A stretch of 64,000 nt of DNA from Leucoraja ocellata (taxonomy: Eukaryota). The notes under the pieces are model-generated. The model was given only the letters and a program-made list of their open reading frames with translations. It searched no databases and was not told where the DNA came from. Positions 1 to 64,000 of this stretch are shown piece after piece. The first letter of the stretch is position 1; every line of letters begins with the position of its first letter. The stretch spans positions 930,001 through 994,000 of the forward strand of contig JAWMAR010000293.1 in the NCBI GenBank assembly GCA_036785375.1, given 5' to 3'. A program made the position numbers and the translations under genes.

Positions 1-520
1 ACGGAGCGAGGGGAGGGCTTGCTGACAACTGCACACACTCACCTGCCCCAGCTAACCTCCAGGGCAGGGGGGCCGCGTACTGAGCGGAGGGGTGGGCAGG
101 GAAGCGCAGTGAGCTCCAACAGCGCTGGGGGAGAATCGGGGCGCTAATGTAAAACAGGAGGGGTTGGATCACACCGGACCGGGGCAACCTGTCGGCGGCG
201 CTCGCCACCCCCGGGGTCCCGGGGCAAGGTGGCCGGCTCGCAACCAAAATCCTCCGTCCCGTTCCGGACGCGCGCACACCTCCCGCTCCCTAGTTGTGGC
301 CAGCGGGGGCTGCGTTGTATCTCGGACACCGAGGCTCCCCGTTGCCCAACGCAGGCGCGGTACTGCCTGACACTTTGGAGTTGGCTTTGGAAACGAGCGG
401 CGGTTCGCCGGCCCGCCTAACCAGCGACTCGTGCCGCAGCTTGTCAGAGGCGAAGAATATTTCTCCTGTTCCTCCCGAGGGGGCAATTAAATCATGTCCC
501 CGCAACGCGAACAACGTTAC
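1..520. promoter_or_regulatory. CpG-island-like GC-rich segment ~8 kb upstream of exon 1
   Basis: Dense CpG and GC content, no recognisable repeat or convincing ORF. Truncated by the window edge. Confidence 0.5.
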
Positions 521-869
521 TTAAAACAAACACAGGTAACAAACGTGCCGAGAGAAGCAGTCGTTGTGGAGATAGTAGCAACTGGATGGTCAGGTTCAAA
601 CCCCAACCTGCCTCGCAGGGTGATTCCGATGTAACCGCTGCTTCTGGAGGTAACTTGCAATACTCGACCAACTAATCAGAAAAAAAAACTATTACCTGTA
701 AACGAACCGTGATGTACCGAATTATCTCACCGTGTCGATTCAGACGGAGGTTATGACTTTGGCTGTGTGGGATCAGGGTTCATCGATCAGCTCTTAATAG
801 TTTTAAGGACCATTTGCACTCACTGCCGAAGTATTCGTTAAACAGGAGTAACCAATTTATACAGAGTGC

Positions 870-1100
870 ATGGAGACACAAGAGACTGCAGACGCTGGAA
901 ACTTGGGAGAAAAAAATCCAAAGGCTGGGAGAATGAGGCGGATCAGGGAACATCTGTGGAGGAAGTGGACAGGCGGCTTTTCGGCTCGAGACCTTCAGGC
1001 TGAAGAAAGTCTGACGAAGAGTCCGGACCCGTAAAGTTGTCTGTCCATTTCCCACCACAGATGCTGCCTGACCCACAGAAACACTGCAACATTTTTGTTG
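870..1100. mobile_element. Older diverged PLE-derived foldback. Similar diverged or partial copies near 4310, 6637, 8470, 9105, 11340, 14690, 18765, 20045, 23110-24140, 27897, 32772, 34445, 41110 and 60723
   Basis: Recurring CTGCAGATGCTGG / GCAGCATCTGTGGA / AGATGCTGCCTGACC motifs in inverted orientation, with degenerate CTGANGA...GAAA remnants. Confidence 0.6.
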
Positions 1101-3356
1101 TTGCTATACTGAATAAGGCGTGAGTGTGTGTGTGCGTGTTAGCCAAAGGCCTTGTCTGCAGGGACAGGACTGAAACATTCTCGACTAGCAGTGCCATCTA
1201 GCACATAAACGGACCCTTTGGCCCACTATGTCCATGCCGTGATAGTCAGCTACATGTCTCCACCAATCTCATTTACCAGTACTGTCGAAGGCCTCCTATG
1301 TATTGGCGATTCCAGCGCTCGACCAGGTATATTTTGAAACCAATGAGAGTACTTTGCCTCCACCACCCACCTACTCGGCCAGTGAGTTCTTATGGTTCTA
1401 CTTTACTTCGCAGTTAGTTTGTCATGGATTTCGTCCAGTACCGGAACACATGGGAAAAGGACGGGGGGTTCAAATCCTGGCCTCCAGCAGTCACGGGGAT
1501 TGTGCTCAGAGGGTTAATTGTCAGATTCACCACGAACGGAACTATGAGATTTCTACTTGCTGAAGACAAAATACATCTTAGTGTAGTCTAGGGACGGGGT
1601 CGGGGGTGAACTGAATGATCAGGCTGGTGCGAGTTTGGTGAAATAGTTACATGGAAGTGGTAGCACGGTTGTAAAATCATAATGTTTCAATCCATATTTA
1701 CTGCGGGGTTTGCTCTGTTTAAAACCGCTTGGCACAAAATTTTGCTGACGGGGTTAAATTTGACCAGTGCACGGGGTGTTTTTGGAGGCGACGGTGCGCC
1801 TGTCCAACGATCATTCGTTAAAGGTCAGTCTGAATTATATTTTTTGTGATTAATAGCCACCAGATGACCGGCTCTGCGTTTCAGTCGCCTCAGCTGGGTT
1901 CCGGTTATAGCCGGGACTTTAACTGCCCAGGTTCTTTCGTTAGAAGTTAATGAGGAGGAAATTAATGAGTTATTGGGAGAGCTGTGATATTGACGAGGGA
2001 TAGTTTTAAGTTTTAAGTTGATGCATTTTGGAAACGAGAGAGTTCTGAAGGAGATGGGGCGCTTTTCCTGTGTAATGGTTAATATCACCAGTGTTACATT
2101 GAGAGACGGGGCTGAAGAGTGTGTGTGTGGGGGGGGGGGGGGGTATTCGTTAACCCCCCCCCCCCCAAAAAAAAAAACCGCCCCCCCCCCACCCCTACCC
2201 ACCAATTAATTTTGGTTAATGTAACATTTGGAAGCAGAACATATATGATTGACAAAGAGTCAGCGAATTTCTACCTGGATTGAAGACCTCATTATGGTCA
2301 TAGAGTCTAACAGCGTGGAAACAGGCCATTCGGCCCAACTTCCCCACACTGGCCAACATGTCCCTACTGCAGTCGTCCCATCCGCCTGCCTTTGGCCATA
2401 TCCCTCCCATCCATGTACCTGTCTTTTTTTTTTAACGTAGCAGTAGTACCTGCCTCAACTACTCGTTCCAACATCTACCACTCTTTGTATGACAAGTTAC
2501 CCCTCAGCTTCTGTTTGCGGCCCCTCTGGTGACCGTATAATCCATTCCTGTAATGTCAGGTCAGTTTATCTAGCTCATCGGTGAACAAACCGCCAGAAGC
2601 TTAGCAGTGGCTCACAGCACCGTAGAATTACTGGGGCAATTCGCCACACCATCTAAACAACTTTGATAAGTTAACGCCCTTGCGGTAAACATTATGCGAT
2701 AATTGTAATTGGGACTGCGGCGTTATTCATTCCTAAAAGGCAAGATACTCGTTGAGGGCTTACTTACTGGATACGCTGTTGTCATTGAGAGTGGGTTGAG
2801 GGGGGTGGGGGGGGGGGGTGAGATGATTCAACGATACATTTCAAAGGGCAATGGATAATGAATTGTGAAAGGATATCTTTGCTTGGCGGCAGAAGGAAAA
2901 ACGGGAGTGGGCCAAAATAGGTCGCTTGTTTCAAAGAACCCCCCCAAAAGCAAAACAGCCTAATAGCCTTTGTTGTTTGATATAGACACGGAGGAATGTG
3001 GGAACTGTGAGAGGAATAGATCGAATAAGTCTCTTGCCCAGAGTATGGGAATCAATAACCAGAGGGCATAGGTTTAAGGTGAGGAGGGCACGATTAAATA
3101 AGAACCTGAGGGGTAATTTTTCATGCAAGAGTGGTAGGTGTTGGAACGAGTAGTTGAGGCAGGTACTATCGCTACCTTTAACAAAAAATAGACAGGTACA
3201 CGGGTGGGACGGGTCTAGAGTGATATGGGCCAAACGCAGACTGGTGGGACGAGTGTGAGGATGTTGGGCCGAATGGCCTGTTTCCTCGCTGTAAAGATTT
3301 TATGACCACAATGAAGTCTTCAGCCCGGGTAGCGGTTCACTGACTCTTTATCAAGC

Positions 3357-3530
3357 ATGTTTAAGAAGGAACTGCAGATGCTGGAAAATCGAAGGTACAC
3401 AAAAATGCTGGAGAAACTCAGCGGGTGCAGCAGCATCTATGGAGCGAAGGGAATAGGCAACGTTTCGGGCCGAAACCGCTCCATAGATGCTGCTGCACCC
3501 GCTGAGTTTCTCCAGCATTTTTGTGTACCT
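3357..3530. mobile_element. PLE-derived foldback (family B)
   Basis: Inverted arms AAAAATGCTGGAGAAACTCAGCGGGTGCAGCAGCATCTATGGAGC and its reverse complement. Flanking direct repeat CTTTATCAA at 3346 and 3529. Confidence 0.8.
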
Positions 3531-4642
3531 TTATCAATCACACCTGGTCTGCTTCAAAATGTTACATTGACCAAAACTAAAAACAGAAAATACCAGAAAC
3601 GTAACCTGCTGATTCGCCGAGTGTTTCTAGTATTTTCGACCTATTTCAGATTTCTGACATCTGAAGTCTTTAATTAACCCGCCTTGGTCTGGGCTGCATT
3701 TTGAGGGGAGGATTTCACCTGTGGTTAAGTGGACGATGTGCCTCCGAGCCGCTCGTTATCTCTCTCTCTTTCTCTCTCTCTTCCCCGTTCTTATCTCTCA
3801 CATTTTTAAATACATCAATAGATCACCTTTCATTCTACGACACTCTCGAGAATTTAGAACTATCTGTGTATATTTAATCCCTTTGTGCCAAATGCTTTAA
3901 TACTCCTTTCTCCTGTGGCGTCCAGTCTGGAGAAAAGTCTATAAGTGTTGTATTAAAAATGCGATAAATGTGCTGCAGTTATTAGAGAGAAGGGCGATTC
4001 CAATTGGTTTGCTTCCATCATTGAAAATGCAAGCAGGAAGTACAGTCCCAATTTCAGAGCCGGATATAAATAATTTTCTATGTCATCATTTAGTTTCACT
4101 CATAGAAGGCAAATCAGGTCGAGTTTATTGTTATATGCATAAGTACTGTGAGGAATAGGTACAATGACAATCTTGCTTGCAGCAGCACCACAGGCACATA
4201 GACACGGACAGACACACAGAAACACATTACACGCAAACAAGTCCCTGTGAAAGGAACTTCAGTGGCAAAAACACAATTTACGCTAGTAAATGCAAGAGAT
4301 GGTTTATCGTTAGACACAGAATGCTGGAGTGACTCAGCAGGACAAGCAGCATCTCTGAAAAGAAGGAATGGGAGATGTTTCAGGTCGAGACCTTTCTGTA
4401 CCTGCTGCCCGATGGTAGCAGCGAGATGAGGCATTGGACCTTGATGAGGATCCTTGATGATAGGTGCCGCAGTTCTTGAGATAGCGCCTCATGTAGATGC
4501 TTTTGAAGGAGGGAACGACTGTACCCGTGATGGACTGGCCTGAGTCTATCACACCCTGTAGACGCTGCATTGGATTTGAATACCAGAATGCAATCAGTCC
4601 GGATACATGAGGGAACCTTGAGTCAGTGGCTGTTTTTAACTG

Positions 4643-4853
4643 TTTAAGAATGAACTTTTTAACTGTTTAAGAAGGAACTGCAGATGCTGGAAAATCGAAG
4701 GTACACAAAAATGCTGGAGAAACTCAGCGGGTGCAGCAGCATATATGGAGCGAAGGAAATAGGCAACGTTTCGGCCCGAAACGTTGCCTATTTCCTTCGC
4801 TCCATAGATGCTGCTGCACCCTCTGAGTTTCTCTAGCATTTTTGTGTACCTTT
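4643..4853. mobile_element. PLE-derived near-perfect foldback (family B)
   Basis: ~75-bp arms centred on GTTTCGGCCCGAAAC. TSD-like GCTGTTTTTAACTG at 4629-4642 and 4854-4867. Confidence 0.85.
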
Positions 4854-5816
4854 GCTGTTTTTAACTGGACTGGTTATTTTCCCATTGAATTATTAACAAC
4901 CCGAGTCACCGGGGAAGATGCACTATTCCGATTTCAAAGGAATACAAAAGCCGCTCCCACTATTCCAGACGCCAACTACCAAAAGTCTTCATGGCAGCCG
5001 AGCCGCTATGGGCAGTCATGCCGACATTCCTGCAACAAGTAGCCAGGAATAGTGACACACTATAATTGATAACTCTAAGGTGGACTTTCAGTCTCATCTA
5101 CAGGACCGCTAGCTTCGCTAATTCCATTGCCTAAGTAGCCGATTGGGGGTCTTTGAAATTGGAGGCTGCTATCTTGCATTCCTCATGTGATTCCCAGTCG
5201 GGACAATGCCACTTGTTAACAGCTCCGTTTATAATGGACCCCACCAAAAATGCTAACGAGACTATTGTCCGAGAGAGTCGCCGGCCACCAGCAAGCGGGG
5301 GATTGGATTCTCGCCTCGGTGGAGGCAGCCAGCGCTTCAGTGTACAGAGAACATTTACCACCCGCTAGGCTGTTGGCTCGGCGGTACATACCTCGCCGGG
5401 TTCTTGAACATTAGCAGCCTGATGATGCCGAATCACTCGCATCTCTGCCTAACGCCCGTTTTATGGAAGCACAGCTGTTATTTTGCCGTGCTTCACCAAT
5501 CACCCCCTTCAAAGTACAAAAACGACAACGGAAAGTCAACATTAATAGGTGTAAATGTAGCGCTCCTTTTGGCACAGTGAGATCGCGCTATAACACTGGT
5601 CATACAAAACACAGTACAGAGTATAATAACGATTTCGTGCCGTAATGGTGTTGTCTAATACCATACGACAATGTTGCAAAACAACGCAGAGCGATGCCAT
5701 TTATTATAGATAAAACTGAACAGTACCATCAAATGTGTAGCGGACAGTGAGCTGTCGGTGACAACTGCCCATAGGGCTGGCCTCCCCGAACACCAGCGGC
5801 CAGACACTAATGTATA

Positions 5817-5852
5817 GGGTCTGAAGAAGGATCCCCACCCGAAACGTCTCCC
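5817..5852 (+). ncRNA. Second hammerhead motif copy; core intact, one mismatch in each of stems I and II
   Basis: GGGT-CTGAAGA-A-GGAT(CCCC)ACCC-GAAA-CG-TC-TCCC, followed by the same PLE-type tail as the 7708 copy. Confidence 0.5.
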
Positions 5853-5919
5853 ATTCCTTCTCGCCAGAGATGCTGCCTGTCCCGCTGAGTTACTCCAGCT
5901 TTTTGTGTCTACCTTCGAT

Positions 5920-6280
5920 GTAGTACAATAAAATATCATGCACTTAACATAAAGCGTGATATAACAGGGTATTGTACAATACAACTGATGCTACACTGTG
6001 CAAACACGGATACAGTCCCATATATAACACAATGCAAAAATGTAATGGAATATGCCATAGTACGGTGTAATAAAAGTGGACACAATACAGTATATAATCC
6101 CAGAGATATATTGTACAGCAAGATATAATGCAGATCATATTACAGATCAATCATACGATCATGAATTGAATGTATTTCAATGTAATGAAATAGACCGCAG
6201 TGTATTAAAATGCGATGTATACGCATCTTAATGCACAATTAATTTGTATAATATAATATAATACAGCTTAAAGTGTACTG
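5920..6280. repeat. Degenerate AT-rich low-complexity tract with short-period ATACA/GTATA-like units
   Basis: Recurring ACAAT/ATACA/TGTAA pentamers. The Tyr/Cys/Ile-rich ORFs here are compositional artefacts. Confidence 0.5.
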
Positions 6281-7707
6281 TACTAATTGGCAGTAGAGTT
6301 ATTGGAAACAACAGAGTTCCAGTGAGAATCCGACGCTGTTCCCAACTGAAGCACGGGCGCAGGGAAAAGCAGTTCTATACACTCATGCAGGCAAGCTGAA
6401 ATGTTGGCAGTTCTCTCAGGAACATTGGAGTTTAAGGGAAGATCCAAACATAATATTTCGTGGCGAAAATTTGCTTCGTGGCGAATTCTTACTTCGGACG
6501 GTTGATGAGTCTCTGGAAGGGAAAATTTTTTTTTTTCTCGCAGCAGGCGGTCAGAATTTAATTTTAAATCACGTAGTTGATGTTCGCAAGGTAAAATACG
6601 AAAGCGGTAAACACGATTCAATCTCCGGTGCAGCAGCATCTATGGAGCGAAGGCGGTTTGTTCACCGATGAGCTCCATAGATGCTGCTGCACCCGCTGAG
6701 TTTCTCCAGCAATTTTGTGTACCTTCGATTTTCGTAACCATAACACATGATTACATCTCCAGTTGCAGACCGGGCAGCGACAATCGGCACATTAATCCCT
6801 GCCTGCAGGAGAGAGTGTAATATTCCAACAACAGAACATTGTTGGATATTAAAACACGTTACTGCGGTGACAATCGTTATATATAATAATAATAACAATA
6901 ACTAACATGTGTGTAACTATAAAGCACAAAGTAAAGGCGGCGCCGAACAGAGTAACACGGCGAATTATTGCGGACAATCGTTTAATATTTGCATGGACTG
7001 AAAGAGCACATTTGCAGCAAAGACACGTTCTGTTCATGGCCTTACCGCCGGCGGGTTCTGCAACACGAACGGATTTACAAATGAGCGTTTTAATGCACAT
7101 AACTATCTATTTGTGAATTTGGTTCAATGTCGAGCTCTTGGATTGTCAGCCTGGCGTAGGCTGGTGGAAGATGGGATCCAAGGGTCGCGATCACCCCTTC
7201 GGTCGACTGCTCGCAGGCAGCTTAATGCACTACTGACAGACCGCTGACTTTGAAATCAACTGCTTGGGGCGGCTCTATTGGACATCCCCATTTGCCAAGG
7301 GGTAGGCAGCTCTGACCTGGTCTGTACTACTGGATTGCTGCTACACATTCCGGACATGCCTCTGTCCACGGATGTCGAGGGGGGGGTGAGGTGTGAGTAG
7401 GGCCGGCGATTTCCCTGACCCCTTCAAACATCTTCAGAGTGGGAGGTAGGCGTTCAGTGACTCACTATATTTTTTCATTGTAAACCGGTTCTACCCATGG
7501 CCCGGGATCTGTCAACGTGCACCGACAGGATGCTGTGCTGCGATTTCCGGAACCAAAGTGTTGTGACTTCTAACCGCAACAATCCCGAGTCACCGGCTGC
7601 AAGGAGCGAGTGTCGGGCGGGAATTAACTCCACACGGGCAGCGAGCTCCACTCTCGCTGTCGGTGACAACTGCCCAAAGGGCTCCAGGCCAACAGCGGCC
7701 AGACACA

Positions 7708-7743
7708 GGGTCTGAAGAAGGGTCTCGACCCGAAACGTCACCC
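7708..7743 (+). ncRNA. Minimal type-I hammerhead ribozyme motif (Penelope-like-element associated)
   Basis: GGGT-CTGAAGA-A-GGGT(CTCG)ACCC-GAAA-CG-TC-ACCC: stem I GGGT/ACCC, CUGANGA and GAAA cores, 4-bp stem II, palindromic ACGT minimal stem III, GUC cleavage triplet. Confidence 0.7.
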
Positions 7744-7899
7744 ATTCCTTCTCTCCACAGACGCTGCCTGTCCCGCTGAGTTACTCCAGCATTTTGTGTC
7801 TATCTTCGGTGTAAACCAGCATCTGCAGTTCCTTCCTACACAACACAGATCAGTAATACTCTGTGGATGAGCTTTGTGTAAGCGGGGAGGCATTTGCAA

Positions 7900-8440
7900 C
7901 CACGGGGGCGGATTGGAGACGTTGTTTTAGCGCATGGAGTGGTTGCTGTGAAAAGTAGGATCACGTTAAGTGTGGGGTGGGGGGGGTTGGGGACTGGATG
8001 CGAACCTGGCGCCGGCAGCGAGCCATAGACCGGCTTTCTCACACTGCATCAAAGATACTAGATGCTCCTCTGGTATATTTGCAGTGCGCGGGGCTCCGGC
8101 CCCACAGAGCCACCCACCGGCAACAGGCGGGCAATATCGGGCCAGAGTCCCGCCCAGAGGCGGAGCAAGGCGGCGGCATCCGCTGATCCGCCTGCCGATC
8201 GGCGCACTCATTGGAGGGTGTGCCGAGCCCCGTTGACCATTAGAGGGGGAGCAGCGGTCGGCGGCTCTCGGCACACACAGGGGAAGGCAGGCGGGCAGGC
8301 GGGCAGCGGCGGCACGGTGCACCTCACCCAGCGCTGCCTCTCAGTTGATCTGACGTCGGAGCAAACATGTTGTGGAAACTAGCTGACAACGTCAAGTACG
8401 AAGACGATTGCGAGGTGAGAGCGGCGGCTCGCTGCTGCAA
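7900..8440 (+). promoter_or_regulatory. CpG-rich promoter / 5' UTR of the AP-2 gene
   Basis: High GC and CpG density around exon 1. Inverted CCAAT (ATTGG) near 7912 and at 8210-8214, GC box CCGCCC near 8150, CRE-like TGACGTC at 8351-8357. No clear TATA box. Confidence 0.75.
8367..8414 (+). CDS. TFAP2C: AP-2 transcription factor (TFAP2C-like), coding exon 1: MLWKLADNVKYEDDCE
   Basis: ATG in gcaaacATGt context. Translation matches the AP-2 N-terminus (human AP-2gamma MLWKITDNVKYEEDCE), with SUMO-type VKYE motif. Phase-0 donor GAG|GTGAGA. Too short for the ORF track. Confidence 0.93.
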
Positions 8441-9862
8441 CTTGCGGGGTTTGAATGCTCTTTAAATCTTGGTCTGAAGAAGGGTTTCCACCCATTCCTT
8501 CTCTCCAGAGATGCTGCCTGTCCCGCCAAGTTACTCCAGCGTTTCGCGTCTATCTTTTAACTTTGGAGAGACCTCTTCCCTGTAGCACTAGACAAGTGCC
8601 GAAGTAAATTTCGTTACTCAAGTCCGCCGAACCAGGGTTATCCTGTTAAGTAAAGAAACGCCAGGAACTATTTGAGAAGTTTACATCACCTTTCCCTAAC
8701 CCCCCCTTCATCGCCCGTGCCCCCAATTCATGCCCCTGTATTAACTAGTGTCCGTAGACTTTGTGGTTTACACTAGTCAACCACTCTTGCTTAACTAGAG
8801 ATTGGGTTTGGACTCGTTCGCGTAGTTACAAATCCCTTGCTGCTCCAGGGGAGATCGTGGATAATTCTGAGATAAGGATACACTGAATGAAGCTGCAAAC
8901 GGGCATTGGCGACTGGACCCGGTGACGTTAATTTTGGATCTGGGGTCTGAGTGCCGAGAGCGCTACCTGACGGCTCTGTGGGGATTCACTCTGGTGATAC
9001 CTGTGCAAGGAAACAAAGGCCAGAAATGACACCCCGGCTCCTCCCCGGGGGACAGGAAGGCGCATCGCTGAAGTGGAGATTCGCAAAACAGACCGACTTC
9101 AAACAAAAGAGATTGAGATGCTGGAATCCGGCACAAAACATCAAAAAGCTGCGAGAACTCAGCGGGTCAAACAGCATCTGTGACGGCGTTCAGGATCGGA
9201 GTCTCGACCTGAAGTGTCGACCTTCTTGCCTCCACGGATGCTGCTTGACCCGTTTTGTTTCCTGGCAGACGTCACGGTTCAGAGTGGTGTGACAGGGCTA
9301 CACGCGAACGTTCAGCGGAGAGAGGGGGTTTTAATGCTCTATCTAGTTTTACGCAGTCGCTCGAATGCAATGCACATCCACTTGTCAGTTAGTAGGGGTT
9401 GTATCTTCACATCAGGAAATCGTCCTGTTTGGTTAGAACTTTTATCTGGAAGCATTTGCGCAATTTCAACGAAGCGAGACTTCCTCCAGAACCCAACCAC
9501 GCGGCGTGTGTCCTGGGCCCGACCTGGTCCCCTTTCTCTCCTCGGCGCTTTATGTTCTTCGTTTAAAAGCCGACGGCACTAAACAGTCCATGACTGTGTG
9601 TCGGTCGTGCGCCGTGGAGCAGCCAGGTTGGCATTGTAGCCCCCTCCCTTCCCCTCCCTTGCTCCCATTAACTCAAGGTAGTGCTACATAATGTGGACGT
9701 TACAGACCTCCATCCTGCTCGGAACGTCGAACACATTCTCCACACACTGTCCTTGCAGCATTGTGTTTGCATTGACTCTCATAGCCTTGTCGAAACCCGC
9801 GGGACTCTTATGGTGCTTGTCATGGAACTGCTGTCTAGTGGAACCGGCCACTATTTCAGCTC

Positions 9863-10054
9863 GAATGTACAAAAAAAAAATGCTGGAGAAACTCAGCGGG
9901 TGCAGCAACATCTATGGAGCGAAGGAAATAGGCAACGTTTCGGAACGAAACGTTGCCTATTTCCTTCGCTCCATAGATGTTGCTGCACCCGCTGAGTTTC
10001 TCCAGCATTTTTTTTGTACCTTCGATTTTCCAGCATCTGCAGTTCCTTTTTAAA
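9863..10054. mobile_element. PLE-derived foldback (family B), intron 1
   Basis: Arms centred on TTTCGGAACGAAA. TSD-like CACTATTTCA(G/C)CTC at 9849-9862 and 10055-10068. Confidence 0.85.
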
Positions 10055-10666
10055 CACTATTTCACCTCTATGTATTTGAACCCCCCTGTACAGAAAGTGC
10101 GCCTATGTTTACATTGATCCAGAATGTGTACACGGTCTATTATCAGATGCTGCACCTGATTTCACATTCTGGTACAAATTTACAACTTTCTTTTCTTTTT
10201 AACTTCATGGTTCAAATATAAACATTCGAGAATATGGAATTAGTGCTTCGATTTTTCTCTCGGGAAATATCTTGGGCATTTTTATTTCGCCGTAGAATTC
10301 AGTAGTTGCACACCAATAGCTGCAATAATAAATATCCCTGGTTAATGGTTCTTGTTGCTAAAATTCGGCTTTAAACTAATTGGATGCTTGGTTGTGGAAA
10401 TCAGCAGTGATCTACAAAAGCCGATTAGAAATGATCAGTCAGTGTTCGCGAATTTCTAGTGGAATCTAGTGGAATCATGAACTATGATTAACGCGGTAAC
10501 AAGCCATTTCGGTCTCCGGGGCACACTGTAATGGAGGCTGTTACAATGTGATTATTATTGTGCTATGCATTGTTATTGAACGTAGGGCCATTAAAGTTCC
10601 GAGTTGTGACATGAGCAGGCGTGTTATTTTGTTTTGGGAGATTTTAATTTTGATATTAGAAACTTC

Positions 10667-10917
10667 AGTCTAGAATTTAGAAGATTGAGGGGGGATCTTA
10701 TAGAAACTTTCAACATTCTTAAGGGGTTGGACAGGCTAGATGCAGGAAGATTATTCCCGATGTTGGGGAAGTCCAGAACTAGGGGGTCACAGTTTAAGGA
10801 TAAGAGGGAAGTCTTTTTGGACCGAGATGAGAAAATCATTTTTTACACAGAGTGGTGAATCTGTGGAATTCTCTGCCACAGAAGGTAGTTGAGGCCAGTT
10901 CATTGGCTATATTTAAG
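10667..10917 (+). mobile_element. CR1 fragment in intron 1. Further CR1 3' pieces at ~2296-2510(-), 3030-3305(+), 12555-12800(-), 27628-27815(+), 35930-36900(+), 42000-42180(-), 42200-43530(+), 52690-52900(-), 56030-56250(-), 60540-61560(+), 62480-62880(+)
   Basis: SLEFRRLRGDLIETFNILKGLDRLDAGRLFP peptide and CR1 3' UTR motifs. Confidence 0.75.
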
Positions 10918-11119
10918 AATATTAACTCACAATATTTAGAGGTACAGCAGTTAAAATGAACGACCCCGAGCAACCTTTCTTCCTCTTAATTATCAACGGT
11001 GCCCAGGAATGAAAATCAAAAGTAGTCATGTAGACAGCGGAAATCTAAACTAAGAACAGGAAGTGCCGGATAAAATGGAGGTTATGCAGCGTCTGTGGGG
11101 AGGGGAGAGGATCGGTTGA

Positions 11120-11249
11120 TTGTGTTTAAGAAGGAACTGCAGATGCGGGGAAATCGAAGGTAAAAGCGAGGGAAATAGGCAATTGCCCATTTCCCTCGCT
11201 CCATAGATGTTGCCGCACCCACTGAGTTTCTCCAGCATTTTTGTCCACC
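11120..11249. mobile_element. PLE-derived foldback (family B, internally deleted), intron 1
   Basis: Same family sequence. Flanking AGAGGATCGGTTGA (11106) and AGAGGATCAGATGA (11250). Confidence 0.75.
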
Positions 11250-11509
11250 AGAGGATCAGATGAAACATTTGAACCAGCGCAGCAATAGATGCGGACACAG
11301 GGACTGTGCCTTTGTACAAGTAGCAGGGTTCAGGTGAGCGTGAAGAAGGTCGGCACCTCTCCGTGTTCTCCAGAGATGCTGCCTGACCCGCCGAATTACT
11401 CCAGCACTTCGTGCTTGTTATTTTGAATCAACCCTGTATCTGCAGTTCCTTGTTTTCCCGGGGTGCAGGATGGTCGGTAACCGGAGTTCTGTTTGTCTCT
11501 CTCCCCCAG

Positions 11510-11953
11510 GACCAACACGATGGCAGCAGCAACGGGACCCCTCGCCTGCCGCAGCTCGGGACTGTCACCCAGCACTTGTACTCCGCAGCCCCTCCTCTGT
11601 CTCACACCCCGAGCTCCGACTTCGGGCCACCCTACTTCCCCCCTCCGTACCAGCCCCTGGCCTATACCCAGTCCTCGGACCACTACTCTCACCTAAGCGA
11701 CCCCTACTCCCTCAACGTGCTCCACCACCACCCGCAGCAGCAGCAGCAATCGGGCTGGCCGGCGCGCCAGGGACAGGAGACGGTGCTCTCTCATCACCAG
11801 CGGGTCAGCGCGGCCGCACACCTCTCGGCGCTGGAACCCAGGAGGGACATCCGCCGCCCAGACATCCTCATCCCGGGCCCTCACCACATGGACACGGCGC
11901 TGGTGGAAAACCTCACCATGCACGACGCGGTTCACGCGATGGAGGAAGTGCAG
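11510..11953 (+). CDS. TFAP2C: TFAP2C-like exon 2, proline/glutamine-rich activation domain with PY motif
   Basis: Acceptor ctcccccag|GAC, donor CAG|GTAAAC, 444 nt within ORF 11411-11974. Encodes DQHDGSSNGTPRLPQL...PPYFPPPYQPL...MEEVQ. Confidence 0.96.
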
Positions 11954-13510
11954 GTAAACTATCTGCTTAAGTAATGGCCTTTGAAATATCTTTGAGAACA
12001 TCTGAACAAGAATTTCAGGTTATTCCCGAAAGGGAATCGTTTCAAATTCGCCCATAATTGTTGATTGCAACAACTACAGGGCGGCTTCGGTAGAAGGGCT
12101 CACACATTCTCAGCGAGAGACACTGAAGTCCCGTTCTCGATTTGGAATGTAAATATAGTCCTCCCGGTAGAACGAGTGCAGGTTGATTTGGCGATGGCGG
12201 TGTGATGAGGATTGAGGGATGGGTCAGAGAGAGAGAGAGAGAGAGAGTTCACGGTAATGTGTTTAATGTGTGTCCTGCTCGAACACACATTAAAAAGCAC
12301 AGAGCTCCCACTAAATCAAAGGCAAACGAACCTCTCACAGAGTGAATGAAACGGGTCTCAATGACAAATCGGAAACTCGTTTTACACGAAAGTGAAGTAA
12401 ATCCTCCTCAAATCGCTAGAACAGCAAATTCTAACGTTTACCACATCAACTGTGTACCAATCTGCCTTTCCAGACTACAATTTAACACCCATAACAGCCA
12501 ATATTAACAGCAATGGCTTATATCTATTTTGACATAATTGATCATGAAATGACCGTCATTGGAGTAGGCCATTCGGTCCTTCAAGCCAGCACCGCCATTC
12601 AATGTGATCATGGCTGATCATCCCCAATCAGTACCCCGTTCCTGCCTTCTCCCCATATCCCCTGACTCTGCTATTTTTAAGAGCCCTATCTAGCTCTCTC
12701 TTGAAAGCATCCAGAGAACCTGCCTCCACCTGAGGCAGAGAATTCCACAGACTCGCCACTCTCTGCGAGGAAAAAGTGTTTCCTAATCTCCATTCTAAAT
12801 GGCCCATTCTAATCCCCATTCTAATCTTCTCGCTTTAAGCCACAACATTTGTTAAATGCTACTGTTAAATTAATTCTGTGTGTGGAGGCAGGTGGTTTCA
12901 CACCTGACTGGGATGTATGGATATATATATATCACCTGCCTTCACACACAGAATTAATTTAACAGTAGCATTTAATATATATATATATATATTGATACAA
13001 ATACATCGATAGATACAAATACATCGATAGATGCTCCTGAACACATCATCATTGATGTAACCTGGGGTCATTGGGTGTTTCGGTCTTTCAACATCAGACA
13101 ACCTCACCCAGGCGACCCAGCCGTGGTTGATCATAATATATATATTAACACGAGATGCAACAGTTAAACGCGAGGCAGTGATGGACTGGAAGTTGTTAAA
13201 GGCCGGTGGGTGGGCTGGGGAAAAAGGGGTTTGCTCCGTGCAGGGGAGGGGGGCTGGGGGGCTGGGTGGAAGGTGGAACGCACTTTTATCACCCCTCACA
13301 TGTGGGGTGTGAGGAGGGCAAGGGTGGTGTGGAAACACTGGGCAGCCTGGTGTCACCCAGTACTGCGCCAAGTACCCACATTTCTGGCCACGAACGGTCA
13401 ATTAACAGTATTCACTCCATACTCCATATATATATATATATACCCTTTTATATCTTATTCTTGATGATTTAAATACCAGAACACGCCAGAGTGCTTGGCG
13501 AACACTGGCC

Positions 13511-13776
13511 GTTTGTTCACTGCCTTTCATCAACTAAGGCATTATTTGTGTTTTTTCTTGATTCCTTTAGCATCTAAAAAGTTTCAGAAGTGATTAATCT
13601 GGCTGTAATTTTTTTTGATCGCTCATGGTTCCCATGGGTTTTTACATACAAAATGAAAACGCATCTGAAGAAAAATTAACAGCCAGAATGATCACTTCTG
13701 AGAATTTTTAGATGCCAAAGAAATCAAGAAAAAACACAAATAATGCCTTACTGTTGATGAAATGCAGTGAGCAAAC
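13511..13776. repeat. ~105-bp-arm inverted repeat, probably part of a non-autonomous DNA transposon extending to ~14093
   Basis: GTTTGTTCACTGCCTTTCATCAAC-TAAGGCATTATTTGTGTTTTTTCTTGATT... mirrored by ...AATCAAGAAAAAACACAAATAATGCCTTACTGTTGATGAAATGCAGTGAGCAAAC. Confidence 0.8.
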
Positions 13777-14197
13777 ACGATAATCCCCAATATTTTCAAT
13801 GTTTACCAAGCACTTTAGCTGCTGTAGTCCCTTCAGTTCTCGCTTCTCTACACCTTCATTTCGCTTCACGTTTGGAATTCTAAAGTTGGGTATATGTCTC
13901 TCACACTTACCCCGACTCCCACAATTTTTTTCGGCTCAAAAATTCAACATTTTGGAGATTTCTAACAGGTAGGAAAGTATGCGTTTCTAGCATTAATAAC
14001 ATATACCGGAAGTGACGGATGTCTTCCAGTTGGATTTAGCGGCTCCGTGCGTCGAGCCCTATGACCCAGTGACCTTTCGTGCAACCACCCTATAAGGGGG
14101 AAAGGCTGGATCAGACACAGGCCGCCAGGTTCCGGGCAGCGGGGGGTGATCGCAGCTTGGAGCCGCCCTTTACACGGTGATTTTTGTTTATTTACAG

Positions 14198-14249
14198 CAC
14201 GCCGAGGACCCGAGCATGCTCATACAAGACCATGGGGTGATCAGGAAAG
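14198..14249 (+). CDS. TFAP2C: TFAP2C-like exon 3 (HAEDPSMLIQDHGVIRK+G)
   Basis: Acceptor tttacag|CAC, donor AAAG|GTAAGA. 52 nt, ending in the AP-2 D..VIRKG motif; phase 1 matches exon 4. Confidence 0.93.
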
Positions 14250-15829
14250 GTAAGAGTGGCCGCCGCCAGCTTAATTACAAACTCCAGCCTGGCTCCAGCC
14301 AGCCGGTACAGACACGCGGGACCAACCAACACTCCAGCTCCACTCGTTACCCCAGCGTTTGCCAAGCAGCATTAATGAGCAATTCACCACATTGAGGGAT
14401 CCAGTTGGATCTGGACTGACAGGAATTGCCTTGCTCAGTCCTGGACCTGGTCTGACCATGGCTCGTTTCCTGGAAGTCGACTAGTTTTACATTATATTTA
14501 GATTCCCCCTCTTCCCAAAAGTTGGGTGAGGACCCTACAGGCAGCCAAATGGCGCAGGGAGTGGAGCTGCTGCCTCACAGCCCCAGAGTCCCGGGTTCGG
14601 TCCTGACCTGGACTGCTGCCTGTGTGGTGTTTGTATGTTCTCCTTGTGACCGCAAGCATTTTTCTCTCCCACAACCCAAATATGGGACATTGAGACACAA
14701 GAGATGCAAACAAACTTGCGGAGGAACCCAACTGGTCAGGTAGCATCAGTGGAGGGAAATAGACCGTCGAGGTAGGGGATGGAGACTCTTCTTCAGACTG
14801 AAGGGCCCCAACCCTAAAAATGCCCTCTGTCCATTCCTTCCACAGATGCAGCCTGACCTGCTGAGCTCTTCCTGTGATTTTGCTTTCCTTTCGGTGTTGT
14901 GCTCTGCCAGCCCGAGTTTGCACAGTTTGCCTGTTGGAGTCAGGGCTTTTTTGCACAGCTTTAGTAGGGGTCTGGTTTGTGTGAGGATCCTGCTTGATTT
15001 TTCTCCAATACAAGATTGAGGTTTAGTTTGGTTAAATAAATTCCAATGGCGTACTGCAAAGAGCAAAGCGTCCTCTCAGCCTCTGCAACTTGTTCATCCA
15101 TCCGGGTGAACCTAGAGGCCACTGGCTTTAATAGGACACCGCTGAGAGCAAGCCTGGAATAAAAGAAAGGTGTTGAATTTGGCATTTCTGAGTTTCTAAT
15201 TGTGGCTGTGTGTGTAGAATTAGTTAATCAATGTTGAAGAGTTTTCACAGTGGTGCAGGAATATGGTAAACTGAGATAATATACTCCCCAGGTAACCAAT
15301 GGTGAGAGTGTGGCTGTGGGATTTTCCTGTTGAAATCTCTGGAAACTGTCAACCAAGTACTTGCCTTAGTCTTACTAGTCAGAATCGGATAGTATAGTAT
15401 AATATAGGAAAATGCTTAATCTGTTATAAGATGGTAACACTTTCAGGGGTAATTTAGTGTGTAATTTAAAAAATAATTTAGTGTGGTGGACTGGTTGTAG
15501 GACATATCAAATATGGTTTCAAATTGCCTCTAATCAATTCTTCCTCTCAGTTGTTAAACCAATGGATGGATCATTTATACTTCATTTTAGTGTCAGTGTT
15601 ACGAGGTGGGACCATGATTCTGTCTACGTGAGCAATAAAGTTCTGCTATTTTAGGGAAGTTCCAAAATACTTTACAGTCTATGGACCTTGTTCGTTTGCT
15701 GAAGTACAGCAGATTTATGCTGCCACTTTGCAACCTGTGTTTCCATATTTCTCTGACTGCGATGGTATTAATGCCTCTTTGAATAGGAGGTATCACTACT
15801 TCATTAATAGCATCAATGTTAACTTGTTT

Positions 15830-17150
15830 ATCTAGAATATAAAAGTTGGGGCATTATGTTACAAAGCACTGATTGAGCCACACTTGAATATTGTATGAAA
15901 TTCTGGTCGCCACTCTAAAGGACCGATGTGATTGCACTGCAGAGGGTGCAGAGGAGATTCACCAGAATGTCGCCTGGATTGGAGAGCTTTAGTTATGAGG
16001 AGTGATTGTAAAGACTGGAGGTGTTTTCCCTGGAGTGGGAGGTTGATGAGTGACCTGATAGAAGCATGTCAGACAATGAGCAACACAAACAGGTAAATAG
16101 TCCAAATATTTTATATGTGGGCAGCACAGTGGTGCAGTGGCAGAGTTGCTATCTTACAGCGCCAGGGACCTGGGTTCGATCCTGACCATGGGTGCTGCCT
16201 GTATAGAGCTTGTGAGTTAAGGGTGAAGGAGAGAAGTAGGAATTCTAAAAGGGGATGTGAAAAGTGAAAGTTAAACACAGTATTGATAACTTGAAAGCAT
16301 TTCCAGGGGAGGTGGTCGAATCAGGTACAATTACCATGTTTAAAAGGCATTTAGATAGACATTTACATAGGCAAGGCATGGAAGGATCTAGTGTTAATGA
16401 AGGCAAATAGGATTAACGTAATGGGCATAAATGTCGGCAAGGACACAGTGGGCCGAAGGACCAGTTTCTGTGCTGGACGATTCTACAAGTTTATTGAAGA
16501 TAGACAAAAATGCTGGAGAAACTCAACGGGCACAGCAGCATCTATGGAGCGAAGGAAATAGGCAAAGTTTCGGGCCGAAACCCTTTTCCTTCGCTCCATA
16601 GATGCTGCTGCACTGGCTGAGTTTCTCCAGCACTTTTGTCTACCTTCGATTTTCCGCAAGGCTCGGTGTTGGGACCCCAGTTATTTACAATATATATTAG
16701 CGATTTAGACAAGGGAATTAATTATGACATCTCCAAGTTTGTGGATAACACAAGCTGGGTGGCAGTGTGAGCTGTGATGAGGATGCTATGAGGCTGCAGG
16801 GTGACTTGAATAGGTTTGGTGAGTGGGCAGATGCAGTATAATGTGGACATATGTGAGGTTATCCACTTTGGTGGCAAGAACAGGAAGGCAGATTATTATC
16901 TGAATTGTGTCAGATTGGGAAAAGGAGAAGTGCAACAAGATCTGGGTGTCCTTGTGCATCAGTCACTGAAAGTAAGCATGCACGTACAGCAGGTAGTGAA
17001 GAAAGCTAATGGTTTGTTGGCATTCATTGCAAGAGGATTTGAGTTTAGGAGTAAGGAGGTCCTACTGCAGTTGTGCAGGGCCCTGGTGGGACTGCACCTG
17101 GAGTATTATGTGCAATTCTGGTCTAATTATTGCTATTGCGGGAGTGCAGC
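15830..17150 (+). mobile_element. CR1 fragments (old copy 15830-16480 interrupted by a SINE head; RT fragment 16655-17150)
   Basis: QGSVLGPQLF and CEVIHFGGKN...HLEYYVQFWS motifs with frameshifts. Confidence 0.8.
16496..16655. mobile_element. PLE-derived foldback (family B) abutting a CR1 RT fragment
   Basis: Inverted arms around TTTCGGGCCGAAAC. Confidence 0.75.
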
Positions 17151-20100
17151 GTACTAAAGCAATGGCATTTAGTGTAGATGGTTTCTTCCAGATGTGAGAC
17201 TGGTGATTGTTGCAGTTGATGCTATTTGCTTTGGACTGAAGATAGTTTAAATGATTGAGAACTTTGTATCGTACAAGGTCAGCATCAACCTTTGGTCGGA
17301 ACCCATTCGCAATTTTGTGTCCCTGTCATGGTTTATAATTGATCTACAATGAGCCGAACAGACCTGATTAGAAATTCAATGACATTATTTTCATAGGTAG
17401 TGTATAATACCCTAATGCAACCATGTTGCACATTTAGTGGCACTGTCTGGAAGGAGTTACCACATTGCGATGCATTTTTAAAATTCCTGGCACCTAGCAC
17501 AAGTGCAAGCTGCCAGATCCCACAGATGCGACTTTCTACATTGAGGTATGTTGGATGAGCGGTTGACAATCATTTGTTCTCCTTTGAATATCAATTACGC
17601 TCGGATAATTAGTTACCTCAGAAGTCAGAGCAGGAGCGTAGGCAATTTGGCAAGTCTGATGTGATCTTAGGACAGGCTGCTGAATGATAATCCTGCTTCT
17701 GAACCAGCTCACCCACAGCTACCTGCCCGTTCGAGTCTGCATCCTGGTAGAAATCCTGGGGATTAATTTTTCCAGCCCGTATGTGCATTAATGTTTTGCA
17801 GGAATGTACTGCTGGTTTGTGGCTGCTGGGGCCAGTATTTGCTTAACTGCATTTTAAAAAAAATACTAACAACATCCTATGAAAATGATAATATTTGGTG
17901 GTTTGAGAATAATTGATTCCCACAAATATCAATCCGTTTCAATATCTGGCAACTTTTATTACTAGCTAGAAACTTGGGGTATCCTGTACTAATTGTCATC
18001 ACTGATTTTTGCAATGTCATTTTATCCACTCTGCTCTAAACAAATTGCATTGTGGAGCAACCTCCCCCTTGAACTGGTGTGACTGTGACTGCTTGCTTAG
18101 TCACGGCAGCATCAATACTTTTGATAGTTGTTGTCAGCTCTCCTCACCACTCAGACTGTTTTCTCTACGTCTGACAGATGTGACAGTAAGTCTATCCAAT
18201 ACTGAGTGAGCAGTTCCTTGATCCCTGCTGTATCAGTCTGTGCCAGAATCTCCAAAGCTATTAAACTTTGCTTGGATTGAAATCAAAATCATCTTGTCAT
18301 GGTAACATGCCCATCAGAGATATATTTCTTGTCGTCAAAGTTTTGCTGTATTCAAATTTAGCAGAATTCCATGATTATTGCAGGCTTCTAGGTTTCCATA
18401 AAATTGTAATCTCAAATCGTTGCTCTCAGCCTCTTCAAAACGCCACATCACAGAATCTGTGCAGTGATCCTCCTCCTCCCGATCCTCCCAGCAGCTGAAA
18501 CACCTGTTGGAAAACTGTGCTTACTGCCCTGATTCTGAATAGTAACACTTGCAGCACCCTAGTTCAAAACGTGTGCAAAGCATTATCTATAATTAGATGT
18601 TTGTGGGAACACACAGTGGAATCCATCTTGGGCTTTGAAAGTTGTGGGCCATTGCGTAATGTAGACCTGTGGCTATATCTACAATTCTTGGCAATGGTAG
18701 AATTGTTTGATTCTCGGATCTGTGGTGTAGCATTTTCACGGCTCAGTATTATCCATGAGATGGAAACGAGGAACTGCAGATTCTGGTTTGCACAGATAAA
18801 TGGACACAGAGTGCTGCAGTAACTCAGCGGGTCAGGCAGCATAATCGAACATGGATAGGTGGCGTTTTGGGTTGGAATCCTTCTTCGGACTGCACCCCTC
18901 TTCCATCTGAAGAAGGGTCCCGATCCAAAATGTCACCTATCCATGTTTTCCAGAGATGTTGCTTGACAGGCTGGGATACTCCAGGATCGTTTTCAGTTAC
19001 GATCAGTGTTCTTACAGGGGTTATGTTCTGTCAGGCCAGGCAAACCAAGGTTTCCTTCAAGCTGCTGGGGTATGGAATGTGTTGGAGTGGATTTACTGCC
19101 TTGCTGAATATGATTCAAAGCACTCCCTCAACTTGTCTAAACATGTCACTGAAGATTTGGATGCTCTAGTATTGAACACTCCTTGGTTAGTACCTTGAGG
19201 TAATTGCCTGTGTTCTATTACTCCAGTACCTAATGTCAATGCCCATGCAGTGGTTGTAGAATATTGCATTCATAATCTTAAAGGTTCAGCATACCTCTAC
19301 ATTTGAATATCTTCTGATGGGAAGTCTAGCCAAAATCGCTGCATTTTAAACTTTGTTTGCTTGCATCGGGTATCGTTGGAGTTTAACTACTTTGCCATGT
19401 GCATTCATTTTAATTGATATCTTTAGGAGCTCTCAGACACCTGCTTAATGTAACACATTGGAAGTCATCCATACTGACTTTGATGACAAAGACTTATTTT
19501 TGTCCTTGGTTTATCTTCTCTTGCTAGATGTCTGTGCACAGACTGTTGTTTACCACAGCATTTCTATGCAAAGCTGTTGCTCTTTCTGCATTTCCACACC
19601 TTCCCAAAGAATGAGGACAGTTTTGTTTCATGAAATACTTCCCTCCCATAGTTCAATCACGCTAGAGTCTTTGCACTGTGGTCTGGGTCCTGATGCTTAT
19701 CTGCGCTTTCTCTGACATTAATTATCACACTCTCATTCTGTCTCTTCAACGTAGGGAAGTCTTTGTGTTGCTTTACAACCCAAAATGCCTCACCAGCCTT
19801 TATGAAGTTTAAATTAGCCACTTGAAGCAGTTTCTTATAAAGTTATACAGCTTTGAATCAGGTCTTTAGGTCCATCATGTCTGTGCTAACCACCAAGCAT
19901 CCCTCTTTGTCACAAACCCTCATGTAGCCATTTAACCCCCCCCCCCACCCCCCTCATTCTTTTCAATCTTTTAACCTACACGTCCATAGTGTTGGAATGT
20001 TCCTTCTGGATTAATGGCATCAAACAAGGTGAAGATTTGCAATGAAAGATGCAAAATGTTGGAGTAACTCAACAGGTCGGGTAGCATCCCTGGAGGACAT

Positions 20101-21719
20101 GGATAGGTGACATTTTGGGTCAGGACTGCTCCAATACTGGTCTTGTTTCATTGACACCTCGTCTGTGTGCCTCTCTCAGCACCCCCCCCCCCCCCCTCCC
20201 TCTCCCCCCTCCCTCTCTCCAGTAAATGTTTAAAACAGTCACTACCACTAGGTGTCAATATCTCCATGAAGAGAGGCATACCCATACCCTGTGCTGTATG
20301 AAATCAATATTTCACAAGCGTATAAAATACCAAGTTAACACCAAGTGATTAAATTTGTGGAAGGCCACAGGTTTACTGTTTTATGGGACCTAATGCAGGG
20401 AGAGAGATTTATGGTCTGGCTAACCAACACAGTTGTAGAACGGCAAATATTCACCCCATTGAACACTCCTAATGTTACACGTCCCCGCAGTGTGGAAGGA
20501 CAATCCAGTGTGGTTCAGGATTGAGTACCTGCACTCCTGACATGTTTGGGTACCGGACTCTGTGTTTACATTACCTGAGCTGTCTCGTATATACACAGCT
20601 CTGCCCTGGTCCAGGTTAGTAAAAATCGTTTCCAGTAGCCCAACAAAGTGGGCAGCTTTGGAAAGAGGGAGGTTGGAGCAATGAAGTTGTGTGGACTGTA
20701 ATTGCTGGGGTGTTCTTTGTGTTTAGAGCACGGGCTTTATACTTGAATAAAAGATGGGAAGTTTCCAAGTTGATGATAATTGGGATCAGATTTGCAATAT
20801 TGATAACCACTGATTATTAGAGGCTTCTCGAAGGAAAGGCTACATTTGTAGGGGATACTTTTTCCCTGGTGAAGAACTTTTCCATATCCCAATGTTTAAA
20901 CGTTGCACCCAGCGAAATAGTTCGCAACATTTTGTCAGACTGCTCTTTCTTTCGAAGTGGCCTTGTTATTCCTTTAAGCGGTGTAACAAGATTGCCAACT
21001 CAAAGAGAAATGATGAAAACAAAACAGCTATTTAAAATGCCCACACTAATCCATTCCCCATCAGTTCTGATGACTTGTTTCCACATTGATCTTCCATTCT
21101 GACCCTGTAGATGTACACTGAACAACATGATTGTAAGTATTGTCTTTTTGCTGACTAGATAGCATGCAACAACGAAGCTTTCCACTGTACCTTGTTACAC
21201 GTGACAGTAAATGAAACTAAAGTAAACCTTTCTAACATTGCTGAACCATAGCTGTTGTTCTTGAGGTGCTGTTGGGTTGAAACCCTGAACCATTGTAGCA
21301 GCTGCAATCTTCATCTACAATGCCAACCTCCATCCACAATGTTGACCCCCCCCCCCGCCTGCTGTTCTCCATCTCTTATATGAATTCTGATATAAACAGC
21401 CGAACTGCCTCGCTCACTGTAGTATTACTTTCAGTACAAAGGTGCAGGACAAACGGAGAGGATCCTGTACCAAAGAGCTGTGATCTCTGTTATGCTGTTG
21501 CTTTTACCCAGCCAAATATAACATTTACGTAATGAGTCTGATTATATGAGACCGAGGACTACAAAAGTGTTAGATTAGGGGCTGTCATTTGTGTTTTGAC
21601 TGTATGTCCCTTTCCAAGAAATGGCCAGTGATCGACTCAGCAAGTACAGACAGCAGAGGTGCACACTCTACACATAAACTATGGAATCACATAGACTGGA
21701 AGACTGGGAGATCAGGTGG

Positions 21720-22146
21720 GGATAGGCTTGGCAATCGCTTCGCGAACACCTCCGCTCGGTTCGCAATGACCAACCTGATCTCCCGGTGGCTCAGCACTTC
21801 AACTCCCTCTCCTATTCCGAATCCGACCTTTCTGTCCTGGGCCTCCTCCACGGCCAGAGTGAGGACCACCGGATATTGGAGGAGCAGCACCTCGTATTCC
21901 GCGATTGGTCAGTTTGTACCCCAGCGGTATGAACATTGACTTCTCTAATTTCAGGTAGTCCTTACTGTCTCCTCCCCTTCTCAGCTCTCCCACAGCCCCC
22001 TGGCTCCTCCTCTTCCTTTCTTTTCCCCACCCCCCACCCACCCTCACATCAGTCTCAAGAAGGGTTTTGGCCCGAAACGTTGCCTATTTCCTTCGCTCCA
22101 TAGATGCTGCTGCACCCACTGAGTTTCTCCAGCATTTTTGTCTACC
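21720..22146 (+). mobile_element. Penelope-like retroelement 3' fragment (degenerate GIY-YIG endonuclease C-terminus, 3' tail and mutated hammerhead)
   Basis: Frameshifted RLGNRF(A)EHLRSVRNDQPDLPVAQHFNS..SDLSVLGLL...LEEQHLVF...GMNIDFSNF, then a pyrimidine tract, CTCAAGAAGGGTTTTGGCCCGAAACGTT and the tail shared by the foldbacks. Confidence 0.8.
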
Positions 22147-25100
22147 ATTGATATTGAGTTTAGTATTGGTATTACTATTGCACATATCGAGATACAGTTT
22201 TGAGTGCAAATCGTACCATATATAAGAGTAGAATCAATCTATTCATGAGGGTGATCCAACGGGTAGTGCAGAAAGTGAATGGAAACCGAGTTCAGAAAAG
22301 CAAGATTGCAGGGTTCTGTCCTAGACCCCCTCCGTGTATCCACTTAAAGTCTCCATTCACCACATCATAATCTGTAGTTACAACTGCGACCTTATTTCAC
22401 AACTTCACCAGCAGCACCCAGCAGCTCTTGGTAGTCCACTTGGTTTGAATCTAATAGTTCACAACTTGTCTTAGTCAATCGTTTTTGCACATTGTCTTCT
22501 TCCTGCTGTTATCTCCTGAGTTCCCTCTTCTGCCCCCACAGTGTTGGAGAACTCCCTGTACCTGGAGTGCTGCCTATGTAGAGATGTAATCTGTCGTGAT
22601 GGGTCCCAATACTCCAGGAATCCAAAATGCTCCCCCCTCCCCCCTACATTGTACCGTCCTCCAATATTCACGACTTTTTGACACTGTTTATCAAACACAT
22701 TGCTAACTTTTGAGGGCCTGTTTCTTGATATCTTGCCCAGCTCCTTCCATTCTACCTGTATTACTGATCAAACATAGGCCATGAACCCTATCAGCTCATC
22801 TAGGACTTTCCTGTACCTTGCCTTGCTGCTGCTGATGGAGTGGTTGTTATAGATGGTTGGTTTGCTGTGTTGTGTTTATACTTTTGTCTGAGATCATTGT
22901 GTTGGGTGGGGTACGCCTTCTGGGTCAGCAGCTCTCGTCTTGGGTCAGGCTTTAACTCCTAATTAACATCACAAAGCCACTGCTGGTGTTCTGTATACCT
23001 TGCAGGCTAAGGCATACTCTGAACTAAAGCAGCACAGGTTAACCCTTATGAGTATTGAATAGCTTTTGTAACTTACATATTTGTTAACTAGCCAAGCCCT
23101 TTGTTTATTGGGGCGGGCAGCGTCTCTGGAGAGAAGGAATGGGTGATTGGGATAATACGCCAAATCCTGTCTCAGGTAAAACTTAAAGTGCTGGAATAAC
23201 TCAGTGGGTTAGGCAGCATCTGTGGAGGGAATGGATAGGCAATGTTTCATGTCTTCAACTTTTCCTTTCGTTATATCTCAGCTTGCTCTATTTGGTATTA
23301 GACAGCAAAGCTAAATGCAACGATAAAACAGAAAATGCTGGAAATATGCAGCAGTTCAGGCAGTATCTGTTGGAAGAGAAACATTACAAATTCTGAAACC
23401 AGAAATTCTGAAACATTAACTGTTTCTCTTTTCACATTCACTGCCTGATCCCAGTATCTGCAGTATTTTTTTTTAAAAAGGCATGTTGGCGAGATTTTCA
23501 ATTGAAATCTAAATTGGAGGATGAACCTATGATGTAGAAAATCAAGGATGAATCGTTACCTGATCTTATCTGCTATAGACACAAAAGGTCACTGATTTCC
23601 AGGCTACCAGGAATCAAGGGCTGAAGATGCAATCCGTGCCCTGTGTGTAAATGGACATTGTTTGCAGAATTGCAGGGTAATTCTCCCACTGTCTTACTGA
23701 TCACACTTTAGCCGAACGCAACTCTAGAAACAAGACATCATACTTTTTCTCATTGCTGTTTCTGGGGCTGTGCTGAGTAATAATCTTCAGCGTTTACAGT
23801 AAGAACCGTCAAATTTCATTAAGACGGTGGAGCAAGAGACTGGAGATGCTGGATTATTGAATAAAAACAAACTGCTGCAGTAACTCAGACTGCATCTGTG
23901 GGAGAAATGAACAGATGACATTTCAGGGTGGGACCCTCCTCCAATCTTCAGCAGTTTGGTTTTCTCACTCACAGACGCTGACTGGCCCACTGAGTTTCTG
24001 CAGCAGCTTATTTTGAGTATCAGCAATCGTTCAAAAGAAGGATCCCAACCAGAAACTTCATCTGCCAGTTTCTCCCCCCCCCCCCCCCCCACCTTTGGAT
24101 GCTGTCTAACCTGCTCATTTTCTCCAGAAGTTTGTTTTCAAAATAATTTCTTTACTTTTCCCTTTATAAAGAGTCTAGATAATTTAGGGAGCAGAAAATA
24201 TTTCTATGTAAACTTGTTTCTATTCCACTTGAGCTTGCGTGTGGATTAAATCATTTCTGCAGGCATGCCTGGGGTCCTGTCCTTGTTTGTCACTCCGAGA
24301 CCCCTGCTGTAAAGTGTGCTTTACATGACTGCCACAGAGTAAGGGTTGCGCTCTGCGATGCTGCTGCAGTTAAGTAACCCAGAGCTCATTGTCAAAGCTT
24401 GCTCATCAGAAACCCTCCAGGTGCCTGCAACCTTTAAGTCAATAGGGACACTTCAGAACATTGCCCACGACTCCTTCAATCATGGACATTGTTCAAAATT
24501 CAGGAATGTCCAAAGTCTAAGACCAGGGGTGGCACAGTGGCATGTCTAGTGGAATCGTTGCATCAAATCACCAGTGATCTAGGTTCAATTCTGTCCTTGA
24601 GTGTTATCTGTGTGGAGTTTGCACGTTCTCCCTGTGACGGTGTGGGTTTCCTTCAGGCATGCCAGTTTTTTCCAAAACACTTGCATGTTAGTAAGCTAAT
24701 TGACCTCTGTAAATTGACCAAGGTGTTTAAATGATTAGTGGGAAATGGAGGAAGTTGTTGAAATATGAATCAAATCAATGGTATTGGCGTGAGATAAGTG
24801 TAAATGTGTATTTGATGGTCAGTGCCGACTCGATGGGATGAAGTGCCGGTTTCCCTGTGTATGACACTCTGGTCTTGTGAGCAATTGATTGATACACACC
24901 ACCTAATGGAGAATCTCTGGATGCAGAGATATTTGGGGTGAGAGTGGGAGGATGCCCTGAGAATGGAGCTTGGAGGTGGAGGACGGGAGGGGAGAAGTTG
25001 GGAACAAGCAAGCATAGTTAAGTTCCAAGATCAAGGGATTTGGATGTATCTTGGATCTGCGAGCTCTACCAGAAGGACACTCTAAATGGTGCTGTTTTAG

Positions 25101-25524
25101 ATGAAACTGCTATGAGAGCACGTTGTTCTGCCACCCCTCTTGGGACAATATGTCCTTGGAATGCAAGTGCTCAGGAGAGAATGCTGAGAAGATTCACAGT
25201 CATTTAGTTTAGTTTATTATTGTCATGTGTACCGAAATACAGTGAAAAGATTTTTAGTTGTGTGCTGTCCAGTCAGTGAAAAGACCTTGCATGATTACAA
25301 TCAAGCTGGCCACAGTGTAAAGTTCAATTAAAGATAGTCCAAGCATCTCCAATGAAATAATATAGTAGGTCAGGACCGCTCTCTCGTTGGGAATATGATG
25401 GTTAGGCTGCTTGATAACAGGTGGGAAGAAACTGTCCCTGAATCTGGAGGTTTGCGATTTCACACCCCTGCACATCTTGCCTGATGGGAGAGGGGAGAAG
25501 AGGGAGTGACCAGGGTGAGATGAA

Positions 25525-26300
25525 TGAATGAATAAGTTTATTGACCAAGTGTTCACATACAAGGAATTTGCCTTGCTACTCCGCTCGCGAGTGACAACGA
25601 CATACAGTGACAGTTAGGAATGACACATAAAGCATTAAACATTAATAATAAATCATTATTGATTAAACATGTGAATTAAATAAAATACCAGAGCAAAAGG
25701 AGGCTACAGATTTTTGGTTATTGAGTAGAACTACTACTCGTGGAAGAAAGCTGTTTTTATGTCTGGCTGTGGCAGCTTTGACGGTCCGGAGTCGCCTTCC
25801 AGAGGGAAGTGATTCAAATAGTTTGTGGCCAGGGTGAGAGGGGTCAGAGATGATCTTGCCCGCTCGCTTCCTGGCCCTTGCAGTGTACAGTTCATCAATG
25901 GAGGGAAGGTTGCATCCAATGATCAGACGATTCGCTGCAGCCTCCGGATGTCGTGCTTGGTGGCTGAGCCAAACCAGACCATGATGGAGAAGGTGACAGA
26001 CTCTACAATGGCTATATAGAATTGGACCATCATTGCCTGTGGCACATTGTGCTTCCTCAGCTGCCGCTGGAAGTACATCCTCTGTTGTGCCTTTTTGACT
26101 GTGGAGTTGTTGGTAGCCTCTCATTTAAGGTCCTTGGAGATGATGGTTCCTAGGAATTTAAAAGACTCCACAGATGTGACTGTGCTGTTATTGATGGTGT
26201 GTGGGGTGAGCTCTCCTAAAGTCTACTATCAATTCCGTTCTCTTAAGAGCATTGAGCTCCAGGTTGTTGCAATGGCACCAGGCCGCCAGCTGTGTCACTT
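25525..26300 (-). mobile_element. Rex1/Babar-like non-LTR retrotransposon 3' fragment. Related pieces at ~4400-4580, 21100-21225, 25200-25520, 26360-26700, 39600-39830, 51235-51760, 53750-54020 and 63100-63370
   Basis: Minus-strand frames read KKAQQRMYFLRQLRK...FYIAIVESV...VWFGS and DPSHPGHKLFESLPSGRRLR, typical of Rex1/Babar ORF C-termini. Confidence 0.75.
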
Positions 26301-28234
26301 CCTGCCTGTAGGTGTCCTTGATTATCCTGGCGGCTGTGCCGAGGCAGTGTGAAATGTAGATGGAGTCAATGGAAGGGAGGTTGGTTTACATGATGTTCTG
26401 GGCTATGCCGACAATTCTCTGCAATTGTTTGTGGTCTTGGATGGAGCTGTTTCCAAACCATGCTGTCTACGGCGCATCTGTAGAAGTTAGTGAGAATTGT
26501 TGGGGACATGCTGTTCTTGCTCAGCCTTCTAAGGAAGTAGATGCGGTGGTGTACTTTCTTGGCCATTGCTCAGGATAAATTACAGGTGATGTTTACTCAG
26601 AATATTGGAACTTTCAACCATCTCCAGTTCAGTACTGTCAAAGTGCATGTGGCCACTTTGCTTCCTGAAGTCGATCACAAACGCCTTGTATTGCCTGAAT
26701 TGGAGGATTTGATAATGGAGAGCAGCTTATTCACTAGGCTTGTTATGTCTGGAGTGAAGGAGTCGGGGATGACCTGAGAGAGGTCCAGAAACTTGTGTAC
26801 GGCCGAGATAGGATTGATAATCACAATCATTTGCTCATGGACAGCATGGCTTTCAAAAACTAGAGGGCATAGGTTTAAAATGAGTGTATGGAGTTTTAAA
26901 TGGGATTGGAGAGGTATGATTTTGTAGAGATTGTTCACGTCTAAGACTCGCTGCCAGAGGAGGTGATTCGAGTAAGATACAATCACTATTTTTAAGAAGA
27001 ATTATTCAGGCATTGAAGGATATGGTCCTAATGTGGGCAAATGATTTAATGTACACAGGCAAAAAAAAATGGGATGGACTGAGAGGACCATTTCTGAACT
27101 GTAGGACTATAATCTCCCAGATATAGGGTGCCGGATTGTATATGTCACAATTCTGGAAAACAAACCTAGTGTGCAAGAGAGTAGTGAGTGACACAATCAG
27201 ATTGGAAGTGTTCATACTGTGTTCCACGACATTTCTTCCCCATGATTGTAATGTGAAACAAACAGTGCTGCATGTCTGAATTTTAGGAGGAAGACCATTG
27301 AGATACGCTGGAGGATAAGTATTTGCTGTTGTGTGCTTAGTGTTTGCAGCTGGTAAAACCTGTTAAAAGACACAACTTCTGGCTCCGCATTGTTACATTT
27401 ATCACAGACCTCCCAAGATGTTTCGATCCAATACGTGGAATTTTGTGTAAATCGTACTTTCAGCACCTGCACCTCGCTTCCAGGAATGAGGCGATGTTTT
27501 GGTTTACTTTAGAGAAGCAGTGTGTGAACAGGCTCTTTGGTCCTCCAAGTCAGTGATTACCCCCCCCCCCCCCCCCCCGTACACTATCCTACACAACAGG
27601 GAACATTTTACAACCTTTTACAATTTTACGTGGAATTCTCTACCACAGAAGGCAGTGGAGGCCAATTTGGATGTATTCAAGATTGAGTTTGATACAGCTC
27701 TTAGAGCAAACGGAATCAAGGGATATGGGAAGAAAGCACGAACGGGGTACTGATTTTGGATGATCAGCTGATTCAAGGGGCCAATTGACCTACTCCTGCA
27801 CCTATTTTCTATGTTAACTCACCAAAGCCAATTAACATACAAACCTGGCGTGACAGTATCAAGCAAGTATACAGACTTTGAAGAAGTTCTCCTTTACTAG
27901 TTTGAAGAATGGTCTTGACCCAAAACATCACCCATTCCTTCTCTCCAGAGATGCTGCCTGTCCCGCTGAGTTACTCCAGCATTTTGTGTCTATCTTTGGT
28001 TTAAACCAGCATCTGCAGTTCCTTCTTCTGCAAGTATACAAAGTTACAGGATAAGGGGCCCGTCATTTAAAACAGAAGCACATAGAAATTTATTTTCAAG
28101 AGAATAGTGAAAATCCCTGGAATTCTCTACCCCCGAGCATCTGGAGAAAACCCACGCGGTCACCGGGAAAATGTACAAACTCCATACAGACGGCACCCGT
28201 TGTTAGGATTAAACCCAAATCTCTGGCACTGTAA

Positions 28235-28731
28235 AGGGCCCGTCCCACTCACGCGAACTTTACAGGAGACTGCCGGCACACGTCATAGGTCGCCGAAATT
28301 TTTAACATGTTGGAAATTCAGCGGTGACCAGAAAGACGCTACGACTCTTTGGAGACCTCTCACACGGCCATACAGCCTATGGTCGTGAGGTCTCCTATGG
28401 TCTTGAGAGGTCTCCTATGGTCTTGAGAGGTCTCCTATGGTCGTGAGAGGTCTCCTATGGTCGTGAGAGCCCTCCTATGGTCTTGAGAGGTCTCCTATGG
28501 TCTTGAGAGGTCTCCTATGGTCTTGAGAGGTCTCCTATGGTCTTGAGAGGTCTCCTATGGTCTTGAGAGGTCTCCTATGGTCTTGAGAGGTCTCCTATGG
28601 TCGTGAGAGGTCTCCACAGAGTCATAGCGTCTTTCTGGTCGCCGTTGATTTTTCAACATGTTGAAAATTTAGGCGATCTATCACAGGTGCTGGCAGTTGC
28701 CTGTAAAGGTCGTGAAAGTGGGACAGGCACT
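28235..28731. mobile_element. MITE with ~120-bp TIRs and a central minisatellite, nested in a minus-strand SINE
   Basis: AGGGCCCGTCCCACT...AGTGGGACAGGC termini; arms are reverse-complementary. Confidence 0.8.
28376..28615. repeat. 20-bp minisatellite (TCTCCTATGGTCTTGAGAGG), 11 full units plus partial flanking units
   Basis: Contiguous tandem units at 28391-28610 with T/G variants; no spacers. Confidence 0.95.
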
Positions 28732-29149
28732 GTCAGGCAGCAACTCTAGCGTTTCGCCACCATGTCACCCACTGTACTCCTCACCACTCCTGTGGTTCTC
28801 TCTTTTGATTAATCTTTAGTCTATTTCATCAAGTGATAATCACTGGGAGAGCATCACTAATCATTAGATGCAACTGATTAAAAAATATCAGTGTTTTTTG
28901 ACCTTTTCAGTCTGCACGCATGACTGTCCGTTAGCCCCACAAACATTCTATGATCCTCTCCTTCGGTTCTGAAGCCCAAACATCTTTATCAAATGTGATT
29001 TATTTAGTTTAGGTTGTTACTGCTCACTTTTAGTTCCAAATGGAATCACTTCACACTCAGTCTTGGAGAAAGATAGCATGAAACAAGTCCTTCAGCCCAC
29101 CTAAAGTCCACACTGACAAACAAGCACACATTTACACTGTTCTCACATT

Positions 29150-29547
29150 ATAGAAACATAGAAACATAGAAAATAGCTGCAGGAGTAGGCCATTCGGCCC
29201 TTCGAGCCTGCACCGCCATTCGATATGATCATGGCTGATCATTCAACTCAGTATCCCGTCCCTGCCTTCTCTCCATACCCCCTGATCCCTTTAGCCACAA
29301 GGGCCACATCTAACTCCCTCTTAAATATAGCCAATGAACTGGCCTTAACTACCTTCTGTGGCAGAGAATTCCACAGATTCACCACTCTCTGTGTAAAAAA
29401 TGATTTTTTCATCTTGGTCCTAAAGACTTCCCTCTTATCCTTAAACTATGACCCCTAGTTCTGGACTTCCCCAACATTGGGAATAATCTTCCTGCATCTA
29501 GCCTGTCCAACCCCTTAAGAATTTTGTATTTTGTAAGTTTCTATAAG
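29150..29547 (-). mobile_element. CR1 LINE 3' end, minus strand
   Basis: Starts with the (ATAGAAAC)n tail complement; reverse complement of the CR1 3' end. Confidence 0.9.
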
Positions 29548-29557
29548 CATATAATTA

Positions 29558-30935
29558 TGTGGGGAAACTGCTAGAGTCAGTTATTAAAGATGGGATAGCA
29601 GCACATTTGGAAAGTGGTGAAATCATTGGACAAAGTCAGCATGGATTTACGAAAGGTAAATCATGTCTGACGAATCTTATAGAATTTTTCGAGGATGTAA
29701 CTAGTAGCGTGGATAGGGGAGAACCAGTGGATGTGGTGTATCTGGACTTCCAGAAGGCTTTCGACAAGGTCCCACATAAGAGATTAGTATACAAACTTAA
29801 AGCACATGGCATTGGGGGTTCAGTATTGATGTGGATAGAGAACTGGCTGGCAAACAGGAAGCAAAGAGTAGGAGTAAACGGGTCCTTTTCACAATGGCAG
29901 GCAGTGACTAGTGGGGTACCGCAAGGCTCAGTACTGGGACCCCAGCTATTTACAATATATATTAATGATCTGGATGAGGGAATTGAAGGCAATATCTCCA
30001 AGTTTGCGGATGACACTAAGCTGGGGGGCAGTGTTAGGTGTGAGGAGGATGCTAGGAGACTGCAAGGTGACTTGGATAGGCTGGGTGAGTGGGCAAATGT
30101 TTGGCAGATGCAGTTTAATGTGGATAAATGTGAGGTTATCCATTTTGGTGGCAAAAACGGGAAAGCAGATTATTATCTAAACGGTGGCCAATTGGGAAAG
30201 GGGGAGATGCAGCGAGACCTGGGTGTCATGGTACACCAGTCATTGAAGGTAGGCATGCAGGTGCAGCAGGCAGTAAAGAAAGCGAATGGCATGTTGGCTT
30301 TCATAGCAAGAGGATTTGAGTATAGGAGCAGGAAGGTTCTACTGCAGTTGTATAGGGTCTTGGTGAGACCACACCTGGAGTATTGCGTGCAGTTTTGGTC
30401 TCCAAATCTGAGGAAGGACATTATTGCCATAGAGGGAGTGCAGAGAAGGTTCACCAGACTGATTCCTGGGATGTCAGGACTGTCTTATGAAGAAAGACTG
30501 GATAGACTTGATTTATACTCTCTAGAATTTAGGAGATTGAGAGGGGATCTTATAGAAACTTACAAAATTCTTAAGGGGTTGGACAGGCTAGATGCAGGAA
30601 GATTGTTCCCGATGTTGGGGAAGTCCAGGACAAGGGGTCACAGCTTAAGGATAAGGGGGAAATCCTTTAAAACCGAGATGAGGAGAACTTTTTTCACACA
30701 GAGAGTGGTGAATCTCTGGAACTCTCTGCCACAGAGGGTAGTTGAGGCCAGTTCATTGGCTATATTTAAGAGGGAGTTAGATGTGGCCCTTGTGGCCAAG
30801 GGGATCAGAGGGTATGGAGAGAAGGCAGGTACGGGATACTGAGTTGGATGATCAGCCATGATCATATTGAATGGCGGTGCAGGCTCGAAGGGCCAAATGG
30901 CCTACTCCTGCACCTAATTTCTATGTTTCTATGTT
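29558..30935 (+). mobile_element. Young 5'-truncated CR1 LINE: uninterrupted ORF2 reverse-transcriptase C-terminal part plus 3' UTR
   Basis: 427-aa ORF with QHGF, YLDFQKAFDKV, GVPQGSVLGP, KFADDTKL and RPHLEYCVQFWSP motifs; tail (TTCTATGT)n. Confidence 0.95.
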
Positions 30936-33273
30936 CCCTGCATTCCCACAACTGGGCACTAGGGGAACTTTGGAATGGCCAATGTCTTCTGGATGTGGGA
31001 AGAAACTGGAGCATCCGGATAAATTCAAGTTCAAGTTCCATTTATAGTCGCATGCAGCAATTGGTACAGTAAGATTTGAGTTATCATACAGCCATACAAT
31101 GAAAAGAACGCAATACACGATAGAGTTTAACATGAACATCCGCACAGGAACATAATTCAAACAGACAAAAAATAACAAAGGGTGAAAGGCCGGACAGACT
31201 GCTGGCGAGGCTGCCATAAACGGTGCCACCCGATGACGGAGGATTACGGAGAACATGCAAACTTCCCAGAGGGGCAGGGATGAACCGGGTCACTGGTGTT
31301 GTCAGGCAGAAACTCTATTAGCTGCCCCACAGATGGAAGTTGTTGTATTGATCAGAATTTGCACTATTGGATTTCTGGACCTTGTGTCGGTCTGATATGA
31401 AGCCTTCTGTTTTTCTTTTTTTATCTCTGCACTGCTTGTAAGATTTGAGGTTTTGTTCCTGGTTCCCCCCCAGAGTTTTGTGTCCCAATCATTTCATCTG
31501 TTATTGAAATATTTTTTAGTTAATGTTCAAAATGGAGAGTTTTGCTGGATTGTTGAGGCTCCGATTTGAGTTCTTTCTCAGTGAATGTGCACAATTCTAA
31601 ACCGTATCCCCCACTCGCCTCTGTATCCATCGTCTAATGAGTTTACAATCCCATCTGGGTCCAGTAGCAAGAGCAGCACTTCCCAGAAATGATTCTACTT
31701 GTTTTATTGGCTCTTTGCTCTTGAAGAAATGTATTCCTTGTTAAAGTGTTGAAATGCAAAAAGAACAGGGAACAGCAGTGCATCTTGAGCATGGCCATTA
31801 TTTACCAAATGGTGAGCTTGCATTGGGTCATTAAAACTCACTGCGGATTGTAACCAAAATTAATCCAGTTCTCACCCCTCTATCTGCCACGGTGAATTGC
31901 ATGGCCTTCACCCCAAAGCGCTGTAGCTGCTTGCAGTTGTCGGCCACAGTGGGGTGGTACAGTGGTGCAGCAGGAGAATTGATGCCCTGCAGCGCCAGAG
32001 ATCCGGGTTTGATCCTGATAAAGGTGCTGTCTGCATGGAGTTTGTATGTTCTTCCTGTGATCCGCGTGGGTTTTCGTATGTTTCCCTGTGACCTGTGGAT
32101 TTTCTGCGGGTGCTCTGGTTTCCTCCCACATTCCAAAGATATATAAGTTTGTAGATTGATTGGGTTCTTTAAATTGTCCCCAGTGTGTAGAACGATTGCT
32201 GGCCAGTGTGGGTTGAAGGGCCTGTTTCCACACTATCTCAACTAAACAAAATCTTTCCCACTTGACCTCTACCTGGGGTTGTAGGCAGGATCTTACTAAC
32301 CTCGTGAGGGTCACTCCCACACTGAACATATTCTCTGATCCATTCCTGAGTTGGCCTCATGAACACACAAGCCAGTGACCTAGGTTTGTCTGCCTGCCTT
32401 AGACTATCACAGCTTGCGTTTCTTCCCATTTAAGCAGTTAATTTGTAGCAGGCCTAATTTGCAACTTATAAAACGACTATAACATGTGGACACTTTGTTC
32501 ATTGTCCTTCTGATCTAAATTCAACGGAGATGATGTCTTTCAAGTGTCTAGTTTACAGTAACACTTTCAGTTCTAATTCCTTTGCTCTCCACACTCCAGG
32601 CTGATGTTAAAACTCCAACATGTGGCATCCTTTCTGTTTATTTCCTTTGACAGTTTTATGTCTGGATGTGGAGGTCACCAAGGCTTTGACTCACAGTGGA
32701 GCTTTGTTTCTTTGCTCTCTTTATACCTACAATTTGACTATGGTCACAAGCACCCAAGAAGAGTAGAATGTGGGTACACAAAAATGCTGGAGAAACTCAG
32801 CGGGTGCAGCAGCATCTATGGAGCGAAGGAAATAGGCGACGTTTCGGGCCGAAACCCTTCTTCGAATGTGTTTGTCTCGCTGCTGTCCATGGGTTTATCC
32901 TGATGTGGGGCTGGTTTATCTTAGTTTGACGGTTCCACCCTTCCAAAGCATGAGTTACTTCTCCAGATCTGTGATGGCACAAGGTTCCTCTGTTGGATGT
33001 GCCACCAGTGGTGCTCGACCGGGCAGGTGGGTGGGTTATCTATCATGTTGTATGCTCCTTCCATTGTTGTTGGCCTTCACGTGCTCCCATTGTAGAGACT
33101 TGAGGTGCTCAGTATCTTCCTCTGTTTTATACCTCAGCTTTGAGCAGTCAGTGGGCAGATTGCAGCAAATTGCTGATTGCTGTTTCATGCTTTCAAGGAG
33201 GCTTGTTTATGGAGTTCCTTGAAACTCGTCCTTTGTCTGCCATCTGATATCCTATCGTGATGAATCCAAATGC

Positions 33274-33677
33274 TTGAGATTGAGAGGGGATCTTATAGAA
33301 ACTTACAACATTCTTAAGGGGTTGGACAGGCTAGATGCAGGAAGATTGTTCCCGATGTTAGGTAAGTCCAGGACAAGGGGTCACAGCTTAAGGATAAGGG
33401 GGAAATCCTTTAAAACCGAGATGAGAAGAACGTTTTTCACACAGAGGGTGGTGAATCTCTGGAACTCTCTGCTACAGGGGGTAGTTGAGGCCAGTTCATT
33501 GGCTATATTTAAGAGGGAGTTAGATGTGGCCCTTGTGGCTAAGGGGATCAGGGGGTATGGAGAGAAGGCAGGTACAGGATACTGAGTTGGATGATCAGCC
33601 ATGATCATATTGAATGGCGGTGCAGGCTCGAAGGGCCGAATAGCCTACTCCTGCACCTAATTTCTATGTTTCTATGT
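33274..33677 (+). mobile_element. Young CR1 3' fragment
   Basis: Near-identical to 30535-30935, with TTCTATGT tail. Confidence 0.9.
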
Positions 33678-33806
33678 TGACTTTCTTGGCAAAGGTGAGC
33701 TCCTTGCATTAACCAGAGCTGGGAAAGGAACTTGAAGGTTTAAAACTAATAGGGGAAACGCAATATCACTGAGTTAGTGTGGTCAGTACGGGATGAGACT
33801 CGCTAA

Positions 33807-34011
33807 TGGCCCTGTCCCACTTGGGAAACCTGAACGGAAACCTCTGGAGACTTTGTGCCCCACCCAAGGTTTCCGTGTGGTTTCTGGAGGCTTTTGTCAG
33901 TCTCCCTACCTGCTTCCACTACCTGCAACCTCCAGGAACTGCACGGAAACTTGGGTGGGGCGCAAAGTCTCCAGAGGTTTCCGTTCCGGTTTCCTAAGTG
34001 GGACAGGGACA
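33807..34011. mobile_element. PIF/Harbinger-like MITE, ~205 bp
   Basis: Long TIRs starting TGGCCCTGTCCCACTT and ending AAGTGGGACAGGGACA; flanks TAA / TTA. Confidence 0.8.
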
Positions 34012-35256
34012 TTAGGAGATGATAGGTTCAGTTAATACTGATAAACAAATGTAAATAAGAGAGGATTTCTTTCAGAAAATAAGAGTTTTGGTTACAGTCC
34101 AATGCCCTGTTTATCTGCCAAGTGCAGGGGATAAGCAACTGTTAATTACGTCCACTTCATTACAGCATAAGATGCGACTAATAGCACATAATGAGTGCTG
34201 TCTATTCCATAAAGACTCTTTTTATGAAGTTTTTAGCACCTCGTTAAAGTGCAATTAACCTAACCTTCTGCACTTATCAATTCTTTCCAAAGCAAACTTT
34301 CTTGTTAAATGGCTGTAAGTACAAATATGCTTTGTGGCTGTGTTTAGCCGCTGGCTATCAATCTCCTTTGAAGAGGTATTGTAGACCCCAAAATGGATGT
34401 TAACAGCCTGACTACAGTTACTATAATCGAGTTAATTATTATACTGGAGACACAAGAGAGACAGAAACTGAAATCAAACAAAAAAACAAACTGCTGGAGG
34501 AAATTGGGGAAGGCCGCATCTGTGGAGAGAAATGGACAGTGTGGAGAAGGTTCCTAATCCAAAACATCATCTCTTGATTTCCCTCCATAAACGCTATCTG
34601 CAAATGTTGAGTTCCTCCAGCTTGCTGCTTTATGTTTAATTTCAATGTGGTTTTCTCTTTTCTTTACATGTTTGCTGTTATTTGTAGATGTCAACATAAA
34701 ATAATGTTGGGTCTTCCCCAACCAGTGTGTGCTTCCACCTTTAATGCTGAAATATGTGATGTTGTTCGTCACATGGTGAGGCAATGAGGTTAATGTGAAC
34801 GCATTTTCTATTAACATTGTGAAGGGCGTCAGAATTATTGAAGACGGCATACAGTAGGCATGATGTGCTTGGGAGGGGCAGGTGATTTTGGATCTATATT
34901 TCCCCACAGTTCCACTGCTGAGGTTCCCTTTTCTGATGTGGTTCTTTTGTTACCTAAGTAATTAAAGAATAACCCCAGGGCTGTAAATGCACCCAGGTGG
35001 GCCTTGTTTTTTTTTCTCTCTCTTTTTCCTCTTTTCACCTTATGGTGTCTCAGTGGAAACTGTTTACAAAGGGTGATTGTCATGCTTGAATTCCAATAAA
35101 AGACTTGCACTGTACTCAACAGTGCAATTTGCCTGTTAGTATTCATCTTCACAGCACAGAATCTATAGCATTTTGATACCCGTTCAATGCTGACCTCCAG
35201 TGTTGTCTCTGTGGAGTTTGCATGTTGACCCTCTCTCTGGATTCCTCTCACGCTAA

Positions 35257-35462
35257 TGCCCCTGTCCCACTTAGGAAACCTGAACGGAAACCTCTGGAGA
35301 CTTTGCGCCCCAGCCAAGGTTTCCGTGCGTTTCCCGGAAGTTGCAGGTAGTGGAAGCAGGTAGGGAGACTGACAAAAACCTCCGGGAAACGCATGGAAAC
35401 TTTGGGTGGGGCGCAAAGTCTCCAGAGGTTTCCGTTCAGGTGTCCTAAGTGGGACAGGGGCA
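35257..35462. mobile_element. Same MITE in opposite orientation, inserted in a SINE
   Basis: TAA|TGCCCCTGTCCCACTTAGG...CCTAAGTGGGACAGGGGCA|TAA, 3-bp TSD. Confidence 0.85.
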
Positions 35463-37730
35463 TAAGGTTGTGCAGATTAGTAGGTTATTAAGCCACAATA
35501 AATTGTCCCCGGTATGTATGTAGGTGGGTGGTAGAACCTTGGGTGAATAGAGGGGAATATAGGGACAGTTAAATGGGATCAGCATAAGATTAGTACTAAA
35601 TGGGTGCTCAATGATCTTTACAGACTTGGTGGGGCAAGACTGCTGTTTGACTCCATGGCTTACAGCTGTACTCTCTGCTTGCAATAAAAAGGATAGTGTG
35701 GATTAGTAAACTGTTTCTTATTGTTTTATCTGGTGGCTGATAAGATGGGCACCTTGTGCAAAGCCAGTTGACCATTCTACCATGCACTACTTTGACGAAT
35801 TCTTGCTGAGCCACCATATGATTACATCTATTAAATCTATTTTTAACACCTCTAATCAATTCCTCCCCCCCCCCCCCCATATTTACAGAAGACATTGGAA
35901 ATAATTTTTCCTATCAAATCTTTGTTGGCTCTTGCAATGTTTAAAATACATTTAGATAGGCAGATGAACATTTAGTGATATGGGGTAATTACAGCCCTGA
36001 TACCAGCTCCGATGTCTTGGTTAGGATGGACAAAGTTTGGCCGAGGAGCCTGTTTCTGTGCTGTGTACCTCTTAGACATCACGATGCAGCAGTCAGTGAG
36101 GCCACACCTGGAATACTGCGTGCAGGTCTGGTTATACAGCTGCAGGAATGCTGTCATTTACTTGGACAATGTGTGGAAGAGATTCACCAGGATGTTACCT
36201 GGCCTTGTAGGCTTGAGTTGTTGGAGAGGCTGGGACTTTTCTCTTTGGAGTGTAGGGGGATGAGGGGTGTCCTTAATGAGATCCATGGATAAACTGAATG
36301 CTCGCAGTCTATTTTCAAAGGTAGACAAACCTAACCTACGTGGCATGGGAATAAACAGGAGCAACTTTTCTACTCTGAGGTTGGTCTATATCTGGAATGA
36401 ACTGCCTGAGGAAACTAGAGTAGTGGACGTACAGTAAATATGACTTTTAAAAGACATTTGGGCAGATATATGGATACAGGTGGCTTAGTGGCACAGCGAT
36501 AGAGTTGTTACCTTATAGCGCTTGCAGTGCTAGAGACCAGAGCCCGATCCCAACTACGGGCGCTGTCTGTACGGAGTTTGTACATATTCCCCGTGACCAC
36601 ATGGGTTTTGTCTGAGATCATCGGTTTCCTCCCAAATTCCAAAGATGCACAGGTTTGAGGGGTAATTGGTTTGGAGTATGTGTAAATTATCCCTAGTGTG
36701 TGCAGGATGGTGTTAATGTGCGGGAATCGCTGGTTGGTGCGGATTCAGTCTGACGGCTGGCCTGCTTCCTCGCTATATCGCTAAACTGAACTACAAAATA
36801 GACTTTGGGGGGGCTATGGGCCAAATGAAGGTAAATAGGACTAGCCCAGAATGCCAAATTGGTCAGCATGGACAAAGTGCTCTGTGCTGTACAGCTCCAT
36901 ATGTTACTGGCTCTTGCAGTGCACTATCATCTTAAACACCAAATTTTCCAGTGATATGCTTTATTCTGCTGTAAGTTTACCCTTGCATTTCCTGCCAAAT
37001 AACAGTGCAAGCAATTTTGGCCAATTTCTCATATGTTCTCTGGATATGGGAGGAGGCCATTCAGCCCATTTAGTCATGCTGGCTCTGAGTCAAGTCAAGT
37101 TTATTTGTCACATATATCTGACCATTCTCATCAACTCATTTGCATACTTATCTCTCTGCAACTTCCATAAGCATCACCCAATCATACAAGGTGTTATTTA
37201 CAGCAACAAATTAGCTGACCAATTAACCACCTTGGTAGGAAATTTTAAAAGATGCTCCCTGAATGCTGTCATCAATGATTAGTTTGATTGCTTAATGCCA
37301 AGAGGTATAAAATCGTAGCAAAGATGTCTCCACTGGTTTGATATTGAGATGGAAATTAGGTGTTTGAAAGAACAATAGATTAGCCAGCAATTAGTATTGA
37401 CTAAAGCATGTATTGATGGTTCAGTAAATGGCCTTATTGTGGATGTTCACTGCACTTTTCATTAGCTCCATGATGTGTGATTCTCTTTATTTGATCAGCG
37501 ACTATCCTTTATCTGTGTTTATTTGTTCTGTAAATGATTTCTCTCTCTCATCAAACTTCTCCATTTTATCCGCTGTAGGTGGGGTTGATACGTAAGATAG
37601 ATTGAACTTCTCTATTTTAAGAGACTTCTTCAAAGGCTGCTCACGGCTTTTGCTGCAGCAACTTGCCCAGGCTACGCAGCAACTCCCAAACCTACAGCCT
37701 CAGCCAAAAGAAAGGGAAATGCAACAGAAG

Positions 37731-38032
37731 CGGCACGGTGGCACAGCGCTGGAGTTGCTGCCTTATCACGCCAGGGACTCGGGTTCGATCCTGACTGCGG
37801 GTGCTGTCTGCATGCTGTTTGTATGTTCTCCCCGTGACCACGTGGGTTTTCTCCGCGTGCTCCGGTTTCCACCCGTATTACAAAGACATACGTGTTTGTA
37901 GGTTGATTGGCTTCGATAAAATTGTAAATTGGCGCTAGTGTGTAGGGTGGTGTTAGTGTACGGGGATCGCTGGTCGGCGCAGACTCGGTTGGCCAAAGGA
38001 CCTGTTCCCGTGCTGTATCTCTAAACAAACTA
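37731..38032 (+). mobile_element. Full-length tRNA-derived V-SINE (HE1-like)
   Basis: A-box-like TGGCACAGC, B-box GGTTCGATCC, V-domain GTTTGTATGTTCTCCCCGTG...GGGTTTTCTCCG..TGCTCCGGTTTCC, CR1-like tail ending in CTAAA-like repeats. Confidence 0.85.
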
Positions 38033-38719
38033 TAGATGCATGGGCTTAGCACCACCTGCAGGCTCCCCATCAAGGTGCCCAACATCCTTGTTGGTCCTTA
38101 AAGCAAGGTCTAAATACAGTAACTCCTTTCTCAAAAGCACTCTGGGTGTTTGGTATTTGTTGATATTTATATATAGAGAAACACTCAAGGATGAATATAT
38201 TATATTATGCCTTGGATGTTTACGTACATGTGAGGCTAGCATGATGGTTTCCTTCTCAGCAAGAGTTTGTAGTGGCCCATCCATCCCACTCTGGTGTGTC
38301 CCGCTGAGGAGATACCCCGTAAGTTACCCCTCGCTGTAGAATTGTACACTCATAACAACTAGAGCGCGGGCTGGGTTTTGAATATGCCACATAAGCACAT
38401 AGCTTCTTGAATGTGGGATCAGTAGAAGTACTTCTGTACACTTTGCTAATGGGGGATGTGCTCAGGCATGGCAGTACGTTGCTGGACTGTTTGTAAGAAA
38501 TTAATTTCACTGTGCATTTGCACGTGATAATAAAAGCAGCATTGAGCCATTGTGTTGAGTTACGGTGCTGACCTGCTACTGTAACGTTAAACTGTGTCTC
38601 ATGCACTGATCCAGGCGTACATGAAGGATCTAACACTAACTCTGTCTGAAGAAAGACAAATGACTTTTTCACTGCTTTACCCAGTATACCTCCTTCAACC
38701 AGAACTCTGTGGCGGGGAT

Positions 38720-38915
38720 GTGTAGGAAGGAACTGCAGATGCTGATTTAAACCGAAGATAGACACAAAGAGCTGGAGTTACTCAGCGGGATCATCTCTGG
38801 AGAGAGTGAATGGGTGACGTTTCTTCTGAAGAAGGGTCTCAACCCGAAATGTCACCCATTCCTTCTCTCCAGAGATGCTGCCTGTCCCACTGAGTTACAC
38901 CAGCTCTTTGTGTCT
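38720..38915. mobile_element. PLE-derived foldback (family A) with hammerhead core at 38826-38857
   Basis: TGTAGGAAGGAACTGCAGATGCTG...GAATGGGTGACGTTTC then CTGAAGAAGGGTCTCAACCCGAAATGTCACCCATTCC. Imperfect ~17-bp flanking direct repeat. Confidence 0.8.
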
Positions 38916-40281
38916 CTGTAGGAGGGATGTTGGACACTTGATTTCTGAGTGAAATCTCCTCCTTTAATCTTATGGAGGTAACTATTTATTGGTTTGTCTT
39001 TTAGTTTAATGGAGACCATTCAGCCCATTTATCTATATACTTGCTCTCAAAACAATCTCCTTTGTATTCCTCATGTTTCATACTTTCATCACCCACTTCT
39101 ACGAGGGGTGCCCTTTACAGCAGCCATTAACCCATCAATTTGGAATATGGGAGATAACTGGAGCACCTGGGAGAATCCTGCATGGCCGCAGTGTGCATGG
39201 TCTCAGCATTCAGGGTCAAGATTGAACCTGGGTCATTGGAGCTGTGTAACGTTAGCTCCATCCGCAGGCATCACTGGGTTGCCTGTAACTGGAAAATATT
39301 ATCGACTGTTTAGTAGCTGAGCTATTTGGCAGAGGTCAACAGGCACATTTCATTTGAGGGGGAGAAGCAGCTATAGTTGTACATTCATTAAATGCTGCAC
39401 CTTCTACTAATTATGTTGGCTGGATTTTGCTGAGAGCCACAGATCCTTTCTCATTCCGCAACAGAGTGAGTGGGAAAGGCAGTAATCCACCGGTGGCTGA
39501 GAGTGGGGCTGCTTTGTTCCCCATCACAGCCCCAGACGGTCTGCGGTGCCCGCCACTCCTTCTGTCCCCCTGGCTGTGGCTGACCTCAGCTCAGGTTAAC
39601 AGAACCATCCCACCACAACCAGAGAGCAATTCTGAACTACTATCTACCTCAGTAGATACTCTCGGTCTATCTTCGATCGGGGGCTTTACTGGCTTTCACT
39701 TATCATGTATCACTTCTGTACACTGTGAATGGCTCGATTGTAATCATGCATTGTCTTTCTGCTGGCTGGTTAGCACACAACAAAGGCTTTTCACTGTACC
39801 TCTGTACATGTGACGATAAGCTAAACCGAACAGCTGAGAGGGGGAATGATGGTGAGAGGAGGGATACTGGTGAGGGTGAGAGAGTGAGTGAGATCATGTG
39901 AGCATCAACTCAGCAGGGATATCCAGAGTCGCAACATTAAGACACAGATCTCATCCTGTGAAAAGAGCAATTCTGTAAAATTGCAATTTAAGTGAGGCCC
40001 TGCTCAATGATCTGACCCTCTGGCCCAGCTGTTGTGTAGCAGGAAGCTTGCCCCGGCTGGATATATGCATTGGATTGATCCGAACCAGTGAATGTGCCCC
40101 GATATCTCCATCATTCCACATATGTTCTATTTTTTAATTGATCTGTTTCAATTATTTTTTTTTTAAGAAGTTGCGCTTTTGGTTTCATGCTGACACCAGT
40201 TTTGACAGCACGCTGTGATTTGACACATAGGTGTACTCTTGTCCTTTCACTAACCTGGCTTTTACTCTTCTCCCTTTCAAG

Positions 40282-40507
40282 GTCCAATGACGATATCCCG
40301 AGGCACAGCGCTGTCGGCTCTCTCCTACCAGAAGGACGGTCTGCTTGGCGGCGTGACAAACCCCAACGAGGTGTTTTGCTCGGTTCCTGGCCGGCTCTCG
40401 CTCCTGAGCTCCACGTCCAAGTACAAGGTGACGGTTGCGGAGGTCCAGAGGCGCCTGTCCCCGCCTGAGTGTCTGAATGCTTCCCTTCTCGGGGGCGTCC
40501 TGCGAAG
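40282..40507 (+). CDS. TFAP2C: TFAP2C-like exon 4, start of basic DNA-binding region
   Basis: Acceptor ctttcaag|GTCCAATG, donor AG|GTGAGT. Encodes [50 protein letters not shown], the highly conserved AP-2 block. Confidence 0.97.
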
Positions 40508-40641
40508 GTGAGTGGAGGAGACTCTCTTTGGTGTTAAAATCCCTTCTCATTTCTTGTTGGGTTGAAACGCCTTAAAACGGAAATCTGCAAGAACACCGAC
40601 TGGCGGGCACATGAATGGGGCTGCGCCATCTCAATGGAAGA

Positions 40642-40955
40642 GCGGCACGGTGGTGCAGCAGTAGAGTTGCTGTCTCACAGCGCCAGGAACAAGGGTTCTA
40701 TCCTGACTATGGATGCTGTCCGTGTGGAGTTTGTATGTTCTCCCCGTGACCTGCCTGGGCTTACTCCGGGTGTTCCGGTTTCCTCCCACACTCCAAAGAC
40801 GTTGAGGTTTGTAGGTTAATTGGCTTGGTATAGTTGTAAATTGTCCCTGGTGTGTAGGATAGTGTTAGTGTGCGGGGATCAGTGCTCAGTGCGAACTCGG
40901 TGGGCCAAAGGCCTGTTTCCGTGCTACATCTCTATACTAAACTAAACTAAACTAA
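40642..40955 (+). mobile_element. Full-length V-SINE (HE1-like), ~135 bp downstream of exon 4
   Basis: Same architecture, with (CTAAA)n tail. Confidence 0.85.
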
Positions 40956-42536
40956 TTGTGTGATTTGACTGATGCATGAGATAAGTGTTTCGTGAAATAA
41001 AAGGAGATGCATTTTTACAACCAGTGATATTTGACGGTCTTTGCTGCCGTGCATAGGGTGGCATTTTTGGTGATACAACAGACTGGATGCAAGAGTCGTA
41101 AGCAAAAAAAGTAAAAAGCAAAAAAACAATCGACTGGAGGAATTCAGTGTGTCAGGCAGCATCTGTGGAGAGAAATGTAGAGTGTTGGGTTGAGGCCCTT
41201 CTGCAGACTGATGGAGTTGAAGTGAGGTCCTTTCCGTACATCTTTTTCCCACCAGCTATCCTCCCCATTACTCCATCAGTCTGAAGATGGGACCTCTGGC
41301 TATACAACAGTCTGTCAGTGTTGTGGAGCTTGGATTCTGCATCTCACTCTCTGGGGCTTCATTAACTGTGGGAGCAGGACAACTGCACGACGTTGGAATG
41401 TCATAGCCGTTTTGTGTCTGTACTAGTTCTAGCAGCAGTGGGCTTTATGGCATTTGCTGGTGGAAAGGTGTTAAGCGAGAGAACTTGCTGCTCTGGAAAA
41501 ATGCTGGCAAAGGTAGCAAGGTTCAACATTGCAACTAGGAGCAGTGACTGCATCATTGCACACTCAGCACTGTCAACCGATCATTAAATGCTGATCTATG
41601 CTAATACAGCCAGCAACTGAGCTAGTCAGCACATTTCAGAGTAAAATCCTGTCTCTAGTCAAAGGAAATCATCTTGCATTCTTTGTTGGAATATGAACAA
41701 ATGACCGCAACCTTCTGTTTAGCAAAGTCGTGGACTCTGAACTGAATTGTTCCTTATTTTCATGTTGGTCTAACCAAGATCAACAGGTGGGAATTGGACA
41801 TTGTTGGATCTTGGTTGGTTCTTTGTTCAACAAGTGAAACTTGTAAGGCCATGATGTGATAAATCAACATGGTCTGAGAGCCATAACAGAGACATGGCTG
41901 CTGGGAGACATGGATGGGGATCTGAATATTGAAGGTACTTTCCACTTTTAAGATGGACAGTTGTGTGAAGAAGCGGCCGTTCGGTCTATCAAGAATACTT
42001 TGCCGATCATGGCTGATCCATCTCTCCATCCGAACCCTATTCTCCTGCCTTCTCCCCATAACCCTTGATACCTGTAGTAATCAGGGATCTATCTATCTCT
42101 GCCTTAAAAATATCCATTGACTTGGCCTCCACAGCTGCCTGGGGCAGTGAATTGCACAGATTCACCACCCTGTGACCAAAGAATTGTGTTGATGAAAGAT
42201 ATTTCTTGCAGAAAGAGAAAGGTACGGGCTTAGTTCTGGAAGTCGGGATGTACAAGATGTTTGGTGGATTTAGGGAAGGATCCATCAGATTGGAAAGTAG
42301 TAAACATAACTCCCTTATTTAAAAACTGAGGAAGGCAGAAAGTGAGGAACTACAGGTCCATTAGCTTAACAAATAAAGTTAGACACTATGATTAAATAAT
42401 TTAGAGCAGGGCACTTAGAAAAACTCAAAGTAATTGGGCAAACTCAGCATCGTACAGTGAAAAGGGATATAGTGTCTGATCAATTTACTGTTCATTGATA
42501 AATTAACGGGCCAAGGATAAATGAGAATGGGTTAAT

Positions 42537-42745
42537 CACAAAATGCTGGAGTAATTCAGCGGGACAGGCAGCATCTTTGGATAGAAGGAATGGGTGACGT
42601 TTTGGGTCGAGATCCTTCTTCAGTCTGAAGACCCAAAACGTCACCCGTTCCTTCTATCCAGAGATGCTGCCTGTCCCGTTGAGTTACTCCAGCATTTTGT
42701 GTCTCTCTTCAGTTTAAACCAGCATCTGCAGTTCCCTCCTACACA
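42537..42745. mobile_element. PLE-derived foldback (family A) nested in an old CR1
   Basis: Long inverted arms. Imperfect flanking direct repeat ATGGGTT(A/G)AT. Confidence 0.8.
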
Positions 42746-43741
42746 ATGGAGCATGGGTTGATGTACTCGGAGATCCAGAGGCAATTTGATAAAAGGCAAC
42801 CTCAGAATTATTGTGGTAAATCAAAGCTCAAAATGTAGGTGGTTACATAATGGGCGTGGGCTGAAGTTTGTCTGGCTAATTGGAAAGCTAGTAGGCATAA
42901 ATGTGTCCTTTACTGGCTGACAAGATGTAGTGAGCTAAGATTGGTTCAATACAATAAGCATTGATGCTGGAGCCGTTATTTTACTACATGACTTGGATTA
43001 ATTCACTCGGGGAATGGTTACGAAATTTCCTGCTGGCACATAGATTGGTGGAAAATAAGTTGAGAAGAGCATATGACGAGGTTTAAAAAGGAGAGAGGAA
43101 GGTAGAGTATAGATATAAATGACTGGATGTAAATAAGTTGAAAGCACTTCAGTGATTTACTAGACTGATATACTGAATGCCATAATGTCATATGAGGGAC
43201 AGTTGAACAGATTAGGCTTGAAGAAGAGTTGAGGGAGGACTTGACAGTAACATATCCATTACATCTTGAGAAGTCTTGGCATGGCAAATGAGGGTGAATT
43301 TTTCCTTTTTGCAGAAAAATCTGGAAAACGAATCACTTTAAAATAAGGGGATATGTGGTTTAAGGTTGATGCAAACTTTTCTGAGTCTTTGAAAGCCTCT
43401 TCCGCGGAAGTTGAAAAGGGAGGGAAGTTGAAAGGATACACTGAATGAACTGAATTGTTACAACATGATCAGTCATGACCATAACGAATGGAGGATCTGG
43501 TTCAATGAACTGAAAGCCCCATTCCTACATCCAGTTCCCAGATCAATAGAAATGTTATTTGACGTGGCGAATGGCCAAGGCTCCCGGAATGCTGTGCGGA
43601 GCCGGGAACCCACCCAGGAGACGAGGTGGGCGGACGAAGGAAGACCCGGCGGGCTGTGGCCTGTAGGGGGGGGGGGAGGCTTGGAAGCAGTCAAGCTGAG
43701 TCCTGAACACTGCAGAACCAAGGGGGTTGGAGTCGCTGGTT

Positions 43742-43922
43742 ATGTGTAGGAAGGAACTGCAGATGCTGGTTTAAACCGAAGATAGACACAAAATAACTGG
43801 AGTGACTCAGCAGGTTAGAAAGCATCTGTGGATAAAAGGAATAGGTGACGTTTCTGGGGAAAAAAGGTCTCGACCCAAAATGTCACCTGTTCCTTTTCTC
43901 CAGAGATGCTGTCTGAACCGCT
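43742..43922. mobile_element. PLE-derived foldback (family A)
   Basis: Same family arms. Flanking CGCTGGT(T/G)ATG. Confidence 0.7.
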
Positions 43923-45576
43923 GGTGATGACAGACTCGAGGAGTGGGGCCGGGGTATTGCCTCTAGTGCTCCAGTACTTTCAAGGCCTGAAGTCCCTCTG
44001 CCCAGGCTGCAGGAGGCACCCCCGGGACACAATGGCGGTCGGGTGAATCTCTTGACGTTGGTTAGCAGGTCAAGCTGGTCGAGGGAGACGGAGGAGGCCC
44101 TGTAGCAGCCTGGCGCTTACCTGGGGAGTTGGACTTTTGGTAAATGCTGCCGAAATATGGCGACTCGTGCATGTGTAATCTATGCACATGCTTTTCACTG
44201 TGGATCGGTGAAGAATTTCACTGTGCAATGCACATAACAATAAATCACCTTTGAACCATTGAGCGATAAAGCAAAAAAAAAATCAAGCATGTATGCTTAC
44301 AAAAGTTGCGAAGAAAGCAGTGGGTGATGGTGGGGTTGGAGTGATTGTGGTGAAAAAAGGGATGGAAATCAGATTCTTTTTAAAGATTAAACCCCTGAGT
44401 GACTGCTGCCATCTTTGTAAGCTTGGTGAAGGAGGTTTAGAGTGAGTCAAGATATGGTCTACCAAAGATAGGAGAGTTTAGAACAGTCAGACCCAGAAAT
44501 CACTCGGCAATGGAGGCTTCTTAGCAGATCAGCTGATGAACCAGGGAGTTAATGTTACGAGAATCTAATTAGTGTTGGAAGTGCAACACTTGGTTATTCC
44601 CAACACCAGGGTTGTTGGCAATGTGGTCCAGTCTCTGCTGGATGCCAGTGAGCGGACGGAACAGGAAATGGGTTTGTTGCAGAGACTGAGACAATGGGTT
44701 CACTTTTCCATCATTTGGTTGGCAGCAATTTTTGCTGATTCAGCACTGGGTGTTAGACAAGCAGCCTGCCATCGTGGGGTTAGATTGGCTAAGCAAGTTT
44801 TGTCTTGGTCAGAGTCAGTCATTCAAGATTCAAGATTCAATTTAATTGTCATTTGGACCCCTTGAGGTCCAAACGAAATGCCGCTTCTGCAGCCATACAT
44901 TACAAACAAATAGACCCAAGACACAACATAATTTACATAAACATCCATCGCATCGCTGTGATGGAAGGCCAAATAAACTTATCTCTCAACTGCACTCTCC
45001 CCCCCCCCGATGTCAGAGTGAAAGTCAAAGCCCCCGGCTGGCGATGGCGATTGTCCCGCGGCCATTAAAGCCACGCCGGGTGGTGCGAGGTCGCACACCG
45101 GGTCTTGGTGTTAGAGCCCCCGGCGTGCGCTCGCAGAGTCCCGCGGCCATTCCAAGCCGCGCGGGGCGGTGATGTCAGGCCCCCGCTCCAGGAGTAACAT
45201 AGCTTGGAATTGGGGCCTCTCGACCATGCGAGTCCATGTAGATCATCAAGCACCCATTTACACTCATCCCATTCTATTCTCCGCACATTCCCATCTGCTG
45301 CCCCAAGATTCTACCACTCACTCGCACACATTTGGTGTAATTTACGGTGGTCAATGAACCTTCCAACCAGCATGCACGCGGAACGTGTGAGAAAGTGCAT
45401 TTGAGAAAATGGAGAACATGGGGTGTAACAGGCACGATGTGCAAACTTCACACAAAGTGTTCTTAGCGTTTTTCCCACTTCTTTATGCTTGCCAACTGAG
45501 GAATATGTCCTGGTGAACTATTTAAATAGGCTGCGAACAGAGTTTTAGAAATTTCCAGCCACTGACTAAAGCCTTA

Positions 45577-45787
45577 AGGGCCTGTCCCACTTGGGCAACA
45601 TTTGCGTGTCACGTGGATGGTACGCGCGAAGATTTTGTGAATCCTGGGGCGCCGCGCGTCACTGCCTATGTGTCACCTTGCACCATGCGCGCCCAATTCA
45701 CGCCATGTGCGCATCACGTGCGCGTCGTGACGCTTAAGTGATGTCGCGTAAATGATGCGCAAATGACGCCCAAGTGGTACAGGCCTT
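45577..45787. mobile_element. CpG-rich MITE with the same terminal motif and a different interior
   Basis: AGGGCCTGTCCCACTTGGGC...GCCCAAGTGGTACAGGCCTT; flanks TTA / TAA. Confidence 0.75.
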
Positions 45788-46419
45788 TAAGTTTTGATGG
45801 AAATTGAGTGGCATAATCAGCAGTCTCTTACATTGCCCCAGTGTCTGCAGAGTTCAAAGTGGAACTCTTTTCATAAGTGCTGAAAAATCACAAGAATTCC
45901 ATCGCCAAAACAGATTTGAGCAAAATATTCACGGTAGTCGTTGCTTCAAATTCCAAGGCACACGAACTACGAATTAAAAAGTTGGAGTCGGGAATTATCT
46001 TTAATAATTCAAAATACATTCCAAAGGAAGCTGGTTGAACCACACAATTACAAGTTGTTTGTACAGCTGAACAGCGCATCAATTGCTGTTGAAGTATATG
46101 GGAAAGCAATAGGTGGGGTTGATATGTACGAGTGATAAGCCTTGTCCTGCTTTTGAATTCCTATGTTCTTAATCACTCCAGTCAGAGTGGTTTATTTCAA
46201 TAGACCACTTTCTTACGAGGCTCGTCTGGTATTTGCAAAGCGGACACTGCAGCCAGAAAGAGTAAAATGAATTAGCAACTCTTCATATTTTGTGATTGGG
46301 TGGGGGGGGGGGGGGGGGAGGATTACTGTTTAAAGGTTCAGTAATCTTGAACCCACATCACATTGGAAAAATCATGATGGATTATAGGTGGGACAGGAGC
46401 CAGACTACAATGTGGAGAA

Positions 46420-46561
46420 GTGTAGGCAGGAACTGCAGATGCTGGTTTAAACCGAGGATAGACACAAGATGCTGGAGTAACTCAGCGAGACAGGCAGCAT
46501 TCCTTCTGTCCAGAGATGCTGCCTGTCCCGATGAGTTACTCCAGTATTTTGACCCTATCTG
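46420..46561. mobile_element. PLE-derived foldback (family A)
   Basis: Perfect 12-bp flanking direct repeat CAATGTGGAGAA at 46408-46419 and 46562-46573. Confidence 0.85.
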
Positions 46562-48354
46562 CAATGTGGAGAAACTGTGTTGCCGTGCAGGGCTGGCTCA
46601 GACCCTGGATGTATATTGTATGTCATTTCCTTTGCTTCCTTTTGCCAAAGAGACTCACTGGACGGAGGCTGAAGGCGTGTCTGAGGTATAAATAACTTGC
46701 GCTGTTTTTGCCGAGGGAGAGAAGTTTGTCAAAGCTGTGGAAACTAAGAGGACAGCAAGGATTCCCAACAAGATGCACGTAGATGGAGTGGGTTGCTAAG
46801 GTGGCTTGTGGTTACCATGGGTTCATCCAAGTGGAAGAGGTGCAGGCTGCGGTGTACACATTGTAAGCTTCTAATTCACTTTGGTGCGGAGTTACTTTCA
46901 GAGAATTGGGGTACTTCAAAAGTGATGTCTGTGATGAGTGTGCCTCACAAATAGAGTCCAATTGAATATTCATCTATGGCAGGAAGAGAAATAAGAATGA
47001 CTATGGGAAGACTAGATGGAGGGAGAGGCCATGGCTTTAAGAACAAATCTGCCTCACATTTCATCGCTGCCTTTTGTGTACCAATCAGCCACCATGTGAT
47101 TGGACAAGACCTGCTTTGGTTGAGGGCCCACCACTTGGATATTGATAGTGCTTGGGATGTCGGGCATCGCTGGATCAGCCTTGCACAAGGCCATTCCTCT
47201 TTGTGTTATGCCAGTGCAGGGTGTGAGAAAGGAAGCTGGTAAAGCTAGGGCTGAGGGTTTGTGAGGAGGAGGTTATGCATCAGAAGGGAGAGGTTGAGAT
47301 AAGAATTGTCTACTTGTGGTTAGTGGTGACAGTGATGTGGGATGTGGTGTGATGGGTGCTGGATGTGGCCTGTGGATGGTTAGTCAGGGGGGAGGTTGGT
47401 AGGTGGAAGCAGAGGAACGTGTGCCAAGTGGATGGTTGATGGGAAGCCTTGATTCAGATGATTGATGCCAGTGGGTTGGGTTAGGTTAGGTTAATGCTGG
47501 GGAGAATCTGAAGAGCTGCTGGATAATGAGGGTAGAGTTGTTAACTCTGAATTAAGACGTGCTCACCTCCCTCCTGACCAACCATGAAAATAGGAGCAGG
47601 ATGGTGCCATACAAAGCTACTCTGGCATTCAATGTGATCGTGGCTGATCTGTGCTGACCATGTCTCCTCTTCTGTCCCATTTTCAAATAACATTCAATTC
47701 CTTGATCTTTCAAATATTTATCCATCTTAAACATATCTAATGATCTGCCCTTCACCCACCATCCTCTTAGGCAGTGATTTCCAGAGTTTCATTAACATTT
47801 GAGAAGAAATTTCTGCAAATATCAGTTTTAAATGACCAGACCCTATAACCAGTAACAATATACTTTATACCAGTTCATGACTCTTTCACTAGTGGAAACA
47901 TCCCAACATCTACCCAGTAAAGCATCCCCTTGCAATCTTGTATGCTTCAATAATGTCACCACTCATTCTCTACTCATTCTCTGAACTTACAAGGAATATG
48001 GACCCAAACTGTGTAGTCTTTCTTGATAGGACAATTCTCCTATCCCAGTAATTAGCCTGGTGAATCTCCTGTGACTCCTATATCCTTTGTAGGTAAGGGG
48101 AAAGGAACTGTGGGCAATATTCCAGGTGGGACCTCACCAACATCCTTTGCAACAGTAACAAAACTTTCCTGTACTTCAACTCCCAACTTCTTGTGCCATA
48201 AACACCAAATATATTTTGCATTCATAATGACCTGTCTTGTCATGCTATCTGGATCTGTCTGCTATCACCTTGAGATTCATGCACAGAACAACCATGTCCC
48301 TTGGAAATGTGTACATATGCAATCTATCTCCATTTATATAATTTATATAAATTT

Positions 48355-48592
48355 CACACTGAGTGGTGAATCTCTGGAACTCTCTGCCACAGAGGGTAGG
48401 TGAGGCCAGTTCATTGGCTATATTTAAGAGGGAGTTAGATGTGGCCCTTGTGGCTAAGGGGATGATCGGAGGGTATGGAGAGAAGGCAGGTATGGGATAT
48501 TGAGTTGGATGATCAGCCATGATCATATTGAATGGCGGTGCAGGCTCGAAGGGCCGAATGGCCTACTCCTGCACCTAATTTCTATGTTTCTA
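48355..48592 (+). mobile_element. Young CR1 3' fragment nested in an old minus-strand CR1
   Basis: Matches the CR1 3' end and tail. Confidence 0.85.
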
Positions 48593-48761
48593 TAATTTCT
48601 CTGACTGAAGAACCTTGCACTTACCCCACATTAAACTCCATTTGCGTGGGCCAAATCATTCAATCTATTGATGTTGTATCTATATCTTAAATATACCTAA
48701 TGATTCGACCTCCACCCATCATATTCAACTTGTTGTAGAATCACTATGCCCTCATCACCCC

Positions 48762-49360
48762 ATGCAGTTGTACAGGGTCTTGGTGAGACCACACCTGGAG
48801 TATTGCGTACAGTTTTGGTCTCCAAATCTGAGGAAGGACATTATTGCCATAGAGGGAGTGCAGAGACGGTTCACCAGACTGATTCCTGGGATGTCAGGAC
48901 TGTCTTATGAAGAAAGACTGGATAGACTTGGTTTATACTCTCTGGAATTTAGGAGATTGAGAGGGGATCTTATAGAAACTTACAAAATTCTTAAGGGGTT
49001 GGACAGGCTAGATGCAGGAAGATTGTTCCCGATGTTAGGGAAGTCCAGGACAAGGGGTCACAGCTTAAGGATAAGGGGGAAATCCTTTAAAACCGAGATG
49101 AGAAGAACTTTTTTTACACAGAGAGTGGTGAATCTCTGGAACTCTCTGCCACAGAGGGTAGTTGAGGCCAGTTCATTGGCTATATTTAAGAGGGAGTTAG
49201 ATGTGGCCCTTGTGGCTAAGGGGATCAGGGGGTATGGAGAGAAGGCAGGTACGGGATATTGAGTTGTATGATCAGCCATGATCATATTGAATGGCGGTGC
49301 AGGCTCGAAGGGCCGAATGGCCTACTCCTGCACCTAATTTCTATGTTTCTATGTTTCTAT
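48762..49360 (+). mobile_element. Young CR1 3' fragment nested in an old minus-strand CR1
   Basis: 166-aa ORF almost identical to the C-terminus of ORF 29559-30842; three-unit tail. Confidence 0.92.
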
Positions 49361-51069
49361 CACAACCGACTCTTCCACCTACCTTTGTATCATTAACAAA
49401 CTTGGAAACCTTTAACCTTAAAATGTTTTCCATCTTCCAGGTCATCAATGTTAATATTAAACAAGGGCCACTATTCCTGGAGCACTCAACTATTTACATG
49501 CCTTTTACCTTAAAATAACATTTATTTAAACTCCTTGTTTTCAACATAGCGAGCGGTTTTCAATCCATGCAAATACACTTTCTCCAAAACCCTGGGTAGT
49601 TCATTTAAGCACAAGCCTCTTGTATGTCACAATGGCAGATGTCTTTGGTAATTCTAAACACATGACATGTACAAGTTCTCCTCTATCAACACTTCCTGAC
49701 GCATCCTCAAAGAATTCAAGCAAACCTGTCAAAAATAATTTGCATCTTATAAAACCACGTTGACTAGATTTGATTTTATTCGGCTTTAATCTGTTTTGTT
49801 TTTTTCTTTGATTTTTAACTCCAACGTCTTGCCAGCAATAGATGTAAAGGTAACTGGCATGTAGTTCCTCAGCTGGTGTACAATCCCTTGTACAATCTTC
49901 TGGAACCATCCTGGAAGTAAGTGAGGTTTGGAAAAATGCCAATTGAAGTATGGACACATGAACGGGCAGAGAATAGGGATCTTGTTGATGCTGATGGACA
50001 TAGTTATGTTAGCATCAGGGCTGACACGGGCATGGTGGGTCGCAGGGCCTTTTCCTCAGCTGTACGGTGTTCTATGGAATGTTGAAGAACCTCTTTGTGG
50101 GCTCACTTTTGTTTTATCTCATTTCGTTTAGTTTAGAGATTCAGTGCGGAAAAAGGCTATCTCCATACACTAACCCTATCCTGCACACTAGGGACAATTT
50201 CCATTTTTGACTGAAGCCAATTAACCTACAAACTGTGCATCTTTAGAGGGTGGCAGGACACCAGATCACCCGGAGAGAACCCACGTGGTCACAGGGAGAA
50301 TCTACAAACTCCGTACAGGATTGAACCCGAGTCTCTGGCACTGTAAGGCAGCAACTCTACTGCTGCGCCCCAGTGACGCCCATGTTAGCTACCATGATTG
50401 TGTTTAGTGAATTATGTCCATTACCTCAAGGTTGTGGGTAGATCTGTCAGCTTTCAATGAACACGGTGTTAGTGCATATTTTGTTGCCAGAGCAGGCATG
50501 ATGGGCTGAATGGCCTCCACCAGCTTCTATCTCGTATGTTTTTTACTATATTCTTCCTAATCTCATAAGTATTGGCGGCTCACAAGCTTTAGTTATCACG
50601 GGTATAAGTATGATTACACTCATGAAGATGACAAGGGCTAGGGGCTAACTAGTATGCAAATCCTGCCATTATCTCGAATTATTCTGCCAAGTAAGAGTGT
50701 GAAGAGTTGAAGTAGACATGTGTTGATCATGAAGCAATAGTTAGCTCTGTGTGAGTAGAATCTGGGGCTTTAACTGAGATAAACCTGCCAAATGCTAAAA
50801 TGGTTACATTTCTCATCATCACTCACTTGAGCTTCAGCTTAGTGAGCCTGGCTTGTGATTTCTAGAGAGGTGGACGAGGAATGTAAAGACACATCTTAAG
50901 GCAGGCAGTGCTGAGTGGGGCAATTCAAGTTCGTCTCTTCAATGTCTTTCACTCGTGAAATGGCATAAATTATGCGCTTTTAAAAATAAATGCATTTCGT
51001 TGTCTCTGTACTGCACACTGACAATGACAATTAAAATTGAACCTGAATCTGAATCTAAAAATAAACTAA

Positions 51070-51225
<156 letters not shown>

Positions 51226-51301
51226 TGAATTGACTAGTTTATTGTCTCGTGTACTGAGGTTGAGTGAAAAGCCATTTTGTTGCAGTCAGCAGAAGGACAA
51301 T

Positions 51302-51597
51302 ACTGAAGGAGGGTCTCGACCCGAAACGCCGCCCATTCCTTCTCTCCGGAGATGCTCCCTGTCCCGCTGAGTTACTCCAGCATTTTGTGTCAAACATGAT
51401 TATAATCGAAGGTACACAAAAATGCTGGAGAAACTCAGCGGGTGCAGCAGCATCTATGGAGCGAAGGAAATAGGCAACGTTTCGGGACGAAACGTTGCCT
51501 ATTTCCTTCGCTCCATAGATGCTGCTCCACCCGCTGAGTTTCTCCAGCATTTTTGTGTACCTTCGATTTTCCCGCATCTGCAGTTCCTTCTTAAACA
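51302..51597. mobile_element. Adjacent PLE family A tail and family B foldback inserted in a LINE 3' fragment, intron 5
   Basis: CTGAAGGAGGGTCTCGACCCGAAAC tail at 51303-51391, then the foldback flanked by ACATGAT(T/C)ATAATCGA (51394 and 51597). Confidence 0.8.
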
Positions 51598-53203
51598 CAT
51601 GATCATAATCGAGCCATCCACAGTGTACTGCCACACGATAAAGGGAATATTGTGAATTTAGTGCAAGGTAAAGCCAGTAAAGTCTGATCCAAGATAGTCC
51701 GAGGGTCTCCAAATTGGGTAGATAGTAGTTCAGGACTGCCCTCTAGTTGTTGGTAGGCTAGTCTCCATTGTACTTACTTAGAAATGGAGAACCTTTGTTT
51801 AGTGGTGAATTATTTGCCACAGTAATCAAGTCAATGGATATTTTTAAGGCAGAGATGGATATTTTTAATTGGTATGTGTGTCAGGGGTTATGGGGAGAAG
51901 GCAGGAGAATTGGGTTAGGAGGGAAAGACAGATGATTAAATGGTGGGGTAGACTTGATGGGCCGAATGGCTTAATTCTACTCCTATCACTTTTGATCTTA
52001 TGACCTTATGAACCTGGGTGATTTGTTTGGGAAAGGCAGTAAGAGTTCCCAGGGCTTTTCTTGGGGATGTTACTGATTAAATGAGTTATTTTGGTCCAGG
52101 ATTTCCACTTAACTTCCAGTCTATGATTGCATTTGAGCAGGTACTTTGGGGGGGGGAAATCTCTCCCCTCTCCCATGTTGCCCCAGGACACTAAATGGAT
52201 CTCCTGGCTGGGTTTGGAGATTAGGTAAAAGGCAACTTCACCGATTCTTTTATAAAAGAACAAGCTGTAATGTTACCAGTTCTTTTTATCAAAGAACAAA
52301 TGGAGGGATTACACCTGCGGTACACATGTCTCTCAATCCTTCATTTTTCACCCAATAAATCCCCTTTGTGCATCCAAGCATTTTAAGGAACTGCTCCAAT
52401 ATTATATTGGTGGAATCAGCTAGTACAAGTTGTAATGTGCCATGACCATGTTGTGAATGTGTGGAATGAGATGGGGTCATGAGGCCTGCTCCCTGTGCGT
52501 CCCCCCTTTTATGGACACCACCATGACCATCTATAATCTTCTCCAGCTGTCCCAACCTTAGGCAGATATTACTTTTCAAAAGGGATGGGCAGAGGATGAA
52601 GTTGCAAGTTGACAGGCCATGATTAGAACTTTCCTGCCGCAAGACATCTTTGCAATGAACGTATTGCAGTTCTGTACCATCGAATCATAGATTGATACAA
52701 TGTGGAAACGGGCCCTTCAGCCCAACTTGCCCACACTGGCCAACATGTCCCTGCTACACCAGTCCCACCTGTCCATATCCCTCCAAATCTGTCCCATCTA
52801 TGTACCTGTCAAACTGTTTCTTAAATGTTGGGATAGTCCCTGCTTCTCCCGACTCCTCTGCCAGCTTGTTCCATATACCCACCACACTTTGTGTGGAAAA
52901 AGTGGCCTCTCATTTTACTATTAAATTAGATTCCTGTTGTAGAGAGAGTTAATGGGATCGCACGCGAAGCAGCCCAGCTGGGTATGGGTTCCCTGCAGGA
53001 TCACCCAGACTTCAGCCTCTCCTAGCTTCCTCAAAACTGCTTCAAAAGTGGAAGACGTTCTCCCATATTAGAATAGGAATCCTACTCAAGAGGTCCGTGG
53101 AAGCCACTCTAGGTTACCACTCTAACATGGCCCATTATAGTCGAGTAGTCTAGTAATTGAGTTCGGGTTCTGCTCGTTGCTAACATTCATGTCTTGTTCT
53201 TAG

Positions 53204-53345
53204 GTGAGGCTGTGCACCTTGCCCGTGACTTTGGTTACGTGTGCGAGACGGAATTCCCCGCAAAAACAGCTGCAGAGTACCTGACCCGACAGCATATGGA
53301 GCGGAACGAGATCGGCAGCCGGAAGAGCATGCTCCTTGCAGCCAA
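53204..53345 (+). CDS. TFAP2C: TFAP2C-like exon 6, helix-span-helix ([47 protein letters not shown])
   Basis: Branch-point-like CTAAC near 53180, acceptor ttcttag|GT, donor AA|GTAAGT, 142 nt. Confidence 0.96.
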
Positions 53346-54153
53346 GTAAGTGTGGCTGCTACTGGCAGGGCTGGAGGACAGAAATAGGACACGGGGTGTA
53401 ATGTGACCACTGAGCTCATCCTGACCAGTAAATTGTTATTCCCTTAGCTAACATCCCGAGTTTTGTCTCGGTGGTAGATCTATGGTAAGTGGTGGGTCTT
53501 GACAGCATTGCCTTTGATGTCTACCATCACTTTGCTGCAGTTTGAGGCTGAGCTGAGTGGGCAGGAATATTGACTGGATTGGATCAGTCCTACTTCCTGT
53601 GAACAGCACATGCCAGTCATTTTCATATTGACAAGAGGGTGCAGGTGTTTCAAATGTCCTTGGGACGGCTTTGCTGGAGGTGCAGCTAGTTATGGGACAT
53701 AATCCTTCATTGCCACTTTCTATTACCTTTTGCTGTGTCCAGTGCTCTCGGTCATTACTTCAAGTTCCTGGATATGTATTTGTCTGAAGACCTGCCTGAG
53801 CTGGGCCCAGCAGACTGATGCGATCACAAAGGAAGCTCGCCAACACCTCCACTTCTCAGAAGATTGGGGAAATTTGATACATCACCAAATATTCTATTGA
53901 ACCCACATCATGTGTATGGTAGAGAACATACTGATTAGTTGCATCACAGTCTGGTTCAGTAACTCGAATGCCCAAGAATGAAGGAGGCTGCAGGAAGTGG
54001 TGGACCGTTTCTGGTTGTAATCCTATGGAGCATGAACTCCACTTTAGACCCACTAGGACAAATGACCTTTTCCGTTGTATAATTGTTAAGGAGCCACTCT
54101 GTTGCTCTTGGACGAGTTCACTTCTTTAATCACCTTTTTCTGTTTGTTTCCAG

Positions 54154-54445
54154 GCAAATCTTTAAAGAGTTCACTGACATGCTAACCCAAGACCGATCGC
54201 CCTTGGGCAATGCCCGCCCCGGCCCGATCCTGGAACCCGAAATCCAGAGCTGCCTGACCCACTTCAGTCTCATCACGCACGGCTTTGGGAGCCCTGCCAT
54301 ATGCGCTGCCATGTCCTCGCTGCAGAATTACCTGAACGAAGCAGTCAAGACCCTGGACAAAATGTACATGGCCAACAGCAGTGGCCAGAGCCCCCAGGAA
54401 AACCACAATAAAACCCTGGACAAAGATGAAAAGCACAGGAAGTGA
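54154..54445 (+). CDS. TFAP2C: TFAP2C-like terminal exon 7 ([18 protein letters not shown]...[19 protein letters not shown]...[12 protein letters not shown])
   Basis: Acceptor gtttccag|G, stop TGA at 54443-54445. The QSP..NKTL..EKHRK tail is closest to AP-2gamma. The 7 exons sum to 1323 nt in one frame. Paralog identity is less certain (~0.75) than the family call. Confidence 0.95.
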
Positions 54446-57228
54446 GCGGCTGGCATTGAATCCGTGGACTTTACCCTTCCTCTCCCCTTCTTTGCATATG
54501 GGACTACATGAAATTCACCAAACCAGCAACAGCATTGATGGCCAGGGGCTGGATTGAACCTCCTTCTAATTGTGATTTGCAGGGTTGAAGATGTGCACTA
54601 TGCCTACATGATCCACCATTTTATTCATGCTTCAAGTATCAAACCTATCTGGCGCTCTCATCATCATGGCTCCAACTGAGTATCTGGGCCGCTGCCCTCT
54701 TTTGCCGGGGTAACAGTCGATGAAACTGTCTAACTTGCATTGCCAAGGCTATCAGGGACTTGGACTGTTTGTTGAAATCTACAGCTACAAGATATATTCT
54801 GCTCCAGACCCAACTCCCAAGGAAGGCTCCATCGCACTGCACCACAAGTGATGACACCAAACCTCTTCCATCCTGTGGTGTTCGGTTGGTGAGAGGGAGC
54901 TGGGAAGAGAAAGGGAGAAACTACTAGCCTTTGATGAAGCAATATGTGGTTTCGTTTTATGTAACCTGTTGACTTGCACTGTACCTGGCATGGCTGTCTC
55001 CCAGTTATGTAGTTGTGCTGATGTTGTCCAGATAAAGATTAGCAGAGAGATTCCCAGCTCTGCTGATATCCTACGTCAGGGAAATAGGGTGGAGGCCTTA
55101 AGGAAGATGAGAAGATAAATCCGACAGACAACACATGAAAGCTTGTAGTCACCAGATCGTCCAGTAATACCTACGGTCAGTAGCCCCCTTGTCTGTCTCT
55201 GAATCAGAAATTTGACACCCACACTTTGCTGGTTATCACCATATTAGACTGGATCACACTGAGTTGCAAACACACAGGGGCTGCATACCAGGCTTTAGTT
55301 AGGCGGAAGCCTCTGTACAAAATTAGGGTGGTGGCAAGCAGAATCTTAAATAACCAGCACCCATTAGCAGTGGAGCCCAGCTGGTTGAACTTGTGCTTTG
55401 AGCAGTTTGATTCCAACTCTTAATAAATGCACAGATTGAATCTACATTCCACACAAAGGTCAAAAAGGAAGGTTTTGGTCTTTGGTGCTTTCTTGTCTCT
55501 TCTCCTTGCACACCACTGGGTTTGAACAACCCCTTTGGACAACCTACTACTGGTCTTTATTCAGGGACTTACAACTTATCTGCGCCCTGGGCACAATCCA
55601 GACACCTGTCATTTTCAAACTTGGGCTGTAGAAAGAAACATTCACTCTATCTAATTACAAGGGGGGGGGGGGGGGGGCTACAGAACAAACTAAAAACATT
55701 CATTGTTTTTAACAAAGTGTAATGATTTGAAAGCTCTGCTTGAGCCAGAGTGGGGAGTCCATTGGCAGATGACACTAACATTGACTCATTTACTGTCACT
55801 CCTTCGAGCTCTGCTGCTAGGATCTTAAGGTGGGTTTGATCTTTTTTAATTAACTCCTGTTCCACAGGTGAGTGCAGGCATGGTTTTTTTTTTTTTTTTT
55901 AAATCAGCATGTTTGAGATAGAATTATTGGTAGGGAAGAGCAATAGTTGAGAGATTTGTGTGAGGCTTTAACCTGTTTACATAAACTGGTCAGGACAGTC
56001 TGGTTAATGCAGCCAAATGAGTCACAGAGTCCTATAGTGTGGAAACAGGCCCTTCCACCCAACTTGTCCATATCAGCCAACATGTCCCATCTACACTAGT
56101 CCCACCTGCCTGCATTTGGCCTATATCCCTCTAAAACTGTCCCAATTCATGTACCTGCCTAAATGTTTCTTGAACGTTGTAATAGTACCTGCCTCAACTA
56201 CCTCCTCCGGCAGCCCATTCCATATTCCCACCAGCCTTTGTGTGGAAAAACTAACTGCGCAAACATATAATGTGTCTGCTATTGGCAATAGTTTCTGGGT
56301 TTTCCTGCCATTTTATAATGTGCTACTCGTATTCATAAAAACTTCTGTTCAATCTACTGCTAAGTTTTTAATTCGGCCATTAAATCTGCAAAACCAAGCG
56401 ATCTTACAGCAATGAACAGGAACGGCTGTGCAGCTCAACGTTGTTCGATGCCTAATGATCCTGGCTTTGGTTTTGGGAAGCAAGGTACACGCTCTCGCAT
56501 CAGCTCTGAACAAAACTGTAACTTACCTGTGACCTTTCTGCGAAAAGTCTGTGGGCGAAACTCCCCTCGATCCTTGTCTTGACCCTGCCGAATGATTTTC
56601 CTCATCCTTGTCGCCAATCGATCATTTATTGTCTGGAGGCTCCACTTGGTCCAGTTACAAATTTACTTGAAATTTAGGTTGCAATTCACCTTCCAGTCTT
56701 CAGTAGAGTTTCCTTCACAGGGTAAATAGGGTAACAAGGGAACATTGTTCTGAATGTACATATTTATTTATGTGTAATTTAATGGGTAATGTAAATATGG
56801 TGCAACATTGAAATCTTTTTTTTAAAAAAAAGCTTGTTTACCTCTTGTATATAGGGTTAAGTCTTTCCATTTTCATATTATTATGGAGAAGTGTTTCCCT
56901 GGTAATGGGTAAGCTGAGATATAAATTCCTTTATCATTCCTGCATAATTACAACAGGAAGTAATGTAAAACAGGGTATTTAAATATGTCCAAGGTGCGGT
57001 GTGCCTGAAAGTGTGTTCTTCCTCAAGACTCGCCCAACTCTTTGGGAGGTGGGCGGAAAGCAATAATTATTCTCGGTGTGAGTTGTAAAGTACTTTCTTT
57101 CTATAAATCCAGTGGGACAGTTTTTCTTAAAACTCTTGTCAGTGAATTTTAAGCGAATGGATGTCTAGATGCAGTTTCTGAAATGTGGATTTAGTGTCTG
57201 TTCTGTAATATAATGTCAAATCAGAAAG

Positions 57229-57234
57229 AATAAA
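57229..57234 (+). terminator. Candidate distal polyadenylation signal (AATAAA)
   Basis: AATAAA followed by U/GU-rich sequence, downstream of an AU-rich UTR-like block at 56750-56900. A proximal AATAAA is at 55422-55427. Confidence 0.5.
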
Positions 57235-60194
57235 GATGATATTCTGAATTTAAAGCCGTCTCTGCAACATATCTGTTTTTTCATTCAGTAATGTGGTACT
57301 GTGAACTGGCTCATTTCAAAGACTGGTGGGGGAGATCATGCGAGTGCTGGTTAGATTGCAGAGACAATGACTATGTATTGATGGATAGTGGTGAAATGGA
57401 AAGTTAGTGGCTGCTCCAAAATTAAATCCCTGGGCTTTTGTAGTATTTTGCCTTCCAGCCAGCCAAATTTCTGCATGCAAGCAATCTGGGTATGACGTGA
57501 TCTCGGAAGCTCCTGGTTTTGGGAAGGACATGTGTGCAACATGTTCCAACTTTTCCAAATGTTGCATCTATAACGCTGTTAACTTGCCTGCCTAGGTCAC
57601 CTTGACCCCGAGTACTCTTACTGCCTGCTCAGCAGGGCTGGTTTAAAAGTCAGAACACCAGGTATGTGATTTTTAACCAGTTTCCATTTAAAATGGTAAC
57701 CACTGCCAAAGATAAATACAGGATCATCTTTGGTAGTGTGGAAAATGATGTTCTAACACCTTCTGCCTTCACCTATTATCCTCTAGATGAATCAATTAAG
57801 CCCAATTTCATTGACCTATATGCTTGTCAGTACACCCGGCAACAGCTAATCATTTGCAAACTGTTCGTGGGAATGTAACCGGCTCTGACTCAACTCCGAG
57901 ACATAATTGAAAGAGTCAATGACAAAGTCGTCAATGACTGATTCATCCTCGCATGTCGAAACTTGAAAGTGTTGTGTGTGTGTAATAGAATGTGGTCACC
58001 ATTGACATGGCCCCATTGTATTTGGGGGGGATGGCGAATTTACTCTAATGAATTTTGACCCAGTGTTGATGAACCAATATATTTCAGTTCCAGTTAATAG
58101 TGTTCTCCTAGATGTTTATACTAAGCCATTTGGTGAATGTAACATTACAGAGTGTCTTGATACAAAGACACAATTTATAACATTCTGGACAGAAAATTAG
58201 CATTTCCAGTAATGTTTTGCATTATTTTCCAGGTAAGGATTCTGCTTTTCCCACTCGCATCTTTGCACTGGCCATTTTGTTTTATTTGTCTCATTACCAC
58301 TCCCTTTCACCTTCAATGTCACCTCACATTTCATCTTTTCTGTTCTTCTCCCCACTTCAAAACCTCCCATTCATTTTCCACACCCTTTCTCTCCCTTTGC
58401 AACCTAAAAGCAATTTATTTCTTGATTTTCCCAGTGTTGGAAATATTTACCCATTTCCTCTGTGATGTGTTATTCCACTTTCCTCCTGTTGTTTCTAATT
58501 AACTTCTCACCTTTGACCTCTGGTTAGTCTTTTTTATAAGGGGACGTTTCCAAAGTTTAGAAGGTTGGCTAATTGATCTAATCAAGATGTTTTAAATGTA
58601 TGCTTCAATATGCAGTAGATAATGGAAAAAATGTATTTCCTCTGATGCCAGAGGTTATAAAATGTTAAGAGCTGGGCCAATTGTGACATTTCACACAGCA
58701 CTGTAAGAACACAGAATTTACCATCAGTGTGTGGTTCAATGGTGCGTTATTGTCACGTATGCAAAGTGCAAACGCACAGCAAATTATTTACTTTTACAGT
58801 TCGGTAGATTAACCCTCCCAATTATCACATTGTACAGAAATAGTCTACTGAGGCTGCATGCAAGAGGCGCCTTGTCTACGCTCCAGTTGTTAAGAACGGT
58901 GCCTGATTCAGGCAAGCTCCAGGCAGCTACAGGGCCTCCAACCGTCACCTTCCTCCTTCGACCAGCAACCGGTGTCCTCTCCTCACCCGTCCTCTCTGGT
59001 TCCCTGGGGGAGCCACCCGCAGCCGACCTCGAGGGCACGTTAGGCTAGAGTCTGGTTCCCTCTCCCGTCCTATCGGCCTCTCTCCTCTCCCATCATGTTT
59101 GTCGTCGTTACTGACTCCATTTTCCCATCACCTCCTGTTACTTGCTGCCAAGGACTTGTATGCCTCGTTTGCAGAATCAGTCCCTCAACCCATTGGGGAG
59201 AGCTTATGGAGTATAGATGCTATGGATGTAAACCCCATCAGGTAGTTGGGCCAATAACAAGCCCCCACACACAAGTACACTGACTGACAATGTGGACCGC
59301 AGGCTGAATCACTCTCCCAGCTCACCCGGATGTACAAAAACTTTGATCACTAAGGATTTTCAAAAAACAAACATTTGAAAGCCATTAAAAGTTGCTCAAT
59401 GATTATAATTTTTAATCTTATAAACAAAAATGGTATTCAGCATTATCCAATGTAATCCTCATGTGCTGCCTGATTGTGAATTCCTTACTTGGCCACCACA
59501 TATTTTCGAGTGGGAGTCATTGTATAAAAAAATAACAAGCGGGAATGATGTCCAACCTTTGGTTTCCTCCTTCCTCTGGCCAGTTATGTTGTCCTCTTGC
59601 CCTTCTGCCTGACATCTGCATAGGCCACTGAAGTGATTGAACTACATGAACTAAAGCGGAGATTTTTTGTCTTTTGAATCCCCACGAGCCGATGACCCTG
59701 TTTAGTATTGATGCGGAATTCCCTCTGCTCCCACCCCTCCCATCCCTGCTCCAGTCCCCTCCATCCATAAGGTGACCAGATGGCATGGAAGCCGCTTAAC
59801 TCTTCGGATGTAACTAATTTGCAAAGCTCAATGGGAGGCAAAGCCACAACCAGATCAGCAGGAAGCCTGGCCTTGTGGTTTAGGAGTGACCTCCTGTGCG
59901 GAAATGATATCACTCTCTAAAAGTCTGGAAAGGCTGGGCCTCTTCCTCCAGAAGAATATGATGGGGGCTTTAGATGAGCTTATAAATAACTGAGAAATCA
60001 GACGTTAATAAGATACTTCTAGCTGAAGGATAAATAAAATGAAGGACAGTAAATATGCGAGTTAAACTTTAATGAATTATGTTTTATGAAGTGGTGATTG
60101 GAATAGTAAACAGACAACTGCACAGTGCAGTTAAATCCCAGGAATGTGATAGTGCAGGTTGTGGGTGTTTGGTGCTCTGAGCTGGCACAGTGGA

Positions 60195-60491
60195 GGCACA
60201 GCGGCACAGTGCGGATGGCAGTAGAGTTGCTGCCTTACAGTGCCAGAGGCCTGGGTTCGATCCTGACTACGGGTGCTATCTCGATGGAGTTTCTACGTTC
60301 TCCCTGTGACAATATGGGTTTTCTCCGGGTGCTCCAGTTTCCTCCCACACTCCAAAGATGTGCAGGTTTGTAGGTTAATTGGCTTCTGTAAATTGTCCCT
60401 ACTGTGTAGGATCGAACTAGTGCATGGGGATCGTTGGACACGGTAGGCCAAAGGGCCTGTTTTGCATGATGTACCTCTAAACTAAACTAAA
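60195..60491 (+). mobile_element. V-SINE (HE1-like). Other copies at ~14540-14670, 16120-16215, 24525-24870, 31950-32250, 35160-35680, 36480-36790 (+) and 27495-27850, 28135-28765, 39000-39280, 45200-45460, 50125-50382 (-)
   Basis: A/B boxes, V-domain and tail as above. Confidence 0.8.
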
Positions 60492-61842
60492 GCCTCTGTA
60501 GTCTCCTGATAATTTTTCCCATGGATCACTGATTCACCTAATGACTTGGATGTACAGGTAACAATTTCTAAGGTTTGCTGATGACACAATTTAGAGACAT
60601 GAAATGTGAGGAGGTCTCAAGGAGTAAAGGACAGAGGTGGTGCATGAAATTTAATGTGAAGTGTAACATTTTTGCAGGACGAACAGGTGGCAATATAAAC
60701 TAGATTGCACAACTCTAAAAAAGGAGACACAGTCAACTGCAGATGCTGGAATCTTGAGCTAAACACAAGCTGCTGGAGTGACTCAGCAGGTCAAGCAGTA
60801 CTTGGAAAGAATGGACTGTTGACATCTCGGGTCGGGGCCCTTCTTCAGACTGGAAGTCCCAACTTGAAACTGTGCCTGTTCATTCCCTCCGCAGACACTG
60901 CCTGACCTGCTGAGTTCTTCCAGCACTGTGTTTAGCTCTAAAAGGAATACAAGAACAGAGTGATCTGAGTAGATATGTTCGTAGGCAGGTTGAAATACGG
61001 GTTTAAAAGAGGTACATGGGCTTTATAAATAAACAGAAATGAAGGTAATCATGAGTAACCTTAATAAAATACAATCTTAGCCACTGCTGGGTAAGTATGT
61101 CCAATTCTGGATGCTGCACTTTATGGGAGGGGGTGCAGATATGTGGCTAGCTGGAATACCTGGAGTAGGTATAGATATAAAGGACTGAATGGCCTCCTAT
61201 GTTGTAGCCAGTGTGTGAAACTGTAATTGGAAATGTCCCTCCTAAAGCCCCTGTCCCACTTAGGATTAAAGAAGATCCAGAGAGGTTTGTATCAATTGAT
61301 TCCAGGAATGTGGCACTTCGGTTACATGGCTAGATTGGAAAAGATGGAATTGTCCTGCCATGAACAATGATAATGGTATTTAAACTCATCACGAGTATAG
61401 GTATAGAGTGAAACTGTTTCTAACGATGGAGGGGTTGTGATCTAAGTGATACGACAAAGGTGATCGGCAGATAGTATGAAAATTAACAAGAGGTAATATC
61501 TTTCTATTGATTGAGTGGTTAGAATCAGGAATGCAGTGCTGAATTTGTTATGCAGACAGATTGCATTGATGTGCGTGAAACTCTATTTCTGAGTGTACCT
61601 GATGATCACGAATGTCTGAAAACCATGAATTACTCAAAGGTTTATCTTTTTTTAAATTAGACAATGCAACTTCATCCAAATTTGCCCTGAGAGAGCTGGA
61701 TAATAATTTGAAAGGAAGCAATGGGAGGGGTGCAGATATGTGGCTAGCTGGAATACCTGGAGTAGGTATAGATATAAAGGACTGAATGGCCTCCTATGTT
61801 GTAGCCAGTGTGTGAAACTGCAATTGGAAATGTCCCTCCTAA

Positions 61843-62285
61843 AGCCCCTGTCCCACTTAGGAAACCTGAACGGAAACCTCTGGAGACCTTGCGCCCCACC
61901 CAAGGTTTCCGTGAGGTTCCCGGAGGTTTTGGTCACTCTCCCTAATGGTCGAAAGTGGTTTCCGCGTAGTCAAACTTCTTCTATGTACCGGCGATTATTT
62001 CAAAAAATTAAAAACCGGCCTAGACTAGGTTGCTGGTAGTGGAAAGTAAGACATTTTTTTTAACCCAGTTTTATGCCACCAGGGAGGTCTTACCTTCCAC
62101 TACCTGCAACCTCCGGTAACCACCTTCAACTAGCATCGCAACTGGCTTCGACTGAAAAATTACCAATTTTTAAAACGGCAACCTATTTTTAGTCGATGCC
62201 GGTTTTGAATTTTCTGAAATAACCTTGGGTGGGGTGCAAGGTCTCCAGTGGTTTCCATTCTGGTTTCCTAAGTGGGACTGGGGCT
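61843..62285. mobile_element. Longer (~443 bp) member of the same MITE family
   Basis: TAA|AGCCCCTGTCCCACTTAGG...CCTAAGTGGGACTGGGGCT|TAA, with extra internal inverted segments. Confidence 0.85.
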
Positions 62286-63489
62286 TAACACCCCCCTCCA
62301 CAGGGCACGTGTGATAGTGATAGGATTAGCAGCACTTGCGGGATGGGTGCATCTCCAACGACACCAAAGTAGCTAATTATTATCAAAGATTAAGCTCAGC
62401 TTGGTTGGAAATCTTCTCTCCTTCCATCATAGATTCTCTGCTGCTGGAGCAAGTAAGTTAATGAAGGCAACATCAAAGATGTAGTCAATATCAACTTCAA
62501 AGCTTTTGTCATCTATTTCAACTATCTGGATGAGAATGATCAAGGCATAATTAGTAAGTTTGCTGATGGCAACAAAATATGCGGCTTTGTAGAGCGTGCA
62601 GATACTTATCAGTGGGATCTTGATCAGTGGGCAAGTGGGCCGACGAATGACAAATGGGGTTCAATTTAGATTAGTCGGGTGTTAAATTTTTGTAAGTCAA
62701 ATCAGGACAGAACTTTCCCATTGAATGTAAGACCTTTGGGAATGTTGTAGAACAGAGGGATCTTGGAGTGATAGGTTGAGAGTTTTAGAAGGCTTGTTAT
62801 GTTGGCCATCATCAATTAGGGAGTTGCGTGAAGTAGCTAGACTTTCTGTTACAGTTGTACACGATTTAGTGAGGCTGCAATCATCAAATGATCTCAAGGT
62901 GGGTTTACTGTCAGGTTCGCATGTACAATGAGGTACAGGTACAACGAAACCCTTGCTTGTAGCAGCATCACAACCCATGACTAAAACAACAGACAAAAAC
63001 ATAAATTCTGCAAGGCAGGGGAAAGTGCATCAAACAAGACATTAGTACAACACACCATTAGAAAAGACAAGATCAAGGTATTGTACGGGATGGTCTGTTG
63101 CTGAGATATGATTAAGGTTGTGCTGGCAAGTTCAAGAACCTGGTCATGTGGGATTTCAGGTGTCTGTACCTCCTGCCCAATGGTAGCAGCGAGAAGAGGG
63201 AATATCCCAGATGTTGGGCATCCTTGATGAGAGATGTCTCCTTCATGTAAATGCTGTCAATAGCAGAGAGGGCTGTACCTGTGATGGACTGTGCTGGATT
63301 CACCGATCTTTGCAGCCTTTTGTATTCTTGGGCATTGGAATTGCCATACCAGGCCATGATGCAACCTGTCGGTCAAGGTGCAGGCTATTGAGCTGGTAAC
63401 TCTTGGCAGAGTTGTGTCACTTGATACTGAATCTGCTAGGGGAGGGAGGGTAAATGAGACACCCTTTTAATGGCACCATCATGTGGCCT

Positions 63490-64000
63490 GAAACTCAACT
63501 TGGTTGACAGAGCGCAAGTGTTGGGCGGAATGGTCGCCTGGTCTACGTTTGGTCTTGGGAGAGAGACTACATCAGGAGATCCAAATCAGTTGATGAGTTT
63601 GGAAGAGGTGCATGTGAACACCTGTCTCACCTGGAAGGGCTACTGGGGTCTCTGGATGGAGGTGAGAGAGGAAGTGCAAAGGTACAGGATAAAGAAGAGG
63701 CGATTGGCTGAGAAATTGAACGTTTCTGAAATTGTGAAGAAGGCGTGAGATGTCTCGCTTGCATTTCAGATGGGATTGGATGAGAAAGGGGACAAGATAG
63801 AATGGAGGTATTTGGAGATGGGGTAGAAGCAGGTAGAAACAATGGGTCTGCCAGGGTAGTCCTACTTGTGGACTTTGGCAAGGGGATAGAAGACTGTCCT
63901 GGTACATTCACTGGTAGACAGCACCTCACATTCGCTTTGGTAGCTTAGCCCGATAATATGAAAATTAACTTCTCCAATTTCAATTAGTATCCTTACCTCC
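63490..64000. mobile_element. Old Penelope-like ORF fragments in inverted arrangement (minus ~63490-63910, plus ~63918-63990)
   Basis: Minus strand reads TKRRPGDHSAQHLRSV-like and FQVRQVFTCTSSN-like. The plus fragment resembles the QHL.F...NFSNF end seen near 21890-21950. Confidence 0.6.

Follow-up and report, generated by a model that had tools for sequence, protein, structure and literature searches.

The window analysed here is a 64,000-nucleotide stretch of DNA from the skate Leucoraja ocellata (GenBank assembly GCA_036785375.1, contig JAWMAR010000293.1), and it contains the gene for AP-2 gamma, tfap2c, a regulator of neural crest and ectoderm. The ATG at 8367 opens MLWKLADNVKYEDDCE, which is identical at 16 of 16 positions to the N-terminus of Rhinoraja longicauda AP-2 gamma. 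The Pfam TF_AP-2 domain is found in two later exons, and the best named matches are the AP-2 gamma proteins of skate, other rays and sharks. Upstream of the gene, on its sense strand, lies a minimal hammerhead motif. Its putative cleavage site, read from the sequence as following C7739, is 628 nt ahead of the ATG, and the original prediction of a motif approximately 630 bp before a TFAP2C-like start codon is thereby confirmed, the gene being tfap2c itself.

8367..54442, + strand: host gene tfap2c (AP-2 gamma), with seven coding exons at approximately 8367, 11507, 14192, 40278, 51088, 53200 and 54150
7708..7743, + strand: minimal type-I hammerhead motif, read from the sequence; the sole descriptor match in the window

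Helix I of the motif consists of 4 bp between the 5' strand GGGT (7708-7711) and the 3' strand ACCC (7740-7743). The core CTGAAGA (7712-7718) is followed by an extra A at 7719, placed between positions 9 and 10.1, and then by helix II, also of 4 bp: GGGT (7720-7723), the loop CTCG and ACCC (7728-7731), with G7720-C7731 as the pair G10.1-C11.1. GAAA (7732-7735), the palindromic 15.2-16.2 pair C7736-G7737 and GTC (7737-7739) complete the motif. Every element named in the original prediction is thus where it was said to be, and the CUGANGA core, GAAA and NUH of the minimal hammerheads of Penelope-like elements (PLEs) all occur, in type-I order. The model search that had been proposed as a check gave a divided answer. 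Our own descriptor of the minimal hammerhead, run on both strands of the window, has one match, at 7708-7743; Rfam, on the other hand, gives no hammerhead match over 7200-8300 at E values up to 10, and none over the whole window at the gathering score. One Rfam match, to a microRNA (E 6.1), was dismissed as chance. On 400 dinucleotide shuffles the descriptor matched once when any helix I was allowed and never when helix I had to be at least 2 bp long.

What the original prediction missed is that the motif lies inside a repeat with 49 copies in the window, and that the outer two pairs of its helix I are foreign to the sequence of that family. BLAST of 7601-7900 against the window gives 45 other matches. 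With a profile built from eight good copies, the copy that carries the motif (the focal copy) among the seeds, nhmmer finds 49 arms at 30 loci and no match in five null sequences. The arms, of approximately 130 bp, total 4325 bases (6.8% of the window; 26 on the plus and 23 on the minus strand), and their loci occur at a density of about one per 2 kb. The features of this family to which we refer below are as follows.

7711..7842, + strand: focal solo arm of a Penelope-like 3' end (pseudo-LTR); nhmmer E 2.3e-43, the copy itself being one of the eight seeds
7703..7708, + strand: ACACAG, left copy of a candidate target-site duplication of 6 bp; helix I takes its outermost base from the final G
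7843..7848, + strand: right copy of the candidate target-site duplication, ACACAG
5751..5924, + strand: probable local duplicate of the focal copy with 51 nt of 5' flank (81% over 57 flank columns)
8473..8557, + strand: arm of the same family that has lost GAAA-CG-UC by deletion, located in tfap2c intron 1
21741..22153, + strand: longer 5'-truncated Penelope-like copy, comprising a GIY-YIG-like remnant, a spacer and then an arm
42537..42746, unstranded: example of a head-to-head hairpin with the mirror axis TCAG-T-CTGA and a tail on one arm; it folds as one long hairpin at -144.7 kcal/mol

The focal arm is truncated at its 5' end at the hammerhead core and retains a 3' tail of approximately 35 nt, the motif being the 5' end of the arm. 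It is a solo copy; at 16 of the 30 loci the arms form head-to-head pairs that fold as long hairpins. Judged by which arms extend to the 3' end of the model, a tail is present on one arm only in 13 of the 16 pairs, the partner stopping short of it, and on both in none. Duplications of 6-12 bp flank seven of the nine inserts examined. At the focal copy, two further G (7709-7710) stand between the left ACACAG and the arm, and the ACACAG pair would match by chance with a probability of about 4% by our estimate (169 offsets x 4^-6). No arm out of 49 starts at 7740; four start within 7738-7743 and 22 at 7712-7715, the latter pile-up arising because the reference began at 7712. We therefore reject copies that start at the ribozyme cut site, and the lack of a pile-up of 5' ends there is in line with uncleaved templates. 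There is no tandem array of arms in the window, and retrozyme-like head-to-tail units are absent; ARAGORN found no tRNA. The CpG-rich first 12 kb hold 12 of the 30 loci (p 0.006, with the boundary chosen post hoc), which could reflect either insertion bias or slower decay. The 5' flank of the copy at 5751-5924 is found nowhere else in the window besides the focal copy (7656-7815), and the common 51 nt could stem from a local DNA duplication or from retro-copying of a read-through transcript; the latter would mean that the focal site is transcribed in the sense direction in the germline. In the alignment this copy keeps the core letters, and its helix II and inner helix I pair are broken.

The anatomy of the element is seen in the longer copy at 21741-22153. 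Here a frameshifted GIY-YIG-like C-terminus (approximately 21741-21955) is followed by a pyrimidine-rich spacer and by an arm with a mutated core at 22053, and it is this copy, not the focal one, in which an endonuclease stands upstream of a hammerhead-bearing 3' end. The open GIY-YIG-like piece of 54 amino acids is 77% identical to the little-skate protein P0001 and 65% identical to a second little-skate protein; both continue into a YIG-T motif, and their Pfam matches to GIY-YIG (E 0.008 and 0.0013) fall short of the curated threshold. The region is matched by 49 of 49 homologues. Pfam gives no match to the window piece of 54-68 amino acids alone, and the ESM Atlas returns for it only bacterial hypothetical clusters at 0.80-0.81, which is uninformative. 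Among 15 of the 58 representative matches, several of which are chimeric or repetitive, Pfam finds GIY-YIG in three, all below cut-off, and no PLE reverse transcriptase. Neither does the window show one, be it by Pfam among 140 of its 255 open reading frames of at least 70 amino acids or by tblastn, searches that short fragments could escape. One of the two little-skate proteins carries a CX4CxxC linker, and the linker is present in the homologues P0002 and P0024; the endonuclease remnants in the window are truncated before the CX2-5CxxC linker, a motif type tied to Neptune-type elements in the available part of PMC8557442. P0001 and P0002, both skate 'uncharacterized proteins', are apparently chimeric gene models that end in a Penelope-type endonuclease fragment; the reverse transcriptase part of P0001 matches a separate reverse transcriptase at 29547-30839, and P0001 is therefore probably chimeric. 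A second, more decayed GIY-YIG-like remnant, of the linker-proximal part, lies at 63506-63675 on the minus strand, with no arm detected beside it. We also note a candidate 98-nt intron at 21955-22052 (+ strand; GT, a polypyrimidine stretch and CAG) that reaches from the last GIY-YIG-like codons to just before the hammerhead. It recalls the intron of Drosophila virilis Penelope, which ends at helix I according to the available text of PMC4209133.

The GIY-YIG-like remnant, the head-to-head pairs, the one-sided tail and the target-site duplications together support the assignment of the arm as the 3' end, or pseudo-LTR, of a Penelope-like element, and the original prediction was right to link the motif to this group. 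Insertions of endonuclease-containing (EN+) PLEs, as described in the accessible parts of PMC3846280, PMC8557442 and PMC11167929, share with the skate copies the head-to-head inverted copy, the junction palindrome, the solo pseudo-LTRs, the 30-40 bp tail at one end, the variable target-site duplications and the C-terminal GIY-YIG. They differ in that the skate copies are nearly all just the last 100-130 bp, at roughly one locus per 2 kb, and in that several skate mirror axes lie inside or just before the hammerhead. The published minimal hammerheads of PLEs (Cervera and de la Pena 2014, PMC4209133, as far as its text is available) likewise combine CUGANGA plus an extra base, G10.1-C11.1, GAAA, a palindromic 15.2-16.2, NUH and a short helix I, and in metazoans they are mostly single dispersed motifs of truncated elements, with some opposite-strand pairs. 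The skate helix II, in contrast, is only 4 bp long. No cartilaginous fish is among the 56 rows of Fig. S3 of that paper that we compared.

Helix I of the focal copy departs from that of its family. In the copy at 22053, with its upstream element sequence, and at the mirror axes, the core is preceded by CAG-T or CAG-A instead of GGG-T. Across 15 hand-picked arms of the 49, helix II is paired in 86.7% of cells, G-U variants included, and helix I in 46.4%; the inner two pairs of helix I form in 11 and 8 of 14 arms, the outer two in 2 and 5 of 14. The CAG context and the rarely paired outer positions imply that the family motif has a helix I of 2 bp, as do the Culex and Drosophila virilis rows in the part of PMC4209133 compared. 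The outer two pairs of the focal 4-bp helix are a product of the insertion junction. An origin of the 5' GG as a spliced-in exon end was considered and found no support: when the candidate intron ends at 22053 are joined, CAG again precedes the core.

It could be asked whether the hammerhead is anything but a chance match to a loose descriptor. Rfam is silent, covariation of helices I and II across the same 15 hand-picked arms is not above that of shuffles (366/500), and the bare 36-mer, which does fold into helices I and II, does so no better than shuffles (z-score only 0.07). However, the motif is found in 0 of 400 shuffles, agrees with the published PLE consensus in every field and holds the position downstream of an endonuclease that PLE hammerheads hold. 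A chance origin is already refuted by the family context, and we assign it a negligible probability. Judged by its letters, 7708-7743 is a real PLE-type minimal hammerhead.

The focal motif is the only intact one among the 49 arms. Divergence was compared within the focal subfamily, that is, 12 of the 49 arms, which align over 55 columns or more with an identity of 84% or higher, the other 37 being set aside. Set against the majority sequence of the remaining 11, the focal arm shows 3 differences in 131 positions, and it is the least diverged of the 12 (2/119 at non-CpG sites versus a mean of 6.2%, p 0.02 uncorrected). It is also less diverged than the probable duplicate at 5820 (3/131 versus 9/102, p 0.035). 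Under neutrality, the 27 motif sites would all remain intact with a probability of 0.44-0.58 at the focal rate and of 0.18 at the mean rate of the subfamily. The core has fared no better than the downstream sequence in the other 11 arms: with hand-trimmed ends, 5/75 core sites have changed versus 48/764 downstream (Fisher p 0.81).

The core region includes two CpG sites, and at G12 three of the six subfamily arms covering the position now have A. All six CpGs survive in the focal arm, one of them being a site defined from the focal copy, and the other subfamily arms keep 24 of 47; without the focal-defined site, the comparison with CpGs outside the first 12 kb is 5/5 versus 19/30, which is not significant (p 0.10). 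A copy at 27901, in an intron, has the same non-CpG divergence as the focal one (2/113 versus 2/119) but keeps one of six CpGs (versus 6/6, p 0.015). The observed/expected CpG ratio of the flanks is 0.77 at the focal copy, 0.54 at 27901 and 0.33-0.54 at six intronic loci. The motif appears to owe its intact state to the low divergence of the copy and to its location in a promoter that is rich in CpG and probably unmethylated, where the core CpGs have not decayed. Youth and such a promoter are sufficient for intactness, and selective constraint would also give the low divergence of the focal arm. The arm might, for instance, have been kept for a reason at the DNA level, as promoter or enhancer sequence, with the hammerhead letters riding along. 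This would accord with low divergence across the whole arm and not just the motif (2/93 downstream non-CpG sites) and with the density of loci in the first 12 kb. Both observations, however, are explicable by an open-chromatin insertion bias or by slower CpG decay, and the intronic copy at 27901 is equally young by its non-CpG sites; we consider retention of this kind very unlikely.

Would the motif fold and cleave? In the bare 36-mer, helices I and II are predicted to form together with a probability of 0.18. In seven longer contexts the predicted probability of the hammerhead fold drops to between 1e-7 and 1.6e-2, and during elongation it is at most 0.5%, since the core is predicted to pair with a downstream CCUUCU tract or with the upstream flank; nearest-neighbour folding of this kind ignores Mg2+, tertiary contacts and proteins. 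For the dimer of the 36-mer, the double hammerhead is predicted at -17.3 kcal/mol and the best dimer at -29.1 kcal/mol, a difference of 12 kcal/mol to the disadvantage of the former. As for partners for cleavage as a dimer, the descriptor finds no second intact hammerhead in direct orientation in the 64 kb, and the copies nearby would be defective partners, the one at 5820 having a broken helix II and the one at 8473 lacking GAAA-CG-UC. Single minimal hammerheads gave no detectable cleavage and dimers gave low cleavage in the experiments described in the available text of PMC4209133, and a review agrees, in the part available, on the weak cleavage of minimal hammerheads as dimers (PMC6765202). 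The PLE hammerhead of the anole, according to the accessible part of PMC11167929, required protein in order to cut and was not needed for insertion, and no public RNA-seq reads ended at its cut site. The focal hammerhead, as modelled, most likely never cleaves in vivo.

The promoter context bears on the role that had been suggested for the motif, namely cleavage of upstream-initiated or promoter-associated RNA or the definition of RNA ends at this locus. The interval 7906-8210, downstream of the motif, has GC and CCAAT boxes and no TATA, and the start site of the tfap2c mRNA is therefore probably also downstream. Transcripts that arise upstream of promoters are mostly antisense and would not carry the sense hammerhead. 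Alternative first exons occur among the AP-2 gamma proteins of other elasmobranchs, as they do for TFAP2A (PMC3219183, in the part available), and sense read-through across the motif is possible on this ground; a first exon of tfap2c upstream of the window would place the motif in an intron. Within 1-11500 no convincing upstream coding first exon was found (best score 26 versus self-scores of 59-61). A separate GC- and CpG-rich stretch at 1-500 (GC 0.66, observed/expected 0.84) lies 8 kb ahead of the ATG and could be another promoter or an upstream tfap2c start.

In its strongest form, the suggested role would be that of an exapted hammerhead, extended at the junction, that cleaves upstream-initiated sense RNA and so limits interference with the tfap2c promoter or fixes the RNA ends there. 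The motif is on the sense strand, is the sole intact one in its family, lies in the least diverged arm of its subfamily and has a longer helix I than the family form, and relatives have alternative AP-2 gamma N-termini. Against these points stand the expectation of intactness under neutrality, a predicted occupancy of the fold in context of 1.6% or less, two defective neighbours, a probable mRNA start downstream of the motif and the lack of an upstream coding first exon in 1-11500; we regard exaptation as highly unlikely. Nor is the suggested role supported more generally: the focal arm is one of 49 on both strands, its intactness is expected at its low divergence, the surrounding sequence is predicted to refold the motif, the window holds no intact partner for a dimer, and the published minimal PLE hammerheads are, in the available texts, inactive singly (PMC4209133) or protein-dependent (PMC11167929). 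That skates have kept a junction-improved 4-bp hammerhead to cut upstream-initiated RNA, in an early ribozyme domestication, is in our judgement a highly improbable outcome. If the focal copy did prove conserved and active, it would be a rare adoption of a transposon ribozyme by a host gene.

In our preferred reading, the motif is very probably a passenger carried by a young retrotransposition product that is evolving neutrally at the tfap2c promoter. A Penelope-like element would carry the minimal hammerhead in its 3' end, and uncleaved element RNA would be reverse-transcribed from the 3' tail, with a stop approximately 130 nt on, at the hammerhead core. There the cDNA of many copies may fold back on a short palindrome to give head-to-head hairpins. 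The cDNA of the focal copy would have been joined directly to the target, where the G's of the junction by chance lengthened helix I from the 2 bp of the family to 4 bp, and low divergence together with a CpG-rich, probably unmethylated promoter would have kept the core CpGs. Mirror axes lie at TCAG-N-CTG, just before the core, at four loci (998, 14799, 42625 and 60850, by eye), and at TTTCGG-N-(C/A)CGAAA, in helix II of a second subfamily, at three (4775, 9944 and 51486, with 24-25 of 25 positions mirrored). The automatic finder of mirror axes was reliable (24-25/25) at three of 17 loci, and the remaining axes were assigned by eye. Their recurrence at two micro-palindromes fits fold-back self-priming.

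Non-LTR retrozymes, as described in the available parts of PMC7229834 and a preprint (bioRxiv 10.64898/2026.07.22.740005), resemble the skate arms in being non-coding and PLE-related, in carrying a type-I hammerhead and in occurring also as dispersed monomers; a preprint reports retrozymes in one chondrichthyan. They are, however, head-to-tail tandem repeats, whereas the skate arms are solo or head-to-head. The ultraconserved amniote hammerheads HH9 and HH10 offer a comparison of another kind, as hammerheads at vertebrate genes and a model for domestication. They are low-copy, conserved and canonical, in contrast to the skate motif, which belongs to a young high-copy repeat without an Rfam match. 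Ultraconserved amniote hammerheads are alluded to in PMC7229834.

Thousands of such motifs per genome occur in fish, coelacanth and frog according to the available text of PMC4209133, and with a locus every 2 kb each gene of the skate genome has one close by; the focal find as such therefore matters little. The family extends the minimal hammerheads of PLEs to a skate, and we found no description of it in the literature searched, a search outside which lay Repbase, Dfam and most subscription papers. Its abundant short hairpin copies allow fold-back at hammerhead micro-palindromes to be tested as the origin of inverted Penelope 5' ends, and allow one to ask whether uncleaved RNA is the template.

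Other repeats were seen in the window. A 431-amino-acid open reverse transcriptase fragment lies at 29547-30842 on the plus strand, in tfap2c intron 3 (Pfam RVT_1, E 2e-28), with several 3' fragments elsewhere; we take it to resemble a CR1-type LINE. Dispersed repeats of approximately 300 bp with a (TTTAG)n end, for example at 40641-40946, presumably resemble the elasmobranch HE1-type SINE. A minisatellite at 28376-28615 consists of 12 copies of a 20-bp unit with 95% matches.
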